64,000 nt of DNA, from contig NZ_PZOX01000005.1 in NCBI RefSeq assembly GCF_003044305.1, positions 579,493 to 643,492 of the forward strand, given 5' to 3'. The DNA comes from Vitiosangium sp. GDMCC 1.1324. Its GTDB lineage: Bacteria; Myxococcota; Myxococcia; Myxococcales; Myxococcaceae. A program made the position numbers and the translations under genes. The notes under the pieces are model-generated. The model was given only the letters and a program-made list of their open reading frames with translations. It did not search any database and was not told the DNA's origin. Of the stretch, positions 1 through 64,000 are shown piece after piece. Positions within the stretch are counted from its first letter, which is position 1. Every line of letters begins with the position of its first letter.

Positions 1-166
1 GGTCCGCCCCCACCACCACCGAGGGTGTCCCATGGGCCTGCTGGAGCTGCTCCGCCAGCACCCTCATGGGTTCGGTGCGCCGGGCCACCAGCACCAGCGC
101 GTAGCCCTCGCGCGCCAGGATCGCCGCCAGCTCCCGGCCGATGCCGCTGGAAGCGCCCGTCACCAT
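1..166 (-). CDS. short-chain dehydrogenase/reductase (SDR), 5' fragment; gene continues beyond window start
   Basis: Minus strand translates MVTGASSGIGRELAAILAREGYALVLVARRTEPMRVLAEQL..., the canonical SDR TGxxxGxG NAD(P)-binding N-terminus. ATG at 164-166. Absent from ORF track because <60 aa lie inside the window. Confidence 0.6.
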   Translation of the reverse strand, partial: MVTGASSGIGRELAAILAREGYALVLVARRTEPMRVLAEQLQQAHGTPSVVVGAD

Positions 167-283
167 TGCATACCTGCGCGCCTGCGCCTGAACGATGCTC
201 TCCATCACGCCACGCTTCCAAGAGAGCGAGCCCGGCGTCAATGGCCATGGAGAACTCCAGGGGTGTACCCTGAGGGTCACACC

Positions 284-1246
284 ATGAAACCCTCCCCCAT
301 CGATTGGCGTGCGCGCCTGGAAGCGTGTGGATTCGAAGGGGCGCAGTACGTGCCTCCCACGTTCGGGGCGCAGGTGCTGTGGTCCTGGAGGGAGCCCCTG
401 GCCGCCGAGGCGGCGCTGCGCGAGCAGCTCGAGCAGCAGCCGGAGGACAAGGATGCCCTGAAGACGCTGATCTCCATCCTCCGGGAGACCGGGCGTGCCA
501 GCGAGGAGGCGCCACTCCGGCGCCAGCTCCACGAGCGGCGCTGCCGCGACCTGGGAGTCCCCGAAGCGCAACGGAACGAGGTAGTCGCCTACCTCGAGGC
601 GGCCGAGACCGGGAGCGCGCCACCGGAGCGCTCGTCGGACGCCTATGTCACCGCGCTGTTCGATGTCTACGCGCCGAGCTTCGATGACAGCCTGCGCGGC
701 TTCCTGGCCTACCGCGCGCCCGAGCGGCTCATGGACGCGGTGCGCGCCGCGCTCGGTGGACGGAGGGAGCTCGACGTGCTCGACCTGGGCTGTGGAACCG
801 GGCTGGCCGGTCCACTCCTGAGACCCCTGGCGCGGCGGCTGGAGGGCATCGACCTCTCGACGGGCATGCTGGCCAAGGCAAGCGAGCGCGGCGTCTACGA
901 TGCGCTGCGCGCCGGGGAGATCACCTCGGAGCTCGGAGCCGCCACGACGCTCCATGACCTCATCGTCGCCGTGGATGTACTGGTCTACTTCGGAGCGCTG
1001 GAGGTGCTCTTCGAGCGAGCGGCCCGGCGGCTCGCGCCCGGAGGCCTGTTCGCCTTCACCGTGGAGAAGGGAACCGAGCCCGGTTACCGGCTCCAGCCGA
1101 GCGCGCGCTATGCGCACCACCTCGACTACGTGCGCAGCTGCGCCCATGCGGCGGGCCTGCGCGCGGTGGTGGAGCACGAGGACACCCTGCGCAGACAGGC
1201 GGGTCAGCCGGTCATCGGCCACGTGGTGGTGCTGACCGGAACCTGA
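284..1246 (+). CDS. class I SAM-dependent methyltransferase with TPR-like N-terminal region
   Basis: ORF 32..1246; internal ATG at 284 (MKPSPIDW...). The longer start overlaps the SDR gene, so 284 is preferred. VLDLGCGTGL motif I of SAM MTases; GC3-rich codon use. Confidence 0.7.
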   Translation: MKPSPIDWRARLEACGFEGAQYVPPTFGAQVLWSWREPLAAEAALREQLEQQPEDKDALKTLISILRETGRASEEAPLRRQLHERRCRDLGVPEAQRNEVVAYLEAAETGSAPPERSSDAYVTALFDVYAPSFDDSLRGFLAYRAPERLMDAVRAALGGRRELDVLDLGCGTGLAGPLLRPLARRLEGIDLSTGMLAKASERGVYDALRAGEITSELGAATTLHDLIVAVDVLVYFGALEVLFERAARRLAPGGLFAFTVEKGTEPGYRLQPSARYAHHLDYVRSCAHAAGLRAVVEHEDTLRRQAGQPVIGHVVVLTGT

Positions 1247-1259
1247 GCCGCCACGTGGC

Positions 1260-2582
1260 TCAGCGCCGACCGCCGCGGATGATGAGGGGCCCGGAGGCCT
1301 TCTTCCGGGGCAGTGCCTTCTTCAGCGCCTTCTGGATGTCCAGGTACTGGAAGTTGGTCGCGTCCTGCTTGAGCGCCTCGGCGATGAGCTTCAGCCCCCG
1401 TTCGGGCTTCGTCCGGAGCTGTGCGTACAGGTCGGCGAGCGCCACCTTCTCCTCCAGCGAGGCCTCCCCCGTGTCGACGAGCCGCTCCAGGGTGACCATG
1501 GCCTCCGGGTTCTCACCGGCCTGCTGTTGCAGGCGCCACAGGCGCGCGAGCGCTGGCGCGAAGCGGGGATTCTCGTTGAGGGCGTAGCCGTACTCATCCT
1601 TCGCGCGCTTCACGTCCCCCTGGACTTCCTGCACGCGGCCCCGGACGTAGAGGGCGCGAGCACAGTCCGGCTGCGCCTTCAGCGCCTGCTCCACCCGAGC
1701 CAGCGCATCGGCCTTGTTCCCCTGCGCCAGCTTCGTCTCGGCGAGCCGGGCGATGAGGTCTCCGTTCTGCGGGAACTTGGACACCGCCTCGGTGAGCAGG
1801 GCATCCGCGTCCGCGTGGCGCCCGAGCATCGTGAGCACCCGCGCCCGCAACGAGACGATCTCCGGCTTCGAGGCGTCCTCGCCCTGGACCTGCGCCAGGT
1901 CCTGCTCGGCGTACTCCGCATAGCCGCTCTGGAGGAAGTAGCGGGCGCGCAGAATCCGCGCCGTCGTGAGCCCCGGCTGCTCCTCCAGGAGCCGATCCAT
2001 CAGCTTCGCGGCGAGCACCTCGTCGCCCTTGGCCAGGAGGATCTCCGCCTCCACCACCTTGGCGTCCACGTCGTCCGGGCGCTCGCGCTGGATGCGCTCC
2101 AGCGTCTTGAAGGCGGCGTCGTGCTGGCCGTTCATCGTCTGCAGGTGGGCCAGCTTGAGGATGTCCAGGTCACCGAGTTGATCCGCCTCGCGCAGCTCCA
2201 GCAGGAGGCCGATGGCCTGGCGCAGCAGCCCGTCCTGCTCGTAGCGCTCGGCCAGCTTGCGCTTGATGTCGGGGGCCTCGGCGGGGTTGAGGGCCATGGC
2301 CTGCTTGAGGGCCAGGATGGACGCGCCCGTGTTGCCCGCCCGGCGATGGGCCTCGGCGAGCTGGATGAGGGGCTCGGTGCGATCGGGCATCAGACCGGCG
2401 GCCTCACCGAAGGCCTTCGCGGCCTGCTGGGGATGCCCGCCGGCCAGGAGGTCACGGCCCTCGTCCATCTTCGCCTGGATCTTCTGCTCGCGAGTCTGGA
2501 CGGAGAGCGTCTCCGGGTCCTTGCAGGCGAGCGGGAGCAACAGTGGTAGGGCCCAGAGCGGGCGAGGAAGTTTGAAATGCAT
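1260..2582 (-). CDS. TPR-repeat lipoprotein
   Basis: 440-aa ORF. Signal peptide/lipobox-like N-terminus (LPLLLPLAC), then many TPR-like helical repeats (AxxxxxxAxxLxP patterns). Confidence 0.8.
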   Translation of the reverse strand: MHFKLPRPLWALPLLLPLACKDPETLSVQTREQKIQAKMDEGRDLLAGGHPQQAAKAFGEAAGLMPDRTEPLIQLAEAHRRAGNTGASILALKQAMALNPAEAPDIKRKLAERYEQDGLLRQAIGLLLELREADQLGDLDILKLAHLQTMNGQHDAAFKTLERIQRERPDDVDAKVVEAEILLAKGDEVLAAKLMDRLLEEQPGLTTARILRARYFLQSGYAEYAEQDLAQVQGEDASKPEIVSLRARVLTMLGRHADADALLTEAVSKFPQNGDLIARLAETKLAQGNKADALARVEQALKAQPDCARALYVRGRVQEVQGDVKRAKDEYGYALNENPRFAPALARLWRLQQQAGENPEAMVTLERLVDTGEASLEEKVALADLYAQLRTKPERGLKLIAEALKQDATNFQYLDIQKALKKALPRKKASGPLIIRGGRR

Positions 2583-2622
2583 CGCTGAGATGGAGGGTAG
2601 CGGATGTTATCCTGCGGCGTCG

Positions 2623-2958
2623 ATGGACCCATTCGTGCGGCGCCTCGTGGAGAGGCTCCATGACCCGGCGCGACCCCTGTCGCGCAACCGGCACTTCCAC
2701 ACGTTCGACACCCCCGAGGGTCGGATGGCGCTGAAGGTGTATCGCCGGCTGAACAGCATCCACAAGGACATCCTCGCCTGCGTGAAGGAGGGCCGGCGCG
2801 CCCGGCTCTTCCGCCACGTCAACGAGGAGGGCGAGCACCGCATCGAGCTGCACTTCGAGCGGATCGCCGGACGCCGTGTCTCCCACCTCAAGGCCGCCGA
2901 GCTGGAGCTGCTCGCCCAGCTCCCGGGCGTGCGCGACGCGCTCGAGGGGGACCTCTAG
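2623..2958 (+). CDS. hypothetical small protein (~111 aa)
   Basis: In-frame ATG (MDPFVRRLVERL...) inside ORF 2257..2958. The upstream part overlaps the TPR gene on the opposite strand, so the shorter start is preferred. No recognised domain. Confidence 0.45.
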   Translation: MDPFVRRLVERLHDPARPLSRNRHFHTFDTPEGRMALKVYRRLNSIHKDILACVKEGRRARLFRHVNEEGEHRIELHFERIAGRRVSHLKAAELELLAQLPGVRDALEGDL

Positions 2959-3097
2959 CCCCCTGCCCTCCAGAAGCCCGGCGCGCACGGGTTGCGCGGG
3001 GTGCCCTCCCAGGGCGCACGGGTTGCGTCGGCTGACACCTCCGCCCCCCGGCACCACCGTTGGAACGAAGGCTGCTAGCGGCGGGACGGGAGGGTTC

Positions 3098-5008
3098 ATG
3101 AACGAACAGGACTGGCAGGCGCGGTACGCGGACAAGGTGACGACGGCGGAGGAGGCCATCCGCCAGATTCCCCGGGGGCGGCGCATCCTCATCGGCTCGG
3201 GGGCAGCCGAGCCCGTGAGCCTCGTCAAGGCCATGGTGGAGAAGGGCGAGCACCTGGCCGACAACGAGGTGGTGCACCTGATGACGCTGGGCCCGGCCCC
3301 CTACGTGGAGCCCGAGTACCAGCACCGCTTCCGGCACATCGCCTTCTTCATCGGCGCCAACACGCGCAAGGCGGTGCAGGAGGGCCGGGCGGACTTCATG
3401 CCGGTGTTCCTCTCGGAGATTCCCGAGCTCATCCGCAGCCAGCGCGTCCGGGTGGACGTGGTCCTCCTCCAGGTGAGCCCGCCGGACGCGCACGGCTACG
3501 TGAGCCTGGGCGTGTCGGTGGACGTGGTGCGCTCGGCGGTGGAGGCGGCCTCGCTGCTCATCGCCGAGGTCAACCCGCGCATGCCGCGCACGCATGGGGA
3601 CTCGTTCGTCCACGTGAGCCGCCTGCACCGACTGGTGCCGGTGGACCAGCCGCTCCTGGAGCGTCCCCACGAGGAGCAGGACGCGGTGTCCCAAGAGATT
3701 GGCACCCACATCGCCCGGCTGATTCCGGATGGGGCCACGCTGCAACTGGGCATTGGCAGGATTCCGGACGCGGTGCTGGCGCAGCTCACGCACCACAAGG
3801 ACTTGGGGCTGCACACGGAGATGATGTCCGACGGGGTGATGGAGCTGGTGGAGGCGGGGGTGATGACGGGGCGCAGGAAGACGCTGCTGCCGGGCAAGCT
3901 GGTGACGTCCTTCATCATGGGCACCCGGAAGCTGTACGAGTGGGTGCACGAGAACCCGGCCATCGAGATGCGGCCGAGCGACTTCACCAACGACCCGGGA
4001 GTGGTGGCGCGCAACGAGCGGATGGTGGCCATCAACGGGGCGCTGGCGGTGGACCTCACCGGGCAGGTGGCGGCGGACACACTGGGCGGGTGCTTCTTCT
4101 CGGGGATTGGCGGACAGGTGGACTTCATCCGGGGCGCGGCGAGGAGCCGGGGCGGCCGGCCCATCATCGCCCTGCCCTCGACGGCGAAGGGCGGCAAGGT
4201 GAGCAGGATTCAGGTGGCGCTGGAGGGGGGCACCGGCGTGGTGACGAGCCGCGGCGACGTGCACTACGTGGTGACGGAGTATGGCGTGGCGGACCTGTGG
4301 GGGAAGAACATCCGCGAGCGCGCCAAGGCGCTCATCCACATCGCGCACCCGGACTTCCGCGCGGAGCTGATGGCGGCGGCCAAGGAGCGGCGCTGGGTGC
4401 TGCCGGACCAGGTAGTGCCCCGCGCGCGCTACCCGTGGACGGAGGAGCGGGTGGAGCGCATCCTCTCCGGGCAGGAGCTGCTCATCCGCCCCACGCGCAT
4501 CACCGACGAGCGGGCGCTCCAGGATCTGCTGTACGGGCTGAGCGACGACAGTACCTACCGGCGCTTCATGTGCTTCAAGAAGCGCCACCCGCACGAGGAG
4601 GTACAGGAGCTCGTCAACCCGGACTTCGAGCAGAACATGGCGCTGGTGGCGTGCGTGCCGGGCACGGACAACGTGGTGGGCGTGGTGCGCTACGACGTGG
4701 TGCTCTCGACGGGGCTGGCGGATGTTGCCTTCGTGGTCCGCGACGACTGGCAGGGCAAGGGGGTGGGCACGGCGCTGATGAAGCGCATCCGTGAAGCCGC
4801 GCAGGCCCGGGGACTGCCGGGCTTCCAGGCCGACGTGCTGGTGACGAACAAGTCCATGCTCGACGTCTTCCACGAGAGCGGCCTCACCGTGAATGCGCGC
4901 CTGGAGAGCGACAGCTACCACCTGGAGTTGCTCTTCCCCACGGGCGACGCCGGGCTCACCGGGCCTACTGCGACACCTGGCAGGACGTCCGCAACTCCTC
5001 CACGGTGA
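3098..5008 (+). CDS. acetyl-CoA hydrolase/transferase-family domain fused to C-terminal GNAT acetyltransferase domain
   Basis: ORF 2876..5008; ATG at 3098 (MNEQDWQARYADKV...). N-terminal ~500 aa resemble the 4-hydroxybutyrate / acetyl-CoA CoA-transferase family. C-terminal ~150 aa carry GNAT motif A (VAFVVRDDWQGKGVGTALM). Confidence 0.85.
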   Translation: MNEQDWQARYADKVTTAEEAIRQIPRGRRILIGSGAAEPVSLVKAMVEKGEHLADNEVVHLMTLGPAPYVEPEYQHRFRHIAFFIGANTRKAVQEGRADFMPVFLSEIPELIRSQRVRVDVVLLQVSPPDAHGYVSLGVSVDVVRSAVEAASLLIAEVNPRMPRTHGDSFVHVSRLHRLVPVDQPLLERPHEEQDAVSQEIGTHIARLIPDGATLQLGIGRIPDAVLAQLTHHKDLGLHTEMMSDGVMELVEAGVMTGRRKTLLPGKLVTSFIMGTRKLYEWVHENPAIEMRPSDFTNDPGVVARNERMVAINGALAVDLTGQVAADTLGGCFFSGIGGQVDFIRGAARSRGGRPIIALPSTAKGGKVSRIQVALEGGTGVVTSRGDVHYVVTEYGVADLWGKNIRERAKALIHIAHPDFRAELMAAAKERRWVLPDQVVPRARYPWTEERVERILSGQELLIRPTRITDERALQDLLYGLSDDSTYRRFMCFKKRHPHEEVQELVNPDFEQNMALVACVPGTDNVVGVVRYDVVLSTGLADVAFVVRDDWQGKGVGTALMKRIREAAQARGLPGFQADVLVTNKSMLDVFHESGLTVNARLESDSYHLELLFPTGDAGLTGPTATPGRTSATPPR

Positions 5009-5394
5009 CCCGCTCCGTGGGTCCCAGCAGCGCATAGAGGGTGATGCGATAGCCCTCGACAGGGGACAGACACACCGTGGTCAGCAACTTCCGGGCGCTA
5101 CCTATGACAGGCCTCGCAGCAGCACGCTCGCCAGCTCTCCCGAGGCCAGTACGGTGAGCGTATCCGCGAAGGTGAAGGTGACGACCGTGGCCCCCGCTGG
5201 GATGACAGGCGCCCGACTCGCGGTGTCTGGGCTCTCCTCCAGGGCCTGGGGAAGGTGTGCATGGGTGTGCCCAATGTCTGGCATCACGCACGAGACTGTC
5301 CATGACCCACCAGTCGGGAATCATTGCATGGAAATGACCAGCTTTCCGGTACCCACCGATGGTGGGGCCCGGGGGTCAACGTGTCTGCCTTTGG

Positions 5395-6891
5395 CTATCC
5401 AGCTACGGGCATGGACCGTGGGGCCTGCGGGACGCCAGGCAACAGCGGCGCCGGGTTGAGCGCCAGGATGAGCAAACTGCGCAGCGCTTCCTGGAGATCC
5501 TCCCCCACGCTGGTGGCTCCCGCGGGCGCCCCCTGCAATTCCGGCGGGACCGGGTGGCCCACCATCACCACCGGCATGCGGATGTCCCAGGCCAGGAAGT
5601 GCGCCAGCTTCACCGCCGCTTCCGAGGCATCGAAGAGCAGCGCGCCCAGCGCTCCCGAGCTGAACGGCCGCCACAACGGCCTCGCGGCCTCCGCCGGAGG
5701 CAGCACGCAGAAGTCCAGGTGCAGCAGCTCGCTGAGATCCATCCGCCCCAGCGTCCCAAAGCCACTCTTCACCGCGGGGGGCTCGGCGGCCACGGCCTCG
5801 ATGCCGGGCAGTTGGGACAGCAGCTTCCGCGCCACCGCCGGGCCGCTGCCACAGACGAAGAGCTTCGCGGTGGCCTCGCGCGACGGCCCCCGGCCCCGGA
5901 GGATGCGCCCTCGCAGTGCGTGCAGCTCGGCGGGCCCCAGCAGCGGACCGCTCCCCTCCTCCCGGAGGACCTCGGCCATCCGGGCCACGCCCTTCTGGAG
6001 GAGCGTGTGCAACACGCCCACCACATCCAGGTCCGTGGCGGGCGCCAGGTCCAACACCTCTCCGAGCGCCCTCGGTTGGCGCAGCAGCTCCACTACCTGT
6101 GCCGTCACCGGATGCTGATCCTGCGTCAGGTCCGCGTCCGGCGAGAGCACCAGCCGGGTGTTGCGCGCCGGCAGCCCCGGCAGCAGCCGGTTCAGCTCGT
6201 CCGCCTGGCGCATCGCCTCCAGCAGGGCATCGTCCACGGCGCGCTGGATGCGGGGCTTGCCGCTGGTGGTGCCCGGAGAGAAGGTGAACGAGCCCTCGGT
6301 CCACACCAGCAGCCGGAAGAGGGCCTTCTCGCCTTCCGCGCGGCCCATCTTCGCGTTCACCGGGCGGCCTTCCACCACGGAGATCTCCCCGCGCTCGCTG
6401 CCCCGCTCCAGCGTCAGCTTGCCGCTGCGCTTGTTCATCCCGAGGATCTGCATCAGGTCCGGGATGCTCAGCTGGCTCAACGAGCCTTCGATCTCCTGGA
6501 CATCGGCCTTGAGATCCTTGGCCGCCTCGCCGCGGCGGAAGACGTGCTCGATGCGGGAGAGCACCTCGTCGATGTTGAAGGGCTTGCGCAGGAAGCCGTC
6601 GCGCAGGCCGCGCAGCTTGTCCGCCTCGAACTGGCCGGTGGAGACCACCACCGGAATGTCATCCGTGCGCGGGTTGGTGCGCAGGATGTTGATGAAGGTG
6701 CGCGCGTCCAGCATCCGGCACGCCTCATCGAAGAGGATGAGGTCCGGGTGGCGCAGCACGGCGACTTCCAGGGCGCGCGAGCCATCCGGCGCGTAGTGCA
6801 CCTGGTAGCCCTTGGTGCGCAGGGCGCGCGAGAGCGGGCGAACCGACTCGAGGTCGGGATCGGCGATGAGGATCTTTCGAACCTGGGCCAT
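5395..6891 (-). CDS. response regulator: receiver domain + DUF4388-like domain + C-terminal extension
   Basis: MAQVRKILIADPDLESVRPL...FDEACRMLD...RKPF = CheY-like receiver, followed by a PATAN/DUF4388-like region (SIPDLMQILGMNKRSGKLTL...). This architecture is typical of myxobacteria. Confidence 0.85.
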   Translation of the reverse strand: MAQVRKILIADPDLESVRPLSRALRTKGYQVHYAPDGSRALEVAVLRHPDLILFDEACRMLDARTFINILRTNPRTDDIPVVVSTGQFEADKLRGLRDGFLRKPFNIDEVLSRIEHVFRRGEAAKDLKADVQEIEGSLSQLSIPDLMQILGMNKRSGKLTLERGSERGEISVVEGRPVNAKMGRAEGEKALFRLLVWTEGSFTFSPGTTSGKPRIQRAVDDALLEAMRQADELNRLLPGLPARNTRLVLSPDADLTQDQHPVTAQVVELLRQPRALGEVLDLAPATDLDVVGVLHTLLQKGVARMAEVLREEGSGPLLGPAELHALRGRILRGRGPSREATAKLFVCGSGPAVARKLLSQLPGIEAVAAEPPAVKSGFGTLGRMDLSELLHLDFCVLPPAEAARPLWRPFSSGALGALLFDASEAAVKLAHFLAWDIRMPVVMVGHPVPPELQGAPAGATSVGEDLQEALRSLLILALNPAPLLPGVPQAPRSMPVAG

Positions 6892-6909
6892 GGTCGCTCC
6901 CCAACCTTC

Positions 6910-8760
6910 TCAGTACGGCTGCAGATCGTACTCAGCCTGCAAACGGGTGATGAGCCCATCCACCACGGCGGTGTCCGATGAATGGAAGCCCCAGGTGGCC
7001 CCGAGCCCCCGGCGCTGGATGAGCGCGTAGGCGGCGCTCTCCGAGAGCCAGAGGATGAACTCGTGCCGGTTCATCCGGTCGTCTCCCTCCAGGAAGACGG
7101 GCGTGAGCGCCGGGTGGGACTCCAGGTCCGAGCGCCGCCCCAGCAGGTAGATGCGCGAGGCCATGTCCGGAGGGGCCGACTCCAACCCCATCGCGATGGG
7201 CAGATCCGCGCGGATCTCCGGCCCCCCCACGTACAGCAGCCCGCGCGAGCCCGGATCTCGCATCAACTCGCGGGCGATCTCCGTCTGCAGCTCGTCGAAG
7301 AGGACGTCGGACACCTTGCCCCGGCGCGAGGGCTCGGCGTTCTCCTCTATTGGCAGCTTGGGACTGGAGGCATTGCCGAGCAGCAGGTCCACCTCGTCCC
7401 AGAAGGGCAGCGTGTCCAGCATCAGCTTGCGCTGCAGGGAGGCGCGCCGCTCGTCCATGCGCCGGCGGCAGCGGTGCACCAGCTCGTCGAAGTCCTCGCC
7501 GTCCTTGGGGAAGGTGCTCGCCCCGCCCACCAGCGCCAACGGCAGGCGCGACTCCACCTCCCGCGCCTCCGGCTCCGCGCGCACCGCGTCCAGGGCGCGG
7601 CGCACGAACATCATCGCGCCGAAGAAGTCCGTCTCCGGCAGCAGCAGGTAGAACTCCTGGTCGCTCGCCTTGGCGATGACGTCCGAGTCCCGGACGATGC
7701 GCGAGAACGCCTTGATGATGCCGCGCACCGCGAGCTTCGCGTCCGCCACGCCCAGGCGCATGCGCACCATGGGCAGGTTGTCCACGCTGAACGTCAGCAG
7801 CGAGAACGACCGCCCGTAGCGCCGCGCCTTGTAGATCTCCTTGGAGGCGTAGTCGGTGAAGTAGCTGAGGTTGTAGGCGGCGGTGTCGCGGTCCCGGAGC
7901 CCCAGCCGCTGCAATGCCTGGATCCGGCGGCCGTTCTTGACGCCCACCGCGGCCGAGTCACCCAGGATCTTCGCGTAGCGCACGTGCTCGACGCGGAAGT
8001 CCCCGCCGAGCGGATCCGACAGCTGCGCCAGGCCCATGATCTCCCCGCTGGTGACGAAGGGGACGTAGAGCACCGGCGAGCGCTCGTCGCGGGCAATCCA
8101 CGGCGTGGCCTCGCGCAGACGGTTGCCGAGAGGCCCCTCGGGGCTCATGCGATCGGTGAGGAACTGCTTGTCCAGCAGGCCGCGGTAGGCACGGAGGATG
8201 AGGTGTCCGCGGTCATCGGTGATCCACAGGGCGGCGCTCTGGGCATCGCAGACGGAGGCGAGCTCGGCGGCCACACGCTCCTGGAGCCACTCGAGGTCCG
8301 GCTGGGAGAGGAACTCCAGGCAGCGCTGGTGGAGGTTCTGGTAGCGGGCGAACTCGAAGTTCTCGGTCTGGAGCTGGGTGCGCTCGCGGCGCAGCTGGGC
8401 GCGCTCCATGGCGCGCTCGGTGGCCAGCAGCAGGTCCGTCTCGTCGACGGGCTTGGTGAGGACGACGGCCACCCCCGCGCTCAGGGCCATGGCCGAGCCC
8501 TTCACGTCCGTGCGCTGGGTGATGAGGATGATTTCCTGATCCGGGTCGCGCTCGCGCAGCTTCGCGGTGAGGCCGAAGCCGTCCATCTCGGGCATCACCA
8601 GGTCGGTGATGACCAGGTCGAAGGATTCGCGCCCCACCTCCTCGAGGGCCCGGGCGGCGCTCTCCGCCATGACGACGCGATAGCCCCTCCGGGTGAGGAT
8701 GTCGGAGGCGAGCTGCCGGAAGAAGTTGTCGTCGTCGACGACGAGGATGGGGCCAGCCAC
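6910..8760 (-). CDS. response regulator with GAF and degenerate GGDEF (SDQEF) domains
   Basis: ORF 6910..9546, but the upstream part overlaps dapF. In-frame GTG at 8760 begins VAGPILVVDDDNFFRQL... (receiver). GAF-like middle region. GGDEF-like region has RYGRSFSLLTFSVDNL and SDQEF in place of GGDEF, so it is probably non-catalytic. Confidence 0.75.
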   Translation of the reverse strand: MAGPILVVDDDNFFRQLASDILTRRGYRVVMAESAARALEEVGRESFDLVITDLVMPEMDGFGLTAKLRERDPDQEIILITQRTDVKGSAMALSAGVAVVLTKPVDETDLLLATERAMERAQLRRERTQLQTENFEFARYQNLHQRCLEFLSQPDLEWLQERVAAELASVCDAQSAALWITDDRGHLILRAYRGLLDKQFLTDRMSPEGPLGNRLREATPWIARDERSPVLYVPFVTSGEIMGLAQLSDPLGGDFRVEHVRYAKILGDSAAVGVKNGRRIQALQRLGLRDRDTAAYNLSYFTDYASKEIYKARRYGRSFSLLTFSVDNLPMVRMRLGVADAKLAVRGIIKAFSRIVRDSDVIAKASDQEFYLLLPETDFFGAMMFVRRALDAVRAEPEAREVESRLPLALVGGASTFPKDGEDFDELVHRCRRRMDERRASLQRKLMLDTLPFWDEVDLLLGNASSPKLPIEENAEPSRRGKVSDVLFDELQTEIARELMRDPGSRGLLYVGGPEIRADLPIAMGLESAPPDMASRIYLLGRRSDLESHPALTPVFLEGDDRMNRHEFILWLSESAAYALIQRRGLGATWGFHSSDTAVVDGLITRLQAEYDLQPY

Positions 8761-8798
8761 GGCGGAGGACTCAACGAGGGGAGAGTGGACGTCCGAGG

Positions 8799-9653
<855 letters not shown>

Positions 9654-9668
9654 GCTCGTCGCCTGGCT

Positions 9669-12600
9669 TCAGTCCTGCTCATCGGGTTTCGGGGTGGACG
9701 CGGGCGCTGGAGCGGATGTGCCCCCCTTGGGGCGGCGAAGCAACTCATTCTTCACCGCGTTCAGCTCAGCGTTGGCTCGAGCATAGATGTCCTGGACCGT
9801 ATCCGCGCCCTTGCGGGCGGACAGGCGCTTCGAGGCGGCCAGCTCAGCGTCCTGCCCTTCCAGGCGGCGCTTCTGCTCCGCCAGTGCCGCGTCGCGCTCG
9901 GACAGTGTGGCCTGGAGGGTGTCGACCTCCGTTTGCAACCGCTCCACCTCCTCGGACATCTCCAGGATGGCCTCGGAGTCCGAGACCGGCTTGCGCGATT
10001 GGAGATGCTCGACCTTCTCTCGCAGTGCGGCCCGCTCGGTCTCCAGGGCCTTGATGCGGGCGGTCAGCGCCTCGGCCGCCTGGGCCTGCTTCGTCTTCTC
10101 CGCGCGCTCGGCCTCGAGGAACTTCACCGCCTCGGCGGAGGCCGCCTCCAACGCCGTCACCCGGCCCTCCAGCCGGATGCGGGCCGCCCGGGCCACCGTG
10201 AGATCCGAGTTGAGCCGCTCGCGCTCGGAGACGAGCGTCCCCTTCTCCGCCTCGAGCCTCGCGAACTGCTCCTGCACCGCCTGCGTGGAGCTGTCCCGCT
10301 CCCGGACCCGCCGCTCCGCCTCTTCCGCCCGAGCCTCCAGCTCGGCCTGCTTCGCCTGCGTGGAAGCCTCGAGCTCCCGGGCGTGCCGCTCGGCCTCTTC
10401 CGCCTGGGCCTCCAGCTCCACCAGCTTCGCCTGAAGAGAGGCCTCGCGCTCCCGGGCCTGTTGCTCGGCCTCCTGCGCCTGGGTCTCCCGCTCCGACAGC
10501 TTCGCCTGAAGGGAGGCCTCGCGCTCCTGGGCTTGCTGCTCGGCCTCTTCCGCCTGGGCCTCCAGCTCCGACAGTTTCGTCTGAAGGGAGGCCTCGCGCT
10601 CCCGGGCGTGCCGCTCGGCCTCTTCCGCCTGGGCCTCCAGCCCGGCCTGGCTCGTCTTCGAGGCCTCCAGCTCGGCTCGGACTTCCGCGAGCCGGGACTC
10701 GAGCTCGCCCGCCGAACGCTCCGCCGTGGAGACGCGCTCCCGCTCCGCCTGGTGCTCCTCCCGCGCCTGGATCAGCTCGGCGCGAAGGGTCTCCAGGTCC
10801 TCGTGAGCAGTCTCCAGGCCTGTGCGCGCCTTCTCGAGCTCGGCCCGGGCGGACGCGAGTGCCTCACGCTCCTCCTGGAGGGCGGACTCGAGCGAGGGCG
10901 CCTTGCCCGCGATGCGCCGCGCCGATTCGAGCTGCACGGTGAGCAGCTCCATCTGCTCGTGCTCGGAGGCGAGCCGGGCCTGGGTCTCGGACAGCTCCTT
11001 CTGGAGGTGAGCGAGGTGCTGGTCCCTGTCCCGCAGCGCTCCGTGGGCCTGCTGGAGCGCCATGGAGGCCTGCTGCGCCTGAAAGCGAGCGGCATCCAAC
11101 TGCGCCACCTGGGCCCGCAGCGCCTCCAGCTCCTGGTCCTTCTTCCCGAGGTCCTCCCGGAGCCCCTCCAACTCGACCCGGGCCTCCACCGCGTCGCGCT
11201 TGCGAGCCTCGCGCTCGGCGGCACTGGACTCCTCGCGTGCCCGGGCCTCCGCGAGCCGGGCCTCGGTCTGCTCCACCTGCTCCCGCAGGGCCGTCTCGCG
11301 GGCCTGGGCATTGGCGGTCACCTCGGAGGACGTGCCGCGCTCCCACTCCAGGTTCGCCCGGAGCTCCTCGACGAGTCGCTTCTGCTCCGCCAGGGACTCG
11401 CCCAGCGCTGTCCCCTCTCGGCGGGCCGACTCCAGCTCCGTGCGCAGGGCCGAGGACTCCTCACGGGCCGCCTCCAGCGCCGAGAGCCGGGTCCGCTCGC
11501 GCTCGTCCGCGCCCGCCTGGGCGGACTCCAGATCGGCGCGCGCCTCGGCCAGGGACTGCTCCAGGGCCACACGTCCGGAGTGCTCGGACTCCAGCTCCCG
11601 CTGCGTCTCGGTGAGGGTGGACTCCGCCTCGGCCAGCGACGCCGCCAGCGCCGAGCGCTCCTGCCGCGTCTCCTCCAGCGCCGAGCGCAGCTCCTCGAGC
11701 CCGCGTTCCGCCTCGGCGCGCGCCTGCTGCTCGGCGTCGAGCCCGGCACGCACCTGGGACAGCAAGGCATCCGCGCTCTGGCTCTCCGCCGCGAACGAGG
11801 CCTCGGTCTCGGCCCGCTGCCGCCGCTCCGTATCGAGCTCTGCCCGGACGAGCGCCAAAGACTCCTCGGAACGCGTCCTGCTCTCGCGCTCCGCCTCCAG
11901 CTCATCTCGAACAGCCGCGAGCGACTCCTCGGAACGCGTCCTGCTCTCGCGCTCCGCCTCCAGCTCATCTCGAACAGCCGCGAGCGACTCCTCGGAACGC
12001 GTCCTACCCTCGCGCTCCGCTTCCAGCTCGTCTCGAACAGCCGCGAGCGACTCCTCGGAACGCGTCCTGCCCTCGCGCTCCGCCTCCAGCTCGTCTCGAA
12101 CAGCCGCGAGCGACTCCTCTGCCTCGGTGCGCTGCCGCCGCTCGGTATCGAGCTCGGTGCGCACCTGGACGAAGGACTCCTCCGAGGCCCCATGCGCCTG
12201 CCGTGCGGACTCCAGCGCGGACTCGAGCTGGGTGATCCGCTGCCGCTCGGCCTCGAGCGCCGCCCGGGCCCGCGTGAGGAGCTCGTCCGCCAGGGTCCGC
12301 TGCTGACGCTCCTCCTCGAGCTCGGAGCGGGTGCGAGCCCCCTCCTCGTTCGACTCGATGCGCAGCTGCCGCTCGGCCTCGAGCCCGGCACGGGTCCGCG
12401 AGAGCGAGTCCCGGGCCTCCTCCAGGAGCTGCCGCTCCGCCTCGAGCTCCGCCTGAGCCCGCGACACGGCCTCCTCCAGCCGCGCCCTGCCCTGCCGTTC
12501 GAGTTCGAGCTCGGCCAGGGCCTGCTCGCGCTCCTCGTCGGCCTTCGCCCGGGCCTGCTGCTCGGCCGCGATGGAGCCCTGGGTCGCCTTGAGTGCCGCA

Positions 12601-14633
12601 TCGAGCCGGGAGATGGAGTCCACGTCCGAGGCACGAACCCGCTCCAACTCCGCGAGCATCGCCTCGGCCTCCACCACGCGCCTGCGCAGGGCACCGCGCT
12701 CGTCGGCCCACTGCTGTTGCCGCGCCTCCAGCTCGGCGAGGGCCCGCGCGGCCTCCTCACGCGCACCGGCCTCCACGGCCACCTGGTTCTCGAGCCCCTC
12801 GGCGCGGCGCTCCTGGGCTTCCCGCGCGGCCAGCTCCCGAGCGGCCTCGGCCTCGGCCTTCTCCGCCCTCGCCCGCTCCACCGCGACCGCCTGCGCGAGC
12901 CGTTCCTCGGCGCGCCGACGTTCCTCGTCGATGGACTCCTCCAGCTCCACGGCGGCGCGGACCCGCTCCTCGTCCAGCGAGGCCAGACGCCCCTGGAGCT
13001 CGTGCACGGTCTGCTCGAGCTGGGCCGCGGCCGCCCGGACATTCGCCTCGGCGCGCGAGCGGGCTTCCACCTCGGCCGAGAGCTGCTCCACGCTGGCGCG
13101 CGCCGCGGTGAGCTCCGTGTCCAGTCCACGCCACTCGGCCTCGCGAGCGGTGAGCCGCAGCTCCGCGTCCCGCCGGCCCGCCTCCGCGGCCGACACACGG
13201 CGGGCGCTGTCCTCCAGCTCGCGAGACATGCGCGCCAGGTCCGCGTCCTGCAGGCGCAGGGACTTCTCCGCCGCCTCGCGCGCCGCGTCGGCCCGGGCCA
13301 CGTCCGACTTGAGCAGCTCCACCGCGGCGAGCGCCGTCGAGTACTGCTCGGCGATGCGCAGCTCCCGCTCGCGGGCCGCCTCCACCTGCCGCCGCAGATC
13401 GTCGGACTGCTCGCGGGCGCGCTCCGCCGAGAGCCTGTCCTTCTCGCGCTCGACGCGCAGGCCGGCCAGCTCGTCCTGCAGCTCGCGCAGCTGGGTGTAT
13501 GTCTGGGTGAGACGCTCGCGCGACTCCTCGAGGGTGGTGTTCAGCTCCTCGCGGCGGGCGCGCTCCAGCCGAACCGCCTCCTGGGCGCCCAGGGCCTGGA
13601 CATCGGCCTCCTTCCGGGCGCGCTCGGCAGCCTCCAGCTCCAGCCGCTGCTGGGTGAGGCGCCGGTCCGCGTCCGTCACGCGCTCCAGGGCCACCTGCAA
13701 TTCCAGCTCGGTGCGGCGCAGCCGAGAGGACAGCTCATCGCGCTCGCGGGTGGACTCGGGGGTGCCGCGCGCCTGCTCCAGTTGCGCGGTGAGCCGGGCC
13801 ACGTCGTCGCGGGCGATCTCCAGCGAGGGCTTGAGCTGGGCCAGCTCGGTCTCGCGGTCGGTCAGCTCCGCGCGCAGCCGGGTGAGGGACTCCTTGAGAC
13901 GGCCGGTGCGCTCCTCCCAGCCCTTGGCGCGCTGGACCACCTCGTCCAGCTTGCCGCGGGTGAAGGCGAGCGGCTCGGGAGGAAGCTGGACCCAGGTGGG
14001 GTCCACGATGCGAGCCGGCTCCAGGCTGGCCACCACCACGAAGTAGGCCGCCTCGCTGCCGCGGATGAGGGTGCCGTCCACCTGGAGCCCATCGCCCTTC
14101 TCGAAGGCGAGCTGGTAGCCCAGCACCGGGGACTGGGTGGCCACCTCCACGTGGGGGAAGTGCGGCGAGAGCGCGTCGAGCAACTGCCCATACGTGGGCG
14201 GCACGCCCTCCTCCACATCCATGAGCTGCCAGAGGGCCAGGCCCGCCGCGTTGCGCAGGCCGCCGATGAGGTAGCCCTGACGGCTCACGAGCCGGGCCAG
14301 CTCGGCGAACAGCGCGGGGGCGCGCACATAGGGGGCCAGGTCGGCCACCAGGACCAGATCGAAGCTGCCGGGCTCGAGGTCGTCGTAGACGTTGGCGCGG
14401 TAGCGCAGCGTGGCGCTGCCGTGGGCCTTCTGGGCCGACTCGACCGCCTTCAGGTCCGCGTCACAGGCCACGACGGTGCGGGCGCCGCGCTCCAGGAGGA
14501 AGCGCGCGCTCTCGCCGCCGGTGGTGGCGACCGCGTCCACCTCCAGCACACGACGGCGTGCGAAGAGGCTCTCCGCGAAGATGTACCGGGGCAACAGCTC
14601 GCTGGTCCCCAGGCGGCGGAATGTGGGATGCAT
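9669..14633 (-). CDS. giant coiled-coil protein (~1655 aa) with N-terminal SAM-methyltransferase-like domain
   Basis: ORF 9669..14729. ATG at 14633 (MHPTFRRLGTSELL...) is preferred over the TTG at 14729. N-terminal ~200 aa has a Rossmann/MTase-like fold (VLEVDAVATTGGESARFLLERGARTVVACDADL). The rest is a continuous E/R/A/L-rich heptad coiled coil with in-frame tandem repeats. Confidence 0.8.
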   Translation of the reverse strand: MHPTFRRLGTSELLPRYIFAESLFARRRVLEVDAVATTGGESARFLLERGARTVVACDADLKAVESAQKAHGSATLRYRANVYDDLEPGSFDLVLVADLAPYVRAPALFAELARLVSRQGYLIGGLRNAAGLALWQLMDVEEGVPPTYGQLLDALSPHFPHVEVATQSPVLGYQLAFEKGDGLQVDGTLIRGSEAAYFVVVASLEPARIVDPTWVQLPPEPLAFTRGKLDEVVQRAKGWEERTGRLKESLTRLRAELTDRETELAQLKPSLEIARDDVARLTAQLEQARGTPESTRERDELSSRLRRTELELQVALERVTDADRRLTQQRLELEAAERARKEADVQALGAQEAVRLERARREELNTTLEESRERLTQTYTQLRELQDELAGLRVEREKDRLSAERAREQSDDLRRQVEAARERELRIAEQYSTALAAVELLKSDVARADAAREAAEKSLRLQDADLARMSRELEDSARRVSAAEAGRRDAELRLTAREAEWRGLDTELTAARASVEQLSAEVEARSRAEANVRAAAAQLEQTVHELQGRLASLDEERVRAAVELEESIDEERRRAEERLAQAVAVERARAEKAEAEAARELAAREAQERRAEGLENQVAVEAGAREEAARALAELEARQQQWADERGALRRRVVEAEAMLAELERVRASDVDSISRLDAALKATQGSIAAEQQARAKADEEREQALAELELERQGRARLEEAVSRAQAELEAERQLLEEARDSLSRTRAGLEAERQLRIESNEEGARTRSELEEERQQRTLADELLTRARAALEAERQRITQLESALESARQAHGASEESFVQVRTELDTERRQRTEAEESLAAVRDELEAEREGRTRSEESLAAVRDELEAEREGRTRSEESLAAVRDELEAERESRTRSEESLAAVRDELEAERESRTRSEESLALVRAELDTERRQRAETEASFAAESQSADALLSQVRAGLDAEQQARAEAERGLEELRSALEETRQERSALAASLAEAESTLTETQRELESEHSGRVALEQSLAEARADLESAQAGADERERTRLSALEAAREESSALRTELESARREGTALGESLAEQKRLVEELRANLEWERGTSSEVTANAQARETALREQVEQTEARLAEARAREESSAAEREARKRDAVEARVELEGLREDLGKKDQELEALRAQVAQLDAARFQAQQASMALQQAHGALRDRDQHLAHLQKELSETQARLASEHEQMELLTVQLESARRIAGKAPSLESALQEEREALASARAELEKARTGLETAHEDLETLRAELIQAREEHQAERERVSTAERSAGELESRLAEVRAELEASKTSQAGLEAQAEEAERHAREREASLQTKLSELEAQAEEAEQQAQEREASLQAKLSERETQAQEAEQQAREREASLQAKLVELEAQAEEAERHARELEASTQAKQAELEARAEEAERRVRERDSSTQAVQEQFARLEAEKGTLVSERERLNSDLTVARAARIRLEGRVTALEAASAEAVKFLEAERAEKTKQAQAAEALTARIKALETERAALREKVEHLQSRKPVSDSEAILEMSEEVERLQTEVDTLQATLSERDAALAEQKRRLEGQDAELAASKRLSARKGADTVQDIYARANAELNAVKNELLRRPKGGTSAPAPASTPKPDEQD
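10360..10640. repeat. ~66-bp in-frame tandem repeats (4 copies) inside the coiled-coil gene
   Basis: Repeating cgcctgaag(g/a)gaggcctcgcgctcc(c/t)gggc...ctcggcctc(t/c)t(c/g)cgcctgggcctccagctc units encode EAQAEEAE(R/Q)HAREREASLQAKL x4. Confidence 0.8.
11860..12120. repeat. ~63-bp in-frame tandem repeats (4-5 copies) inside the coiled-coil gene
   Basis: The unit ctcctcggaacgcgtcctgctctcgcgctccgcctccagctcatctcgaacagccgcgagcgact repeats, encoding EESLAAVRDELEAEREGRTRS x5 with minor variants. Confidence 0.85.
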
Positions 14634-14734
14634 GAAGTCGGACGGCCGAGTATAGCCCCGGGAACGGTTGTCCCAAGGAAAGCGCCGAGGCCGGGAAATC
14701 GCCTCGCCGCCCGGACGTCTGGGGAGCAAGCGAC

Positions 14735-15613
14735 ATGAATCCCATGATGAACCCGCAACAGAACCGGCCCAGCTTCGGACGCCGGGCCACGAGCGCCTTC
14801 ACGAGGCTCTTCGTCACCCTTCTCATCCTCAGCCTGGGCGGGCTGGTGGCCTTCCTCCTATCGGAACGGAACGCCCGGACCTTCACCCTGGCCCTGGAGA
14901 ACGGGCAACTGGTGGTGATGAAGGGGCGGATGCTGCCCATGGGGGCGGTGCCCTACCAGCCCGGGGACGGGCGGCTGGCGGACGCCTATGCCCCCCTCTC
15001 CGTCGAGGGCCGGGACGTCTCATTCCTGATGGAGCGGCCCTTCCGGGAGCGGGAGGAGCTGGACCGGGCGCTCTTTCCGGTGCTGGAGGGGCTCGCCCAG
15101 CCGAAGGTGCAGTCGGACGACCCGGAGCTGCTGGCGAAGGGCCTCTACTACCTGCGGCGCGCGGAGCTCCTCTCCGGACTGACGGAGGAGCAGCGACGCA
15201 CGCTGGAGACGATGAAGGCGGATGTGTCCTTCTTCCAGGCGAGGCAGCAGTTGGAGGAGGCGCGGCGGAACGTGACGGAGGCGCTGACGCAGCTGAAGCT
15301 GGCGGCGGAGAGCCGGAACCGGAACACGCAGCGGGCCAACCAGATGCTCAGCACGGTGGGCCCGGCGGCGCAGGCGCTGGAGAAGGCGCTGCGAGCCGTG
15401 GATGCCAGCCTGCTCGAGCCCGGCGGTGCCTCGACGCCGGCCGAGACGCCCATTCCCCCGCCGGCCGCACCACAGCAGACGCCCGGAGCCACGACGCCCG
15501 GGGCCACGGCGCCGGCGGCACCGGAGCAGAAACCGGGGGTGCGAACCACGGACAGTGAAACGCAGCAGCACCCCGCCGGGACGGAGCAACCCGGGACGGG
15601 CACGGCGCGCTGA
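14735..15613 (+). CDS. hypothetical membrane-anchored protein with Pro/Thr/Ala-rich C-terminus
   Basis: 292-aa ORF divergent from the coiled-coil gene. N-terminal TM helix ([21 protein letters not shown]); low-complexity [22 protein letters not shown] tail. Confidence 0.6.
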
Positions 15614-15662
15614 CTCCGCGCCCGCGTGCGGTATACGTGGGGCCTCACGAGGAGACGACCCC

Positions 15663-16211
15663 ATGTCGATGACCCCGGTTCCCCCCGAGATGAAGAGACT
15701 CGTGCCGTTCGAGATGGCCCTGCGCGAGGCCGGCATGAGCTACCCCGAGGTGACCGAGGACTTCCCGTGGGGGCACCGGACGCTCAAGGTGAAGGGCAAG
15801 GCCTTCATCTTCATGGGGCTGAGCACCGAGGGCTTCTCGCTATCCGTGAAGCTGCCGGAGTCGAACGGCGCGGCCCTGATGCTGCCGTTCGTGCAGCCGA
15901 CGGGGTACGGCCTGGGCAAGAGTGGCTGGGTCTCCGCCAACTTCGGCGCGCGAGACACGCCCCCGCTCGACATGCTGCGCAAGTGGCTCGACGAGAGCTA
16001 CCGCGCGGTGGCCCCCAAGAAGCTCGTGGCGCAACTCGGCGGCACCACGGCGCCGAAGACGGATAAGCCGGAGGCTGCGCCCGCCAGGACCCGGAGCGCA
16101 CCGGCGCGGAAGTCCGCACCGGCCGCGGCGAAGAAGCCCGCCGCGAAGAAGGCCACCCCGAAGAAAACGGTGGCAAAGAAGACGGCCGGTGCGAGGGCCC
16201 GGCGCGCCTGA
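15663..16211 (+). CDS. MmcQ/YjbR-family DNA-binding protein with histone-H1-like Lys/Ala/Pro-rich tail
   Basis: ATG at 15663 ([13 protein letters not shown]...) within ORF 15402..16211. The ...[18 protein letters not shown]... core matches the MmcQ/YjbR family. The C-terminal [18 protein letters not shown] tail is H1-like. Confidence 0.7.
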
Positions 16212-16227
16212 GGCTCGAAGTGGCGCT

Positions 16228-16249
16228 CACTCGGAGTCGCCTCCGAGTG
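16228..16249. terminator. candidate bidirectional terminator hairpin between convergent genes
   Basis: Perfect 9-bp inverted repeat cactcggag-tcgc-ctccgagtg between the MmcQ-like gene (+) and hpt (-). Confidence 0.4.
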
Positions 16250-16278
16250 AAGCGTGCTTCTGGAGAGAGCGCGAGGGA

Positions 16279-16812
16279 CTACTTCCCCTTCATCACGCCG
16301 ATGAAGGACAGGTTGCGGTAGCGCTCGGCGTAGTCGAGCCCATAGCCCACGACAAAGACGTCGTCGATGACGAAGCCCTTGTAGTCGATGGGAATCTGAG
16401 TGCGAGCGCGCGCCGGCTTCTCCAAGAGGGAGCAGACCTTGAGGGACGCTGGGTGGCGGGCCCGCAGGTTCTCCAGCAGGAAGCTCATGGTGAGCCCGGT
16501 GTCGATGATGTCCTCGATGACGAGCAGGTGCTTGCCCGCCATGGGCTTGCTCACGTCGGTGGTGATGCGCACCTCGCCCGTCGTCTCGGTGCCGCCCTGG
16601 TACGAGGACACTCCGAGGAACTCGATCGTCAGCGGCAGATCCACGTAGCGCGCCAGGTCCATGGCGAAGAATGCCGAGCCCTTCAGCACGATGACGAGCG
16701 TCAGCTCCTTGCCCTGGTAGTCACGGGTGATTTGAGCGCCCAGCTCGCGCACGCGCGCCTGGAGCTTCTGCTCATCGATGTGGATGCCGACGTCCTGCTC
16801 GTAGAAAGCCAC
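16279..16812 (-). CDS. hpt: hypoxanthine phosphoribosyltransferase
   Basis: 177 aa; LLVIEDIIDTGLTMSF is the PRPP-binding motif of HGPRT. GTG start at 16812, preceded by a gaggtagga RBS-like sequence. Confidence 0.9.
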   Translation of the reverse strand: MAFYEQDVGIHIDEQKLQARVRELGAQITRDYQGKELTLVIVLKGSAFFAMDLARYVDLPLTIEFLGVSSYQGGTETTGEVRITTDVSKPMAGKHLLVIEDIIDTGLTMSFLLENLRARHPASLKVCSLLEKPARARTQIPIDYKGFVIDDVFVVGYGLDYAERYRNLSFIGVMKGK

Positions 16813-16822
16813 GGTCCTACCT

Positions 16823-17638
16823 CTACACGTACGCGTTGTTCATGATCTCCCCGAAGCCGCCGCCACCGGGGACGATGTACTGCCGGTCATCCAGCCCCCG
16901 CTCCTTCTCCCACAGCTCGCCGGGCACCGTGCCGAACACCTCCGGCGGTGACAGCCCGCGGTCCAGACGCAGCGCGTACACCACCACATCCGGATGCTCG
17001 CGGGAAATCCTCCGCAGGAACTCGGGGGTGACGATCAGGTTGAGGCTGAGGATGCGCCGGGGAGTGCCGGGCACCTTCTCCTTGTACATGGACACCGCTG
17101 TGCACAGGCTGCCGCCGGTGGCGCCCATGGGGTCCGGGAAGAGGACGATGGCATCGTCGATGTCCCCGCCGATCTTCGCCCCGCCGATGTTCGACCCGAC
17201 CACCGTCTCCTTGGCGTCGATCATCCGGCTCATGATGATGTGGTCCTGGCGCACCAGCGCCGGGTCCACCGTGGTGTTGAGCAGATCGTACGTCACCTGC
17301 GAGGGCAGCGTGCCGGCGCGGGCGATGTTCACCGTCACCGCGCGCACGTCCGGGTCGATGACCTCGCCCTGGTACATGCCCTGAGGCGTGTGATCGATCA
17401 TCCGCGTGGGCAGGGCCACCATCTTGCGCGGGAACTCGGCGTTGATGACGGTCTTCACCAGGTCCGTGTAGAGCAGCGCCACCAGCCGGTTGATCTCCGG
17501 CTGCACGGTGCCCTTGGCGCACAGCTTCGCCAGTTGCGACAGCAGGAACGGGTTGCCCACCAGGTGCACGTTGGCGCCATACCGGTGGGGCATCTCGCTC
17601 AACTGGAAGGGGACGTTGGCGTAGAGGGTGTCGCGCAT
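16823..17638 (-). CDS. upp: uracil phosphoribosyltransferase-family protein
   Basis: IARAG, DPMGATGGS and YIVPGGGGFGE correspond to the UPRTase ILRAG / DPMLATGGS / YIIPGLGDAGD motifs. It is longer than E. coli Upp (271 vs 208 aa). Confidence 0.8.
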   Translation of the reverse strand: MRDTLYANVPFQLSEMPHRYGANVHLVGNPFLLSQLAKLCAKGTVQPEINRLVALLYTDLVKTVINAEFPRKMVALPTRMIDHTPQGMYQGEVIDPDVRAVTVNIARAGTLPSQVTYDLLNTTVDPALVRQDHIIMSRMIDAKETVVGSNIGGAKIGGDIDDAIVLFPDPMGATGGSLCTAVSMYKEKVPGTPRRILSLNLIVTPEFLRRISREHPDVVVYALRLDRGLSPPEVFGTVPGELWEKERGLDDRQYIVPGGGGFGEIMNNAYV

Positions 17639-17657
17639 GGCGGGGCCTCGGAGGGCT

Positions 17658-18260
17658 TCACAACTTGAACAACTCGAGCGTCTGCGGAGGCGTGGCCTCG
17701 GTGGGCTCGGCGCGGTGGCACTTGCGGCAGCGCGCCTCGTAGGCCCCGGCGGCGCCCACCACCACCCGCTCCCCGCTGTCCACCAGACGCTGCGAGCGGT
17801 TGGCCGGATTTCCGCACACCACGCAGATGGCCAGCTGCTTCGTCACGTACTCGGCGATCGCCAGCAGTTGCGGCATCGGCTCGAAGGGACGTCCCTGGTA
17901 GTCCTGGTCCAGTCCCGCGACGACGACGCGCATCCCCCGGTTGGCCAGTGCTTCACACACCGTCACCACCTCGGCGCCGAAGAACTGCACCTCGTCGATG
18001 CCCACCACCTGGGTACGGGGAGACAGGTGAAGGAAAATTTCTTCAGCCCGTTCGATGGGGATGGAGGTCAATTTCAACTGGGAGTGGCTGACGACCTGGG
18101 TCTCGTCGTAGCGGGTGTCCAGCTTCGGTTTGAAGACCTGGACCACCTGCTTGCCGTACACCGCACGTTTGATGCGGCGGATCAGCTCCTCCGTCTTGCC
18201 GGAGTACATCGAGCCGCAGATGACCTCTATCCACCCGATATCTGTGGGAAATTGATGCAC
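17658..18260 (-). CDS. tdk: thymidine kinase
   Basis: ICGSMYSGKTEELIRR is the Walker A of Tdk; ...VVGIDEVQFF...; C-terminal zinc ribbon CVVCG...CRKCH. The ORF extends to 18329; the GTG at 18260 (VHQFPTDIGW...) gives the canonical length. Confidence 0.85.
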   Translation of the reverse strand: MHQFPTDIGWIEVICGSMYSGKTEELIRRIKRAVYGKQVVQVFKPKLDTRYDETQVVSHSQLKLTSIPIERAEEIFLHLSPRTQVVGIDEVQFFGAEVVTVCEALANRGMRVVVAGLDQDYQGRPFEPMPQLLAIAEYVTKQLAICVVCGNPANRSQRLVDSGERVVVGAAGAYEARCRKCHRAEPTEATPPQTLELFKL

Positions 18261-18432
18261 GAGCAGGACTCGATCGGGGTCTGTGCGGGAGCGCGGGTCT
18301 CCTCTGTCACGCCCCTCCTGGCACGTCAACTTTCAAAATCCCCCCACTTCGCGCGGCGCCCGCCCGCCCTCGCCCTGCCACGTTGGCAAGCATCTTGAAG
18401 AACCCCGCCCGGATTCCAACGGGGAGGTTCGG

Positions 18433-18795
18433 GTGGCGGCGACGACTCAAGAAACGCGTTGGGCAGGTATCGAGGGAGCTTCCTTTCACATCTCTCCCGC
18501 GGCGGTCCTGCTGTTGGTGCTCAACCTGCTGGATGGGCTTTTCACCCTCACCTTTTTACAGCTGGATGCGGCCGAGGAGCTCAATCCGCTGATGCGGCTG
18601 GCCTACGAGCACTCGCCCCTGGCCTTCATGGGCGTGAAGCTCGTCATCGTGAGCCTGGGGCTGACGCTGCTGTGCCTGCACCGCTCCATGCGCCTGAGCC
18701 AGCGGGCGATCCAGGCAGGGGCCGCGCTCTACACCGTCATTGACATCTACCACCTGGCGTTCCTGGCCCACATGTGTCACCGAAGCGTTGGTTGA
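18433..18795 (+). CDS. DUF5658-like small membrane protein
   Basis: GTG at 18433, 6 nt after ggggagg. Two to three TM helices (AAVLLLVLNLLDGLFTLTFL..., GVKLVIVSLGLTLLCL...). The longer ORF from 18283 has an implausible Arg/Pro-rich leader. Confidence 0.55.
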   Translation: MAATTQETRWAGIEGASFHISPAAVLLLVLNLLDGLFTLTFLQLDAAEELNPLMRLAYEHSPLAFMGVKLVIVSLGLTLLCLHRSMRLSQRAIQAGAALYTVIDIYHLAFLAHMCHRSVG

Positions 18796-18885
18796 CGCAC
18801 AACAAGCCCCGACAGACTTGATTTTCCGGGTCGGTCTGTCTCAGTCTGCCTGCTAGCTCGGACCTCAGGGGTCCGGGGGGGGACC

Positions 18886-19194
18886 ATGAACATCACCGAC
18901 GTCAAGGTGTACCCGGTCGACGAGGATAAGCTGAAGGCCTACGTGACCATCACCTTGGACCACTGCTTCGTCATCCGGGATCTCAAGGTAATTCACGGCG
19001 CGTCTGGCCTGTTCATCGCCATGCCGGCCAAGCGCCGGAAGGACGGGACGTACAAGGACATCGCCCATCCGCTCAACGCCGACACGCGCAACCAGATGGA
19101 GCGCACCATCCTGCTGGAGTACGAGCGGCACCAGCACCAGCAGACGGCAAACGGGGGGGCGAGCTCCTTCCTGGTCGCTGCCGAGCACGACTGA
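18886..19194 (+). CDS. spoVG: septation protein SpoVG
   Basis: MNITDVKVYPVDEDKLKAYVTITLDHCFVIRDLKVIHGASGLFIAMPAKRRKDGTYKDIAHP is near-canonical SpoVG. Confidence 0.9.
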   Translation: MNITDVKVYPVDEDKLKAYVTITLDHCFVIRDLKVIHGASGLFIAMPAKRRKDGTYKDIAHPLNADTRNQMERTILLEYERHQHQQTANGGASSFLVAAEHD

Positions 19195-19261
19195 GCACCG
19201 GGTCGGACGGTCCGGTGGAAGGGGCTTCCCTTCCGCCACGGGGCGCGCTAGTAGCGCGCCC

Positions 19262-20212
19262 ATGCAGCCGCGCGACTTCAAGGTGTTCACCGGAAGCTCC
19301 AACCCGGGTCTGGCCCACCGGATCTGCGACTACCTCAAGCGTCCGCTGGGCAAGGCGCACGTAGGCCGCTTCTCCGATGGAGAAATCCACGTGGAGATTG
19401 GCGAGAACGTGCGCGGACTGGACGTCTTCATCGTCCAGTCCACCTGCCCTCCGGCCAATGATCACCTGATGGAGCTGCTCATCATCTGCGACGCGCTCAA
19501 GCGCGCGAGCGCCGGCTCCATCAACGCGGTCATCCCGTATTACGGGTACGCCCGGCAGGACCGGAAGGTGGCACCGCGCACGCCCATCACCGCCAAGCTG
19601 GTGGCGGACATGCTCGAGGTGGCGGGCGCCACGCGAGTGGTGTCCATGGACATGCACGCGGGGCAGATCCAGGGCTTCTTCAACATCCCCTCGGATCACC
19701 TCTACGCCTCGCCGGTGTTCCTGGAGGACCTGCGCAAGAAGTTCCCCGACACCCAGGACCTGGTCATCGTGTCGCCGGACGCGGGCGGCGTGGAGCGGGC
19801 GCGTGCCTATTCCAAGCGGCTCAACTGCGGCTTCGCCATCATCGACAAGCGCCGGCCGCGGCCCAACTCCTCCGAGGTGATGAACCTCATTGGAGACGTG
19901 AAGGGCAAGGACGCGGTGCTGGTGGACGACATGGTGGACACCGCGGGCACGCTCACCCAGGCGGCCGCCGCGCTGAGGGAGCGGGGCGCGCGCCGGGTGG
20001 TGGCCTACGCTGTCCACCCCATCCTCTCCGGACCCGCCAACCAGCGCCTCCAGGAGTCGGTGCTGGATGAGGTCGTCTTCACGGACACGGTCCCCCTGTC
20101 GCCCGCCGCCCAGGCCACCGGCAAGGTGCGCGTGCTCACCACCGAGCGCCTCTTCGGCGAGGCCATCGCGCGCATCCACCGCGCCGACTCGCTCAGCTCC
20201 CTCTTCGTCTGA
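19262..20212 (+). CDS. prs: ribose-phosphate pyrophosphokinase
   Basis: 316 aa. ...VIPYYGYARQDRK... and ...VLVDDMVDTAGTL... are the PRPP synthetase signatures. Confidence 0.95.
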   Translation: MQPRDFKVFTGSSNPGLAHRICDYLKRPLGKAHVGRFSDGEIHVEIGENVRGLDVFIVQSTCPPANDHLMELLIICDALKRASAGSINAVIPYYGYARQDRKVAPRTPITAKLVADMLEVAGATRVVSMDMHAGQIQGFFNIPSDHLYASPVFLEDLRKKFPDTQDLVIVSPDAGGVERARAYSKRLNCGFAIIDKRRPRPNSSEVMNLIGDVKGKDAVLVDDMVDTAGTLTQAAAALRERGARRVVAYAVHPILSGPANQRLQESVLDEVVFTDTVPLSPAAQATGKVRVLTTERLFGEAIARIHRADSLSSLFV

Positions 20213-20397
20213 CGGAGAAGGGCGCCCCTGCCCGCCGGGCGGCTTGACTCTGGCCGTCCGCGCTGGCATGTCGCACCCACACCACGCCGGCCCTTCCTTT
20301 TCGCAAGGCGCCGTCTCGGGGCCCGCCACGGGGGCGGGATGCCAGAGGCGCCGGGGTTCCGGCGGGGTCACATCGCAGTCCCCCACCGAGGAAATCC

Positions 20398-21105
20398 ATG
20401 TCCATCGACAAGAGCACGCTTGAGGTCAAGACGCGCGAGGGCTCCGGCAAGGGCGCCGCCCGCCGTCTGCGCAGCCAGGGCCTGGTGCCCGCCGTCGTCT
20501 ACGGCAAGCACCTGGAGAAGCCGCTGTCCATCGCGGTCGACCCCAAGGCCGTGCGCCAGGCCATCAACACCCCGCACAAGCTCAACACCCTCATCACCCT
20601 CAAGGGCGTGGGTGCCGAGCAGCAGGTCCTCTTCAAGGACTACCAGCAGGAGCCGGTCACCCGTGAGATCCTCCACGTGGACTTCATCGCCGTGCGCGAG
20701 GACGATCAGGTGAAGGTGAACGTGCCCCTGGTGCTCACCGGCCGGGCCGAGGGCGTCGCCGAGGGTGGTCTGCTCACCCAGGCCCGCCGCGAGCTCGAGG
20801 TCTACGCCAAGCCGCGCGCCATCCCCGAGAAGATCGAGGTGGACGTGACGCCGCTGAAGATCGCCATGGCGCTCCACATCAACGACGTGAAGCTGCCCGA
20901 GGGCGTGGTCGTGAAGACCAACGTCAACTACACCATCGCCGTCGTCAGCGCGCCCGAGGGCGCGGTCGAGGCGGCTCCCGCGGCGGCTGCGGCTGCTGCG
21001 GCGGCGGCTCCTGCGGCCGGCGCTGCGGCCAAGCCCGCGGCCGGCGCTGCGGCCAAGCCCGCGGCCGGCGCTGCGGCCAAGCCCGCGGCCGGCGCGAAGA
21101 AGTAG
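20398..21105 (+). CDS. rplY: 50S ribosomal protein L25 / general stress protein Ctc, with AKP-rich C-terminal tail
   Basis: GKGAARRLR...VPAVVYGK...LEKPL is the L25/Ctc N-terminus. The C-terminus carries AAGAAAKP x3. Confidence 0.9.
   Translation: MSIDKSTLEVKTREGSGKGAARRLRSQGLVPAVVYGKHLEKPLSIAVDPKAVRQAINTPHKLNTLITLKGVGAEQQVLFKDYQQEPVTREILHVDFIAVREDDQVKVNVPLVLTGRAEGVAEGGLLTQARRELEVYAKPRAIPEKIEVDVTPLKIAMALHINDVKLPEGVVVKTNVNYTIAVVSAPEGAVEAAPAAAAAAAAAAPAAGAAAKPAAGAAAKPAAGAAAKPAAGAKK
21013..21096. repeat. 24-bp x3 in-frame tandem repeat in rplY 3' end
   Basis: gcggccggcgctgcggccaagccc repeated three times, encoding AAGAAAKP. Confidence 0.8.
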
Positions 21106-21171
21106 TCTTCTTCCTCCTGCCGTACACGCGGGGTCAGCCCGAAGGGGGGCTGGCCCCGTCTGTTTTTCGGA

Positions 21172-21759
21172 GTGTCTGCCATGAAGCTCATCTGTGGACT
21201 GGGCAACCCCGGGCGCGAGTACGAGCGCCACCGTCACAACATCGGTTTCATGGTGGTGGAGGCGCTGCTGTCGCGCGCTCGCGCCGACCTCAACCACGAG
21301 AAGTTCCAGGCCCGGGTGGGCCAGGGCACCCTGGGCGGCGAGAAGGTCCTCTTCCTGGAGCCGCAGACGTACATGAACCTGTCCGGCCGCTCGCTGGCCG
21401 AGGCGGCGCGCTTCTACAAGGTGGCGGTGGAGGACATCCTCGTCATCCACGACGAGTTGGACCTGCCCTTCGGGCGGCTGCAGCTCAAGGCGGGCGGGGG
21501 CAGCGGCGGCCACAACGGGCTCAAGAGCAGCGTCTCCTCCCTGGGGGCGGACGGCTTCATCCGCCTGCGCTTCGGCATCGGCAAGCCCCAGGGCCCCAAC
21601 GCCAAGGACCGGGTGGCCGACTACGTGCTGTCCAATTTCGACGATGGCGAGCGCCGGCAGCTCGACGACCTGATCGCCCAGGCGGCGGACGCGTCCGAGA
21701 CCTGGGTGCGCGACGGGCTGGCCACGGCCATGAACCGCTACAACAAGCGGGCGCCTTGA
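21172..21759 (+). CDS. pth: peptidyl-tRNA hydrolase
   Basis: [29 protein letters not shown]...NLSGRSL...[27 protein letters not shown] is canonical Pth. Confidence 0.95.
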
Positions 21760-21984
21760 CTCGGGGTCTGGCCCCTCGTAGAAGGCCCCTCCCTGCTCGC
21801 TGGAAGGCTCGGCGGGGCAGGACTGTTCTTTTCCATCATCCCGGGTGCGTGCATCCGGGACGAAGCGCGAGGGAGACGGGCGCGCGGTTTTCCCGTTCCC
21901 GGCGGACGGTCCCCCTTGGACCGGCCGACCGTTTCCCCGCTCCTCGGACAACCGGGGGGCACTCAACCCCAAGGGGAGAGAAAC

Positions 21985-22449
21985 ATGGCTGAGACGCAGG
22001 CCGCCAAGCGGCTTCGTGAGTACGAGACCATCTTCCTGGTCAAGCCGGACCTCACTGACGACAACGTGGACAAGCTCAAGGAGCGCGTCCGCGGCATCGT
22101 CAACCGTGAGGGTGGCAAGGTCATCCGCTTCACGGTGTGGGGCAAGAAGAAGACTGCCTACCCCATCGCCAAGCAGCCCCGCGCCATCTACGTGCACGCC
22201 GACTTCCTGGGCAACACTGCCCTGGTCGCCGAGGTGGAGCGCAACCTCCGCATCTACGACGAGGTGACGCGCTACCTGACGGTGAAGCTGGCGGACGAGG
22301 TGGACCCCGAGACCCGTCCGGTGCTCGAGGACCTCAAGCTGGCCGGCGACGTCGAGGAGACGCGCCCGGGTGCCGCGGCTTCCGCCGAGCGCGCCGAGGC
22401 CGCTGACGAGGGCGCTGAGTCGGAGGAGGAGGGCACCGAGGAGGCCTAG
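21985..22449 (+). CDS. rpsF: 30S ribosomal protein S6 with acidic C-terminal tail
   Basis: ATG at 21985 (MAETQAAKRLREYETIFLVKPDL...). The longer ORF from 21916 has no RBS. Confidence 0.9.
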   Translation: MAETQAAKRLREYETIFLVKPDLTDDNVDKLKERVRGIVNREGGKVIRFTVWGKKKTAYPIAKQPRAIYVHADFLGNTALVAEVERNLRIYDEVTRYLTVKLADEVDPETRPVLEDLKLAGDVEETRPGAAASAERAEAADEGAESEEEGTEEA

Positions 22450-22500
22450 TGCCCCCGAGGTCGTCTTCCACGGACCCAATCCAGAGACGAGAGAACACTC

Positions 22501-22839
22501 ATGATCGGCAATGACAGGAACGCTCCCCGCGGTGGGGACAGGGACAGGGACAGGGGCGACCGGGACGGTGGTGGTCGCGGCGGCGCCGGGGGCGATGAAG
22601 AGAAGCGTGGTGGTGGCCGCGGCTTTGGCCGCAAGAAGGTGTGCCGCTTCTGCGCCGAGAAGAACGCCAAGGTCGACTTCAAGGATCAGGCGACCCTGAA
22701 GTACTTCGTCACCGAGCGCGGCAAGATCATCCCCCGCCGCATTTCCGGCAACTGCGCCAAGCACCAGCGTGAGGTGGCCACCGCCATCAAGCGCTCGCGC
22801 GGCCTGGCGATGCTTCCCTACAACGCGATGGTCGGCTGA
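22501..22839 (+). CDS. rpsR: 30S ribosomal protein S18 with Arg/Gly/Asp-rich N-terminal extension
   Basis: ...[63 protein letters not shown] is the S18 core. N-terminal [17 protein letters not shown] extension. Confidence 0.9.
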
Positions 22840-22871
22840 TCGCCCGGCCTACGTACCAACGGAGACATCAC

Positions 22872-23318
22872 ATGAAGGTCATTCTTCGTGAGGACGTCGC
22901 GAACCTGGGCAAGTCCGGTGAGCTCGTGACGGTGAAGGACGGCTTCGGCCGTAACTACCTGCTGCCGCGCAAGATGGCGGTGCTGGCCACCGAGCAGAAC
23001 GTGCGCCAGCTCGAGCACGAGCGGGCCGTCATCTCGGCGCGCAACGCCAAGCTGAAGGGCGCCGCCGAGGAGCAGGCCAAGAAGCTCGGTTCGGTGAAGG
23101 TCACCATCCGCCGCAAGGTGGGTGAGCAGGACAAGCTGTACGGCTCCGTCACCGTGCTGGACATCGCCGAGGCGCTCGCCGCCCAGGGCCAGACGGTGGA
23201 TCGCCGCCAGCTGCACCTGGCCGAGCCCATCAAGGCCACGGGTCAGTACGAGGTGGAGCTGCGGCTGCACCGGGACGTGATCGCCAAGATCAAGGTCGAG
23301 GTTGCGGCGGAGGCCTGA
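22872..23318 (+). CDS. rplI: 50S ribosomal protein L9
   Basis: [34 protein letters not shown] is canonical L9. Confidence 0.95.
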
Positions 23319-23342
23319 TCCTCCATCCCGCTGTGAAGTCAA

Positions 23343-23385
23343 GGGCCGTCCGGGACTCAACCCCGGGCGGCCCTTCCATTTGCGG
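23343..23385 (+). terminator. candidate intrinsic terminator after rplI
   Basis: GC hairpin gggccgtccggg-actcaac-cccgggcggccc followed by ttccatttgc. Confidence 0.45.
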
Positions 23386-23486
23386 GAGGGTGCCGGTCCA
23401 GAAGCCTCGGGTGTGTCAGAGGCGACTGCCAGGGTCTCTCCCCTACAGACCTGTAGCAGACCCTGTAGACTGGCCGGCGGGTAGCC

Positions 23487-24854
23487 ATGGACAACATCCT
23501 CGACATTCGGACGGGCGGACGCAGGTCTCACGAGGACCTCGCCGCCGAGCGCGCGGTGCTGGGCGCCGTGCTCGCGGACAACTCGCTCCTCGACAGCCTG
23601 GCGGAAGTGGTGCATCCGGACGACTTCGCCAGTCCAGCGCACGCGCAGATCTTCGAGGCGATGCTCAAGCTGACCGGCTCCTCGCGGCAGGTGGACCACC
23701 TGACGCTGGCCGAGGAGCTGAAGGTGCTCGGGCATCTGGCGGCGGTGGGCGGCCCGGCCTACCTGATGAGCCTGGATCAGGTGGTGCCCGTGCCGGGCAA
23801 CGCCGTGCAGTACGCGAAGATCGTCAAGGACCAGGCCATCCGGCGGCGGCTGGCGGGCGCGGGGCGGGAGATCCAGGAGCTGGCCAGCCAGGAAACGGGC
23901 GAGCTGGACGCCCTGCTAGACGAGGCCGAGCGCAAGGTCTTCCTCCTCGCGGAGAAGAAGCGCGTGGGAGACCTGCGGCCCGTCAGCGAGCTGATGGAGC
24001 ACACGCTCGATCTGCTCGACAAGATGAAGGGCGCGACGACGGGCATCACCGGCCTGTCCACCGGCTACGCCGACCTGGACCAGGCGCTCACGGGCCTGCA
24101 CGGTGGCGAGCTCCTCATCCTCGCGGCGCGCCCCGGCTGCGGAAAGACGTCCTTCGCGATGAACATCGCGACGCACGTGGGCCTGGCGGACGAGCCCAAG
24201 GCGGCGGCCATCTTCAGCCTGGAAATGCCCGCGGACCAGCTGCTCATGCGTCTGCTCGCCTCGAGCGCGCGCGTGGACATGAAGAAGCTGCGCGGCGGCC
24301 GGCTCACCCCTCATGACGAGGAGAAGTTCCAGGAGATGGCGGGCAAGCTCTACAACGCCCCCATCTACATCGACGACTCGGGCGGCCTGTCCCCGTTCGA
24401 CCTGCGCGCCAAGGCGCGCCGGCTCAAGCAGAGGGACCCACGGCTGTCGCTGATCGTCATCGACTACCTCCAGCTGATGCACCAGAAGGGCAAGGTGGAG
24501 AGCCGCCAGCTGGAGATCGCGGAGATCTCCCGCGCGCTCAAGCAGCTGGCCAAGGAGCTGGAGGTGCCCATCATCGCGCTCTCGCAGCTCAGCCGTAAGG
24601 TGGAGGAGCGAAAGGGCGGCAAGCCGATGCTCTCGGACCTGCGCGAGTCGGGCGCCATCGAGCAGGACGCCGACGTGGTGATGTTCATCCACCGCGAGGA
24701 CCAGCCGGAGGGCGAGGGCGGAGAGCAGCGCGCCACCACGGCGATCCCCGTGCAGCTCGTCATCGCCAAGCAGCGCAACGGTCCCATCTGCGACATCGAT
24801 CTGGTCTTCCTCGCCGAGTACACGCGCTTCGAGAGCCGGGCCCGTACCGAGTAG
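23487..24854 (+). CDS. dnaB: replicative DNA helicase DnaB
   Basis: 455 aa. ...AERAVLGAVL...; Walker A ARPGCGKTSFAMNIA; ...LVIDYLQLM...; ...SQLSRKVEER... Confidence 0.95.
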   Translation: MDNILDIRTGGRRSHEDLAAERAVLGAVLADNSLLDSLAEVVHPDDFASPAHAQIFEAMLKLTGSSRQVDHLTLAEELKVLGHLAAVGGPAYLMSLDQVVPVPGNAVQYAKIVKDQAIRRRLAGAGREIQELASQETGELDALLDEAERKVFLLAEKKRVGDLRPVSELMEHTLDLLDKMKGATTGITGLSTGYADLDQALTGLHGGELLILAARPGCGKTSFAMNIATHVGLADEPKAAAIFSLEMPADQLLMRLLASSARVDMKKLRGGRLTPHDEEKFQEMAGKLYNAPIYIDDSGGLSPFDLRAKARRLKQRDPRLSLIVIDYLQLMHQKGKVESRQLEIAEISRALKQLAKELEVPIIALSQLSRKVEERKGGKPMLSDLRESGAIEQDADVVMFIHREDQPEGEGGEQRATTAIPVQLVIAKQRNGPICDIDLVFLAEYTRFESRARTE

Positions 24855-24871
24855 GCCCCGGGCTCCACCGC

Positions 24872-25540
24872 TCAAACCACGAGCGAGATCCGCACGCGGT
24901 CGCGTCCCTTCGCGAGCTGTCTCACCAGGGACTCGGGCGTGTCCCCGGACTCGCTCCAGGCGTCGAGCTCCTCCATCTCCCAGTCCTCGAAGATGCTTTC
25001 CCCCTCGAAGCCGGGGATGAAGCCCTCGCGCATGGCCTGCTGCACGCCCTGCAGCGGCCCCAAGATGACCACGTCACCGAAGCCGAAGAACCGCAGGGAC
25101 GTGCCACACGCCTCCAGCGCCGCGTTCAGCAGGGCCAGCACCGCGTTGATGTTGTAGTAGTCCGAGATGTCGTGGAACGTGACGCTGTAGCGCCGCCCCC
25201 CGTGGCGCAGGCGCAGCGTGTACCGGCTGTTCAGTCCGCCGTCCTCGTCGGCTGCGTCCGCCGGGCCGAGGGCCCTCGCCTCCTGCTCCACGTCGCCTTC
25301 GCCCGGCAGCACCTGCGTGAACCTCGCCCCATTCAACAGCGGCGACACGAGCGGAAGCAGATCCCTGAACAGGTCCTCATGATCCACGGGGTACTCGCCC
25401 GCCTCCGGGTCGAACCCGTACCCACGTCCCAGGCGCATGAAGGTCTCGTCCCAATACTCGGGCCTGTTGTCGTCGGGCACCGAGGCTCCGGACGAAATCT
25501 GGAGCAGCTCGCGCAGGCGTCGCTCATTCTGGATGGCCAT
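24872..25540 (-). CDS. hypothetical protein (~222 aa)
   Basis: ORF 24872..25786. The ATG at 25540 (MAIQNERRLRELL...) is preferred over the Arg/Gly-rich upstream extension. No recognised domain. Confidence 0.5.
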   Translation of the reverse strand: MAIQNERRLRELLQISSGASVPDDNRPEYWDETFMRLGRGYGFDPEAGEYPVDHEDLFRDLLPLVSPLLNGARFTQVLPGEGDVEQEARALGPADAADEDGGLNSRYTLRLRHGGRRYSVTFHDISDYYNINAVLALLNAALEACGTSLRFFGFGDVVILGPLQGVQQAMREGFIPGFEGESIFEDWEMEELDAWSESGDTPESLVRQLAKGRDRVRISLVV

Positions 25541-25629
25541 GTTTGCTCTCCCCTGCTCGGAGCCCCTGTTTCCCATGCGGGTCTGACAGAGAAGGGAGGC
25601 GAGGACAGCCATCTGGGACGCGGGAGGCC

Positions 25630-26451
25630 TCATCCTCCGGGCGGCACGTTGAACGCCAGGCTGCCTTCCGAGAAACGCATCTCCACGTAGGCGAAGTCCC
25701 CTTGCGGCAGGTGCCACACGGCCCTGCCCGACGTCGGCACCGGACGTCCGTTGAGCTCCTGCCAACCGTCGATCGGAGTCGTCCAACGCGTTCGGACGAA
25801 CGGCCGTTTGGGATCGTGGGGGTCCTGGCAGAAGCGATCGGTGGTGCTGAAGTCGCGTGGTGCGCCACGCTCATCCAGGAAGACCCGGGCGGTCACGGTG
25901 CGCCCCCGGTCGGTGAGGGCCACATCGAAGGACCTGTCGTCGACAGCGCTCCAGGAGCTCTCCGAACCGAGCACCAGGGACGGTGCCAGGAGGATGGCGT
26001 CGTTGAGATAGGTCACCAGCTCACCGATATCGAGCTCGGCCCCCCTGGCGTCCTCGGCGGTGAAGAGGTCGAGCGGCCTGACGAGCATCCGGCCCTCGCC
26101 CCGAAGATAGGTGTCCCGGGCGAGCACCGGCACGAGGCCCAAGAAGCAGATCCGAATATGGAAGATGCGCGCGATCTCGAGGCGCGTGTTGTACTGCCAG
26201 GCCTCCATTGCCTTCCAGGCCTGGTCGGGTCCGAGCCGGAAGCGCCCGGTCACGCCCGCGCGGAAGGACCAGTCCCTCGGACGCCCCACCACGCCCATGA
26301 ACCGCAAGTAGCGCCGCACCGGCTCGGGCAGCGATGAAATGTCAGCCTCGGTGACGGGCTCGGCGGGCCCGGGGCCGGACGGCAGACCCGCTGCGGCGAC
26401 CTCTCGCGAGAATCTGGCTCTCATGGCGGCGCATCCTACTGGCCGCCCCAA
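25630..26451 (-). CDS. hypothetical protein (~273 aa)
   Basis: Coherent GC3-rich ORF. No motif recognised. The start could instead be the MRARF ATG 9 codons in. Confidence 0.5.
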   Translation of the reverse strand: MGRPVGCAAMRARFSREVAAAGLPSGPGPAEPVTEADISSLPEPVRRYLRFMGVVGRPRDWSFRAGVTGRFRLGPDQAWKAMEAWQYNTRLEIARIFHIRICFLGLVPVLARDTYLRGEGRMLVRPLDLFTAEDARGAELDIGELVTYLNDAILLAPSLVLGSESSWSAVDDRSFDVALTDRGRTVTARVFLDERGAPRDFSTTDRFCQDPHDPKRPFVRTRWTTPIDGWQELNGRPVPTSGRAVWHLPQGDFAYVEMRFSEGSLAFNVPPGG

Positions 26452-26488
26452 CCTCCGCGTGGCCTCGTCGGAGATGGAGTGCGGAACC

Positions 26489-27229
26489 TCAGTCGCGGCC
26501 GGTGCGCAGGTAGCGCGTCACGTAGCGCTTCGCCCGGCGCGCGGCGGCCGTGGGCGTCTTGCCCCGCCCCAGCTCCACCGCGAAGGCCGAGCCCAGCCGG
26601 CACCCCGTCCCCCGGCGCTCGGGTGGGCGCTCCAGCCGCTCCCCTTCCAGCACCACGTCCCGGCCCGGCAGGACCAACACATCCACCGCTCCCGTGGCCC
26701 GGTGCCCGCCCTTCACCAGCACCGCCCCGAAGCCGTGTGACACGAGCGCCCTCCCCGCCTCGCGCGCCTCCTCCACCGTGCGCACCGCGCCCCCGCCAAG
26801 CAGCCACGCCGCCTCGTCCAGATTGGGCGTGAGCGCCACCTTCGGCCCCGCCAGCGCCAGATAGTGCCGCCGAGTCAGCTTCGAGAGCGGCTCGCCCTTC
26901 GATGTCCGGACGACCGGATCCACCACCCACCACGCGTCCACGCCCTCGAGCGCCTCGCGCAGCGCGGCCAGCAGCGCCGGCCCGGGCACCTGCCCCAGCT
27001 TCACCGCATGCAGCGGCCCCAGCTCGAGCGCCGCCTTCACCTGGGCCCGCAGCACGCGCGGCGGCGTGGGCTGGTACAGGAAGGTTCCCCGCCCCTGCGC
27101 CGTCTGCGCGGAGGGCACCGCCACCGGCGCCCCACCGAGCGCCCTCACCGCGGCCACGTCCGCCAGCAGCCCTGCCCGGCCCGTGGGCTCGTGGCCCGCG
27201 CACAACAACACGCGCGGCACCCCGCTCAC
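26489..27229 (-). CDS. thiD: hydroxymethylpyrimidine/phosphomethylpyrimidine kinase
   Basis: DPVVRTSKGEPL, LTPNLDEAAWLLG, VLVKGGH and GTGCRLGSAFA match ThiD motifs. The GTG start at 27229 overlaps the upstream gene's stop (GTGA). Confidence 0.8.
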   Translation of the reverse strand: MSGVPRVLLCAGHEPTGRAGLLADVAAVRALGGAPVAVPSAQTAQGRGTFLYQPTPPRVLRAQVKAALELGPLHAVKLGQVPGPALLAALREALEGVDAWWVVDPVVRTSKGEPLSKLTRRHYLALAGPKVALTPNLDEAAWLLGGGAVRTVEEAREAGRALVSHGFGAVLVKGGHRATGAVDVLVLPGRDVVLEGERLERPPERRGTGCRLGSAFAVELGRGKTPTAAARRAKRYVTRYLRTGRD

Positions 27230-27993
27230 CGCCGGTGCTCGCGCGCTCGCTGGATGAACATCCGGTACACGCCCACGTGCGCGGGAATGGTGTGGAGCAT
27301 CAGCTCCGGATGCCACTGCACCCCCAGCGCGAAGGCGTACTGCGCCGACTCGATGGCCTCCACCACTCCGTCCGGCGCCACCGCGCTCACCACCACCTGC
27401 GCGCCCGTGCGGCTCGCCGCCTGGTGATGCGTGGAGTTCACCATCAGCTGTCCCTTGCCGAGCGCCTCCGCCAGCAGCGTCCCATCCTTCACCTCCACCG
27501 GGTGCTGCGGATGGGTCCGGTCATGCTTCTGCTCGTGCTCGTGCGCGCCCTGCACCTCGCGGCCGATGTCCTGATACAGGGTGCCGCCCAGCACCACGTT
27601 GAGCAGCTGCATGCCCCCGCAGATGCCCAGCACCGGCATGTTGCGCTTGAGCGCCCCGCGCATCAGCGCCGTCTCGAAGGCCGTGCGCGACACCTTCTGC
27701 GGCCCCATTCCCTCGCGCGCCGTCTCGCCATAGGCCTCGGGCGGAATGTCGAAGGCCCCGCCCGTGACGAGCAGCCCGGAGATGCGATCCAGGTACGCAT
27801 CCACGCACGCCAGCTCGTCCGAGTACGGCAGCACGAAAGGCAGGCCTCCCGCACGCAGCACCGCGTCCGCGTAGGGCACCTTCAGCTCGTAGTACGAGAA
27901 CTGCGAGTCCGGCCGGCTCGCGCTGAAGTCCGGGGTGATGCCGATGTTGGGCCTGCGTGGCGGCTGGCCATGGCCATGTGGTTTGTGCGTCAT
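27226..27993 (-). CDS. class I glutamine amidotransferase / gamma-glutamyl hydrolase (PuuD, peptidase C26-like)
   Basis: 255 aa. ...LLVTGGAFDIPP..., LGICGGMQLL (catalytic Cys) and ...WHPE... (catalytic His) fit the C26 / PuuD family. Translationally coupled on both sides: ATGA with thiE, GTGA with thiD. Confidence 0.8.
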   Translation of the reverse strand: MTHKPHGHGQPPRRPNIGITPDFSASRPDSQFSYYELKVPYADAVLRAGGLPFVLPYSDELACVDAYLDRISGLLVTGGAFDIPPEAYGETAREGMGPQKVSRTAFETALMRGALKRNMPVLGICGGMQLLNVVLGGTLYQDIGREVQGAHEHEQKHDRTHPQHPVEVKDGTLLAEALGKGQLMVNSTHHQAASRTGAQVVVSAVAPDGVVEAIESAQYAFALGVQWHPELMLHTIPAHVGVYRMFIQRAREHRR

Positions 27994-28667
27994 GCGTCTC
28001 CGGCCGCGAGGCTAGCCCCCTGGGCGCCCCTGTCAAAGGCGGCGCTCAGGCGCCGGACCCGCTCGGCAATGTCCTCGGCGAGCAGGGCATCCGAGGCCAC
28101 CGCTCCACCGTACGCCCCGGTGGCGGCCAGCTCCGCGATGTTCTCCAGCTTCACCCCGCCAATCCCCACCACCGGCAGGGGACTCACCCGGGCCACCGCG
28201 GCGAATCCCACCAGCCCCAGCACCGGCGCGGGCACCTGCTTGGTGGTGGTGCCGAAGACGGGCCCCAGGCCCACGTAGTCCGCCCCGGCCGCCCGGGCCG
28301 CCTGCGCATCCGCCAGGTTGCGCACCGTCACCCCCACCAGCCCCTCCGGGCCCAGCAGTTGCCTCGCCGCCTCCGGGGGCAGATCCTCATCCCCCACGTG
28401 CACCCCATGCGCCCCCGCCAGCAGCGCCAGGTCCACCCGGTCGTTCACCAGGCACACCGCCCCCGCGCGCCGGCAGGCGGCCACCACCTCGCGCGCCGCG
28501 GCCAGCCCCGCCCTCAGCGGGGTGCGTTTCATCCGCAATTGCACCACCCGTGCCCCTCCAGCGAGCAATCGGGCGGCCTTCTCCCCCAGTGGCAGCTCGG
28601 GGCGCACGGTGTCATCACAGAGGACATACAGTCCCCGGGGAAGGGACGGGCGGACGGGGGCGTTCAT
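27990..28667 (-). CDS. thiE: thiamine-phosphate synthase
   Basis: 225 aa. LYVLCD...VQLRMK..., ...VNDRVDLA...GVHVG..., ...VGVTV... and GIGGV are the TMP-synthase TIM-barrel motifs. Confidence 0.85.
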   Translation of the reverse strand: MNAPVRPSLPRGLYVLCDDTVRPELPLGEKAARLLAGGARVVQLRMKRTPLRAGLAAAREVVAACRRAGAVCLVNDRVDLALLAGAHGVHVGDEDLPPEAARQLLGPEGLVGVTVRNLADAQAARAAGADYVGLGPVFGTTTKQVPAPVLGLVGFAAVARVSPLPVVGIGGVKLENIAELAATGAYGGAVASDALLAEDIAERVRRLSAAFDRGAQGASLAAGDA

Positions 28668-28762
28668 CGGCTCCGGACGGGTGTGGGTTCAGTGGCGTTG
28701 ACAGAGGGTAGCCCTGCTATAAGGTGGCGCGCCCTTTTCCAAGAGATTCCGAGGAGTTGAAC

Positions 28763-29002
28763 ATGGCCAACACGACAAACCCCAAGTACCTCGACAAGCG
28801 CACGGCTGAGCGCTACCAGCGCAGCGGCGAGCTGGACGAGAAGGCGTACCAGCGCCACATCGAGTCCCTGCCGGACGTGGCCGAGAAGTCCGTCCCCGTG
28901 GAGACGGTGATGCACGACGAGCTCGAGGACGACGAGGACGACTTCGAGGACGACGAGGACGAGGGCGAGGGCGAGGACGAGGACTCCGAGACCGAAGAGT
29001 GA
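28763..29002 (+). CDS. small acidic protein (79 aa) with poly-Asp/Glu tail
   Basis: ATG at 28763, 7 nt after gaggag. Tail DELEDDEDDFEDDEDEGEGEDEDSETEE. The stop is 5 nt before the next gene. Confidence 0.5.
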   Translation: MANTTNPKYLDKRTAERYQRSGELDEKAYQRHIESLPDVAEKSVPVETVMHDELEDDEDDFEDDEDEGEGEDEDSETEE

Positions 29003-29006
29003 CGCC

Positions 29007-29318
29007 ATGAGCGAGGAGAAGCGCGGAGAGACCTTCGTGATGCGGGGCGAGGCGCGGCAGAACGCACCCGAGGCCCCCATCACCTTCAGCACCTTCCTCA
29101 TCGGCCTGGCCTCCAGCGCCCTCATCCACCTGGGTGAGGCGCCCAACCCGGAGACGGGCCGCTCCGAGCGGGATCTGGTGCTCGCCCGTCAGAGCCTGGA
29201 TCTGCTGGGGATGCTGCACGAGAAGACGCGCGGCAACCTCACGCCCGAGGAGAAGCAGCTCTTCGAGAACCTCCTGGCCGACCTGCGCCTGCGCTTCGTG
29301 GAGGCGAGCAAGCGGTGA
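29007..29318 (+). CDS. DUF1844 domain protein
   Basis: 103 aa. ...ITFSTFLIGLASSALIHLGE...ARQSLDLLGML..K..G.L...E..L is the DUF1844 pattern. Overlaps the next gene by 4 nt. Confidence 0.65.
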   Translation: MSEEKRGETFVMRGEARQNAPEAPITFSTFLIGLASSALIHLGEAPNPETGRSERDLVLARQSLDLLGMLHEKTRGNLTPEEKQLFENLLADLRLRFVEASKR

Positions 29319-29962
29319 CTTCTCCCGCCTCCCCTGCCCCGGGCCTGCCGCGGGGCATCCGCTTCGCGGCGTTCGTGGGCCTCGTGCTCTCGGCCTTCAC
29401 GGGCTTCTTCGCCCTCAGTGAGTCCATGGGCCTCGGTCGGCTCTCGGAGTTCAAGGAGGCCAGCGGCTCGTCGCACTTCTCCATCGTGGGCGATCCGGCC
29501 ATCGACGCGCGCATCTCCAAGGCCCAGCTCGCCGCGCTCGAGTCCATGCGCGAGCCGCGCTCACTGGTGCTCGGAGCCCTGTCGGTGGCCTGCGCCCTCG
29601 TCTTCGTGTCCGCCGGCCGCATGCTCCGGCCCGAGGGGCTCCCCCTGGAGCGGATGCGCCGGATGTTCGGAGGCGCCGCCATCGCCGCGGCCCTGCTGCG
29701 CACCATCGATGGCGCCCAAGGGGCCGTGGTGGCCCGGCGCATGGGCCCCGTCCTCACCGAGGCCATGAAGACCCTCCCCGAGTTCCAGGGCCCGGCCTCT
29801 GATCACCTCCAGGTCATCCCCTGGATCGTATCGGCCAGCACGGTGATGCTCACGGCGCTCGTCGCCGGCACCTTCGCCCTGCTCGGCCAGTACTTCCGCA
29901 GCGAGCGCGTCCGCCAGGCCATCAGCGCCCAGGACGGCGACCTCGCCGAGGAAGAGGACTGA
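29315..29962 (+). CDS. hypothetical membrane protein
   Basis: 215 aa with three predicted TM segments. Probably co-transcribed with the two upstream small genes. Confidence 0.55.
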   Translation: MTSPASPAPGLPRGIRFAAFVGLVLSAFTGFFALSESMGLGRLSEFKEASGSSHFSIVGDPAIDARISKAQLAALESMREPRSLVLGALSVACALVFVSAGRMLRPEGLPLERMRRMFGGAAIAAALLRTIDGAQGAVVARRMGPVLTEAMKTLPEFQGPASDHLQVIPWIVSASTVMLTALVAGTFALLGQYFRSERVRQAISAQDGDLAEEED

Positions 29963-29963
29963 G

Positions 29964-30623
29964 TCAGGCCGCGACGCCCCTCAGCAACTGCTCCAGGGGC
30001 GGCTCCGACTCCGGCCCCGAGCCGTCGATCGCCAGCCGCGTCCCCTGCATGCGGTGCAGCTGCAACAGCAGCTCGCGCTCCACCCCGTACACCCATGCCA
30101 GGTGGCCCATCGGCCAGCGCGACTGCATCCGCGCGAAGGCCTCGTCGTCGAACTCCCCGTCCAGGCACTCGGGCAGCTCCACCTCTTCGTACTGGAGCCG
30201 CTCCCCGCCCACGTGGTGGCCCCCTCCGAAGGTCATGACCTCCTCGTACTCCTGAGGGTCATACACGTAGGAGTGCACGGTGACGCCCGCCGCGCGGGAC
30301 AGCAGGCGGGCGAGCGCATGGTGCTCGCTGTACCAGTGCGAGCCCCGGCGCCCCGCGGAGTGGGGGCCGTCCAGGGCCAGCCGGATGATCTTGCGCCGGC
30401 GGTAGACGGACACCGACAACAGGGTGTCCTCCGCGGCGCCGTCCTCGACGAGCGCCTGCCGGGCCAGCGCCATCAACCGCAGGCCACCCAGGGATTCAAC
30501 TCGGATGAGATAACCGCCGTGCGCTTCCAGTGGACGCCCCCCCGGTACTCGGGCCATATACCCGGACTGACCGCACAAAGGCAACTCCCGGAGAGCCTGG
30601 AAGTCCGTCGCGGCTCCAAACAT
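29964..30623 (-). CDS. hypothetical protein (219 aa)
   Basis: Coherent ORF divergent from clpB. No motif recognised. Confidence 0.5.
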
Positions 30624-30700
30624 CCAGGCACGCGCGATCAGTGAAACGCAAGGGCCCCCCGAGTCCTTGCCAAGGGATCTTCGGCCCTTACGTTGGGTTC

Positions 30701-33304
30701 ATGCGACTCGACAAATACACGGTCAAGGCCCAAGAGGCCATTCAAGAAGGGCAGTCGCTGGCCCGGCGCGCCGAGAATCCGAACTACGAACCGGAGCACC
30801 TGGCGACAGCGCTGCTCGGACAGAAGGACGGCATCGTCGAGCCTCTGCTTCGCAAGATTGGCGTGGATGTCAAGCTGTTCGCCTCCCGGTTGGGCGAGGC
30901 GCTCCAGAAACTGCCACGCATGCAGGGCGGCGAGAGCGCCATGCTCAGCCAGCGGTTGCTGAAGGTCTTCGACAAGGCCGAGGACGAGGCCAAGTCCCTC
31001 AAGGACGACTTCATCTCCAGCGAGCACCTGGTGCTGGCCCTCACGCAGGACAAGGGGGCCGTGGGTGAGGTGATGAAGTCCTCGGGCGTGACGCGCGATC
31101 GCGTGCTCTCCAGCCTGAAGGAGGTGCGCGGAACCGGCCGGGTGACGAGCCAGGACGCCGAGTCCACCTATCAGGCCCTGGAGAAGTACGGGCGGGATCT
31201 CACGGACGCGGCGCGGGCCGGGAAATTGGATCCCGTCATCGGCCGGGACGAGGAGATCCGCCGCTGCATCCAGGTGCTGAGCCGGCGCACGAAGAACAAT
31301 CCGGTGCTCATCGGTGAGCCGGGCGTGGGCAAGACGGCCATCGTCGAGGGCCTGGCGCGGCGCATCATCGACGGAGACGTGCCCGAGGGCCTGAAGAACA
31401 AGCGGCTGGTGACGCTGGACCTGGGCGCGATGGTGGCCGGGGCCAAGTACCGCGGCGAGTTCGAGGAGCGCCTCAAGGCCGTGCTCAAGGAGGTGGCGGA
31501 CGCGGCGGGGGAGATCATCCTCTTCATCGACGAGTTGCACACCCTGGTGGGCGCGGGCAAGGCCGAGGGCGCGATGGACGCGGGCAACATGCTCAAGCCG
31601 GCCCTGGCGCGCGGTGAGCTGCACTGCATCGGCGCGACCACGCTGGACGAGTACCGCAAGCACATCGAGAAGGACGCGGCCCTGGAGCGGCGCTTCCAGC
31701 CGGTGATGGTGGGCGAGCCCACGGTGCACGACACCATCAGCATCCTGCGAGGCCTCAAGGAGCGCTACGAGGTGCACCACCACGTGCGCATCCAGGACTC
31801 CGCGCTGGTGGCGGCGGCCAACCTGTCCAACCGCTACATCTCCGACCGCTTCCTGCCGGACAAGGCCATCGACCTCGTCGACGAGGCATGCAGCCGCCTG
31901 CGCATCGAGATCGACTCGATGCCCACGGAGATCGACGACGTGCGGCGCAAGGTCACCCAACTGGAGATCGAGCGCGAGGGCCTGCGCAAGGAGAAGGATC
32001 CGCACTCCAAGGAGCGGCTGGCGCAGATTGAAAAGGAGCTGGCGGACCTCAACGAGCGCTTCAACGCGCTGAAGACCCACTGGGATCAGGAGAAGAAGGC
32101 CATCAGCGGGATTGGCGTGCTGAAGGAGAAGCTGGAGAAGGCGAAGAACGACCAGGCGGCGGCCGAGCGGCAGGGCGACTTCAACAAGGCCGCGGAGATC
32201 AAGTACGGCGTCATCCCCGGCCTGGAGAAGGAGGTCACCCAGCAGAACGCGAAGCTGGCCGAGCTGCAGAAGAGCCACAAGTTCCTCAAGGAGGAGGTGG
32301 ACGCGGAGGACATCGCCGCCGTGGTGGGCAAGTGGACGGGCATCCCCGTCTCGCGGCTCATGGAGGGCGAGGTCCAGAAGCTGGTGCACATGGAGGATCG
32401 GCTCGCGAAGCGGGTCATCGGCCAGCGCAGCGCCATCGAGGCGGTGAGCAACGCGGTACGCCGGGCGCGCTCCGGGTTGCAGGACCCCAACCGCCCCATC
32501 GGCTCGTTCATCTTCCTGGGCCCCACGGGCGTGGGAAAGACGGAGACGGCCAAGGCGCTGGCGGAGTTCCTCTTCGACGATGACAGCGCGATGGTGCGCA
32601 TCGACATGTCCGAGTACATGGAGAAGCACTCCGTAGCCCGGCTGGTGGGCGCACCTCCGGGGTATGTCGGCTACGAGGAGGGCGGTCAGCTCACCGAGGC
32701 GGTGCGGCGCCGGCCGTACACGGTGGTCCTGTTCGATGAGATCGAGAAGGCCCACCCGGACGTCTTCAACATGCTGCTGCAGATCCTCGACGAGGGCCGG
32801 CTGACGGACAGCCAGGGGAGGACCGTGGACTTCAAGAACACGGTGCTCATCATGACGAGCAACGTCGGCTCGCAGGCCCTGCAGGAGGGGATGGCGGGCA
32901 AGGAGGAGCTGGACGAGGCGACGCGCAACGACGTGCTGGGCATTCTGCGCCAGCACTTCCGGCCGGAGTTCCTCAACCGCGTGGATGAGATCATCATCTT
33001 CGAGCCACTGCGGAAGAAGGACATCCAAAGCATCGTCGACATCCAGGTGGCGAGGTTGCAGAAGCTGCTGTCGGACAAGCGGCTGACGCTGGAGCTGACG
33101 GAGAAGGCCGAGGCGTTCCTCGCCGAGCGCGGCTACGACCCGACGTACGGGGCCCGGCCTCTGAAGCGGGCCATCCAGAAGTACCTGATGGATCCGCTGG
33201 CGCTGAAGGTGCTGGGCGGCGAGTACGTGCCCGGAGACCACATCGTGGTGGACGTGAGCAAGGACGCGCTGAGCTTCGGCAAGGGCTCGGCGAAGGCCGC
33301 GTAA
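30701..33304 (+). CDS. clpB: ATP-dependent chaperone ClpB
   Basis: ATG at 30701 ([17 protein letters not shown]...). Two AAA+ modules ([15 protein letters not shown]; [15 protein letters not shown]) with an M-domain coiled coil between them. 867 aa. Confidence 0.95.
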
Positions 33305-33328
33305 CCCATCCCTGGCTTCTCCATACGA

Positions 33329-33372
33329 GAGGGCCTCGGGTCTCTGGACCCGGGGCCCTTTCGCGTTTCCCG
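33329..33372 (+). terminator. candidate intrinsic terminator after clpB
   Basis: Hairpin agggcctcgggtc-tctg-gacccggggccct followed by ttcgcgtttcc. Confidence 0.45.
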
Positions 33373-33606
33373 ACCTCGCCTTCCAGTGCCGTAAACGGTC
33401 ACCCCTCGACGAAAAACGTCACTGCACTCCTGGCACGCACAAGCCGTGCTCCGTGATTGCAAGGGCTTGCCTGACTGCCTGCTCTGGCACGACCCCTGCT
33501 GAGCGGCGCTCGGCGCACGAGATCCTTCCAGGTCGTTAGCAGCGGTCGGTGACCGTCAGGGCCTCGTGTTGCCTGAAGCGCCAAGTGGGGATCGAGAGAG
33601 GATGAC

Positions 33607-35829
33607 ATGCAACGAAGAGGAAACCATTGGAGCTCACTACTGGCGCCGTTGCTCGGCATCATGTTGTGGACGGGTTCCGCGGCGGGCGCGGACGCCAGGC
33701 ACGCGGAATGCCCACCGAAGCCGCTGGTGCCGGCCTCACGAGACACGATCTCGGCCAGCATGCTGAATGCGCTCGCGGTGCACCCGGATGGCACCGTCTG
33801 GGCCTGGGGCAACAACCAGGAGGGCCAACTCGGGGATGGAACCACCGAGACCCGGTACGCGCCGCAGCGGGTGAAGAATCTCTCGGACGTGGTGGCCGTG
33901 GCGAACGGCGAATTCCACAGCCTGGCACTGCGCCGGGACGGCACCGTCTGGGCCTGGGGCAACAACTCCTTCGGCCAGCTCGGCACCGGTCTGCCGGGAA
34001 GAAACCTCACTCCGGTCCAGGTTCCGGACCTGACGGATGTGGTCGCCATCGAGGCAAGTGCCTACTTCTCGCTGGCACTGCGCCGGGACGGCACCGTCTG
34101 GTCCTGGGGCGACAATGGCTACGGCCAGCTCGGTGATGGGACGAAAGACATGCGGTCCTCGCCCGTGCGGGTGCAGGGACTGGAGAACGTGGCGGACATC
34201 GCCGCCGGCTACCGCCACAGTCTGGCAGTGGACCAGGATGGCACCGTCTGGTCCTGGGGCCACAATGGCTCCGGCCAGCTCGGTGACGGGACGACCGCGC
34301 AGCGCAACACGCCCGCCCCGGTGCCGGGCCTGACGGACGTGGTCACCCTCGAGGCGGGAAACTTCCACTCGCTGGCACTGCGCCAGGACGGCACCGTCTG
34401 GGCCTGGGGCCACAATGGCTACGGCCAGCTCGGTGATGGGACGACCACGCAGCGCAACACGCCCGCCCCGGTGCCGGGCCTGACGAACGTGGTCACCCTC
34501 GAGGCGGGGGACTATCACTCGCTGGCACTGCGCCAGGACAGCACCGCGTGGTCCTGGGGCTTCAATGTCCTCGGCCAGCTCGGTGATGGGACGACCACTC
34601 ATCGCAACACGCCCGTACAGGTCTCGAAGCTCGAGGACGCGGTGGCCATCGGCGCGGGCAGCAACCAATCGCTGGCCATGCGCGCCAATGGCACCCTGTT
34701 GGGCTGGGGAGACAACTCCATGGGCCAGCTCGGGACGGGCTCCAACTTCCGAGACACCCCCGTGCGGCTCAAGGCCGTGAAGCATGGAGTGACCGCCTCG
34801 CTCACCCTCCATGCCCTCGTGCTGCGCGAGGATGGCACCGTGTCGTCCTGGGGCTTCAACCTCGATGGCCAGCTCGGGGATGGGACGAAGTCCACGCGCG
34901 CCGAACCGGGACAGGTGCTCGGTATCGCGGACGCGGTCGCCGTGGAGACCGCGAGGTCCAACTCGTTCGTGCTGGGCTCGGACGGCACCGTGTGGGCCTG
35001 GGGCAGCAACTCCTCCGGCCAGCTCGGGGATGGAACGCGCACCTCCCGGATCACCCCCCTGCCCGTGCAGGGATTGACGAACGTCACCGCCCTGACGAGC
35101 AATGGGGATCATGTCCTGGCGTTGCGCCAGGATGGCACGGTGTGGAGCTGGGGCGGCAACACCGCTGGCCAGCTCGGAAACGGAACGACGAGCCCCAGTC
35201 TCACGCCCGCCCAGATCCAGGGCCTGTCGGACATCGTGGCCGTCGCGTCCGGCTCCTTCCGCTCGATGGCGCTGCGCCGCGACGGCACCGTGTGGGCCTG
35301 GGGCGCCAACAACTTCGGCCAGAACGGAGACACAACGACGAGCCGCCATCTCACGCCCGTCCAGGTCCAGGGTCTGTCGGACGTCGTGGCCATCGCGACC
35401 GACTACGGCCACTCGCTGGCGCTGCACGCCGATGGCACCGCGTCGGCCTGGGGCTACAACAACTATGGTCAGCTCGGGGACACGTTGGAGACCAGCCGAA
35501 GCATCCCGGCACGAGTACCGGGCCTGACGAACGTGTCGAGCATCGCCGTGGGGAGCCTGCACAGCCTGGCACTGCGCGAGGATGGGACCGTCTGGGCCTG
35601 GGGCTACAACGGGTATGGCCAGCTCGGTGATGGAACCCTGGCGCCCCGGCACATGCCAGCACCCGTCCCGGGGCTGAAGCACATGAGGGCCATCGCAGCG
35701 GCTGGCGACAACTCCCTGGCCATCCGCAAGAATGGCGAGCTGTTCAGCTGGGGGAGCAACTGGTTCCTCACGATTGGAGATGGAGTGGGCTTCGCCCACA
35801 CCGTCCCGGCGCCTGTGCTGATGCCATAG
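33607..35829 (+). CDS. secreted RCC1-repeat (beta-propeller) protein
   Basis: Signal peptide, then about 14 tandem ~50-aa RCC1 repeats (DGTVWAWGNNxxGQLGDGTT...). About 150-bp periodicity is visible in the DNA (ctggcactgcgcc[gag]ggacggcaccgtctgg recurring). Confidence 0.85.
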   Translation: MQRRGNHWSSLLAPLLGIMLWTGSAAGADARHAECPPKPLVPASRDTISASMLNALAVHPDGTVWAWGNNQEGQLGDGTTETRYAPQRVKNLSDVVAVANGEFHSLALRRDGTVWAWGNNSFGQLGTGLPGRNLTPVQVPDLTDVVAIEASAYFSLALRRDGTVWSWGDNGYGQLGDGTKDMRSSPVRVQGLENVADIAAGYRHSLAVDQDGTVWSWGHNGSGQLGDGTTAQRNTPAPVPGLTDVVTLEAGNFHSLALRQDGTVWAWGHNGYGQLGDGTTTQRNTPAPVPGLTNVVTLEAGDYHSLALRQDSTAWSWGFNVLGQLGDGTTTHRNTPVQVSKLEDAVAIGAGSNQSLAMRANGTLLGWGDNSMGQLGTGSNFRDTPVRLKAVKHGVTASLTLHALVLREDGTVSSWGFNLDGQLGDGTKSTRAEPGQVLGIADAVAVETARSNSFVLGSDGTVWAWGSNSSGQLGDGTRTSRITPLPVQGLTNVTALTSNGDHVLALRQDGTVWSWGGNTAGQLGNGTTSPSLTPAQIQGLSDIVAVASGSFRSMALRRDGTVWAWGANNFGQNGDTTTSRHLTPVQVQGLSDVVAIATDYGHSLALHADGTASAWGYNNYGQLGDTLETSRSIPARVPGLTNVSSIAVGSLHSLALREDGTVWAWGYNGYGQLGDGTLAPRHMPAPVPGLKHMRAIAAAGDNSLAIRKNGELFSWGSNWFLTIGDGVGFAHTVPAPVLMP

Positions 35830-35843
35830 CGGCGGAGCGCCAG

Positions 35844-35883
35844 GGCCACACCGGAGGGGCAGGCAGCCTCCCCCGGTGTGGCC
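35844..35883 (+). terminator. candidate terminator hairpin after RCC1 gene
   Basis: Perfect 11-bp inverted repeat ggccacaccgg ... ccggtgtggcc with an 18-nt loop. Confidence 0.4.
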
Positions 35884-35929
35884 CGCCGCCCCCATTGACG
35901 GCAAGGGGCATCCGGCCGAGAGTCGGCCC

Positions 35930-37954
35930 GTGATTCTCCCCCTGGTGGCCGCCCTCGTGGTGAGCCAGCCGATCGACCCCCAGCAGCCCGGCGCGGGCGT
36001 CCCCAGTCCGGACGTCGTCGGGCCATCCATCTCCGAACCCACCCCTCCCCCGGCCCCGCCCGAGCCCGAGGAGACCGACCGGCGCAAGCAGACGGTCGTC
36101 ACCTCCTCGCGCGCCGAGCGCAAGCTGGAGGACGCGGTGGTGGCCACCGAGGTCATCACCCGCAAGCAGATCGACGCCGTCGGCGCCAGGGATCTGGGTC
36201 AGCTCCTCCAGCAACACCCGGGTGTGGAGCTCGTCCACAACTTCCGGGGCACCGGCCTGCGTCTGCAAGGTTTGGATCCGGAGTACGTGCTCGTGCTCGT
36301 CGACGGCGAGCGCGTGAGCGGCCGCGTGGGCACCACGCTCGACCTGGGACGCTTCAACCTGCGCGACGTGGAGCGGGTGGAGATCGTCAAGGGACCGGCG
36401 GCGGCGCTCTACGGTGCGGACGCCATCGGCGGCGTGGTGAACCTCATCACCCGCCGCGTGCAGCGCCCGCTGGAGCTCGACGCCCGGGGCTCGTTCGGCA
36501 CGTTGTTGGAAGGTGACTTCCGCGCGAACGCCGGCACGAAGCAGGGTCCCTTCGAGGTGCGCGTGGGCGGCGGCTACCGCACCCGCAACCCCTACGACTG
36601 GGTGCCCGCGGACGCGGCGACGAGCGGCGCGGGCCTCCAACGGGTCGATGGGGATGTGGCCCTCGCCTATGCGCCGGACGAGCGCTCCCGTCTGTGGCTG
36701 CGCAGCCAGTACAACCTGCGCAACGAGAACGCCGTCGATCTCAACCCCTCGGGCGCCGTGCTCGACCGGCGGCAGCGGCAGGAGCAGTTCGACGTCTCGC
36801 TCGGCGGAGGAAAGCAGCTCGCCGGCGGCACCTCGCTGCTCGTCCGGGGACACTTCGGCCTGTTCCGCGAGCAGCTCCTGCAGGACCAGCGCGGCTCGCG
36901 GGCGCTCGACGACTACTCGCAGAACTTCACCCGGCTCTACGAGGGCGTCGCCCAGGCAGATCACCACCTGGGCGACCACACGCTCACCGGTGGCATCGAA
37001 GTGCTCGGCGAGCGGCTCACGTCCATGCGGCTCGAGCAGAGCCCCGTGAGCCGCATCCGGGGCGGTGCCTTCCTCCAGGACGAGTGGGATGTGGCGCTGT
37101 CCTCGGACGGCTCGGGGCCGAAGCTCAAGGTGGCGCCGGGCTTCCGCTTCGACCTGGACTCTCAGTTCGGCGGAGCACCTTCACCTCGGCTCGCCATCAA
37201 GCTGGACACCAGCCCCGCCCTCACGGTGCGCGCCTCGGTGGGACTCGGGTTCCGCCCGCCGTCCTTCCAGGAGCTGTACCTGCGCTTCTCCAACCCGGGC
37301 ATCGGCTACATCGTCGCGGGCAACCGCGACCTCCAACCCGAGCACTCGGCGGCGGTGAACGTCGGCGTGGACTGGCGCCCGCCCATCGACGGGTGGCTCC
37401 TCTCCGCGAGCGGCTTCCACACCCGGCTCAACAACCTCATCAACGTCACCGCCACCGGCGAGCCCAACCCGGATGATCCGGTGACCTACAACTACGAGAA
37501 CGTGGCCCGGGCGTACACGCAGGGCTTCGAGCTCAACGGGCGCTTCCGCCTGCCCGTGCGCTCGACGTACCTGGACCTGGGGTACATGTTCCTCGACGCG
37601 AAGGACCTCACGCGCGACCGCCCGCTGGAGGGCCGCTCGCGGCATCGCGTCAACGCGCAGCTCTCCACGCGCTACCGACCGCTCGACCTCGAGGCCACCG
37701 TGCGCGGCTCGTGGGTGAGCGGCCGGCCGTACTACCTCGGCTCGGATGGCGGCATGGCCAACGTGCTCGGCTTCGGCGAGGAGCAGCGGGTGTGGTCGCC
37801 CGCGTATTTCGATCTCGAGGCCAAGGTCGCCTACCGGCTGCGCAGCGGGTTCGAGGTCTTCGTCAACGGCTACAACCTGCTCAACGCGGGAGACCAGCAG
37901 TTCAACCCGCGGCCGCCGCGAGGCGTGCTGGGCGGCGTCCAGTGGGAGTACTGA
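35930..37954 (+). CDS. TonB-dependent outer-membrane receptor (start uncertain; ORF opens at 35876)
   Basis: Plug domain (...VVTSSRAERKLEDAVVATEVITRKQIDAVGARDLGQLLQQHPGVEL...; IVKGPAAALYGADAIGGVVNLITR). Beta-barrel ends ...GVQWEY (C-terminal aromatic). The GTG at 35876 lies inside the upstream hairpin, so the GTG at 35930 is preferred. Confidence 0.8.
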   Translation: MILPLVAALVVSQPIDPQQPGAGVPSPDVVGPSISEPTPPPAPPEPEETDRRKQTVVTSSRAERKLEDAVVATEVITRKQIDAVGARDLGQLLQQHPGVELVHNFRGTGLRLQGLDPEYVLVLVDGERVSGRVGTTLDLGRFNLRDVERVEIVKGPAAALYGADAIGGVVNLITRRVQRPLELDARGSFGTLLEGDFRANAGTKQGPFEVRVGGGYRTRNPYDWVPADAATSGAGLQRVDGDVALAYAPDERSRLWLRSQYNLRNENAVDLNPSGAVLDRRQRQEQFDVSLGGGKQLAGGTSLLVRGHFGLFREQLLQDQRGSRALDDYSQNFTRLYEGVAQADHHLGDHTLTGGIEVLGERLTSMRLEQSPVSRIRGGAFLQDEWDVALSSDGSGPKLKVAPGFRFDLDSQFGGAPSPRLAIKLDTSPALTVRASVGLGFRPPSFQELYLRFSNPGIGYIVAGNRDLQPEHSAAVNVGVDWRPPIDGWLLSASGFHTRLNNLINVTATGEPNPDDPVTYNYENVARAYTQGFELNGRFRLPVRSTYLDLGYMFLDAKDLTRDRPLEGRSRHRVNAQLSTRYRPLDLEATVRGSWVSGRPYYLGSDGGMANVLGFGEEQRVWSPAYFDLEAKVAYRLRSGFEVFVNGYNLLNAGDQQFNPRPPRGVLGGVQWEY

Positions 37955-37961
37955 GGTCCAC

Positions 37962-38597
37962 ATGCGGATGCGAATACACGAGACGGTGCTGCTGCTCGGG
38001 CTCGCGGTGGCGGGCTGCGCTCCGGACCTGCGCGAGGACTACCCGTTCGACGGCCAGGCCACCACCGGGCAGCTCGTCGAGGTGACGGCGCAGGAAGACG
38101 GGAGCCGCGTCGCCATCATCGACGCGACGAACAAGTCCGCCACGGTCTTCTTCGACATCGACGAGGGCCGCGAAATGAAGGTCGACGAGGCCTTCGACAC
38201 CAACGGGTGGGATCTGTCCTTCCAGCGCTACGTCATCACGATGAACGGTGGAGGCGGCAACCCGACGGGTGAGGTGCAGGTCGCGGTGCTCGAGGGCGAG
38301 AGCTGGGACGCGCTTACGACGGCCCCAACCCAGGGCTATCAGCAGGACGCCTCGGAGCCGGTGTTCAGCGGCGTCGAGGGCGGCTGGTACGCCTACGACA
38401 TCGTCCAGCACAAGCTCGTCACCCGCGACGGGCTGCTGTACGTGGTGCGCAGCAGCCGCGGGCAGTTCTTCAAGCTGCAAATGCTCTCGTACTACGACAG
38501 CGCTGGCACCCCGGCGCGTCTGTCATTTCGCTACCAACAATTGCAGCGCCCAACCATTGCAACCACCACCAATGGCATACCAACAATGACAGACTGA
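37962..38597 (+). CDS. HmuY-like lipoprotein
   Basis: Lipobox LLLGLAVAGC. Immediately downstream of the TonB receptor; size and beta-rich composition fit HmuY-type haem-binding proteins. The 3' end runs through an AT-richer palindromic element. Confidence 0.6.
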   Translation: MRMRIHETVLLLGLAVAGCAPDLREDYPFDGQATTGQLVEVTAQEDGSRVAIIDATNKSATVFFDIDEGREMKVDEAFDTNGWDLSFQRYVITMNGGGGNPTGEVQVAVLEGESWDALTTAPTQGYQQDASEPVFSGVEGGWYAYDIVQHKLVTRDGLLYVVRSSRGQFFKLQMLSYYDSAGTPARLSFRYQQLQRPTIATTTNGIPTMTD

Positions 38598-38675
38598 GCG
38601 TCACGAAATTGTTTCAGCGCGAGGGGCCCGGCCGGCACTACATCGCCGCGCATCTTCATCTCGGAGCCCCCCACC

Positions 38676-39899
38676 TTGAAACGAAGCACCCTCGTCGTCC
38701 TCGCTACACTCGCATCGAGCGCCGCGCTGGCGCAGGCCACCGACACCTCCACCGCGTCCGCTCCGGCCACCCAGCCGCAGGAGACGGCGCCCACCTCCCC
38801 CACCGGCGCGCAGTTGCCGCCTCCGGAAAAGACGGAGTCGGGCAAGGACACCACGACCACCAAGCCCGAGGCCAAGGCCACGAGCTGGACCGAGCGCGTG
38901 AAGCTGTCGGGCAAGGCCTACCTCCGCTACTCCTACGAGCTGGACGGGCCGTCCAAGAACGCCAACCAGTTCGCGCTCGATCGGCTCTACCTCCAGGGCG
39001 AATACCAGCTCACCGACAACTCGCGCTTCCAGGTGACGCTGGACGCCGGTGACACCCGCAACAGCGGCACCAACAGCGTCTTCTTCGCCGAGGCCAAGTA
39101 TGTCTTCCTCGAGTTGAAGAACCTGCTCGGCGCGGGCTCGTGGTTGCGCGCGGGGATGATCCCGCTGGCGTGGGTGCCCTACGCGGAGGACTTGTGGGGC
39201 TACCGCTTGCAGGGCCCCGTGGCGCTGGACCGGTTCGGCTACATCGCCTCGTCGGACCTGGGCCTGGCCCTGGGCGGTGCACTGCCTTCCAAGCACGGCA
39301 GCTGGCAGGTCAACGTGAACAACGGCGAGGGATTCCGGGTCGCGGAGATCGCCAAGCGCAAGGAGGTCCAGGCGCGCCTCACGCTCAATCCGCTCGCCTC
39401 GATGGGTGGACTGGCCGCCGGCCTCTTCGTCACCGGGTACGGCTCCTATGGCGAGTACGACGACGCGGGACTCGGAGCGCGCGTGAAGAGCCGGGTCATC
39501 GGCGAGATCGGGCTCCAGAGCCAGCCGCTCACCCTGGCGGCCGACTACTTCGTCGTCCGCGACTCCCAGCCCAAGGTGAGTGGCCGCTTCACGGTGGGGC
39601 CCGAGAGCATCGTGCACGGCCAGGGCCTCAGCGTCTTCGGCGTGCTCAACGTGGGGGCATTCGCTCCGGCCGTCAGCGGGCTCGACCTGCTGGCCCGCTA
39701 TGATCTGCTGGATCCCGACACGACGCTCGACCACAACGACACCCGGGTGCTCATCGCTGGCGTGGGCTACCGGTTCAACGGCTTCGTCAAGGGACTGGTC
39801 GACTACGAAAGCCAGGGCTACGGCGCCGACGTCGGCGGCCCCGGTACCCACAAGCCCACGGAGAGCCGCATCAAGCTCCAGACCGAAGTGCGGTTCTGA
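38676..39899 (+). CDS. outer-membrane beta-barrel (porin-like) protein
   Basis: TTG start at 38676 (MKRSTLVVLATLASSAALAQA signal peptide). Alternating amphipathic beta-strands. C-terminal ...TEVRF (terminal Phe). Confidence 0.6.
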   Translation: MKRSTLVVLATLASSAALAQATDTSTASAPATQPQETAPTSPTGAQLPPPEKTESGKDTTTTKPEAKATSWTERVKLSGKAYLRYSYELDGPSKNANQFALDRLYLQGEYQLTDNSRFQVTLDAGDTRNSGTNSVFFAEAKYVFLELKNLLGAGSWLRAGMIPLAWVPYAEDLWGYRLQGPVALDRFGYIASSDLGLALGGALPSKHGSWQVNVNNGEGFRVAEIAKRKEVQARLTLNPLASMGGLAAGLFVTGYGSYGEYDDAGLGARVKSRVIGEIGLQSQPLTLAADYFVVRDSQPKVSGRFTVGPESIVHGQGLSVFGVLNVGAFAPAVSGLDLLARYDLLDPDTTLDHNDTRVLIAGVGYRFNGFVKGLVDYESQGYGADVGGPGTHKPTESRIKLQTEVRF

Positions 39900-39908
39900 A
39901 GCGCGGTT

Positions 39909-40247
39909 CTAATGGCCCTGCGCAGGCGGGGGCTCCTGCTTCAGCGGCACTGGAGGCACGGGAGTCCCCGCCCCCGAGCCCCCGCTGCCCGAGCCCTCGC
40001 CGCCCGAACCCGAAGGCACCTCGGGCAGGGGCCAACCGAAGAAGAGTGGCCACCCCCGGTAGACGTCTGGAGAGACTCCCGTTGGCTGGGAAGCCTGTGG
40101 GCTCCCTGGCACGGCCTGAGCCTGGGGAACTGGCGCGTGGGCTGAAGCCTTCTGCACCTCGGGAGGTGTCCGCACCAGGACGTAGATGAGGATCACGCTC
40201 AGCAGGCTCAGCGCCACGATGCTCCACGCGCGCACTCTCTCGTCCAT
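39909..40247 (-). CDS. small membrane-anchored Pro-rich protein
   Basis: 112 aa. One TM helix (WSIVALSLLSVILIYVLV), then a Pro/Gly/Ser-rich tail. Confidence 0.4.
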   Translation of the reverse strand: MDERVRAWSIVALSLLSVILIYVLVRTPPEVQKASAHAPVPQAQAVPGSPQASQPTGVSPDVYRGWPLFFGWPLPEVPSGSGGEGSGSGGSGAGTPVPPVPLKQEPPPAQGH

Positions 40248-40270
40248 CCCAACGTCTCCGGCGCACTCCG

Positions 40271-42091
40271 TCAGAACTGCCCTCTCTGCAACACGTCACT
40301 CTTGGAAACCGTCCCCAGCAGGCGCCGGTCGCGATCCACCACGGGCAAGCGCTCGAGCGTCGTCTTCCCGAAGCTCCTGGCCACCTCGGCCAGGGAGAAG
40401 CTCGGGGTGATGACGGGCACGTTCACGTCCATCACGTCCGCGGCTACCGTGGCCTCCAGAAGGGTGTGGTCCGGCAGGTGCCCCTTGAGCGCATCGAGCA
40501 CGATGACCCCCAGCAGACGGCCCTGCGAATCCGTGACGTAGAGGTCCGCACCAGGAGGCTGCTCGAGCAGCAGCACCACCACCTCCTGGAAGGGCGCCGA
40601 GGGGTTGATCCGCTGTTCCACGGGCTTCAACAAGGCACGGGCCCCCTCCTCGCGCAGCCACTGGGGGACGGTCGCGGGCATCCGCACGTTGCGGCGGTTG
40701 AGCACCGAGGTGTAGAGCGACTCTGGCTCCAGCCAGCGGCTCACCACCGCGGAGATCACCGCGCAGAGCATCAACGGGAGGATGAGATCGTAGTCCGCCG
40801 TCATCTCGAAGATGAGGAGCACGGAGGACACGGACGCATGCGTCGTGCCCGCGAGCACGGCCACCATGCCCAGCAGCGCATAGGCCCCACTCGGAGCCCC
40901 ACCGGGCCACAGCACCCCGACCCCCGCTCCGAAGGCGCCTCCCAGCAGGGCACCGTAGAAGAGTGACGGGGTGAAGAGACCACCAGGAACGCCCGCGCCC
41001 GCGCACAACGATGTGGCCAGGAGCTTCGCCAGCGGGAGCATCGCGAGCAGGAGCAACGGCATCTTCCCGAGCAGCGCCGCGTTCACCGAGTCGTAGCCGT
41101 TACCGAGGAGATACGGCAGCCAGATGGCGGCCAGGCCCACCAGGCTCATGGCCACCAGGGGCAGGAAGGGCTGGAGCCAGTCGGGTGCCCGGGCCAGGCT
41201 GTCGGACAGCAGATTGATGCCACGCACGTAGAGGGCGGAGGCGGCTCCCATCAGCACGCCCAGCAGGAGCGCGAGCATCAATTCGCGCGGGTGTGTCAGC
41301 ACGTAGTGCGGGATGACGTAGATGGGACGGTCGGCGACGAAGGCGCGCGACACGAGCGTCGCGACCACGCAGGAGACGACGATGGGGCCGAACAGCTCGA
41401 GCGCGAAGCTGCCCAGCAACACCTCGAGTCCGAAGAGCGCGGCCCCGATGGGGGCGTTGTAGGCGGAGGCGATGCCCGCCGCGGCCCCACACGCCACCAG
41501 GAGGCGAGCCTGCCCCGAGGGGAGCCTCAACCGATGGGCGAGAGCGGAGCCGCTGGCGGCCCCCGTCGAGAGGAGCGCACCCTCGCGGCCCAGCGGCGCC
41601 CCCAGTGCCACCGCGATGATCGACACGAAGCCCCGGAAGAGCGCTCGCAAGAGAGACAGGCGGCCCGCCTTCACCCAGATGGACTCGATGATGCCCGCGG
41701 TCCCATGCCCGCGCAGGGGTTGCCCGACGAGCAGGGTCATCAGGGACACGAGCGCTCCGCCCAGCACCGGCACGAGGAAGCGGCGCCAGGGGGGTGAGGC
41801 GATGACGCCCGCGAGGAACCCCTCCACCTCGCTGCGCCAGAAGAGGTGCTGGGTGAAGCGGAGCACCTTGAGGAGCACCACCGCTCCCAGGCCAGAGATG
41901 AGGCCCACCGCGACGACGAGCCCCCAGAAGCGATTCTCCGCCCTTGCCAGGCCGCGCAGGATGCCGCCAAGCGGGGGAGATGTGCGCCGGGGGAGCTCCG
42001 CCTCGGGAAACGAAGTCGTCCGCTCGGAGGGGTGCTCGGAGTGGTGAAGGATGCCCACGCCACAGGAAGGTAGGAAGCGCGCTCGGGACAT
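40271..42091 (-). CDS. ClC-family voltage-gated chloride channel with C-terminal CBS pair
   Basis: ATG at 42091 (MSRARFLPSCGV...) within ORF 40271..42148. GREGAL, GAPIGAALFGLE and LFTPSLFYGALLGGAF are ClC selectivity/gating motifs. The C-terminus has two CBS-like repeats. Confidence 0.85.
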   Translation of the reverse strand: MSRARFLPSCGVGILHHSEHPSERTTSFPEAELPRRTSPPLGGILRGLARAENRFWGLVVAVGLISGLGAVVLLKVLRFTQHLFWRSEVEGFLAGVIASPPWRRFLVPVLGGALVSLMTLLVGQPLRGHGTAGIIESIWVKAGRLSLLRALFRGFVSIIAVALGAPLGREGALLSTGAASGSALAHRLRLPSGQARLLVACGAAAGIASAYNAPIGAALFGLEVLLGSFALELFGPIVVSCVVATLVSRAFVADRPIYVIPHYVLTHPRELMLALLLGVLMGAASALYVRGINLLSDSLARAPDWLQPFLPLVAMSLVGLAAIWLPYLLGNGYDSVNAALLGKMPLLLLAMLPLAKLLATSLCAGAGVPGGLFTPSLFYGALLGGAFGAGVGVLWPGGAPSGAYALLGMVAVLAGTTHASVSSVLLIFEMTADYDLILPLMLCAVISAVVSRWLEPESLYTSVLNRRNVRMPATVPQWLREEGARALLKPVEQRINPSAPFQEVVVLLLEQPPGADLYVTDSQGRLLGVIVLDALKGHLPDHTLLEATVAADVMDVNVPVITPSFSLAEVARSFGKTTLERLPVVDRDRRLLGTVSKSDVLQRGQF

Positions 42092-42144
42092 GCCTGCCCT
42101 CACGCTCTTCCGCCCGCCCCCCGAGGGAGCACCCCGGGCCCGTC

Positions 42145-42960
42145 TCACGGCTGCCGGGACGTGGCTCCAAGGAGCGCCTGCCGCACCGCCGCGCGCACGG
42201 GCCCGGGCACCTCGTCACCCGGGATGCGCCGGCACAAGGACACCGTGCGCTTGAGGGCCTCACAGGCCTGGGCACATCGCGGACAGCGCGACAGGTGTTC
42301 CTCGATGCGCACGCAGGTGGCTTGATCGATCTCCTGGGCCGCGTACTCCGAGAGTTCCTGGGAAAGCTCCGGACACCCGGGACCGGCCACCTGCCGCTCG
42401 TCACCCAGGAGGGTGGCCAGGTGCTCTCGAAGCTGGAGGCGCGCCCGGTGCAACCGGCTCTTGAGGGCCCCCACTTCGATTCCCACCACACGCGCGGCCT
42501 CCTCGGCGGAGAGGCCCTCCACGTCCCGGAGGATGAGCACCTCGCGGAGGCTCTCGGGCAACGCGGCCATGGCCGCCTGCAACACCTCTCCCATCTGCCT
42601 GGCGTGCGAGACCTCGTCGGGCGTGCTCCGCTCGGAGGGAACGAGGTTCGCGGCGGGCGAGTCGAGCGGCTGGAAGTCCTCGGGAGCCCCCACCCGCCGG
42701 CGCCGCAAGCGCGAGCACCAGGTGCGCGCCACCAGGTAGAGCCAGGTGGACAGCTCCGCCTCCCCTCGGAAGGAGTGGAGCCCTCGGAAGGCGGCCAGCA
42801 ACGTCTCCTGGAGGACCTCCCTGGCGTCCTCCTCCGAGCCGCACATGCGCAGCCCGAACCGGTACACCTGATGCTCGTGCCGGGCGAGCAGCTCGTCCAG
42901 CGCCTTCTCGTCTCCGGCCCTCGCAGCCTCCATCAGCTCCACATCCGTCCTGCCTGCCAT
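42145..42960 (-). CDS. ECF sigma factor fused to ZAS-type (HxxxCxxC) anti-sigma-like zinc domain
   Basis: ATG at 42960 (MAGRTDVELMEAARAGDEKALDELL...) is preferred; the ORF extends to 43665 through a Pro/Arg-rich leader. Sigma-70 regions 2 and 4 (...EDAREVLQETLLAAFRGLHSFRGE...; ...LREVLILRDVEGLSAEEAARVVG...). C-terminus EHLSRCPRCAQAC. Confidence 0.75.
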   Translation of the reverse strand: MAGRTDVELMEAARAGDEKALDELLARHEHQVYRFGLRMCGSEEDAREVLQETLLAAFRGLHSFRGEAELSTWLYLVARTWCSRLRRRRVGAPEDFQPLDSPAANLVPSERSTPDEVSHARQMGEVLQAAMAALPESLREVLILRDVEGLSAEEAARVVGIEVGALKSRLHRARLQLREHLATLLGDERQVAGPGCPELSQELSEYAAQEIDQATCVRIEEHLSRCPRCAQACEALKRTVSLCRRIPGDEVPGPVRAAVRQALLGATSRQP

Positions 42961-43168
42961 CGTGCCCTTCCCTCGTCTCGGACGTCTCTCATCCTGGCCC
43001 GGTTCGGGGTGATGAATCCTTTTCGCAGGCTCCTGGCTCTCACAGGGCAGAGACCTGAACGATGATTTTCCGCCAGCTTTTCGACCCCGAATCCTCCACC
43101 TGACCAGGCGCCATTGTGATGCGCATCCCTCGACCCCCTCATCCCTCAACCCCCTCAGGTGGCATCGA

Positions 43169-43594
43169 ATGACCCCGATGGTATTTCCCCTCCTGGGAGG
43201 CGCCCTCCTCGGGCTGAGCGCCTCCCTCTTGCTGCTCTTCAACGGCCGTGTCGCTGGCATCAGCGGCATCGCTGGCGGGCTGCTTCCCCCCACGCGTGGA
43301 GAACTCGGCTGGCGGCTGGCGTTCCTCGCGGGCCTCGTGGCCGGAGGCCTGTTGCTGCGCGTCCTCTGGCCCGCGTCGCTGGAGTCCTCCGCCCGCCCCG
43401 GAGCCATCGGGTTGGTGGTGGCGGGCCTGCTCGTCGGCTTCGGCACGCGGCTGGGCAGCGGCTGCACCAGCGGCCACGGAGTGTGCGGACTGGCCCGTGG
43501 CGCCACACGTTCCCTCGTGGCCACCCTCACCTTCATGGCAACGGGGGCCCTCACCGTCTTCGTCGTGCGCCACGTGCTGGGAGGTGGCCAGTGA
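43169..43594 (+). CDS. YeeE/YedE-family (DUF395) membrane protein, half 1
   Basis: 141 aa; four TM helices. [12 protein letters not shown] is the conserved-Cys motif of YeeE/YedE sulfur transporters. Confidence 0.8.
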
Positions 43595-44070
43595 AGGCCG
43601 TGTGGACCGCGGGAATCGCCGGGCTCCTCTTCGCCCTGGGTCTCGGGCTGGGCGGCATGACGCAACCCTCCCGGGTGCTGGGCTTCCTGGACGTGACGGG
43701 GGCGTGGGATCCCTCACTGGCCTTCGTCATGGCGGGCGCGCTCGGCGTGCACGCCGTCCTCCAACGCCTCATCCGCCGCCGGAAGGCGCCCGTGCTGGCC
43801 GCCCACTTCCCTGCCATCTCCCGAACGCGAGTGGACGGGCGCCTCGTCACCGGGGCCGCGCTGTTCGGCGTGGGCTGGGGGCTCGCCGGTTACTGCCCGG
43901 GCCCCGCCTTCACCGCGCTGGCGACCGGCGGCAGGGAGGCAGTGCTGTTCACCCTCTCCATGCTGGGCGGGATGCTCCTCTTCACGGCGTGGGAGCGCGC
44001 CTCGGCTCCGGTCCCGGATGCCGCGGGCAGGGAGGTGCGGCACGCCACCGCGAGCGACAACGGGCGGTAG
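43591..44070 (+). CDS. YeeE/YedE-family (DUF395) membrane protein, half 2
   Basis: GTG start overlapping the upstream stop (GTGA). [13 protein letters not shown] motif. Confidence 0.7.
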
Positions 44071-44101
44071 CGGGAGGGCCACGGCTGGCGCTCTGCGCCA
44101 C

Positions 44102-46228
44102 TCAACCGGCCGGTGCACTCACCGGAGGGCGCTGTTGCACCGGAGCGACGACCTGTGGCGGGCGCTGCCTCACGGCATCGAGGTCCTGCACCAGGCGCCG
44201 GTACAGCGCGCTCCGGCCGAGCCGGATGTCACGAGCGGCCCCCTGGACGGGGACGAAGTGCCCCTTGCCTCCCTTGAAGAGCCGGGCGAAGGGGTGCGGC
44301 AGCCGCCGGAGCTCTTCCAGGTCCGAGTGGAGGGTCCGCTCCAGGGCGTCCGGCGAATCGGCCCGGATGGAGCCGACGAGCGACATCAACTCGCGCGCCA
44401 CCTGCCGGCTGGCGGCGGTCTCTCCTTCGGCCAGCTCATCCGATAGCTGACGGGCCGCGGTGTACTCGTCATAGAGGGCATCCAGGTTCTGGCGGAGCGT
44501 GGCCATGAGGGTCCGCCAGACCTCGGTCTCCGGCAGAGCCCCGGTCGGATCCGCGCGCGTGCGGACGGCCGCGAGCACGCGCTCGGTGGTGGTCGCGTCG
44601 AGCTGCTCCTTCACCCCGCCCGGGCTGGAGCCCTCGAATGCCGCGACGACGGGGGAGGTGTCGATGGTGAGGGACGCGGGCGCCTGGCCGACACCGCGTG
44701 AGCAGACGGCCTCGAGCGTCATACGCAGCGCGGGCTCCGCGACGGGCTCGCCACGACACAGGCCCTGCTCGCGGCACGCATCCAACAGCTCGCCCCGCTT
44801 GCGCCCGAGGCTCGCCACCAACGACTCGATGGAGGGCAGACCCCCACAGCGCAGAGGGTGCGGCAGGTCGTCCGCGTCGAAGGCACATGCCGGAGCGGCG
44901 CCGAGGAAGGCCTGGGAGGCCCGCTGGAACCGCTCGCGCAGCTCGCGCTCCTGCTTGCAGGACGACGGGCCCCCGACGGGCAATGACGCCAGGGTCTCCA
45001 GCTCCCGCCGGTACTTCACGAGCGCCTCGCCAAGCGCGAAGAGGTCGGACCGGGGCTTGCTCTCGAGCACGGCCCGCGCCGTCCGACAGGGGAGGCTCTC
45101 GACAGGGAGCTGGGTGTCGCCGCGCCCGCAGACCTCCCCGTGGATGCTCGCCAACTCGTACACCCGCACCGCCATCTCCTCCCGTCCGAGTTCCGACTGG
45201 AGACGCTCGAGCGCATTGCGCAAGCGCAGGAAGCGCGGCTGATGGGCCGCGGCGAGCCCCTCCACCGGACAGCGCTCCGCGAGCCCCGGCTTCCCGCTCC
45301 AGGCGCCTTGCTCCAGCGCCGCCGCGCACTCCCGGGAGAACACCGTCGCCGGCAGCGGCTCCACCTGGAGGCGCGCGAACACGGCGAACTCCGGATAGCG
45401 GCTGCCGCTCGCGCTCACACGGAGCTGGCCGTCCCGCACCTCGTGCGTGGAGGCGAAGTCCTCGGCGGAACCATCCGCCTCCGTCACCACCACCACCTGC
45501 GAGCCCAGCACCCCACCGCAAGTCAACGGACTGTCCCGGCACGCCTGGAGCCGCTTCAGGACGAGGGGCTGACCGAGCTGCTCGTCCGTCTGTTCGATCC
45601 ACGCCAGCGCGCGGTCCGACGACTTCTTGAAGCCATCCCCCGCTTCGTCGCCCATCACGCCCGTGATGGCGCCCCTGGCCCTCGCCGTCGCGGCTCCCAG
45701 CAGATCCTCGAAGAGCTGTCTGCCGAACGAGGGAAGCAGCGCCACACCGATGGAGATCTCCACGTGGTCATCCACCGGCATCGGAGCCGAGATGGGAATG
45801 CCGAAGCGCGCCGCCACGGGCCCTTGCGCCGAATCGGCCCCGGCCAGGCGCACCTCGGCCTTCTTTCCGTCCTCCCCCGTGGGCTCGATAGCCACTCCAC
45901 GCCCCTGCTCGTCCACGAGCAGGTACGCCTTGCGGGACTGCCCCCCGGCGCTCACCACCACGGTGATCTTCTGCACGGAGTTGAAGATCAGCCGCCAGGG
46001 CAGTCCGCGCGCGGCGGGCTCCTGGAAGCCGAGTTCGACCGAGGCGTAGAGCGGCATCCCGGCGGGGAAGGTGACCTGCTTCAGCTCGCGCGCCGTGGCG
46101 TGCCGCCAGTCCAGGGTATCCAGTGCCTTCGCCTCGGGACGGAGGGTCAGGGCCACCACACCGGCGCGGGCCTGACTACAGACCAGAAGGCTCGCGACCA
46201 GGAGGTAGCGGATCAACGGATGGCGCAT
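44102..46228 (-). CDS. large secreted Cys-containing hypothetical protein (~709 aa)
   Basis: ATG at 46228 (MRHPLIRYLLVASLLVCSQARA, signal peptide) within ORF 44102..46318. No recognised domain. Multiple Cys pairs. Confidence 0.65.
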   Translation of the reverse strand: MRHPLIRYLLVASLLVCSQARAGVVALTLRPEAKALDTLDWRHATARELKQVTFPAGMPLYASVELGFQEPAARGLPWRLIFNSVQKITVVVSAGGQSRKAYLLVDEQGRGVAIEPTGEDGKKAEVRLAGADSAQGPVAARFGIPISAPMPVDDHVEISIGVALLPSFGRQLFEDLLGAATARARGAITGVMGDEAGDGFKKSSDRALAWIEQTDEQLGQPLVLKRLQACRDSPLTCGGVLGSQVVVVTEADGSAEDFASTHEVRDGQLRVSASGSRYPEFAVFARLQVEPLPATVFSRECAAALEQGAWSGKPGLAERCPVEGLAAAHQPRFLRLRNALERLQSELGREEMAVRVYELASIHGEVCGRGDTQLPVESLPCRTARAVLESKPRSDLFALGEALVKYRRELETLASLPVGGPSSCKQERELRERFQRASQAFLGAAPACAFDADDLPHPLRCGGLPSIESLVASLGRKRGELLDACREQGLCRGEPVAEPALRMTLEAVCSRGVGQAPASLTIDTSPVVAAFEGSSPGGVKEQLDATTTERVLAAVRTRADPTGALPETEVWRTLMATLRQNLDALYDEYTAARQLSDELAEGETAASRQVARELMSLVGSIRADSPDALERTLHSDLEELRRLPHPFARLFKGGKGHFVPVQGAARDIRLGRSALYRRLVQDLDAVRQRPPQVVAPVQQRPPVSAPAG

Positions 46229-46310
46229 GAGATCCCTCGGGGGAGCAAGAGGGGGGAACGACCCTTTCCCCAACGGACGTGCCGCTACTTTATTCACTCG
46301 AGCCGCCCGC

Positions 46311-46742
46311 TCACTCACCCTTGCCGAGCACGAAGGACAGGAGCAGGAGGCAGAGCACCCCGAACGTCACCGCCATGAAGAGGCGGTCGCGCTGACGACC
46401 AAAGACGAGGAGTGAGAGGGCTACACGGACAACCGGTGTGGCGATCAACACCATCAGTCCCACCATCACCAAGGCCTGCCCCCGGATGGCCTCCACGCCC
46501 GCGAGCACGTCCGAGAGCGAATGAGGCGCATGCTCCGGGGCGGTGAGACGCCGGAGGGCCTGCGCGGAGGAGAAGTAGTCGGGGTGGTGGAAGAAGGTCA
46601 CCACCATGCCGACGGACACCAGCGAGAGGCTGAGCACCACGCCGAAGCGCAGCAGGTTGCTGATGAGCAGCTCGGGGCCCGTGGACTCGCGAGCCAGTTC
46701 CGGCGCGGTGGATTTCGCCTGGACGGTGGAAGGCTCGCTCAC
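46311..46742 (-). CDS. DUF1634-like small membrane protein
   Basis: GTG at 46742 (VSEPSTV...). Three TM helices (...LLRFGVVLSLSLVSVGMVVTFF...; ...ALVMVGLMVLIATPVV...; ...FMAVTFGVLCLLLLSF...). Confidence 0.55.
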   Translation of the reverse strand: MSEPSTVQAKSTAPELARESTGPELLISNLLRFGVVLSLSLVSVGMVVTFFHHPDYFSSAQALRRLTAPEHAPHSLSDVLAGVEAIRGQALVMVGLMVLIATPVVRVALSLLVFGRQRDRLFMAVTFGVLCLLLLSFVLGKGE

Positions 46743-46890
46743 GAGCTCGGCCCCTTGCGCGGCATGATCGAGGTCACATCCTTCTCCCTGGCCCGGCGAG
46801 GTGCAAACTCCGCGCACCCTCGCCGAGCCCGCCTGTCTGCTCCAGTCCGGTAGAGGACAAGGCCCGCCCTGGAGCGAAGCCGGCCCGACC

Positions 46891-48789
46891 TCAGGCCTTG
46901 GGTTCGGGCGCGGGCAGGGACGGGTTCATCCCCTGGGAACTGGCCACCAGCATGCGCCCGAGCAGCGCCTCCGTCAGCCCGCCGCTGCCCGCCCCGCCCA
47001 CGGCGATGTCCGGCACCAGCTTCACGTGGTGCTCGCCCAGGATGCTGGCCACCTGCACCGCGGTGTAGGCCGTGGGGCCCAGGGCCTCCTGGCCCTGACG
47101 GTGGGCCTCGGCCTTCGCGGAGCCCACCTTGAGCACCAGCTCCGACTCGGCCTCGGCCCGGGCGGAGCCCACCCTGCGCACCGACTCGGCCTCCGCCTCC
47201 GCCTTCGCCAGGCCCACCATGCGCACCGACTCGGCCTCCGCCTCCGCCTTCGCCCTCACCGACGCCGCATCACCACGAGCCGACTCCACCTGCGCCCGAG
47301 CGTTCTGCTCGCTGATGCGCACCTGCTGCTCGCTGCGCACCACCTCCGCCTGGATGTTGGCGATGGCCAGCTCGCGCTGCAGATCCTGCCGCTTCATCTC
47401 CGCCAACCGCTGCACCTCGTAGGTGCGCTGCAGCTCCTCGGCGATCTTCCGGTCCGTCTGCGTCTTCATCAGCTCCGCGGGCGGCACGATGTCGCCAATG
47501 AGCGTGTCGATGCACTCCACGTCATACGCCTGGATGGCCTTCTTGATGGCCTCGAAGGCCTGCTTCTGCCGCTCGCTGCGCGCGGAGAGGAACTCCAGCA
47601 CCGTCACCTCCTGCGCCGAGTTGCGGAAGTAGTTGCCCACCGTGGGCTGGAGCACGTGGTCCACCAGGTTCTGCATGCTGCCCACCCGCGAGATGACGCG
47701 CGGCGCGTTCTTCACGCCGATGTGGATGATCTGCGACACGTCCAGGCTGAAGCTGAACCCATCCTTGCTGCGCACCAGGATGCTGGAGAGCTTGTCGTCG
47801 TAGTGGTGCGCCTCCGTGCGGTTGGCCCAGTTGAGAACGATGTTGGTGGTGGGCACCAGCTCCACCTTCATCACCCGCATGTTGAGCGGGTGCTTGCCGG
47901 GCAGCAGCGGCTCCACCCACACGCCCTTGTGCCCGCGCTCCACCAGGTCTCCGTGCGTGAACGCGTCACCGGACACGTCCACGTGCTCGCTGCCCACGTA
48001 GGACACCACCACGCCCACGTAGCCGATGGGAATCTCCGTCAGGGAGATGAGCTCCACCTGCACGAACCACGGGTTGAGGTTCCACGAGCCCGACATCAAC
48101 ACCTCCTCCTGGAGGCCACGGCAGCCGCCCGCGTCGATGAAGGCCTGCGGGCTCTGGAAGCTGTCATGGCGCGCGGCCACGGGGCCGGCCAGGTCACCCG
48201 GAGGCACCGGCTTGCCGTCCAGCACCGTGACGATGCCCACGCGATCCGGCGGCACCTGGAAGACACGGAGCTGGGCCGGGTGCATGCCGTGCTTCTCCGC
48301 GTTGGCGCTCCTCACCACCTCGAAGAGCGCGGGGTTGATGCGGTAGTGGCCCGCGGTGAGGAAGCCGCTCTGCCGGCCGCGCTCGCCCTCGTTGGAGAGG
48401 AACGCCTCCGCGTCCTGGTAGTTGTCGCACTCCACCTCGCGCCCGAGGATGCGCTCGCTGGGCAGCGGCGCGCCGTCCTTGGCCACCACGAGCGCCACCT
48501 CTCCCTGCGGGACGATGATGAGCGGCACTCGCTCCACCTTGTACTGCCAGCGCCACAGGCCGTAGTGCCAACCCGGAGGCAGCATCCGCGCCTGGTAGCC
48601 GGCCTCGCCCGAGCGGGCGATGAGCCGCCCCGGAGGCAGCGGCCGCCCGAAGCGCCGGATGACGAGCCCGGACTCGCCCTCGCGGATGACCCAGGTGCCA
48701 AGCATGAAGATGACCCAGAACGTCACGCCGGACAGCAGCAGCAACGCCGCGCCGACGAACAGGGGATGGGTCGGGATGAAGTCGAACAT
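46891..48789 (-). CDS. SPFH/band-7 (flotillin-like) membrane protein
   Basis: ATG at 48789 (MFDFIPTHPLFVGAALLLLSGVTFWV, TM anchor), preceded by gaaaggaaa. SPFH domain, then a long EA-rich coiled coil with AEAEAESVR repeats. The ORF extension to 49302 is rejected. Confidence 0.8.
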   Translation of the reverse strand: MFDFIPTHPLFVGAALLLLSGVTFWVIFMLGTWVIREGESGLVIRRFGRPLPPGRLIARSGEAGYQARMLPPGWHYGLWRWQYKVERVPLIIVPQGEVALVVAKDGAPLPSERILGREVECDNYQDAEAFLSNEGERGRQSGFLTAGHYRINPALFEVVRSANAEKHGMHPAQLRVFQVPPDRVGIVTVLDGKPVPPGDLAGPVAARHDSFQSPQAFIDAGGCRGLQEEVLMSGSWNLNPWFVQVELISLTEIPIGYVGVVVSYVGSEHVDVSGDAFTHGDLVERGHKGVWVEPLLPGKHPLNMRVMKVELVPTTNIVLNWANRTEAHHYDDKLSSILVRSKDGFSFSLDVSQIIHIGVKNAPRVISRVGSMQNLVDHVLQPTVGNYFRNSAQEVTVLEFLSARSERQKQAFEAIKKAIQAYDVECIDTLIGDIVPPAELMKTQTDRKIAEELQRTYEVQRLAEMKRQDLQRELAIANIQAEVVRSEQQVRISEQNARAQVESARGDAASVRAKAEAEAESVRMVGLAKAEAEAESVRRVGSARAEAESELVLKVGSAKAEAHRQGQEALGPTAYTAVQVASILGEHHVKLVPDIAVGGAGSGGLTEALLGRMLVASSQGMNPSLPAPEPKA

Positions 48790-48933
48790 GGGGGGACGTT
48801 TCCTTTCGGGTGTTGCCCACCGGAAGTGCATCCGCCCTGCCAAAGCCAACCCCTTGGATTTCCTCGGGCCGCGCTCGCGCTCCAGCGTCTGGACCGAATT
48901 GGATTTCGGTTCGGCCGGTGTTCCAATGACGCC

Positions 48934-50274
48934 ATGGCCACCATCCTCTGGGAGGGCGCTGCCCCTCCGCCCTCGCTGTCCGCACAGCTCGCCGCCGAGG
49001 GCCACCAGCTCGTCACGAAAGGTGCCGCCGGGCTCTCCGTGGTGTGCACCGCCTCGGCCCGGGTGCCCTCGCCTTCCGCCACGGGCCTGCCATGGGTCTG
49101 GGCCTGCCGCACGCGCATCCCCTCCCTGCTCACCACCGAGGCGGCCCTGGCCGGAGCCTATGACTCGGTGTGGCTCGGCGCCGAGGACGGACCCCGCCGG
49201 CTGCTGGCCCGGCTCGCGGAGCTGGCCACCCCCGAGCCGGCTCCCGAGTCCGCGCCCACCTTCGTGGCCCGCAGCGCCGCGGCCCGCGCCACGCTTCATC
49301 AAATCGCCCGCGCCGCCCGCACCTCCCAGCCCGTGCTCATCACTGGAGAGACAGGCTCCGGCAAAGAGGTGACGGCGCGGCTGCTACACACCCTCGGCGA
49401 GCGCCGCGCCGGACGCTTCGTCCCCATCAACTGCGCCGCCATCCCCAACGAGCTGATGGAGGGAGAGCTGTTCGGCTACGCCAAGGGTGCCTTCTCCGGC
49501 GCCACGCGAGGCTTCGACGGGCAGCTCATGGCGGCCGAGGGCGGCACCGTGTTCCTCGATGAGATCGACGACACGCCCCTGTCCCTGCAGATGAAGCTGC
49601 TGCGCGTGCTGGAGGACCGGGTGGTGACGCGCCTGGGCGAGTCCGAGCCGAAGCAGGTGGACTTCCGCATCGTCGCCGCCACCAACAGGGATCTGCGCGA
49701 GCTCATCGCCCGGGGCGTCTTCGGCGCGGACCTCTACGAGCGCCTGGCCATCGTCAGCATCCAGCTCCCTCCGCTACGCGAGCGGTTGGAGGACCTGCCC
49801 GTGCTGCTCGAGCACTTCATCACCCGCTTCCAGCGCGAGGAGCCCTCCGCGCCACGAGGGCCGGTGCACGTGACCCCCGAGGCGCTCGCCGCGCTCGAGG
49901 CCTATCCGTGGCCGGGCAACATCCGCGAGTTGCGCAACGTCATCTTCGAGGTGCTCGTCTACAAGCGGGTGGGTGAGGAGATCCTCCCCTCGGACCTGCC
50001 GAAGCGAGTGCTGCGCCGGGGCGTGGAGCACGCGGCGAGCGGCGGCCGTGACGCGGCAGCCATGGGGCGAGCCATGGACGCGGGGAGCTTCAACCTGCGC
50101 GCGGAGGTGGAAGCCCTGGAGCGGCTGGCCCTGACGCTCGCCCTGGAACGAACCGGGGGCAATGCCTCGCGCTCTGCGGCGCTGCTGGGCGAGGTGGGCC
50201 GGGGCCGCTCCGCCGATCCGGGCGCCACCGTGCGCGCGATGATGCGCCGGTTCGGCATCTCCGGCCGCCGCTGA
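48934..50274 (+). CDS. sigma-54-dependent transcriptional activator (NtrC-family EBP) with degenerate N-terminal receiver-like region
   Basis: ATG at 48934. AAA+ sigma-54 interaction domain: GETGSGKE Walker A, GAFSGA (GAFTGA-like), ...GGTVFLDEI..., ...RVLEDR.... C-terminal Fis-type HTH (GNASRSAALLG). The N-terminal ~110 aa lack the phospho-accepting DD pair. Confidence 0.85.
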   Translation: MATILWEGAAPPPSLSAQLAAEGHQLVTKGAAGLSVVCTASARVPSPSATGLPWVWACRTRIPSLLTTEAALAGAYDSVWLGAEDGPRRLLARLAELATPEPAPESAPTFVARSAAARATLHQIARAARTSQPVLITGETGSGKEVTARLLHTLGERRAGRFVPINCAAIPNELMEGELFGYAKGAFSGATRGFDGQLMAAEGGTVFLDEIDDTPLSLQMKLLRVLEDRVVTRLGESEPKQVDFRIVAATNRDLRELIARGVFGADLYERLAIVSIQLPPLRERLEDLPVLLEHFITRFQREEPSAPRGPVHVTPEALAALEAYPWPGNIRELRNVIFEVLVYKRVGEEILPSDLPKRVLRRGVEHAASGGRDAAAMGRAMDAGSFNLRAEVEALERLALTLALERTGGNASRSAALLGEVGRGRSADPGATVRAMMRRFGISGRR

Positions 50275-50328
50275 GCGCTCGCGCCCCTTCCGGGGAACCA
50301 CCGGGCCAGCCCTTCGCATCTCCGGGAC

Positions 50329-51429
50329 TCAGCCGCCCGTGGAGCCTTCTCCCTGGCCGTCGGTGCGCCCGAGCCGTGAGGCCGCCTTCTTCGCCGCGGC
50401 GCTCTGCGGGTCGCGCTCGAGCGCGAGCCTCCAGGCCTCCTGGGCTCGAGCCCCCTGCCCGAGCCGCTCGAGACAATCGCCCCATGCGAGCAACGCACCA
50501 CCCCCCTGCCCCTTGTACGGATGCGAAGCCCCGGCCTCGAAGTGACGCGCGGCCTCCTCCAGCCGCCCCGCCGCCAGGGCGATCTGCCCGAGCATGAACA
50601 ACCCGTTCCGGGTGCTCGCGGCCCGGCGCGCGAGTGACAACCCCTCGCGGGCCGACTTCTCGGCCTCGTCGTACCGCTGGAGTACCCGCAGCACCGCGGC
50701 ACGGGTGAAGGCCACCTCGCTCCAATACACGCGGGGCAGGTCCCGGCGATCCAACTGGTCCATGGCCGCGAGTGCCTCGGCGCCGCGCCCGGTGTGCGCC
50801 AGGATCCACCCCCGTTGCAGGAGGATCGCATGCCGCAGGAGTGGCTCGTCCGCTTCCGTTTCCTCGACGGCCCGGAGCCGCTCGCTGGCGGCCGTCCAGT
50901 CGCCGAGGTTGTAGAGCGCCTCGCAGAGATTGAGCTGCACCAAGTCCCGCTGCTCATCGGGCCCCAGCTCCACCGCGAGGTCCTCCTCCGGGTGCTCCCA
51001 ACGCCGCTCCACGTCGAGCGCCTCGCGGTAGAGGCCCGCGTTGATGAAGGTGTTGATGGCGGTATTGGCGAGCCCCCAATCCCCCGCGGCCCGGGCCTCG
51101 TCCGCGAGGAGCCATGCCATCTCGACGGCTCGCGCGGTGTCTCCGAGCGCCTCGTGGGCATGAACCCGGAGCTGGAGCAGCGACCGCCTCATGAGCCTGT
51201 CGGGGCGCAACAGCTCGATGGCGCGGGTGATGCGGAGGGTGCCGCGATAGGTCCCCCAGTGGAAGCTACACTCCTCCGCCAGCGCGAAGAGCGCGGAGAT
51301 GGCCGGCTGCCGCAGCAGTACGACGACCATGAGGAGGAGAATGAAGGCGAGCCAGGACATGAAGGGAGGCGCGCCAGAGCCTACCGCATGGAGTGCGCAC
51401 GCAGCAGTCTCGCCGGCCGCGGAGGCCAT
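50329..51429 (-). CDS. TPR-repeat protein with N-terminal TM anchor
   Basis: 366-aa ORF. TM helix (WLAFILLLMVVVLL), then TPR-like repeats. The start may instead be the ATG at 51360 (MSWLAF...). Confidence 0.6.
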   Translation of the reverse strand: MASAAGETAACALHAVGSGAPPFMSWLAFILLLMVVVLLRQPAISALFALAEECSFHWGTYRGTLRITRAIELLRPDRLMRRSLLQLRVHAHEALGDTARAVEMAWLLADEARAAGDWGLANTAINTFINAGLYREALDVERRWEHPEEDLAVELGPDEQRDLVQLNLCEALYNLGDWTAASERLRAVEETEADEPLLRHAILLQRGWILAHTGRGAEALAAMDQLDRRDLPRVYWSEVAFTRAAVLRVLQRYDEAEKSAREGLSLARRAASTRNGLFMLGQIALAAGRLEEAARHFEAGASHPYKGQGGGALLAWGDCLERLGQGARAQEAWRLALERDPQSAAAKKAASRLGRTDGQGEGSTGG

Positions 51430-51435
51430 CCCGTC

Positions 51436-52125
51436 TCAAGGGGAGCGGGCCTCCTCCGGGTAGGACTCCGGTGGAGACGTGCGCGGCAGCACGCGCCTCC
51501 GGCACGTGGGCCCGATGAGCGTGAGCGCCCCCTGCGCCGCGAGCGCCAGCAACGCGCGCATCAGCTCGTACCCGCCCCGAGTGGGCGCGGACAGCGGCAC
51601 ACGGAAACACAGCGCGTCCTCGTCCTGCTCGGGCTCACAGGGGGCGAGCGTCTGGACGAGCTTGTACATGGCCAGGTTGCCGGCCAGCACCCGGAACTCG
51701 AAGCACTCCACGCCGCGCTCGCTCGCCGCCTCCACCAGCCGGTCCATCAAGATGCGGCCGAGCCCCTTTCCCTGGGCGTCGTCCACCACGGTGATGGCGA
51801 CCTCGGCGACCTCGGGGGTCTGCTCCAGCCGGAAGAACCGGGCAACCCCCAGCCCCACTTCCTTCCCGGCCGGGCTCCTCGCCACCGCCCCGAGCGCCAC
51901 GTGCCGTTCCCCATCCGCGCTCGTGAGGTAGAGCAGCTCGTCCGCGGACAGGCGGGGCTTGGCGGACAGGAAACGCTGGAAACGCGAGCGCGGGGAGAGC
52001 CGCTCGAAGCCGTCCCGCAGCAGCGGGGCGTCCTCGGGCCGCACCATCCGCAGCTCGGCCCACGTCCCATCCGCGAGCGCCAGCCGCTCACGGTATCGAG
52101 GGTGGAAACGACGGTAGGGCTGCAT
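51436..52125 (-). CDS. GNAT-family N-acetyltransferase
   Basis: 229 aa. ...VAITVVDDAQGKGLGRILM... is GNAT motif A. Confidence 0.8.
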   Translation of the reverse strand: MQPYRRFHPRYRERLALADGTWAELRMVRPEDAPLLRDGFERLSPRSRFQRFLSAKPRLSADELLYLTSADGERHVALGAVARSPAGKEVGLGVARFFRLEQTPEVAEVAITVVDDAQGKGLGRILMDRLVEAASERGVECFEFRVLAGNLAMYKLVQTLAPCEPEQDEDALCFRVPLSAPTRGGYELMRALLALAAQGALTLIGPTCRRRVLPRTSPPESYPEEARSP

Positions 52126-52401
52126 GACGGACCTCCGGGGTGTCCCGGCAAGGTGAGATGGATGCCGCAGCGCGGCAAGCCACCCCGGACCCCACTTCGG
52201 ACCGCTGGGCGGTAGCGGACAGCGGGTGCGTCAAACTCTCGGCAATTCACGACAGACCAGACAAATGAACTGACGGCCAGGAGACCCTTTCCGTGACTCG
52301 GAGCACCGGAATCGGCCGCGCCGCGCCGATCCCAAAAGCCCGGTCTCCCCCAATATGTCTGGAGGCTTGCTCCGGCCCCTCGCCGGAGCCGGAGGACGAT
52401 C

Positions 52402-53481
52402 ATGGCGATGAATCGGTGGATGACGGCGGCGTGCGCCGCGGCGATGGCCAGTGCCGGCTGTACCAAGAGCGAGGTGGACCCGGAGGCGACCATCACGCTC
52501 ACCGGCAAGGTGCTCAAGGAGGACAAGCAGCCCCTGGCCAACACACTCCTGCACATCAACCGCAGCACCAACTCGGAGTGCATCTTCAGCTTCTTCGGCG
52601 GCATCGACTGGAAGTCCGTGAAGACGAGCGCCGATGGCTCCTTCACCCAGGAGTTGCTGGGAGACGACACCCGGAGCGGAAGCCTGGCGCGCTGCTTCGA
52701 GCTGCAGGTTCCGGGAGGCGGGGCCAACAGCTACCTGTACGCCCAGTTCCTCATCCAGAGCGAGAACGTGCAGCTGCCCACGCTCCAGCAGTGGAGCGGC
52801 ACGCCCTCGGCGGTGGCCGCCGCGGATGGGGCGAGCGTGTCCTTCAAGGACATCTCCGCCACCCAGGACGGGGTCACCGGGGAGCATGTCCTCCACGTGG
52901 AGACGAAGTCGTCTGGCTCGGTCTGGACGGTGACCTCGGCGCACTCGCCGGTGCTGCTGAACGACGATCTGCTCGAGGACGCAGCGGACCTCGAGGCCTA
53001 TGTCTCCGTCTACCGCAAGGTCGAGGGCAGCAAGGCGTCCTTCACGATCTACAACCAGGGCGAGACCGTGGCCTTGCCCCGGCGCTCGCGCGTGCCGGCC
53101 AGTCGTGGCGCGAGCTGCACCTACGCTGGTGCACCGGCCACCTGCCCGTTGACGGATGGAAATCTCTCCTCCGGCGCGAGCTTCCAACAGGACGTTCGCG
53201 AGGTGGTCATCCAGTTGCCGAAGCCCAAGGTGCTGCGCAAGGCCGTGCTGCGCAACCTCGGGATGTCCCTGACTCCGAGCGAGCTGGTCCTCGAGGGCAG
53301 CAGTGATGGCACCCAGTGGGTGGGGCTGGCCAACCTGCTCGAGGGCACGAACGCAGTGCGCACGTTCATCGAGGTGCCGCTGAGCAACCCGGCTCCGCTG
53401 AGCCACGTGCGACTGCGCGCCACCTCGCCGAACAGCGACTTCCGGCTCTACTGGCTCAGCGAGCTGTCCCTCTTCGAGTAG
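52402..53481 (+). CDS. secreted lipoprotein, hypothetical
   Basis: Lipobox AMASAGC. The 359 aa are beta-rich. No recognised domain. Confidence 0.6.
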   Translation: MAMNRWMTAACAAAMASAGCTKSEVDPEATITLTGKVLKEDKQPLANTLLHINRSTNSECIFSFFGGIDWKSVKTSADGSFTQELLGDDTRSGSLARCFELQVPGGGANSYLYAQFLIQSENVQLPTLQQWSGTPSAVAAADGASVSFKDISATQDGVTGEHVLHVETKSSGSVWTVTSAHSPVLLNDDLLEDAADLEAYVSVYRKVEGSKASFTIYNQGETVALPRRSRVPASRGASCTYAGAPATCPLTDGNLSSGASFQQDVREVVIQLPKPKVLRKAVLRNLGMSLTPSELVLEGSSDGTQWVGLANLLEGTNAVRTFIEVPLSNPAPLSHVRLRATSPNSDFRLYWLSELSLFE

Positions 53482-53508
53482 CCACGGGCGCTTGCAGTAG
53501 GATGCGGG

Positions 53509-53548
53509 GGTGTCCCGGGAAGCCGTTGCTAAATAAACGGCTCCCCCC
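53509..53548 (+). terminator. candidate terminator hairpin
   Basis: cgggaagccgtt-gctaaataa-aacggctcccc (stem with one bulged A, AT-rich loop) between the two lipoprotein genes. Confidence 0.35.
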
Positions 53549-53581
53549 TCCGTCCAGGGCACTGATCCCACTTTTCCATCC

Positions 53582-55228
53582 GTGTCCTCTACTCGCATGC
53601 GCTCCCATCCCCTGGCCTCGCAGCTCTCCCCGCTCCTCGCCCTCCTGATACTGAGTGGCTGTAACACCGCCTACCGGGAGGCCCTCTCCCAGGCCAAGGA
53701 GGCGGCCGCTCGCGGCGACTTCATGACCGCCGCCCGCGCCTACCGCTCGGCCTGCGCCGCCTCTCCCGATGACGAGGTGGCCTGTACGCGCGTCCCCATC
53801 TTCGCGGAGAAGGCGACGACCCAGGCCATCGCGGCCGCTCGCCCGCCGTGCGAATCGGGTGACCTCGACCGGTGCATCCCGCCCCTGCTCGACTCCCTGG
53901 ACCTCATCCCCCAGCACCCCGAGGCCACCGCGATGCTGGAGAAGGCCAGCCAGCTCCACACGGAGCGCTGCACCAGCAAGTGGAAGGCCGAGGGCTCGCT
54001 GAACACGGAGGTGGCCGGACTGGCCTGCCTGCAGTCCCGTGGCCACCAGTTCCGACTGCCGAGCTACCAGGCGCTCCTCTCCGAGCGCGCCACCCGGCTG
54101 GCCTCGCGCTTCGCCGAGCTCGCCACCACCGCGCGAAACAAGGGGACTCCGGGGGCCGCCGCCGTGCTGTGGTCCACCGCGCAGTGCCTCGCGCCGGACC
54201 CGGGCACCCTCGCGTGGAGCCAGCAGACCTACCAGGAGTTCCTCACCCAGAGCGCCATTCCCGTGGCCACCCGCCTTGACGGCTCGATCGCGCCCCAGGT
54301 CGCCTCGGGGCTCACCGGCCTGTGCCAGCGCCTGTCCTCGGGACTGCCTCCCTGGGCGCGGTGCGCGGAGGCCGGAACGGTGCCGGGCCAGCCGATGCCG
54401 CTTGAGCTCCAGGTGGACGCCATCATCCAGCGTGTCGTGGAGAACGTCAGCGAGGACCTGCGCAGCGTGAACTACATCAGTGGCACGCGGCGCGTGCGCA
54501 ACCCTGCCTACCACACGGCCGAGGAGCGCCTCGAGCACGCCGAGCGCTCGTACCGGAGGGCCGACAAGATGAGGAACTACAGGGACGAGGCGTGCGACAA
54601 GGAGAAGAAGACGCACGATGCGGGCTGCGTCGGGTGCACCGACCCCAACGACAAGAACAACAAGAATAAGAAGACCGCCTGCGACGAGGCCCGGGAGCTC
54701 CACGCGGCCTACGACAGCGCGGCGCAAGAGCTCGGCGCGGCGCGCACGAACCTGTCCAACACGCCCGAGTTCATGGTTGAGGAAGTGCACGACACGTTCA
54801 CCTACTCCGTGCTGACCCATCGCTGGTCGTCGGGCTTCCGCTTCACGCTCCAGACGAACACCCCGGGCGCTCCCGCTCCCGCGCCGCAACAGGGAGAGCT
54901 GCGCTTCCAGGACCAGGAGCATGTGGGCTTCAGCCCGGCTAAAATCCAGGCGGATCCGCTGGAGGTCCCGAACCCCTGGGCCTATTCGGATGCCTTCCTC
55001 CGGGAGCTGGCGCCCCACGTGTTCGCGGCGGTGCAGCAGGACGGCAGGGTCCGGGGCGCCCAGCGCCGCACCCAGTGCGCCGAGCTGCCGGCGAACTGGA
55101 GCACCCCCTGGGTGCAGTGCTGGGCCGAGGCCACGCTCTGGGAGGGCGGCCAGGAGCCCCAGCCGAATGGGTTCCTCCAGCTCCTGGCCAGCAACGCTGG
55201 CGCGTCCGAACAACCCATGTGCCGCTGA
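53582..55228 (+). CDS. secreted Cys-rich lipoprotein, hypothetical
   Basis: Lipobox LLILSGC (the start may be the MRSHPL ATG five codons in). At least 16 Cys. Lys/Asn-rich patch DKEKKTHDAGCVGCTDPNDKNNKNKKTACDE. Confidence 0.6.
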   Translation: MSSTRMRSHPLASQLSPLLALLILSGCNTAYREALSQAKEAAARGDFMTAARAYRSACAASPDDEVACTRVPIFAEKATTQAIAAARPPCESGDLDRCIPPLLDSLDLIPQHPEATAMLEKASQLHTERCTSKWKAEGSLNTEVAGLACLQSRGHQFRLPSYQALLSERATRLASRFAELATTARNKGTPGAAAVLWSTAQCLAPDPGTLAWSQQTYQEFLTQSAIPVATRLDGSIAPQVASGLTGLCQRLSSGLPPWARCAEAGTVPGQPMPLELQVDAIIQRVVENVSEDLRSVNYISGTRRVRNPAYHTAEERLEHAERSYRRADKMRNYRDEACDKEKKTHDAGCVGCTDPNDKNNKNKKTACDEARELHAAYDSAAQELGAARTNLSNTPEFMVEEVHDTFTYSVLTHRWSSGFRFTLQTNTPGAPAPAPQQGELRFQDQEHVGFSPAKIQADPLEVPNPWAYSDAFLRELAPHVFAAVQQDGRVRGAQRRTQCAELPANWSTPWVQCWAEATLWEGGQEPQPNGFLQLLASNAGASEQPMCR

Positions 55229-55250
55229 GTGGCGCGAGCCGCGGGAGCCC

Positions 55251-55799
55251 TCAGCCCGGCTCCAGCGCGCCGACCACCTCCGCCAGACAGTGCGGGCAGG
55301 CGGCACGTCCCTGAACCATGGACCTGCCGCACCCCGCGCACCGCACCATGCTAGGCAGGCGGCAGGCCCCGTCTTCCGGGGCACACTTCGGAACATCGGG
55401 GGCTCCGGCCTGCTCCAGGTCCCTCCGTACGACTTCGTCCTCCAGGTGCAGCCAGTCGGACAACCGGCGGCGGTTGTTGGAGAGCAGCTCGAAGGCGTTG
55501 CGCGCGAGCGGCATCAACGAGGGCCGGGACAACCGCTGTGCCCACGCCCGGTAGTCCTCCAGCGCCCACAGCACCATCAGCCACGCGTGGGTGTCCCGGT
55601 AGACGCCACCCTCGTCGTCCACCACCACGAGCTCCTCCGGGCCCGCCGAGCGGCGCAGCCCGGGAAAACGTCTCGCCGCCTCCTCGCTCCCAGCCGGGAG
55701 GCACTCGAGCCCCACCAGCGTGCGCTGCACCCCCAGCCACCGGGCACAGCCCACACAGAAGCCACACGTCTCGTCATACAGCACGCAGAGGGCACGCAT
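55251..55799 (-). CDS. thiol-disulfide oxidoreductase DCC-family (DUF393) protein
   Basis: MRALCVLYDETCGFCVGCARWL is the DCC motif. The ORF opens at 55811. Confidence 0.7.
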   Translation of the reverse strand: MRALCVLYDETCGFCVGCARWLGVQRTLVGLECLPAGSEEAARRFPGLRRSAGPEELVVVDDEGGVYRDTHAWLMVLWALEDYRAWAQRLSRPSLMPLARNAFELLSNNRRRLSDWLHLEDEVVRRDLEQAGAPDVPKCAPEDGACRLPSMVRCAGCGRSMVQGRAACPHCLAEVVGALEPG

Positions 55800-55807
55800 G
55801 GCTCGCC

Positions 55808-56266
55808 TCACACCCCCTCGGCCACAGGAGCCGGCTGCGGAGAAACCCGGGTGAACTCGCGCGGCAGCACGGGCGGCGGCTGCTGGCGCATCTGGCCCGA
55901 GCGGCGGATGCGATTGAAGACGTACAGGTTGAAGAAGTGCATCGCCCCCAGCACGACCATCACCTTGCCCACCTTGCCGCAGACCAGCTCGATGACCTCC
56001 TGCACCGTCCAGATGGTCTGGTACTCCTTGAGCGACAGGGCAACGTACCCGATGTTCATCAGGTAGAAGCCCACCACCAGCAGGTGGTTCACCGAATCCG
56101 CCAGCCGCTCCTTGCCCAGGAAGGCATCGTGCAGGAAGTGCGAGCCGTTGCGTTGCAGCGTCTTCGCCACCCAGATCGTCAGCGTGATGCTCACGAGCAG
56201 GTAGAGCAGGTAGGCAGCCACCATGAACTGGCTCGACACGGGGGTCACCAGCGCGTTGGGTTCCAT
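55808..56266 (-). CDS. small integral membrane protein
   Basis: 152 aa; four TM helices. Stop/start overlap with the downstream DCC gene. Confidence 0.55.
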   Translation of the reverse strand: MEPNALVTPVSSQFMVAAYLLYLLVSITLTIWVAKTLQRNGSHFLHDAFLGKERLADSVNHLLVVGFYLMNIGYVALSLKEYQTIWTVQEVIELVCGKVGKVMVVLGAMHFFNLYVFNRIRRSGQMRQQPPPVLPREFTRVSPQPAPVAEGV

Positions 56267-56421
56267 GACTCGTCTCCCTCGGAGAGCGCGGCCGCCCGGG
56301 GCTCCAGTGCCCCTCCTGGGTTGGCGCCGCCCTCCCCTTTCATCAGGGAGTACCGGAAGGAATTTTCGCGGTTGCGGGGTGCCCGCTCATTCACACGGCC
56401 CGGATGTAGGCAGGGTATCGG

Positions 56422-57096
56422 TCACATGCTCGCGGCTCGGAGCTTCGCGATCCACTCCCGGATTTCCTCATTGGTCCTCCGAGCCGCGACTCCCTCCTGG
56501 AACATCAGGAAGTCGAAACGACCTTCCACGATCATGCCCATCAGCGCCCGGTCGGCGGCGATGATCTCCGGCACCTCCCAGGGAAAGACGGGCCATGTAC
56601 CGCGATCCTCACTGAAATCGGGCATCTCGTAGATGAACTCCAGATAGCGGGCGTAGGTGTCGAAGAATCGGTCCACATTGGAGGCAATGGGGAGTGCGTA
56701 GATGTCTTCGTAGGGGTCGACCTTGACGACCGGTTGGAGGCCCTGTGCATCGGCCAGGCTCGGCACCGTGGCGTAGCAATAGGACGAGGCATCCCGGCAT
56801 CCAAAGATGAGAAGGGATCGGAAGGGCTCGGGCCAGTAGGGCTGAATCTCCTCGTTCGCCATGAGGATTCCATTCACCTGCTCATCACAGGGTTCCACAA
56901 GAAGATCGAAGTCGAGATAAAGCCCGCCCAGTCGCGAATAGAAGGTCGCCAGCATCGGGTCGAAGGGTCGGCCCAGGAGTCGCGTGCCCGCGGTTGGTGC
57001 ACCTTCCCAGGGTTTTCGAATCTCGGCTCGGATGGGGTACTTCCCGCAGGCTGCCAGCAGCCTCTCGAGTCCAGGCAATGACATTTCGTTCATCAT
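56422..57096 (-). CDS. candidate immunity protein B' (cytoplasmic, ~224 aa), paralogue of 58929..59603
   Basis: ATG-ATG at 57096/57093 (MMNEMSLPGLERLL...), 14 nt downstream of the A' stop. No signal peptide; acidic. About 89% identical to B, with substitutions clustered at aa 50-100. Loose SUKH/SMI1-like pattern (LP..L....G..P, FY.RLGG). Confidence 0.55.
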   Translation of the reverse strand: MMNEMSLPGLERLLAACGKYPIRAEIRKPWEGAPTAGTRLLGRPFDPMLATFYSRLGGLYLDFDLLVEPCDEQVNGILMANEEIQPYWPEPFRSLLIFGCRDASSYCYATVPSLADAQGLQPVVKVDPYEDIYALPIASNVDRFFDTYARYLEFIYEMPDFSEDRGTWPVFPWEVPEIIAADRALMGMIVEGRFDFLMFQEGVAARRTNEEIREWIAKLRAASM

Positions 57097-57110
57097 GCGC
57101 CTCTTTCGTC

Positions 57111-58805
57111 TCACCTCGCGACCAGGGCACGGACATCAGCCAGCGCCGCCGCTGTAGCCCTTTCGAGCAGAGCGTCTGACTGGCTCGGCTCGTAGACCTT
57201 GTTGAACCAACGCTCGAAGTGCCGCCGGGTGACGGCCGCTATCTGCTGAACCTGCTCGGGACTGGCCTTGTCGCCAGCCTCCATACGAAAGGCATTCCAC
57301 ACTCTGTTGATACCCTCATGAACGGGCTTTCCCAGTGCCTTGAGGTTGGCAGCAGCGTTGATGTCCAACTCGGGGAAGAGGTGGGCATACTCCAGGGGAA
57401 TGAGGTGGTGGACGTCGTATCGTCCCCAGGCGCCTCGAAGCACTCCATTCAGTTCAGGATAGAAGACCCCATAGAAATCGTCTTGAGCCTTGGCCCTGAG
57501 CGCATCCTTGGCCTTCTTGTCCAATTTGACGGTGAGCGACTGCTCCATGCGCCGCAGGAGTTGGGTGAGTTCGTTGCGCTCGGCGGCGGAGAGGCATTCG
57601 AAGCCCTCCGTCTCCACCTTCACGAAGAGCCGCCGCAACAGTTCCTGGTCCGCGCGCCCCGCCCGAACGAGTTGCGTGCGCAACCAGCGCATCCCCGCGG
57701 CGCCTCCCCGGGTCGCCACCCGCATCACCGAGGGCGCCACCGCTTCGAAGGCGACGTGCAGGCCCTTGCCCACCAGTCCCCCGATAACGCATAGGGCCAC
57801 CTGCTCCAAGGTGAAGGCGCCCGCCAGCTTCACCGAGTCCACCATCTCCTCACGGTAGTGGTGGAAGATTTGTGCGTGCAGCAGGCGGTACTCGCGCAGC
57901 ACGTCCTCTCCCGCTTCATCCACCGGCTCCGGCCGGAGCGTCTCCGCCCGCTCCACCCTCCAGTGGGAGGTGGCGCTCGTCCCTCCGTGCATCCCGGACA
58001 GTTCCAGCCGCACAGTGCGTGGGCCCAGTCCGCGCATGAAGGGCAACAGGGTCAGGGTGAGTGCCTCGGCCACCCGAGCGTCCGCTGGGCGCACCGTGCC
58101 ACCTCCAGCGGCGTGGTAGGGCCCCATCTCCCAGCCCGTGAGCCGGTCGTCCTCCAGCGAGAGCTCCACCCTCATGCGCGCCGAAGCACCCGCGGGCACC
58201 TGGAGCAGGCGCACCACCTGCTTCGCCATGGCCTGCACGGCGGAGAGCGCCCTGGACGAATAGCCCGTGCGCCGCGCTGGCAGCTTTCTCGCCTCCGGGG
58301 GCGCATCCATGGGGAGTGCCTCATAATCCACCCGCCAGCGGCTCTGCTCCCGGTGCAATGTGAAGCCGAGGGCACCTGTACGAGTCTCGGCGAGCGTGAA
58401 GAGCAACTCTCGCAGCCCGCCCGTGAACGCCTCCGCCTTCGTCGGCTGGCCCGCCTCTCCTCCAACCGCCCTCCGACGGACGGACAGCAGCGTGAGGGCC
58501 CCACGCTCGGCCCAGAAGGTGAACTCCAGTACCGAGCCCACCTGCCCCTCTCCGCTGGCCACTGCCCACATCTGCCCCAGCGCCCACTCGACCTCGGCCC
58601 TCCGAGCCCCGGCTTCCTCAACCCATTCGTCAGCGGATGGCGAGGCGCTCGGGTTCGCGGAGACGAGGGTGGCCTCGCTTGGAAACGACGCACTGGCCGG
58701 CAGGGCGAATCCTCTCCCGTTCTCGTGCTGTGTCGTGGCGCACCCCTGCACCATCAGCATCGCGAGCCCCACCGCCACGGCCCGCCAGCACGCCCTGCGC
58801 GTCAT
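57111..58805 (-). CDS. lipoprotein with C-terminal HNH/EndoVII-like nuclease domain (candidate polymorphic toxin A')
   Basis: 564 aa. MTRRACWRAVAVGLAMLMVQGC is a lipoprotein signal. Last ~130 aa: ...RYDVHHLIPLEYAHLFPELDINAAANLKALGKPVHEG... has HH, Asn and His spaced as in the HNH/EndoVII fold (AHH/GHH/SHH-type toxin nucleases). The N-terminal 427 aa are ~99% identical to the paralogue; the C-terminus ~77%. Confidence 0.65.
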   Translation of the reverse strand: MTRRACWRAVAVGLAMLMVQGCATTQHENGRGFALPASASFPSEATLVSANPSASPSADEWVEEAGARRAEVEWALGQMWAVASGEGQVGSVLEFTFWAERGALTLLSVRRRAVGGEAGQPTKAEAFTGGLRELLFTLAETRTGALGFTLHREQSRWRVDYEALPMDAPPEARKLPARRTGYSSRALSAVQAMAKQVVRLLQVPAGASARMRVELSLEDDRLTGWEMGPYHAAGGGTVRPADARVAEALTLTLLPFMRGLGPRTVRLELSGMHGGTSATSHWRVERAETLRPEPVDEAGEDVLREYRLLHAQIFHHYREEMVDSVKLAGAFTLEQVALCVIGGLVGKGLHVAFEAVAPSVMRVATRGGAAGMRWLRTQLVRAGRADQELLRRLFVKVETEGFECLSAAERNELTQLLRRMEQSLTVKLDKKAKDALRAKAQDDFYGVFYPELNGVLRGAWGRYDVHHLIPLEYAHLFPELDINAAANLKALGKPVHEGINRVWNAFRMEAGDKASPEQVQQIAAVTRRHFERWFNKVYEPSQSDALLERATAAALADVRALVAR

Positions 58806-58817
58806 CGAGGATTCCCT

Positions 58818-58898
58818 TCAGGGCTGCCAGCGCCACAGGTAGAGGCCGAACTCGAGCACCGGGGTGTCAGCATCAGGGCGAGCCTGACCTATATCACC
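58818..58898 (-). pseudogene. frameshifted 3' fragment of the Ser/Thr kinase gene carried along by the duplication
   Basis: Aligns to kinase codons for ...LMLTPPVLEFGLYLWRWQP* (61328..61403) with a 1-nt deletion (ggggtg vs ggcggcg) and substitutions. Lies between A' and B. Confidence 0.75.
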
Positions 58899-58928
58899 GG
58901 CTCGCGGGAGAGTTGGGCAGAGTATCCG

Positions 58929-59603
58929 TTACGTGCTCGCGGCCCGGAGCTTCGCGATCCACTCCCGGATTTCCTCGTTGACCCTCCGAGCCGCGACGCC
59001 CTCCTGGAACATCAGGAAGTCGAAACGACCTTCCACGATCATGCCCATCAGCGCCCGGTCAGCGGCGATGATCTCCGGCACCCCCCAGGGAAAGGTGGGC
59101 CATGTACCGCGATCCTCAGAGAAATCGGGCATCTCGTAGATGAACTCCAGATAGCGGGCGTAGGTGTCGAAGAAGCGGTCCACATTGGAGGCAACGGGGA
59201 GTGCGTAGATGTCTTCGTAGGGGTCGACCTCGACGACCGGTTGGAAGCCCTGTGCATCCGCCAGGCTCGGAACCGTGGCGTAGCAATAGGCTGACGCCTC
59301 TTCGCCCCCGAAGACGAGAAGCGACCGGAAGGGCTCGGGCCAGTAGGGCTGAACCTCCTCGTTCGCCATGAGGATGCCATTCACCTGTTCATCACAAGCA
59401 TTGACATAGAGGTTGAGGTCGAGCAGGAGCCCACCCAGTCGTGAATAGAAGGCGGCCAGCATCGGGTCAAAGGGTCGGCCCAGGAGTAGCGCGCCCGCGG
59501 TTGGTGCACCTTCCCAGGGTTTTCGAATCTCGGCTCGGACGGGGTACTTCCCGCAGGCCGCCAGCAGCCGCTCGAGTCCAGGCAATGAGATTTCTTTCAT
59601 CAT
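58929..59603 (-). CDS. candidate immunity protein B (cytoplasmic, ~224 aa)
   Basis: ATG-ATG at 59603/59600 (MMKEISLPGLERLL...), 15 nt after the A stop and preceded by gagggaagag. The ORF extension to 59717 is rejected because it overlaps A. Confidence 0.55.
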   Translation of the reverse strand: MMKEISLPGLERLLAACGKYPVRAEIRKPWEGAPTAGALLLGRPFDPMLAAFYSRLGGLLLDLNLYVNACDEQVNGILMANEEVQPYWPEPFRSLLVFGGEEASAYCYATVPSLADAQGFQPVVEVDPYEDIYALPVASNVDRFFDTYARYLEFIYEMPDFSEDRGTWPTFPWGVPEIIAADRALMGMIVEGRFDFLMFQEGVAARRVNEEIREWIAKLRAAST

Positions 59604-59617
59604 GTGTCTCTTCCCTC

Positions 59618-61315
59618 TCACCTTACAACCAGGGCACTGACATCCTCCAGCGCCGCCGCCGTGACCCTTTCGAGCAGAGCGTCTGACTGGCTCGGCTCGT
59701 AGAGTTTGTTGAACCAACGCCCGAAATGTCGCTGGGTGATGTCCACCATCTGTCGAACCTGTTCGGGACTGGCCGTGTCACCCGCTTCCTTGCGGAAGGC
59801 ATTCCATATCTTGTTGATACTCCCATGAACGGGCTTGCCTAAGGCCTTGAGGTTGGCGGCAGCGTTGATGTCCAACTGCGGAAACAGGTGGGCATACTCC
59901 AGGGGGACAAGGTGATGGACGTCGTATTGTTTTCCCTCAACGTCCCTCAATACCCTCTCCAGCTCGGGATGGAAGGCCCCGTAGAAATCAGCTTTAGCCT
60001 TGGCACGAAGCGCGTTCTTGGCATCACGGTCCAATTTGACGGTGAGCGACTGCTCCATGCGCCGCAGGAGTTGGGTGAGTTCGTTGCGCTCGGCGGCGGA
60101 GAGGCATTCGAAGCCCTCCGTCTCCACCTTCACGAAGAGCCGCCGCAACAGTTCCTGATCCGCGCGCCCCGCCCGGACGAGTTGTGTGCGCAACCAGCGC
60201 ATCCCCGCGGCGCCTCCCCGGGTTGCCACCCGCATCACCGAGGGCGCCACCGCTTCGAAGGCGACGTGCAGGCCCTTGCCCACCAGTCCCCCGATAACGC
60301 ATAGGGCCACCTGCTCCAAGGTGAAGGCGCCCGCCAGCTTCACCGAGTCCACCATCTCCTCACGGTAGTGGTGGAAGATTTGTGCGTGCAGCAGGCGGTA
60401 CTCGCGCAGCACGTCCTCCACTGCTTCGTCCACCGGCTCCGGCCGGAGCGTCTCCGCCCGCTCCACCCTCCAGTGGGAGGTGGTGCTCGTCCCTCCGTGC
60501 ATCCCGGACAGTTCCAGCCGCACAGTGCGTGGGCCCAGTCCGCGCATGAAGGGCAACAGGGTCAGGGTGAGTGCCTCGGCCACCCGAGCGTCCGCTGGGC
60601 GCACCGTGCCACCTCCAGCGGCGTGGTAGGGCCCCATCTCCCAGCCCGTGAGCCGGTCGTCCTCCAGCGAGAGCTCCACCCTCATGCGCGCCGAAGCACC
60701 CGCGGGCACCTGGAGCAGGCGCACCACCTGCTTCGCCATGGCCTGCACGGCGGAGAGCGCCCTGGACGAATAGCCCGTGCGCCGCGCCGGCAGCTTTCTC
60801 GTCTCCGGGGGCGCATCCATGGGGAGCGCCTCATAATCCACCCGCCAGCGGCTCTGCTCCCGGTGCAATGTGAAGCCGAGGGCACCTGTACGAGTCTCGG
60901 CGAGCGTGAAGAGCAACTCTCGCAGCCCGCCCGTGAACGCCTCCGCCTTCGTCGGCTGGCCCACCTCTCCTCCAACCGCCCTCCGACGGACGGACAGCAG
61001 CGTGAGGGCCCCACGCTCGGCCCAGAAGGTGAACTCCAGTACCGAGCCCACCTGCCCCTCTCCGCTGGCCACTGCCCACATCTGCCCCAGCGCCCACTCG
61101 ACCTCGGCCCTCCGAGCCCCGGCTTCCTCAACCCATTCGTCAGCGGATGGCGAGGCGCTCGGGTTCGCGGAGACGAGGGTGGCCTCGCTTGGAAACGACG
61201 CACTGGCCGGCAGGGCGAATCCTCTCCCGTTCTCGTGCTGTGTCGTGGCGCACCCCTGCACCATCAGCATCGCGAGCCCCACCGCCACGGCCCGCCAGCA
61301 CGCCCTGCGCGTCAT
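59618..61315 (-). CDS. lipoprotein with C-terminal HNH/EndoVII-like nuclease domain (candidate polymorphic toxin A)
   Basis: 565 aa. ATG at 61315 is 12 nt after the kinase stop, with an aagggaa RBS. The C-terminal domain ...QYDVHHLVPLEYAHLFPQLDINAAANLKALGKPVHGS... retains the HH / N / H residues but differs from A' at ~30 of 134 positions plus one indel. Coding GC is lower over 59620..60030. Confidence 0.65.
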   Translation of the reverse strand: MTRRACWRAVAVGLAMLMVQGCATTQHENGRGFALPASASFPSEATLVSANPSASPSADEWVEEAGARRAEVEWALGQMWAVASGEGQVGSVLEFTFWAERGALTLLSVRRRAVGGEVGQPTKAEAFTGGLRELLFTLAETRTGALGFTLHREQSRWRVDYEALPMDAPPETRKLPARRTGYSSRALSAVQAMAKQVVRLLQVPAGASARMRVELSLEDDRLTGWEMGPYHAAGGGTVRPADARVAEALTLTLLPFMRGLGPRTVRLELSGMHGGTSTTSHWRVERAETLRPEPVDEAVEDVLREYRLLHAQIFHHYREEMVDSVKLAGAFTLEQVALCVIGGLVGKGLHVAFEAVAPSVMRVATRGGAAGMRWLRTQLVRAGRADQELLRRLFVKVETEGFECLSAAERNELTQLLRRMEQSLTVKLDRDAKNALRAKAKADFYGAFHPELERVLRDVEGKQYDVHHLVPLEYAHLFPQLDINAAANLKALGKPVHGSINKIWNAFRKEAGDTASPEQVRQMVDITQRHFGRWFNKLYEPSQSDALLERVTAAALEDVSALVVR

Positions 61316-61327
61316 CGAGGATTCCCT

Positions 61328-62773
61328 TCAGGGTTGCCAGCGCCACAGGTAGAGGCCGAACTCAAGCACCGGCGGCGTCAGCATCAGAACGAGTCCGGCC
61401 CACACCACCGGCTCGCGGGAGAGTGGACGCTGGCGCCGCCACGCCTCCAGGGTCGAGACGCACAGAAGGTAGAGCGCCGACAGCTCCAGCAGCCCTCCCA
61501 CCAGCGGCATGAAGGGAGGCATCGAGATGCCCGCGCCCCACTCCAGCACGCCTCGCAGGGCGAACAGGCCCGAGCAGGCAATCGTCACCCCCAGGAAGGA
61601 CCGGCCCTCGTGCAGCGGCACCTCCGGCGCGGGCGCATCCAGTCCCTCGTGGCGCCAGTGTCTGCGCAACAAGCCATACGCCGCCAACGCCACCGCGAGC
61701 CCCGCCACCGCGCCGAGGATGGGGCCCGTCTCGAAGCGCGCCCGTGTCACCCACCGGCCATCCGCCAGTCTCGCCGCGGGCTGCATGGTGAGGGGATCCA
61801 ACTCGTGCGGGGCCAGCACCCGCGGCGTCACCGACACGACGAGCGCCCACAGCACCAGTGCGCACGCCACCGCCTGCAACACCGCCACCGCCCTCAGCCA
61901 GATGGCCTCGTCCGGAGGCAGGGCCGCCTCCGCCGCTCCGTCCGCGAGCCGCCGCAGGTCCAGGCCCAGTGCCTGCGCGCTCGCGTAGCGCCGTGACGGT
62001 TCGAGCGCCACCGCCCTGCGCACCATCGTCCCGAGCGCCCCCGTCAACGCGGGCGCCCCCGCCACCGGTGGCCGGCCCGTCACCATCTCGTGCAGCAGCA
62101 CCCCCACCGCGTACACGTCCATGCGCGGGTCCGGCGGCGCTCCGGCGAGGGCCTCGGGAGCCATGTACTCAGGCGTCCCCACCACCGCGTGCGCGGCGGT
62201 GAGCGTGTCTCTCGGCCCCTCCTGCCGGACGATGCGGGCAATCCCGAAGTCCGTCACCTTCACCCGGCCCTCTCCGTCCATCAGGATGTTGGCCGGCTTG
62301 ATGTCCCGATGCACCACGCCTCGCGCATGCGCGTAGGCCAGCGCGTCGCACACCTGGAGCGCCACGCGCACGGCCTCCGCCGGAGGCAACGGCAGTACCT
62401 GTGCCAGGGAGCGGCCCTCCACCAGCTCCATCACCAGGAAGCGCTCGCCCTCCTCGTCACCAAAGTCGTGCACCCGGACGATGTTCGGATGATCCAACAG
62501 TGCCAGGGCCCTCGCCTCCCGCGCGAAGCGGGCCTGCGCCTCGGCGCTCGAGGCGGCCTCCCCCGCGAGGAACTTCACCGCCACCGGCCGATCCAACCGC
62601 ACATGGCGCGCCCGGAAGACACGGCCCATGCCTCCCCGGCCGATCTCCTCCTCCAGCTCCAGCGAGCCGATGCGCCCCGGATCCTCCATGTCCTCTCCCA
62701 GGAGGCAGCCGGGACATACCGCCAGGCGCTGGCCATCCACGGGCGTTCCGCAGCGCGAGCAGCGGGCACTCAT
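61328..62773 (-). CDS. Ser/Thr protein kinase with N-terminal CxxC zinc-ribbon and C-terminal multi-TM region
   Basis: 481 aa. CSRCGTPV...CPGC; kinase subdomains GRGGMGRVFRA, VAVKFL, HRDIKPANIL, DFGIA, GTPEYMAPE. Four C-terminal hydrophobic helices. Its ATG overlaps the ECF sigma stop (ATGA). Confidence 0.9.
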   Translation of the reverse strand: MSARCSRCGTPVDGQRLAVCPGCLLGEDMEDPGRIGSLELEEEIGRGGMGRVFRARHVRLDRPVAVKFLAGEAASSAEAQARFAREARALALLDHPNIVRVHDFGDEEGERFLVMELVEGRSLAQVLPLPPAEAVRVALQVCDALAYAHARGVVHRDIKPANILMDGEGRVKVTDFGIARIVRQEGPRDTLTAAHAVVGTPEYMAPEALAGAPPDPRMDVYAVGVLLHEMVTGRPPVAGAPALTGALGTMVRRAVALEPSRRYASAQALGLDLRRLADGAAEAALPPDEAIWLRAVAVLQAVACALVLWALVVSVTPRVLAPHELDPLTMQPAARLADGRWVTRARFETGPILGAVAGLAVALAAYGLLRRHWRHEGLDAPAPEVPLHEGRSFLGVTIACSGLFALRGVLEWGAGISMPPFMPLVGGLLELSALYLLCVSTLEAWRRQRPLSREPVVWAGLVLMLTPPVLEFGLYLWRWQP

Positions 62774-63492
62774 CGCTTCAGCACCCGGAGCAGCTCGGCG
62801 AGCTCGGCCTCCGCCTCCTCCGGCCCTCCCACCGTGTCCGCCACTTCCTCGCGCACCAGCTCGCGGTAGCGCACCCGCGCCCGGTGCAGGAACGTCTTGA
62901 GCTGCGGCAGGGACATGCCGTGTGCCTCCGCCGCCTCCCGGTAGCTCGGCGGCTCACCCGGGCGGAAGAACTGGAGCACCAGGTCGAAGGGGCCCTTGCG
63001 CGCTCCACTGTCGTACTCGGCCTTCAGCCGCTCCAGGGCGCGCTCCATGACGCTCGAGGCCCATTCCCGCTCGAAGGCCTCGTCCGGGCCCTGGGCATCC
63101 TCGGAGGCAATCCGCTCCGCCAGCTCGAAGTCCAACGGCAGGGCCACCACGCCCCCTCCGCGCCGCGCGGCACTCTCCCGCTCGTAACGGTGGGCGAGGT
63201 GGTTGCGCGCGGCCGTCAGCAGGTAGCCCCGCAACCGGCCCTTCTCGGGGCTCAGCCGCTCGAGGAAGTCGTGCTCCAACAGCCGCACCAGCAAATCCTG
63301 CACGGCGTCGCGCGCGGGCTCCGCGTCCAGCCCCTGGCGGCGCATGAAGACGTAGAGAGGGCGCCAGTAGGTGCTCAGCAACGACTCGAGTGCCGCGCGG
63401 CGGGCCTCCGGCGATACCCGCGCCGAGCGGATGAGGGTCCAGCGCGTGGGTGGAAAGGAGCCCGGTCCTTCCTCTCGCGGATCTGCGCTCAT
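62770..63492 (-). CDS. ECF (group 4) RNA polymerase sigma factor
   Basis: ATG at 63492 (MSADPREEGPGSFPPTRWTLIRSA...). The ORF to 63642 is rejected. Sigma-70 region 2 (...LESLLSTYWRPLYVFMRRQGLDAEPARDAVQDLLVRLL...) and region 4 (...SYREAAEAHGMSLPQLKTFLHRARVRYRELV). Confidence 0.85.
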   Translation of the reverse strand: MSADPREEGPGSFPPTRWTLIRSARVSPEARRAALESLLSTYWRPLYVFMRRQGLDAEPARDAVQDLLVRLLEHDFLERLSPEKGRLRGYLLTAARNHLAHRYERESAARRGGGVVALPLDFELAERIASEDAQGPDEAFEREWASSVMERALERLKAEYDSGARKGPFDLVLQFFRPGEPPSYREAAEAHGMSLPQLKTFLHRARVRYRELVREEVADTVGGPEEAEAELAELLRVLKR

Positions 63493-63726
63493 GGAAGAGG
63501 TTCTAGCGCAAACAGGGGGAGTCCTTCCCGGGGGGCGGGCACCTGACCTCCAGTGCACATCTACTCCGGGCTCTGCTCGCTGCCGGACACGGCTCCTCCG
63601 CCCGCCGAAGCGGCGCATCCGTTTCACTGGAGGAAAAGGCACCAGCGCATTGCCCGGACACCTTCCGCTCTCTAGCTTCCCGCACCCGAAGCCACACCCC
63701 CAGTCGCAGTCACGCGAGGACGAACC

Positions 63727-64000
63727 ATGACCCCTGCCTCTCAGATGAGCATGCCGATGCAGCCCGGAATGAACCCGATGATGGGCGGCATGCCCATGAT
63801 GGGTATGAACCCGATGATGGGCATGAATCAGATGCCGATGATGGGCATGAACCCGATGATGGGCGGCATGCCCATGCCCATGCCCATGATGGGCGGCATG
63901 CCCATGCCGATGATGGGCATGAACCCGATGATGGGCGGCATGCCCATGCCGATGATGGGCATGAACCCGATGATGGGCGGCATGCCCATGATGATGCCCA
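63727..64000 (+). CDS. Met/Gly/Pro-rich repeat protein, 5' part (continues beyond window)
   Basis: ATG at 63727, 8 nt after gagga. MTPASQMSMPMQPGMNPMMGGMPMMGMNPMMGMNQMPMMGMNPMMGGMPMPMP... Strongly G/C-ending codons on the plus strand. The antisense His-rich frame has T-ending codons, so the plus frame is preferred. Absent from the ORF track because no stop lies inside the window. Confidence 0.6.
   Translation, partial: MTPASQMSMPMQPGMNPMMGGMPMMGMNPMMGMNQMPMMGMNPMMGGMPMPMPMMGGMPMPMMGMNPMMGGMPMPMMGMNPMMGGMPMMMP

Follow-up and report, generated by a model that had tools for sequence, protein, structure and literature searches.

A conserved myxobacterial coiled-coil protein with a methyltransferase-fold head and a rod of variable length

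The locus and its genes

The window analysed here is a stretch of 64,000 nucleotides from Vitiosangium sp. GDMCC 1.1324. Within it, a single gene of about 5 kb encodes a protein in which a globular head precedes some 1400 residues of coiled coil. This gene and its immediate neighbours are arranged as follows.

5395..6891, minus strand: response regulator with DUF4388 (PATAN) (Pfam DUF4388, 80.8 bits, and Response_reg; conserved position)
6910..8760, minus strand: response regulator with receiver, GAF and degenerate GGDEF domains (Pfam; GTG start; conserved position)
8799..9653, minus strand: dapF, diaminopimelate epimerase (Pfam DAP_epimerase, E 4e-52; conserved position)
9669..14633, minus strand: head-plus-coiled-coil CDS, 1654 aa plus stop (ORF and translation, codon-position GC, conserved orthologous start)
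14649..14676, minus strand: sigma-70-like promoter match TTGGGA-16-TATACT (consensus match only), ending 16 nt upstream of the ATG
14735..15613, plus strand: divergent partner gene, 292 aa (TM anchor, beta-hairpin, helical bundle and disordered P-rich tail in the AF2 model)

An initial sequence-only reading of this DNA had placed one long gene here without naming its strand. Its coordinates proved exact, and the strand is minus. The long ORF stands, but the length of 1655 residues given at that time does not, as translation from the ATG at 14633 to the stop codon at 9669-9671 yields 1654 codons plus the stop. The gene is real and is conserved in myxobacteria. Its codon-position GC (.80/.49/.90) is like that of other genes in the window, and an overlapping plus-strand ORF of 1948 aa was rejected on the shadow-frame pattern of its own codon-position GC. 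A TTG further upstream, at 14729, was likewise rejected as the start, because all orthologues begin with the ATG at the same M-x-x-T-F-R-R-L-G. The N-terminus so defined carries no signal peptide, hydrophobic segment or sorting signal in either the translation or the AF2 model. Exact-sequence look-ups returned no record for the window protein, for two orthologues from Myxococcus or for the partner's contig.

Orthologues are found across the Myxococcaceae, with 80 genomic loci showing 67-96 % head identity, and the wider head-plus-rod family comprises at least 149 cluster representatives at E <= 1e-10, with the head N-terminal in all of them. The combination of such a head with a rod had been regarded as unusual; it is instead the defining feature of a conserved family and no oddity of one gene. 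The gene belongs to the core set of the family, and its genomic surroundings are of a housekeeping kind (prs, rplY, pth, rpsF, rplI, dnaB). Full-text literature searches revealed no characterised family member.

The coiled-coil gene usually lies upstream of dapF and the two response regulators in orthologous loci; of the 80 loci, most have the partner, dapF and both regulators. The genes are closely spaced in the window, with intergenic gaps of 15 and 18 nt, and dapF starts 15 nt past the end of the coiled-coil CDS. No terminator-like site was found in these gaps, including that between the coiled-coil gene and dapF. The promoter match is the only one in 9.8 kb, where shuffles give 0.1. The coiled-coil gene probably forms an operon with dapF and the regulators. 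In the GGDEF regulator the A-site reads SDQEF and the I-site RDSD in the translation. Elsewhere, response regulators of the types encoded at this locus have been connected with c-di-GMP signalling and with motility based on pili. No match was made between the window locus and the PATAN proteins MXAN_3211 and MXAN_4965 (PMC11580455).

The partner gene lies next to the coiled-coil gene, and is transcribed away from it, in nearly all of the 80 loci. It also occurs at distant loci (L081-L083, 39-46 % identity) and is kept where the downstream genes differ. Its product matches no Pfam or NCBIfam family, and a Foldseek search of the PDB with its AF2 model (pLDDT 73.9, acceptable) found nothing with E < 0.8. 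From the positive-inside rule, its soluble domain could lie in the periplasm, in which case only about 24 residues would be on the cytoplasmic side to make contact. A functional partnership between the coiled-coil protein and its neighbours is likely. Public records call the partner 'IF-2 protein', a name judged spurious; short-read assemblies break at the coiled-coil gene and this neighbour.

A heptad-patterned rod with tandem repeats and conserved ends

Behind the head, the following regions can be distinguished in the rod.

13284..13958, minus strand: conserved proximal rod, aa 226-450 (identity profile, indel map)
10134..12536, minus strand: hypervariable rod spacer, aa ~700-1500 (indel map, identity profile)
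11742..12560, minus strand: 21-aa (63-bp) register of ~13 units, aa 692-964 (register print-out; repeat families D2 and D3 spaced 63 nt)
11868..12119, minus strand: four near-identical 63-bp core units, EESLAAVRDELEAERE[G/S]RTRS, aa 839-922 (TRF, unit alignment)
10254..10628, minus strand: five 75-bp (25-aa) units, AEEAE(R/Q)(H/Q)AREREASLQAKL.ELEAQ, aa 1336-1460 (TRF, unit alignment, register)
9672..9971, minus strand: conserved C-terminal module, last 100 aa (identity profile, C-terminal alignment)
9732-9797, minus strand: C-terminal motif VQDIYARANAELNAVKNELLRR, aa 1613-1634 (C-terminal alignment)

The rod is rich in E, A, R and L (19.7, 18.8, 14.4 and 11.9 %) and contains four prolines in 1400 aa. 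Its heptad pattern was assessed with a local register test in place of a global Fourier test. The local test puts LIVMF at heptad positions a/d at 0.417 versus 0.226 in shuffles (z ~18), and it does so along the whole rod; the global signal for 3.5-residue periodicity is weak because register shifts dilute it. The coiled-coil pattern that had been described behind the head, over about 1400 residues, is thus confirmed along its whole extent. A phmmer search of all PDB sequences with the rod returned nothing at E <= 1e-3. The rod is probably dimeric and parallel, and if it forms a continuous two-stranded coiled coil its length would be about 200 nm (1400 residues x 0.1485 nm).

Two tandem arrays had been described within this rod. 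The 63-bp array is upheld, as four near-identical units (TRF: 4.1 copies, 96 %, 11860-12119) that differ by 0-3 nt, two of them being identical. They are flanked by two units of ~65 % identity, and this core is part of a longer 21-aa register, ~13 units in all, that has decayed. The second array, given earlier as 4 x 66 bp, has in fact a period of 75 bp (25 aa) and 4.6-5 copies at 10254-10641 (TRF: period 75, 4.6 copies, 85 %), with the repeat families D1, D6 and D7 spaced by 75 nt. Its units have a hydrophobic pattern with 25/7 periodicity. Both types of unit keep the coiled-coil register, 21 aa corresponding to three heptads and 25 aa to seven core positions.

The length of the protein was predicted to be prone to vary, and the orthologues bear this out. 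They range from 278 to 2555 aa overall: complete genomic orthologues have 1009-2555 aa, and complete short orthologues at the same locus have 278-350 aa, so that the rod itself extends from ~50 to ~2300 aa. These ranges come from genome loci and an exhaustive search with 502 hits, a word-indexed search with the head having given only truncated proteins of at most 440 aa. Nearly all length differences between the window protein and its relatives fall in the spacer. Relative to the window protein, the indels fall at aa 730-1460 and measure 21/42/63 or 25/50/75/100 aa, and in close relatives those of 21, 42, 63 and 84 aa and of 25, 50, 75 and 100 aa sit in the repeat zones as whole 21-aa or 25-aa units. 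Pairs with 90-95 % identity already have indels of 21, 42 and 84 aa, and the window protein differs from that of A. minus (85 % identity) by +63, +39 and +50 aa. Multiples of seven account for 54 of 150 indels, counts which come from related sequences and so do not represent independent events. Every orthologue has tandem arrays of its own, and the comparison of copy number among related genomes, proposed as a check on the initial reading, found it not to be invariant (2 to 11.4 copies for the 63-bp arrays). As read from these alignments, the central rod differs in length between species through gain and loss of whole repeat units in frame. Slippage or recombination is the probable mechanism, judging from the pattern of variation. 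Since functional orthologues exist with a rod of only ~50 aa, rod length would seem dispensable for the core function.

Both ends of the rod are conserved. The proximal rod retains 70-81 % identity to Myxococcus and Corallococcus orthologues, versus 35-45 % in the distal rod, and has no indels of five residues or more among the Archangium and Cystobacter orthologues. The C-terminal module, which includes the tail PKPDEQD, shows 72-91 % identity within Archangium. Short family members have the same C-terminal motif, and distant members a related 'ERDxxIxxL' C-terminus.

A methyltransferase-fold head with a rebuilt motif I

Two features define the N-terminal part of the protein.

13959..14633, minus strand: N-terminal globular head, aa 1-225, class I SAM-MTase fold (Pfam, AF2, Foldseek, family alignment)
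14505..14549, minus strand: non-canonical motif I, VLEVDAVATTGGESA, aa 29-43 (profile alignment to PDB 2avn; family alignment)

A methyltransferase-like head had been proposed, with fold prediction for aa 1-220 as the way to check it, and the fold is indeed that of a methyltransferase. Pfam Methyltransf_11 (PF08241) matches aa 36-123 with 33.9 bits against a cutoff of 21.2, and the AF2 model of aa 1-225 (core pLDDT 86-97) matches ToxA, Hvo_0019 and CypM in a Foldseek search of the PDB at E ~2e-9 and probability 1.00. More than 800 methyltransferase chains were matched, with TM ~0.5, and identity to the solved enzymes is 11-18 %. The head shares with the Methyltransf_11/25 enzymes of known structure (ToxA, 5je6; TM1389, 2avn; Hvo_0019, 6f5z) a Rossmann-like fold and the conserved beta-2 Asp, the acidic pair after beta-3 and the Asp after beta-4. 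It differs from them in the insertion in motif I, in keeping one of three glycines, in its fusion to a 1400-aa coiled coil and in motifs of its own family, LPRYxFxE and VQLP. In alignments the clade of the window protein has the signature LPRYxFxE, VLE[VI][GD]AVA[ST]TxGxSA, GGLRN and WVQLPPEPL, followed directly by the coiled coil; the last of these (aa 214-222) is an invariant junction motif that closes the head.

In class I methyltransferases the loop of motif I contacts SAM, and the acidic residue of beta-2 binds the ribose hydroxyls. The alignments reveal no canonical glycine-rich motif I (E/D-x-G-x-G-x-G after beta-1) in the window protein. It reads VLEVD-AVA-TTGG instead, with three residues inserted and one of the three GxGxG glycines kept, G40 being the only residue that aligns to a motif I glycine in both the profile alignment to 2avn and the family alignment. 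From the AF2 model and the alignments, this insertion forms a short helix at the place expected for the SAM loop. The Pfam match begins at profile position 4, whereas those of canonical members begin at position 1. Distant family members carry VLEIGCGDG or GCGDG at motif I and score 40-59 bits against Methyltransf_11, versus 28-34 bits in the clade of the window protein. With motif I degenerate in this clade, the term 'methyltransferase-like' is best taken to describe the fold and not a demonstrated activity. Catalysis by the head is doubtful, since GxGxG has been replaced here while GCGDG is kept in distant members, and the rebuilding of the glycine-rich SAM loop makes a binding or sensing module more likely than an enzyme.

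The head could still bind SAM and be active, however, because the rebuilt motif I is nearly invariant across the Myxococcaceae and other elements are retained. The ribose-binding acid of beta-2, D58 (VVACDAD), is invariant across 33 aligned sequences and lines up with VD in 2avn. The DD after beta-3 (D84/D85) and D98 are also conserved in the family alignment, and the N-terminal LPRYxFxE is common to this clade and to members with a canonical GxGxG. It is therefore conceivable, though on balance improbable, that the protein is an active SAM-dependent methyltransferase whose coiled coil serves only to make it oligomeric or to keep it close to a localised protein, lipid or small-molecule substrate. 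The Methyltransf_11 score above cutoff and the conservation of D58, D84/D85 and D98 at the SAM-binding positions of class I enzymes would fit such an activity, as would the strong methyltransferase scores of distant GCGDG members, one of which (P0148) reaches 23.8 bits for PrmA against a cutoff of 22. The family search and alignment place the whole 225-aa head, including the LPRY motif, under strong constraint, and the orthologues with almost no rod would make the head the indispensable part. Against this, the clade of the window protein has lost two of the three motif I glycines, has gained three residues and has a helix in place of the SAM loop, and several family members (P0115, P0132, P0154 and P0157) lack the beta-2 acidic residue. 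Furthermore, there is no substrate to suggest, and the conservation of the proximal rod and the C-terminus is not needed by a model based on the enzyme only.

The relatives with a canonical motif reach ordinary UbiE-like methyltransferases at 30-40 % identity in a homologue search, and a search with a canonical-motif head gives, beyond that subfamily, generic methyltransferases only. Within 8 kb of the genes of this subfamily no homologue of the partner, of dapF or of either response regulator was found, so the partnership would be specific to the clade of the window protein. The gene upstream of the canonical-motif genes was considered as a homologue of the partner and rejected (hhalign probability 0.3). 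Downstream of them lies an M20 peptidase of the ArgE/DapE superfamily; it matches the PRK07906 subfamily and not the DapE equivalog, and a link to the DAP pathway is thus only a lead.

A possible tether or scaffold

In its architecture the protein is comparable to FrzS and AglZ of Myxococcus xanthus, which are also cytoplasmic and in which a long coiled coil follows a small globular signalling-type domain at the N-terminus. [quoted passage not shown] A degenerate head on a rod is thus a parallel to the degenerate enzyme head described here. The two systems differ in that FrzS and AglZ have a receiver or pseudo-receiver head in place of a methyltransferase fold, and in that the rod in the window is three to five times longer and highly variable in length. 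Sequence homology is confined to coiled-coil composition, Pfam has no Response_reg match in the head of the window protein, and the resemblance is architectural only. Crescentin, FilP and Scy of Streptomyces and Ccrp of Helicobacter are likewise long cytoplasmic rods, some of them with non-heptad periodicities, but have no enzyme-fold head. The window protein shares with them the long rod, the cytoplasmic location and an expected structural role, and by analogy the 'cytoskeletal or scaffold' role proposed from the architecture may apply.

The reading preferred here, to which we give about an even chance, is that the protein is a cytoplasmic tether or scaffold whose ends are conserved and whose spacer can evolve, with a head altered in this clade and a partnership with its neighbour. 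It would consist of four modules: the methyltransferase-fold head (aa 1-225), presumably non-catalytic, the proximal coiled coil (to ~aa 450), a free spacer and a short C-terminal module. The spacer would evolve through gain and loss of whole in-frame, register-keeping units, and these changes would be tolerated because the specific functions reside only in the two ends. As a tether or scaffold, the protein would set the head at a fixed distance from the binding target of the C-terminus. It would probably act together with the divergently encoded, membrane-anchored partner, and would be co-expressed with dapF, the c-di-GMP-receptor-like GGDEF regulator and the PATAN-type regulator.

A rather unlikely alternative is a self-assembling polymer similar to intermediate filaments, as known from crescentin, FilP and Scy, in which the head would cap or regulate assembly. 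The long unbroken heptad-patterned rod is what such a polymer would have, orthologues contain non-heptad units of 25, 18, 11 and 15 aa as in Scy and FilP, and weak matches to the crescentin rod model exist in the family (PF19220 recorded for P0037, and a score for P0154). However, the score of P0154 is 23 bits against a cutoff of 100, the window protein does not match Rod_CreS (PF19220) at E <= 1, and its rod matches no solved structure at E <= 1e-3. A rod that ranges from ~50 to ~2300 aa is also hard to square with a defined lattice.

Membership of the SMC chromosome-organising proteins, suggested by NCBIfam matches to SMC_prok_B (E 2.8e-24) and SMC_prok_A, is effectively refuted, as these matches score 85 and 75 bits where the cutoffs are 567 and 729 (TIGR02168 / TIGR02169), are confined to the coiled-coil arms, and come without ABC ATPase head, hinge, Walker motifs or Pfam SMC_N. 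Streptococcal M proteins are secreted, wall-anchored and under immune selection, and, as in other repeat-bearing coiled coils, the copy number of their repeats alters fibre length between strains. The window protein resembles them in its in-frame tandem DNA repeats of variable copy number within a coiled coil, but a surface-exposed protein using its repeats for antigenic or phase variation is just as improbable, given a core gene in a housekeeping region whose product has no export or sorting signal and begins with a folded enzyme domain of cytoplasmic type.

The tether reading can be extended further, though only as an improbable speculation. The (pseudo)methyltransferase head might read SAM or a related metabolite at the end of a spacer tuned species by species through repeat gain and loss. 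With the membrane partner and both regulators, it might then link the metabolic or second-messenger state to cell polarity or to growth of the envelope, acting at a set distance from the membrane, in a module so far undescribed in Myxococcota.

Motility, polarity and division in myxobacteria are organised by coiled-coil proteins with degenerate signalling-domain heads. If the preferred reading is true, an enzyme fold would be a third type of head among these organisers, and a conserved core gene would be added to them, beside two response regulators. The natural series of rod lengths between conserved ends (~50 to ~2300 residues) would offer a ready test of whether a coiled coil acts as a spacer or as a ruler. 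Finally, a family in which some SAM loops are canonical and others rebuilt would provide a clean system in which to address how an enzyme becomes a pseudoenzyme.

The gene and its methyltransferase-fold head

A single open reading frame fills 9669–14633 on the minus strand, in agreement with the single gene of about 5 kb proposed in the sequence-only reading. It runs from an ATG at 14633 to a stop at 9669–9671, encoding 1654 residues, with codon-position GC (.80/.49/.90) like that of other genes of the window. A plus-strand ORF of 1948 aa over the same stretch was rejected, having the codon-position GC of an antisense shadow frame. The start codon is fixed, since sixty-odd orthologues begin at the same M-x-x-T-F-R-R-L-G. 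A sigma-70-like match, the sole one in 9.8 kb, ends 16 nt 5' of the ATG.

The proposed resemblance of the head (aa 1–225) to methyltransferases was found by both sequence and structure. Pfam Methyltransf_11 matches residues 36–123 with 33.9 bits (cutoff 21.2), and an AlphaFold2 model of the head, with 33 family sequences as input, has pLDDT values of 86–97 at residues 20–130. Foldseek comparison of this model with the PDB returned more than 800 chains at E ≤ 0.001; the best 50 of these are almost all SAM-dependent methyltransferases, the remainder being related spermidine synthases. Among these 50 are ToxA (5je6), Hvo_0019 (6f5z) and CypM (7wzg), with E ~2e-9, TM ~0.5 and 11–18 % identity.

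Motif I, the SAM-binding glycine loop, is non-canonical. In a profile alignment to PDB 2avn, VLEvgAVAstgGeSA faces VLDLGG---GTG, with a 3-residue insertion, and one of the three glycines is kept (VLEVDAVATTGG). This insertion-type loop is nearly invariant across the Myxococcaceae, as are D58 (at the end of beta-2), F91 and D98. Exhaustive searching with HMMER gave 502 cluster representatives (E ≤ 0.001), of which 149 reach E ≤ 1e-10; the head is N-terminal in all members, which range from ~270 to 2066 aa. More distant members carry a canonical motif I, VLEIGCGDG, match Methyltransf_11 from profile position 1 with 40–59 bits, and are 30–40 % identical to UbiE-like enzymes. Insertion-type members, the window protein included, match from position 3–7 with 28–34 bits. 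The canonical motif and higher scores of the distant members indicate, at the level of sequence, that the family descends from an ordinary class I methyltransferase. The cofactor loop has been rebuilt in the window's clade, whose heads may still bind SAM.

A rod of variable length

The rod (residues 226–1625) comprises 19.7 % E, 18.8 % A, 14.4 % R and 11.9 % L, with 4 prolines. In the best local register, LIVMF residues are enriched at heptad a/d, with 0.417 compared with 0.226 ± 0.011 in shuffles (z ~18), and every 100-residue bin gives 0.31–0.48. The rod would be ~208 nm long if its coiled coil is continuous. A sequence search of the rod against the PDB gave no match at E ≤ 1e-3. Its NCBIfam SMC matches, which reach 85 bits where 567 are required, involve coiled-coil arms only, and an SMC reading was discarded. 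Two tandem arrays lie within the gene:

11860–12119: 63-bp array, 4.1 copies by TRF, 96 %
10297–10641: 75-bp array, 4.6 copies by TRF, 85 %

A second, independent repeat search gave the same spacings. The first array had been read as 5 x 63 bp; its period stands, with 4.1 copies by TRF and four core units that differ from one another by 0–3 nt. The two flanking units are ~65 % identical to the core and closer to each other, and a 21-residue register (...ELEAERQ...) of ~13 units extends through aa 692–964. The second array had been assigned a 66-bp period, which must be replaced by 75 bp: it is made up of five units of 25 residues (aa 1336–1460). Twenty-five residues with seven core positions constitute a register-preserving, non-heptad period.

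Complete orthologues at the 80 genomic loci compared span 1009 to 2555 aa, with 1358–1623 aa in Archangium and 1871–2293 aa in Myxococcus and Corallococcus. Compared with the window protein, the Archangium and Cystobacter orthologues are free of indels of 5 aa or more before aa 730; past this point, indel sizes are 21, 42 and 63 aa within the 21-residue zone and 25, 50, 75 and 100 aa within the 25-residue zone. Orthologue pairs at 90–95 % identity differ by blocks of 21, 42 and 84 aa, the window protein differs from the A. minus orthologue by +63, +39 and +50 aa, and two genomes named Corallococcus exercitus encode proteins of 2066 and 2243 aa. Each orthologue has its own arrays, those of 63 bp in 2–11.4 copies and others with periods of 54, 75, 78, 108, 126 and 189 bp. 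Repeat number is therefore variable, as anticipated: it differs from species to species and also among genomes that bear one species name, and slippage or unequal recombination would account for this. Multiples of seven make up 54 of 150 indels, against one in seven expected, and 4 mod 7 is the second commonest class, although these counts are of non-independent events.

A handful of ORFs from long-read assemblies are far shorter and look frameshifted. At five loci (L016, L060, L065, L080, L033), several of them from long-read assemblies, the ORF ends after 309–946 aa with dapF 3–7 kb beyond; frameshift errors or pseudogenes within the repeat-rich rod, rather than genuinely short proteins, probably explain these early stops. 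More distant lineages have, at this locus, complete orthologues of 278–350 aa that comprise the head and ~50–120 helix residues.

Identity to Myxococcus and Corallococcus is 79–84 % in the head, 69–81 % to about aa 400, and 31–47 % for the majority of 100-aa bins between aa 500 and 1600. In the Archangium comparison it is at least 80–97 % to about aa 500, 69–91 % up to aa 700, 36–85 % (mostly 41–81 %) between aa 700 and 1500, where there are also indels, and 72–91 % over the last 54 residues, the final profile bin. The C-terminal motif VQDIYARANAELNAVKNELLRR is common to Archangium, Cystobacter, Pyxidicoccus and the short family members; in the C-terminal alignment M. xanthus and Corallococcus lack it and share another short tail, KKxxERE. 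A related 'ERDxxIxxL...' segment forms the C-terminus of distant members.

Gene neighbourhood

The gene lies among housekeeping genes (prs, L25, pth, S6, L9, dnaB, clpB). The product of the gene next to it is 100 % identical to a protein of Vitiosangium sp. GDMCC 1.1324 (Archangiaceae, Myxococcota), which places the window in this organism or in a near-identical strain. dapF follows it after 15 nt, and then two response regulator genes; a membrane-protein gene, the partner, diverges from it:

14735–15613 (+): partner, 292 aa; TM helix (anchor), beta-hairpin, helical bundle, disordered P-rich tail
6910–8760 (−): receiver-GAF-GGDEF response regulator; degenerate A-site (SDQEF), intact RxxD I-site (RDSD)
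5395–6891 (−): receiver-DUF4388 (PATAN) response regulator, 18 nt after the GGDEF gene

No terminator-like site was found among the head-plus-rod, dapF and regulator genes, and their order is kept in most of the 80 loci. In GGDEF proteins, a degenerate A-site with a retained I-site marks a c-di-GMP receptor rather than a cyclase; since this is the combination in the 6910–8760 regulator, it looks like a receptor from its sequence. About 180 residues after its GGDEF domain lack a family assignment, as does the C-terminal half (~260 aa) of the 5395–6891 regulator, whose position is kept across the Myxococcaceae.

The partner, without a Pfam, NCBIfam or PDB fold match, is the most faithful neighbour, being divergent also at the distant loci L081 and L083 (39–46 % identity), where the downstream genes are different. 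NCBI and UniRef records call it 'IF-2 protein', a name that looks spurious and probably originates in the P/A/T-rich disordered tail. Contigs end 250–820 nt upstream of the head-plus-rod gene at L022, L025, L027, L030, L031, L033, L036, L040, L041 and L043–L048. Over 15 independent short-read assemblies of Myxococcus, Corallococcus and Pyxidicoccus are interrupted at this one place, within the tail-encoding 3' part of the partner gene, which suggests hard-to-assemble sequence there, repetitive or extremely GC-rich.

The canonical-motif subfamily (metagenome loci L084–L095; 750–1137 aa) lacks the partner, dapF and both regulators within 8 kb, and has a conserved neighbourhood of its own. Upstream and divergent is a gene for a secreted, Cys-containing coiled-coil protein; immediately downstream is one for an M20 peptidase (ArgE/DapE superfamily), which falls in the PRK07906 subfamily and was rejected as a DapE equivalog. 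LpxC and TPR genes lie nearby. The envelope/DAP theme common to these loci and the dapF-linked clade may be coincidence.

Elsewhere in the window are several further genes:

2876–5008 (+): acetyl-CoA hydrolase/transferase domains (N- and C-terminal) fused to a C-terminal GNAT acetyltransferase domain
33577–35829 (+): 11 RCC1 repeats, beta-propeller, 709 bits on WD40_RLD; overlaps the next start by 8 nt
35822–37954 (+): TonB-dependent receptor
46891–49383 (−): 830 aa, single SPFH/Band 7 domain in the second half, unusually long for that family
38598–39899 (+), 433 aa; 44102–46366 (−), 754 aa; 52297–53481 (+), 394 aa; 53537–55228 (+), 563 aa: gene-like codon GC, no Pfam match at E ≤ 1e-4

A putative scaffold

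The anatomy of the protein can be described with high confidence. Its two ends would do specific jobs, the middle serving as a spacer free to change in any way that keeps the register. On the preferred reading the protein is a tether or scaffold in the cytoplasm whose methyltransferase-fold head is probably non-catalytic, acting with the divergent membrane protein and expressed jointly with dapF and both regulators. Confidence in this scaffold role is modest, and the chances that the head is non-catalytic are about even; the main alternative is an active methyltransferase on a tether. Either reading would be compatible with a cytoskeletal protein that forms filaments.

The closest architectural analogues of the putative scaffold are FrzS and AglZ, which combine a receiver or pseudo-receiver with a coiled coil (PMC11580455); the window protein belongs to neither family. 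In public records, members of its family appear as 'methyltransferase domain-containing protein', 'HCR' or 'plectin', and full-text literature searches found no study of them. The protein would be of a known kind, the bacterial coiled-coil scaffold, with a new type of head and an unusually free rod length.

Follow-up and report, generated by a model that had tools for sequence, protein, structure and literature searches.

Several described systems resemble, each in part, the AT-rich segment at the 3' end of the hmuY gene of Vitiosangium sp. GDMCC 1.1324. As in templated micro-duplications, which arise by slippage or template switching, new sequence at this locus can be assembled from direct and inverted copies of the 40 nt beside it, with junctions at short microhomologies (CCAAC/CCACC and AAT), and the product combines a short tandem array with an inverted repeat; the locus departs from this class in a cluster of synonymous G/C→A/T changes within the template region, which is not standard for simple slippage. 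With MITEs, the segment has in common its small size (77 bp), a perfect terminal inverted repeat and a composition unlike that of the host, but half of it is native coding sequence, it is not flanked by a target-site duplication and it has no other copies in the sequences searched. The Pho boxes of PhoB/PhoP are comparable in that several same-orientation units of 12-15 bp lie upstream of a porin-like gene. However, the spacing here is 14-16 bp, compared with ~11 bp in such operators, the two copies of CTGTCAT are inverted and lie 67 bp apart, no promoter was found, and the array motif is unlike the box conserved in relatives. Finally, rut regions and REP-like stabilisers share with this segment an excess of C over G, A-richness and weak structure over ~80 nt at the end of a cistron, and a stable enclosing stem, from which the present case differs in being single-copy in the sequences searched, in not being intergenic, in its 57-nt loop and in the lack of an Rfam match. 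A literature search on Vitiosangium and on MITEs in myxobacteria returned nothing relevant.

The organism belongs to the Archangiaceae, and the open reading frame (ORF) containing the segment is 100% identical to its annotated HmuY family protein. We analyzed a 64-kb stretch of DNA around this gene (hereafter, the window), in which the following features bear on the argument, all on the plus strand.

35876-37954, plus strand: TonB-dependent receptor gene, with Plug and beta-barrel domains
37962..38597, plus strand: HmuY-family lipoprotein gene, 211 aa plus stop (PF14064, E = 9.7e-14)
38518..38527, plus strand: left arm of the inverted repeat, GTCTGTCATT, in codons 186-189 (R-L-S-F), conserved in orthologues
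38532..38546, plus strand: repeat unit 1, TACCAACAATTGCAG, native Y-Q-Q-L-Q codons, the probable seed of the array
38548..38562, plus strand: repeat unit 2, GCCCAACCATTGCAA, first half native, second half new
38556..38594, plus strand: lineage-specific rewritten segment, IATTTNGIPTMTD, 39 nt, codons 199-211, supported by orthologue alignments and a patchwork test
38564..38578, plus strand: repeat unit 3, CACCACCAATGGCAT, matching unit 1 at 11/13 positions, with no orthologue counterpart
38578..38592, plus strand: repeat unit 4, TACCAACAATGACAG, the first 10 nt an exact copy of 38532-38541
38585..38594, plus strand: right arm of the inverted repeat, AATGACAGAC, the exact reverse complement of 38518-38527
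38597..38605, plus strand: GAGCGTCAC, aligned by MAFFT with the right half (GAACGTGAC) of a box found upstream of the porin gene in relatives, and sharing the last base of the stop codon
38676..39899, plus strand: gene for a porin-like outer-membrane protein, 407 aa, with a signal peptide, 78 bp after hmuY

The two arms, GTCTGTCATT at 38518-38527 and AATGACAGAC at 38585-38594, form a perfect 10-bp inverted repeat around a 57-nt spacer, 77 bp overall. In the original prediction, this repeat had been recognized as 9 bp long and placed ~10 bases upstream of its actual position; the 9-bp arms lie at 38519-38527 (TCTGTCATT) and 38585-38593 (AATGACAGA), and the match extends to 10 bp. The rest of that description is accurate, namely, an AT-rich patch in GC-rich DNA, the internal palindromes CAATTG (38538-43) and TTGCAA (38557-62), and a HmuY-like ORF that reads through to a TGA at 38595-38597, directly after the right arm. 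By itself, the inverted repeat is no more than chance would provide: the window has 18 perfect inverted repeats with arms of 10 bp or more and loops not exceeding 100 nt, compared with 16.6±4.1 in block shuffles, the present one being the only one of the 18 with AT-rich arms. The compositional anomaly is real. At 48% GC, compared with 69.2% for the window, the segment of 75-77 bp is among the lowest-GC 75-nt windows of the 64 kb, and GC3 is 0.92 in codons 1-184 versus 0.50 in the last 28 codons, the corresponding values over the last 27 codons of five orthologues being 0.81-0.89.

Database searches identified 71 homologues of the protein, the closest of which, after the source's own protein, is 86% identical. 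The orthologues are 195-205 aa long and terminate in …GTPARLSFRYQxLxAPTxAP (for example, …PTAAP), with the stop codon following immediately, and the Vitiosangium protein terminates in …RLSFRYQQLQRPTIATTTNGIPTMTD (in longer context, …GTPARLSFRYQQLQRPTIATTTNGIPTMTD), so that, relative to the orthologues, their final three residues have been altered and ten more appended. The added residues correspond to codons 202-211 (38565-38594), an extension of exactly 30 nt, in frame. Protein alignments, together with DNA alignments that included Archangium violaceum (two genomes), Melittangium boletus, Cystobacter fuscus and one uncultured relative, trace base-level homology to about 38555, through codon 198 (…RLSFRYQQLQRPT), with none after 38556. 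The left arm consists of the codons CGT CTG TCA TTT for the conserved R-L-S-F, and the ~30 nt on its 3' side specify the conserved YQQLQ-PT, aligning with orthologue DNA at every base; in other words, native coding sequence extends over the left arm and through the first 1.5 repeat units. The proposal that the native C-terminus had been replaced is thus borne out for the last 13 residues and fails for the first half of the segment, which is conserved in orthologues. A single-copy segment whose C-terminal residues recur in orthologues had been named as the outcome that would speak against the earlier reading; the segment proved to be single-copy across the sequences searched, and the orthologues share residues from its first half only.

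These boundaries bear directly on the idea of a MITE or another small mobile element bounded by terminal inverted repeats of 9-10 bp, which the original prediction had put forward as a miniature inserted element and which is suggested by the perfect 10-bp inverted repeat around 57 nt of distinct composition. Because the left arm and the next ~30 nt are homologous to the coding DNA of orthologues, an insertion bounded by the inverted repeat is ruled out. Moreover, the native 3' end that such an insertion would have displaced does not reappear after the right arm, the flanks (GCGCG on the left and TGAGC on the right) contain no target-site duplication, and inverted repeats of such length occur at chance frequency in this DNA. 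Nor were other copies encountered: no second copy of the 77-bp segment exists in the 64-kb window or in ~70 kb of related loci, BLASTN of the segment against plasmids and phages yielded only chance matches (E≈1), and a pattern representing the inverted-repeat termini gave 0 matches in viral contigs. Altogether, we assign a MITE or other small mobile element of this form hardly any probability.

The extension was detected in no other protein of a 5.8-billion-sequence set except the source's own, which is represented by 1 member sequence on 1 contig, and the searched databases contain no closer Vitiosangium relative with this gene. Restriction to one genome and one contig is what an assembly or sequencing artefact in a draft genome would produce; yet, the ORF is kept open by an in-frame extension of 30 nt, both flanks are collinear with those of relatives, and the segment has no similarity to plasmid or vector records, all of which renders an artefact scarcely believable.

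What, then, is the source of the 39 nt for which orthologues have no counterpart? Comparison with the sequence immediately upstream indicates that they can be read as a patchwork. ATTGCA within the new segment equals 38540-45, ACCACCAATGGCA matches 38533-45 at 11/13 positions, TACCAACAAT equals 38532-41, and AATGACAGAC is the reverse complement of 38518-27. When both strands of the preceding 56 nt are considered, exact matches of at least 6 nt account for 23 of the 39 nt, compared with a shuffle mean of 4.4; 34 of 20000 shuffles did as well as the segment at k=6 (p≈0.002), and 6 of 20000 did so at k=8 or longer (3e-4). When the same test was applied to five orthologues, only 0-12 nt were covered.

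The account that we favor, with moderate confidence, is that the 77-bp 'element' is the native hmuY 3' end remodelled by local templated duplication, a scar without a dedicated function. Under this scenario, replication slippage or template switching on the microhomologies CCAMC and AAT would have seeded local templated synthesis, in the course of which ~45-50 nt gave way to 39 nt copied from the adjoining 40 nt on the upstream side. Lost in this way would have been the last three codons together with the stop codon, a GC-rich spacer of roughly 36 nt and the left half of the box that precedes the next gene. In the new 39 nt, the Y-Q-Q-L-Q codons would have been copied three times in direct orientation, in part imperfectly, and the R-L-S-F codons once in inverted orientation, a tiling that covers most, albeit not all, of the segment. 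The four-unit array, the 'terminal inverted repeat' and the 10-residue extension would thereby have emerged all at once, and the extended ORF would have come to end at a TGA that abuts the remnant of the porin gene's upstream box. With the new segment read as a patchwork of the 40 nt upstream, the array and the 'terminal inverted repeat' can be attributed to one kind of event. The limits of homology, the statistics of the repeats and the tiling from local sequence are direct observations, from which, given a single end product in one genome rather than a series of intermediate or polymorphic alleles, we infer the mechanism (slippage or a template switch), its completion in one or a few events and its neutrality. 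A dedicated function is improbable, and the consequences amount to a longer, probably tolerated lipoprotein tail and to a stretch of mRNA, poor in G and rich in C and A, that lies between two cistrons. The segment looks like an ordinary mutational scar.

The original prediction did not mention the direct repeats. Four head-to-tail degenerate units (nACCAACAATTGCAn) start at 38532, 38548, 38564 and 38578, with spacings of 16, 16 and 14, and make up what we refer to as the CCAACAATTGCA array of the hmuY tail; since these periods are not multiples of 3, the repeat exists at the level of DNA rather than protein. The units are mutually 73-87% identical. Where the orthologues have CAG CxG CTG/TTG, unit 1 has CAA CAA TTG. 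In unit 2, homology to orthologues (their GCGCCCACC, A/R-P-T) is confined to the first half, CGCCCAACC, the second half, ATTGCA, being new, and the end of unit 4 coincides with the right arm of the inverted repeat. Shuffling the 77 nt 20000 times never reproduced the array. The 13-mer of the array, with at most 2 mismatches allowed, occurs nowhere else in the 64-kb window beyond the four array units. Tandem Repeats Finder (TRF) with a minimum score of 30 did not report the array, consistent with the stated limit of that program for copies less than about 70% alike.

A two-unit pattern matched 23 loci in viral contigs, which we assumed to be unrelated coding repeats because most of the matches are 30 nt long. 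In a genome collection, a three-unit degenerate pattern (CCAACNATNNCA…), which microsatellites satisfy, produced at least 119 matches; among those listed, all were of the microsatellite type and came from unrelated taxa, with none from Archangiaceae.

The position of the array, 80-160 bp upstream of the start codon of the porin-like gene, brings up a regulatory interpretation, namely, that the repeats and the inverted copy constitute an array of binding sites for a regulator, such as a response regulator, that replaced an ancestral operator of the porin-like gene. In relatives L005, L007 and L009, a conserved box, (T)TTCGCGAACGTGAC…, is located upstream of the porin gene, and a similar box (TTCACGAACGTGTCAC, TTCGCGAACCTGTCAC) precedes PstS-like genes in relatives, the forms observed upstream of the porin and PstS-like genes including TTTCGCGAACGTGAC and TTCACGAACGTGTCAC. 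In a MAFFT alignment that is weak and has alternatives, Vitiosangium lacks the ancestral spacer as well as the left half of the box, and GAGCGTCAC would be homologous to the right half. Taken at face value, this alignment suggests that the rewritten segment, which abuts the box remnant, took the place of everything from the last three codons and the stop codon through the spacer to the left half of the box. With the ancestral box half lost, a replacement operator is conceivable. The shift of synonymous sites towards the array motif, the presence of CTGTCAT (which we take to be the half-site of the Escherichia coli Pho box) in both arms, the PstS-like ABC transporter genes that follow the porin gene in relatives, and the ECF sigma factor and sigma-54 activator encoded nearby are all compatible with this possibility.

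Other observations weigh against such an operator. The array motif is absent elsewhere in the 64 kb and from related loci; OmpR/PhoB-type direct repeats are phased at ~11 bp, compared with 16/16/14 in the array, and in Pho-box operators they stand in for the -35 element and reappear at further genes of the regulon; and the units resemble copies of coding sequence rather than an imported operator. Neither a sigma-70 nor a sigma-54 promoter was found on which the array could act: a scan revealed no sigma-70-like promoter or -10 element, and 38300-38700 contain no acceptable match to TGGCAC-N5-TTGC. Furthermore, the closest relative with the same gene order (L005/L006) has no array. The box of the relatives' porin and PstS-like genes itself has no better-than-chance match in the 64-kb window. 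Searching metagenomes for loci of porin homologues with a single-protein query returned nothing, and an alignment query returned 2 loci (L129 and L130), the upstream regions of which are unrelated. We regard an operator for the porin-like gene as unlikely, although it is the strongest of the rival explanations. Also unlikely is the more general proposition that the array is a newly evolved cis-acting element, either a porin operator or a G-poor RNA signal, accommodated in synonymous sites and in the protein tail and replacing the half-destroyed ancestral box; if true, the array would show regulation in the midst of being rewired, through a local templated duplication that overlaps a coding sequence.

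The RNA-level variant of this proposition can be assessed on its own. It holds that the segment is a signal resembling a Rho-utilisation site, a site for an RNA-binding protein, or a long-range stem that serves as an intercistronic stabiliser or processing signal. The sense strand is G-poor, with 11 G compared to 27 C and 25 A in 77-78 nt, which is the joint lowest G content in the window, and its C/G ratio lies at the 99.3rd percentile of the window. The equivalent region of L005 is not G-poor, and the lineage-specific synonymous changes are mostly G→A on the sense strand, both of which fit selection at the RNA level; however, comparably high C/G windows are also present in ordinary coding regions of the window, and a rut site needs no conserved 13-mer repeat. 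The predicted plus-strand RNA contains a 10-bp stem continued by 5 bp, with the UGA stop codon in a 3-nt bulge and two small hairpins enclosed. This stem is present in both the minimum free energy (MFE) and the centroid structures, with z = -2.4 for 106 nt and z = -2.85 in a 261-nt context, values that derive from one sequence and place the predicted stem only modestly above shuffles; a stem around a 57-nt loop is, in addition, atypical of stabilisers. Comparison with Rfam 15 gave only chance-level scores (RF00043, 16.3 bits against a gathering threshold of 55, and RF02571, 15.3 against 380), and no intrinsic terminator was detected on either strand of 38300-38800, the stem having AT-rich arms, a 57-nt loop and no T-run. 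The suggestion that a structured RNA or terminator had been recruited thus found no backing in the Rfam, terminator or folding results (RNA stem z only -2.4), and an RNA signal of any of the kinds listed seems to us improbable.

Examination of the wider locus provides context for the remodelling of the hmuY 3' end. The gene order ClpB, TonB receptor, HmuY, TPR protein (minus strand) and acetyltransferase is retained relative to A. violaceum, in which the hmuY and TPR genes overlap by 34 bp, whereas in Vitiosangium ~11.8 kb (roughly 38562-50360) separate the end of hmuY from the end of the convergent TPR gene. The extra DNA, the G+C content of which is native, encodes the porin-like protein, a ClC/CBS channel, an ECF sigma factor with a zf-HC2 domain, DUF1634 and a 1157-aa sigma-54 activator. 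For the 407-aa porin-like protein itself, no Pfam family scored above threshold, and its homologues display weak matches to Porin_O_P and Porin_4.

These ~11.8 kb, together with the abrupt shift in codon usage near the end of hmuY, raise the question of whether the segment is an attL-like junction of an integrated element or of horizontally acquired DNA that supplied a substitute hmuY 3' end; direct repeats beside a crossover site recall the arm-type sites of integrases. The content of the extra DNA does not fit this picture: it has the native G+C content and lacks integrase, transposase and recombinase domains between 38.6 and 50.4 kb, where a tRNA scan was negative as well, and the junction sequence is not repeated near the far end (~50.3 kb). 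Additional evidence against a junction comes from soil contigs L005/L006, the closest syntenic relative, in which the order is TonB receptor, HmuY and porin, followed by PstS-like and permease genes, the first three being 89.6%, 77.5% and 74.5% identical to their Vitiosangium counterparts, respectively. There, the HmuY tail (…APTAKH) and a 130-bp spacer are both GC-rich, with no repeats, no AT-rich segment and no G-poor stretch. Given that L005/L006 have the hmuY-porin adjacency without the AT-rich segment, adjacency and remodelling are separable events. An integration junction is accordingly very unlikely, and, judging from the loci compared, the remodelling is specific to the Vitiosangium lineage.

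Regarded as a templated scar, the segment matters little outside this locus. As a clear case from one genome, it illustrates how a duplication templated by nearby sequence can mimic a MITE, with an inverted repeat, an odd composition and a small size, and how the same duplication can lengthen the C-terminus of a protein and erase part of the upstream region of its neighbour. For scans based on sequence alone, it carries the caution that, in GC-rich DNA, an AT-rich patch flanked by an inverted repeat does not count as evidence of mobility and that orthologous 'empty sites' need to be checked before mobility is claimed. Only if the array were bound or processed would it become a modestly interesting regulatory innovation inside a coding sequence. 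Several further candidates were dropped because, on reading the sequence, their defining features were absent, namely, an integron attC site, REP/RAYT elements, a DGR variable repeat, NifA-type TGT-N10-ACA sites, IHF sites and a 44-aa antisense ORF (38470-38604).

The template region has peculiarities of its own. Lineage-specific synonymous changes to A/T cluster in the seed region at 38517-38546 (CGT, TCA, TTT, CAA and CAA), with another CAA at 38478, and the preceding 110 nt contain one such change. About half of 10 consecutive codons end in A/T, compared with roughly 8% elsewhere in the gene, a cluster for which our own binomial estimate, as distinct from the output of a tool, gives a probability of ~5e-4. 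Amplification of an A-rich seed accounts for much of the low G+C content of the new 39 nt but leaves the changes in the seed itself unaccounted for. Mutagenic repair, back-conversion from the copies, or selection at the DNA or RNA level could each suffice to explain the cluster, which, along with the depletion of G, may keep a regulatory function possible. Unit 3 departs from the seed by A→C and T→G, differences that fit later decay towards G+C, tiny as the numbers are. The units differ by 13-27%; if this means that the array is old, its having stayed at 48% GC while the genome is at 69% would point to constraint.

Extending from the 3' end of the HmuY-family lipoprotein gene (hmuY), ~11.8 kb of the window (38562-50365) is missing from the syntenic locus of Archangium violaceum, where the hmuY and TPR protein genes are convergent and overlap by 34 bp. 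This segment encodes the porin-like protein, a ClC/CBS channel, an ECF sigma factor carrying zf-HC2, unknown proteins, a DUF1634 protein and a sigma-54 activator of 1157 aa, and it yielded no mobile-element genes. The sigma factor is encoded by a single open reading frame:

42148-43665, minus strand, 506-aa ORF, ECF sigma regions 2 and 4 followed by zf-HC2

Sigma regions 2 and 4 lie at residues ~235-420 and the zf-HC2 anti-sigma motif at 431-465, with the N-terminal ~230 residues lacking a domain match. The ORF may represent a fusion of a sigma factor with its anti-sigma partner, or its start may be mis-set.

In three loci from relatives carrying the porin-like gene, a conserved box, (T)TTCGCGAACGTGAC…, is located 70-95 nt upstream of that gene, and a similar box (TTCACGAACGTGTCAC / TTCGCGAACCTGTCAC) precedes the adjacent PstS-like genes:

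L005:2546-2585, box upstream of the porin-like gene
L007:786-825, box upstream of the porin-like gene
L009:3913-3952, box upstream of the porin-like gene
L005:3941-3956, similar box upstream of the PstS-like gene
L007:2168-2183, similar box upstream of the PstS-like gene

The boxes upstream of the two genes represent a candidate shared operator, possibly linked to phosphate. The window itself contains only a half-match, GAGCGTCAC, at 38597-38605.

The end of hmuY is also covered by an antisense reading frame, which exists because the four degenerate CCA-rich direct repeats in this region create it:

38470-38604, minus strand, 44-aa ORF (MTLSLSLLVCHWWWLQWLGAAIVG…)

Its product would be Trp-rich and hydrophobic, and the ORF is probably fortuitous.

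The window's other lowest-GC stretches (about 48-52% GC per 75 nt) fall within 56409-60345, where a unit of ~2.5 kb is duplicated in tandem with 85-94% identity. On the minus strand, each unit encodes one protein of 230/262 aa and one of 564/565 aa, neither of which matched a Pfam family.

Further repeats occur elsewhere in the window. Between the ClpB and TonB-dependent receptor genes, 33708-35780 comprises 11-13 copies of a 150-nt in-frame repeat encoding …DGTVWAWG.N..GQLGDG…, presumably similar to an RCC1-like repeat protein; this gene is missing from the syntenic A. violaceum locus. Repeats of 75 nt and 63 nt form long arrays in the GC-rich region 10200-12850, on the minus-strand reading; going by periodicity alone, they might encode a large repeat protein, possibly coiled-coil. 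Finally, a coding repeat rich in Met/Pro/Gly (GMNPMMGGMPMP…), with periods of 36-42 nt, occupies 63766-64000 and continues past the window end.

Follow-up and report, generated by a model that had tools for sequence, protein, structure and literature searches.

A tandem array of putative SitA/SitI-kind lipoprotein nuclease and SUKH-fold immunity genes in Vitiosangium sp. GDMCC 1.1324

The closest described systems are the SitA/SitI pairs of Myxococcus, in which the immunity protein SitI1 belongs to the SUKH group and sitA often occurs without sitB (PMC5562445). In three published SitA families (SitA4, SitA6, and SitA7), the lipoprotein is a non-modular nuclease whose escort domain measures ~375 aa, sitB being present only now and then, and the lipoprotein toxin families tested so far in these bacteria have all proven to be TraA-dependent (PMC8546572). 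In the present study, the window (the whole stretch of 64,000 nt that was analysed) was found to carry two consecutive gene pairs, A1-B1 and A2-B2, which a preliminary description had likened to SitA-type polymorphic toxins. The features of this locus, with the regions of A1 given in order, are as follows.

62770-63642, minus strand: ECF-type sigma factor, upstream context (Pfam hits)
61328-62773, minus strand: membrane Ser/Thr kinase, directly upstream of A1 (Pfam hits)
59618..61315, minus strand: A1, 565-aa putative lipoprotein toxin (ORF; 76 close homologues, 526 profile hits; AF2 pLDDT 84)
61250..61315, minus strand: A1 type II signal peptide, lipobox LMVQGC with Cys22 and Ala at +2 (read from the sequence)
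61145..61249, minus strand: A1 disordered tether, aa 23-57, ~35 aa (pLDDT below 50 at residues 20-55)
60047..61144, minus strand: A1 N-terminal body or 'escort' region, aa 58-423, ~365 aa (AF2 secondary structure)
59621..60046, minus strand: A1 predicted HNH-type nuclease toxin domain (tip), aa 424-565, ~140 aa (Rhs-tip alignment, AP41/Cas8f-HNH alignments, weak Pfam hits, predicted topology)
58929..59603, minus strand: B1, 224-aa acidic cytoplasmic SUKH-fold putative immunity protein, ATG start
58806..58913, minus strand: B1-A2 spacer, degraded 3'-end copy of the upstream kinase gene (82% identity to 61316-61424)
57111..58805, minus strand: A2, second putative lipoprotein toxin, 564 aa (N-terminal 424 aa homogenised with A1; tip diverged)
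57114-57536, minus strand: A2 diverged tip
56422..57096, minus strand: B2, second SUKH-fold putative immunity protein, 224 aa (89% identical to B1)

Tandem duplication and sequence homogenisation

All four A and B genes are on the minus strand and form a direct repeat with a period of 2507-2511 nt (units at ~58916-61424 and ~56409-58915), in agreement with the tandem lipoprotein and small-protein module first delimited at 56411-61403. In each pair, 14 nt separate the stop codon of A from the start of B. These values, together with the LMVQGC lipobox and the pI of the B proteins (4.45-4.5), match the preliminary description of ~565-aa lipoproteins, each with a ~224-aa acidic partner 14-15 nt downstream. 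A2 matches NCBI protein P0001 of Vitiosangium sp. GDMCC 1.1324 at every residue. The B1-A2 spacer encodes ...LEFGLYLWRWQP*, the degraded 3' end of the kinase gene, left as a scar of the duplication. Because the two copies differ and the spacer holds this kinase remnant, the repeat is a real in-situ tandem duplication and no artefact.

When A1 was compared with A2, identity was 93% overall, with four differences in residues 1-428 (99.1%) and ~76% identity from residue 425 on; with 89% for the B proteins, these measurements bear out the earlier estimates of ~99%, ~77%, and ~89%. Synonymous divergence (dS) was 0.027 in the N-terminal part versus 0.65 in the tip, and dN/dS was below 0.5 everywhere. 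Moreover, identity breaks off at nt 60041 (aa ~425), which is where the homology to Rhs tips sets in (profile positions 422-426). Other arrays showed the same contrast, with 94-97% for the body against 68-85% for the tip and 74-87% for B; family-wide, the N- and C-terminal parts diverge together, and replacement of the tip was never seen. Given these dS and dN/dS values and the absence of tip replacement, faster tip evolution and tip swapping were both rejected for A1/A2. Because dS differs to this extent while dN/dS is low throughout, we conclude from the substitution pattern that the N-terminal part of A1/A2 is homogenised by gene conversion. The contrast between a conserved N-terminal part and a variable tip, previously read as a conserved delivery domain with a variable toxin tip, therefore exists, but its cause is conversion rather than faster tip evolution or swapping. 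We propose that the two cassettes arose from an old in-situ tandem duplication, that gene conversion holds the 5' 1.3 kb of both A genes identical, and that the diverged tip and the central part of B probably yield two toxin/immunity specificities; divergence between B1 and B2 is greatest in residues 57-125.

Domains of A and fold of B

Cys22 is kept in 90% or more of 40 aligned homologues of A. The tether that follows is the least conserved part of the protein, and relatives led by an eCIS_core domain match only from about residues 45-66 on. In the AF2 model, the A1 body consists of two alpha/beta repeats (residues 58-165 and 184-290) and a helical part (297-423), in which hydropathy analysis revealed a conserved Gly-rich hydrophobic segment (~328-362). 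The body had no match in Pfam, NCBIfam, or PDB, consistent with the initial impression that the N-terminal ~430 aa contain no placeable motif; it is plausible that this region represents a new escort domain.

Within the tip, H467, H468, L472, N484, H497, and W504 are invariant, and alignment showed that H467, H468, N484, and H497 are invariant across both the lipoprotein and the Rhs versions; the HH...N...H residues pointed out earlier are retained in both A copies. A beta-beta-alpha element is predicted by AF2 at residues 465-514. The motif in the tip profile aligned with pyocin AP41 DNase (E 0.023) and Cas8f-HNH (E 0.43), Pfam HNH_2 was matched weakly in 5 of 25 members (best E 4e-4) with HNH also sub-threshold, and hhalign of the tip against the validated SitA6 toxin pMF1.20c paired the HH, N, and H residues at E 7e-4 and a probability of 26%. 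At threshold, A and B matched no family in Pfam or NCBIfam, and structure searches with the full A model returned unspecific helical hits and no nuclease. From these several weak but concordant matches, we take the tip to be an unnamed branch of the HNH superfamily. Of the original proposal of an HNH/EndoVII-type nuclease, the motif and topology thus stand, whereas the suggested likeness to AHH, GHH, or SHH was rejected, as none of these was matched in Pfam.

B is a SUKH protein by fold, with an additional C-terminal helical extension (~residues 141-223); the SUKH/SMI1 relationship raised earlier was recovered in structure but not as a Pfam sequence match. Among the 78 GTDB loci, B follows A in essentially all that have downstream sequence, and extra tandem B copies, as well as frameshifted A beside intact B, are frequent.

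Reuse, distribution, and alternative readings

The tip alone was found to end Rhs/YD proteins, just past a PT-TG pre-toxin domain, and at one such locus the next gene is a Pfam SMI1_KNR4/SUKH gene. In non-myxobacterial contigs, body and tip together sit behind eCIS_core (DUF4157) leaders. Seven representatives of this form (P0216, P0219, P0221, P0228, P0229, P0234, and P0237) match the A profile from ~24-66 (the start varies) to 565. The genes that follow this form match B at E 1e-42 to 1.5e-21: the three complete ones inspected, after P0216, P0229, and P0219, are all B homologues, and after P0237 there is a partial B match within which the contig ends. Bodies with a different C-terminus, Amidase_2 among them, are not followed by a B-like gene. 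Since the body also occurs behind eCIS_core leaders outside the myxobacteria, it is, on this comparative evidence, not peculiar to outer-membrane exchange. The assignment of B as the cognate cytoplasmic immunity protein is supported by its strict linkage to A, its SUKH fold, and the lack of a B-like gene beside other C-termini.

The search with A yielded 76 close homologues, the profile search 526 hits, a query with a Myxococcus member 122 hits, and the GTDB species genomes, when scanned, 78 loci. In its lipoprotein form, the family is multi-copy (one Archangium MAG has at least 13 loci, and Vitiosangium sp. GDMCC 1.1324 at least four genes), and the expansion is centred on Archangium and Vitiosangium, with loci of this form often arranged as A-B-B and A-B-A-B arrays or showing a decayed A beside an intact B. 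All genera in which the GTDB scan detected this form are reported to have traAB (PMC6372800). Viral contigs and plasmids yielded no relatives. The order sigma factor-kinase-A-B is common to Vitiosangium and several Archangium genomes, and Archangium lansingense has the same upstream synteny with a single A-B pair. For a mobile toxin cassette, such an operon-like placement behind an ECF sigma factor and a kinase would be atypical.

Taken together, the lipobox, nuclease tip, linked B, multi-copy family, and reuse of tip and body in other toxins uphold in silico the SitA-like polymorphic toxin organisation first suggested, and we consider it fairly likely that both A-B pairs are SitA/SitI-type cassettes of a toxin and its immunity protein, acting in kin discrimination. 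A would be exported, lipidated at Cys22, and passed into neighbouring myxobacterial cells during TraA/TraB outer-membrane exchange, where the ~365-aa body would bring the C-terminal domain through the periplasm and the inner membrane and the HNH-type (beta-beta-alpha-metal) nuclease would cut nucleic acid in the cytoplasm. Cytoplasmic SUKH-fold B, made by the producer and its clonemates, would bind and neutralise the cognate tip. Toxicity, neutralisation with its specificity, delivery by outer-membrane exchange, and the entry role of the N-terminal body are what we infer from these comparisons.

It is possible, if rather unlikely, that the mechanism is the same and the family is simply the already published non-modular SitA4 or SitA7. 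The published properties of SitA4, SitA6, and SitA7 cited above would fit, as would the many sitAI loci known in Archangium genomes and a subset of Corallococcus loci in which the gene immediately upstream, placed as sitB would be, encodes a conserved secreted protein. However, no family protein named from M. xanthus, M. fulvus, M. stipitatus, or M. macrosporus was present in the 76 or 122 hits or in the 78 GTDB loci. Moreover, the NCBIfam SitA6, SitI6, and TraC models match neither A nor B, and SitA6 is directly excluded, there being no detectable homology to SitA6 (DUF2380/TIGR02269) or SitI6. The A-B proteins probably belong to a family not yet named, the comparison with SitA4 and SitA7 being one of published descriptions.

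We regard it as improbable that A is indeed a lipoprotein nuclease toxin, countered by SUKH-type immunity, but is delivered without TraAB, through outer-membrane vesicles or release during predation, and aimed at prey or non-kin in general. Body and tip work with eCIS_core leaders outside the myxobacteria, so the unit needs no specific delivery route, and the window contains no traA, traB, or sitB (as already noted for a SitB-like gene), a weak TraC-like lipoprotein being the sole nearby candidate. Nevertheless, the restriction of the lipoprotein form to traAB-bearing genera, the multi-allele expansion with orphan immunity genes that is typical of kin-discrimination barcodes, and the TraA dependence of the families tested so far (PMC8546572) favour exchange. 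That A and B are instead a conserved envelope lipoprotein and its partner, with a housekeeping or signalling role under the control of the neighbouring sigma factor (ECF) and Ser/Thr kinase, is very improbable, for despite the 12 nt between the kinase stop codon and the A1 start, the shared synteny, and the low dN/dS throughout, the pair also occurs in unrelated contexts (in Melittangium it lies between gcvP and leuS), has multiplied into several copies, including decayed A and orphan B genes, shares its tip with Rhs/PT-TG toxins, and includes a B with an immunity-protein fold.

Comparison with known systems

Like the six SitA/SitI families of Myxococcus, the A-B pairs combine a lipobox lipoprotein, an N-terminal domain that is several hundred residues long and particular to the family, a C-terminal nuclease, and an immunity gene directly downstream; a genome can hold many divergent loci, the lipoprotein form is confined to traAB-bearing myxobacteria, and sitB is frequently absent. 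They differ in that the A body has clear homologues outside Myxococcota, where none were found for SitA1-3 (PMC5562445), and in that the family is centred on Archangium/Vitiosangium without M. xanthus or M. fulvus members; exchange delivery is, for A-B, a proposal. The toxins led by eCIS_core (DUF4157, PF13699) share the whole body, the HNH tip, and a downstream B homologue, but a DUF4157 metallopeptidase-like leader replaces the lipoprotein signal and the hosts are non-myxobacterial (GC 42-66%); no eCIS genes were found within 10 kb in two long contigs. The Rhs/YD-repeat PT-TG toxins share the ~110-aa HNH-type tip, with the motif IHHRIPLEWAHLFPDADPN..NL.....H..I..W..F, and a SUKH immunity gene downstream of it; they are delivered by an Rhs shell (T6SS or secretion), lack the lipobox and the ~365-aa body, and have a Pfam-recognisable SMI1_KNR4 immunity protein outside the B subfamily. 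To YobL-YobK of Bacillus subtilis and other SUKH pairs there is no significant sequence similarity, and B has extra C-terminal helices. Finally, pyocin AP41 and colicin E-type HNH DNases resemble A-B in the HH...N...H beta-beta-alpha-metal motif, the cytoplasmic target, and the tightly linked immunity gene, but the similarity is at motif level only (E 0.023), the uptake domains are unlike, and their immunity proteins are of the Im-type four-helix kind, whereas B has the SUKH fold.

Organization and divergence of the A-B array

The two lipoprotein genes (A1 and A2), the small gene that follows each of them (B1 and B2), and their neighbors are arranged as follows.

63727-64000, plus strand: ORF cut off by the window end, coding for a Met/Pro/Gly-rich repeat protein (MPMMGMNPMMGGMPMPMP...); direct repeat family D3
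61328-63642, minus strand: ECF-type sigma factor and Ser/Thr kinase with a C-terminal membrane region, directly upstream of A1
59618-61315, minus strand: A1, 565 aa
58929-59603, minus strand: B1, 224 aa
57111-58805, minus strand: A2, 564 aa
56422-57096, minus strand: B2, 224 aa
55251-56266, minus strand: after the array, a DCC1-like thiol-disulfide oxidoreductase that ends in a zinc ribbon (C-terminal) and a membrane protein of 152 aa
53582-55228, plus strand: lipoprotein of 548 aa, separated from the array by ~1.2 kb

The preliminary description of two tandem units, each encoding a lipoprotein and a small acidic protein, was borne out. The array is a direct repeat with a period of 2507-2511 nt; in both pairs, 14 nt separate the stop codon of A from the start of B, and B is acidic (pI 4.45-4.5) and A basic (pI 8.6-8.8). 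In the B1-A2 spacer the final codons of the upstream kinase gene recur in decayed form (ending in LEFGLYLWRWQP and a stop codon), which indicates that the array is an in-place tandem duplication and not an assembly artefact. The G+C content was 63-64% in the array (positions 56000-60000), compared with about 70% in the surroundings. Third-position G+C of A and B was also below that of the neighboring genes. Database searches recovered A2 (P0001) as a 93%-identical match to A1 and B1 (P0077) as a 100% match, both from Vitiosangium sp. GDMCC 1.1324.

The toxin pair and the sigma factor/kinase signaling module may be co-transcribed; a scan for promoters and terminators was uninformative. The kinase stop codon lies 12 nt from the start of A1. 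In Archangium lansingense the same gene order was found around a single A-B pair (sigma factor, kinase, A, B, a 155-aa protein, and the DCC1-like protein), and the positions of the DCC1-like gene and of the 152-aa membrane protein gene are likewise conserved. The 548-aa lipoprotein gave a weak, partial match to the NCBIfam model NF040658 for TraC, an accessory lipoprotein of outer-membrane exchange (residues 7-328, E 1.3e-17). At 63.7 bits, far under the cut-off of 500, orthology with TraC was rejected; the protein may be a distant paralogue, or may have the repeat region alone in common.

A1 and A2 are 93% identical overall, with four substitutions in residues 1-428 and about 76% identity past residue 425, and B1 and B2 are 89% identical, in agreement with the near-identical (~99%) N-terminal part and diverged C-terminal domain (the tip) and B noted earlier. 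DNA identity between the two units was 97-100% from ~61361 to 60042, fell abruptly to 62-88% across the tip, and ranged from 72% to 98% within B. Synonymous divergence (dS) was 0.027 for A residues 1-428, 0.65 for the tip overall (about 0.8-1.2 for residues 429-520), 0.50 for B residues 57-125, and 0.08-0.12 for the rest of B. This contrast in dS points to an old duplication followed by recent gene conversion that homogenized the 5' 1.3 kb. The preliminary description had read the pattern as a conserved delivery domain with a variable tip, but faster evolution of the tip is ruled out as its cause by the dS values together with dN/dS ratios of 0.09-0.51 in every A and B region compared between the copies; at these ratios there is also no support for positive selection in the tip or in B.

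The conversion breakpoint (aa ~425) falls where the toxin domain starts, as set by the tips of Rhs proteins. That a conversion tract ends exactly at the toxin-domain boundary went beyond what had been expected. It is likely that distinct toxin/immunity specificities have been retained while the delivery body is shared, and the array would then be a clean natural case of gene conversion halting at a toxin-domain boundary, with two specificities on one delivery body. The pattern recurred in other arrays, namely L014 (body 94-97%, tip 79-85%, B 83-87% identical) and L038 (94%, 68%, and 74%, respectively), but body and tip did not contrast in L059 (88%, 86%, and 89%).

The tip and its downstream partner

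A begins with a type II signal peptide (MTRRACWRAVAVGLAMLMVQGC-ATT) that carries a lipobox cysteine and has Ala, not Lys, at position +2, as predicted for sorting to the outer membrane. The LMVQGC lipobox reported previously is a family trait, with Cys22 kept in at least 90% of 40 homologues. An AlphaFold2 model of A built with 40 homologues was confident (pLDDT 84, pTM 0.72). In it, a signal helix with LMVQGC at its end leads into a tether that is disordered over residues 20-55 (pLDDT <50); next come a pair of alpha/beta repeats (58-165 and 184-290), a helical region (297-448), and, lastly, two short strands (465-468 and 489-492) followed by a long helix (494-514). For these last elements a beta-beta-alpha-metal topology is predicted, in which H467-H468 close strand 1, N484/N488 precede strand 2, and H497 opens the helix; the tip thus has the hairpin and helix with the His (general base), Asn, and His/Asn (metal) motif of the HNH/EndoVII superfamily. 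The body (residues 58-423, roughly 365 aa) is conserved across 97 genomic loci and 526 representative proteins and, as stated earlier, carries no motif that can be placed, with no match in Pfam, NCBIfam, or PDB. Within it, a conserved Gly-rich, moderately hydrophobic segment at ~328-362 (E..AL...GG...KG, Kyte-Doolittle peak 1.8) might contact a membrane. PDB sequences gave no hit in profile searches with either full-length A or B, and Pfam and NCBIfam scans of A, B, their paralogues, and 40 + 25 family members returned no family at threshold.

A profile search run exhaustively over 1.84 billion representatives yielded 526 relatives. One class of these matched only profile positions ~422-538; the proteins concerned are short or fragmentary and bear the match at their very C-terminus. 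Three such tip-bearing fragments (P0314, P0334, and P0337) contain an Rhs core motif and a PT-TG pre-toxin domain (PF14449), and two others (P0316 and P0320) contain a ...YDP..GRF..PD... motif. When lipoprotein and Rhs tips were aligned jointly, H467, H468, L472, N484, H497, and W504 were invariant, and P471, E473, A475, H476, and N488 were nearly so (H476 and N488 in at least 90%). Among solved structures, the tip profile matched best the DNase of pyocin AP41 (E 0.023), followed by a Cas8f-HNH fusion (E 0.43); each of the two aligns with it at the HH, N..N, and H positions. Alignment by hhalign with the SitA6 toxin pMF1.20c paired the same residues (E 7e-4, probability 26%). Among 25 tips, Pfam HNH_2 was matched weakly by 5 (best E 4e-4) and HNH by 2, so that the suggested comparison with Pfam nuclease families gave hints but nothing at threshold. 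A1 and A2 themselves matched none of AHH (PF14412), GHH, SHH, HNH (PF01844), and HNH_2 (PF13391) at E up to 1-10. The resemblance to the AHH, GHH, and SHH families that had been proposed was not upheld: none of the 25 tips matched AHH, and GHH and SHH gave no Pfam match. None of the nuclease matches is strong alone, but they are mutually concordant. Together with the topology, the invariant HH/N/H residues, and the sharing of the tip with Rhs/PT-TG proteins, these in silico data identify the tip as a predicted polymorphic-toxin nuclease domain, in line with the HNH/EndoVII assignment made before.

B has the SUKH alpha/beta fold, SUKH being among the families against which the preliminary description had proposed to check it. 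At the sequence level, B1 and B2 matched no Pfam family, SMI1_KNR4/SUKH models included, and among the 120 B homologues listed, of 291 found, none had a precomputed Pfam assignment. NCBIfam YrhA gave a weak hint (E 0.07). Across the 78 loci taken from GTDB species genomes, a B homologue comes immediately after the A homologue in all cases with downstream sequence, that is, in essentially every locus. These loci included A-B-B and A-B-B-B arrangements and A-B-A-B arrays (three units in A. violaceum Cb vi76), and several frameshifted A genes adjoin intact B genes.

Neighbors of proteins that combine parts of A with other domains were also informative. The gene after the Rhs protein P0337, which has the same tip, encodes a Pfam SMI1_KNR4/SUKH protein, and clear B homologues (E 1e-42, 2e-34, and 1.5e-21) lie downstream of versions of A led by an eCIS_core domain. 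The next gene is not B-like after P0308 (body plus Amidase_2), where its small product has a signal or transmembrane segment, or after P0242 (body plus an unrelated C-terminus). B therefore tracks the tip and not the body, which sustains its earlier proposal as cognate immunity candidate; we conclude that B is a predicted SUKH-fold immunity protein that travels with the tip.

Distribution of the family and leaders of the body

The lipoprotein form was seen in Archangium, Vitiosangium, Melittangium, Hyalangium, Corallococcus, Pyxidicoccus, Myxococcus, and Citreicoccus, and traAB has been reported for most of these genera (PMC6372800). All lipoprotein members have one architecture. Two apparent domain fusions, P0065 (VWA/DUF58) and P0067 (HisKA), were dismissed as gene-calling or frameshift artefacts; in these the A part has its own lipobox. 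Mean pairwise identity among close homologues was 0.71-0.83 for the body and 0.62-0.75 for the tip; body and tip thus diverge together family-wide, and the lipoprotein family is accordingly non-modular. Multiple divergent alleles per genome, a SitA/SitI trait, were found: at least 13 loci in Archangium MAG VAR_17, 10 in SMAG_U11739, 4 in A. lansingense, and 3 in A. minus, and at least two further paralogues (P0408 and P0439) in the Vitiosangium genome that carries A1 and A2. Single loci were found in Corallococcus, Pyxidicoccus, Myxococcus eversor, and Citreicoccus. A 3.8-kb contig with an A-B pair is binned as Actinomycetota (L046, JALZOQ010000196.1); this is probably a binning error, because every other lipoprotein-form locus is myxobacterial.

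The A-B pair moves between genomic contexts: in Vitiosangium and Archangium it follows the sigma factor and kinase, and in Melittangium it lies between gcvP and leuS. No relatives were found in viral contigs or plasmids. A search across loci for a universal upstream SitB-like partner returned only synteny groups and one Corallococcus-specific secreted protein. This conserved secreted protein of ~180-213 aa, without an NCBIfam match, is encoded directly upstream of the A homologue in six Corallococcus/Myxococcaceae loci (L030, at 5144-5785, L034, L035, L039, L040, and L057), the position of sitB in some sitBAI cassettes.

Outside myxobacteria, the body and nuclease are reused as a unit behind eCIS_core leaders, a second point that went beyond expectation. 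Seven proteins of 643-919 aa (P0216, P0219, P0221, P0228, P0229, P0234, and P0237) have eCIS_core (PF13699, formerly DUF4157) at the N-terminus, followed by the whole body and tip, from a variable start at profile positions ~24-66 to 565; the match begins where the disordered tether of the lipoprotein ends. DUF4157 has been described as an N-terminal marker of toxins associated with extracellular contractile injection systems (eCIS), often with a long linker before the toxin (PMC8213781). The contigs concerned have 42-66% G+C, and the two long ones, L085 (42%) and L084 (62%), have proteobacteria-like neighbors such as rib-nusB-thiL-pgpA and type IV pilus minor pilins; no eCIS genes were found within 10 kb in these two contigs. 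Moreover, in L090 the alpha/beta-repeat half alone stands behind an eCIS_core leader and is followed by a peptidoglycan amidase (P0308), and in L091 the full body has an unrelated C-terminus (P0242); each precedes a different small gene. These arrangements suggest that the alpha/beta half and the helical half are separable modules, and the N-terminal body as a whole is portable. Its occurrence behind a lipid anchor in myxobacteria and eCIS_core elsewhere offers a direct handle on the presumed role of SitA escort domains after delivery, the crossing of the inner membrane.

Comparison with known SitA/SitI systems

Taken together, the finding is real and its original reading essentially right. 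If the assignment is true, it would give a function to an unannotated family of 526 representative clusters for A and ~290 for B, all "hypothetical", whose nuclease tip and SUKH subfamily both escape Pfam and NCBIfam, and would extend lipoprotein toxin "barcodes" for kin discrimination to Archangiaceae.

SitA proteins are lipobox lipoproteins with a family-specific escort domain of ~375 aa, a C-terminal nuclease, and a downstream sitI; genomes carry 25-80 sitAI loci, and six SitA families have been described, three of them non-modular (SitA4, SitA6, and SitA7; PMC8546572). SitI1 belongs to the SUKH proteins, and sitB is missing beside many sitA genes (PMC5562445). The present family shows every feature of SitA/SitI that can be assessed in silico: A has, like SitA, a lipobox, an escort-like N-terminus of several hundred residues, and a predicted C-terminal nuclease, and B lies directly downstream in the same predicted operon, as sitI follows sitA.

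Identity with SitA6/SitI6 was rejected, as neither A nor B is homologous to the validated pair of plasmid pMF1: pMF1.20c and pMF1.19c strongly match DUF2380/TIGR02269 and Gmx_para_CXXCG/TIGR02264, respectively, whereas A and B match none of these, tblastn of A against plasmids (pMF1 included) gave no match, and the likeness of the tips is at motif level only. That the family is instead SitA4 or SitA7, which are likewise non-modular, we consider unlikely. Indirect evidence is negative for SitA1/2, SitA3, SitA4, SitA5, and SitA7 alike: M. xanthus, M. fulvus, M. stipitatus, and M. macrosporus are the species that served to define and test the published families, and proteins named for these species were absent from the 76 + 122 homologues, and the species themselves from the 78 genomic loci (GTDB species genomes). 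Given this absence and the exclusion of SitA6, A-B is probably an unnamed additional SitA-type family.

More tentatively, this would be a seventh family, expanded in Archangiaceae, whose escort body is not specific to outer-membrane exchange. The body could serve as a portable module for cell entry, bringing one and the same HNH nuclease to the cytoplasm whichever leader it has, a lipid anchor in myxobacteria or eCIS_core (DUF4157) in proteobacteria-like genomes, its alpha/beta-repeat half being also reusable with a periplasm-acting amidase. By its sequence features, the A-B pair is best viewed as another member of the known SitA-type systems rather than as a new kind of system.
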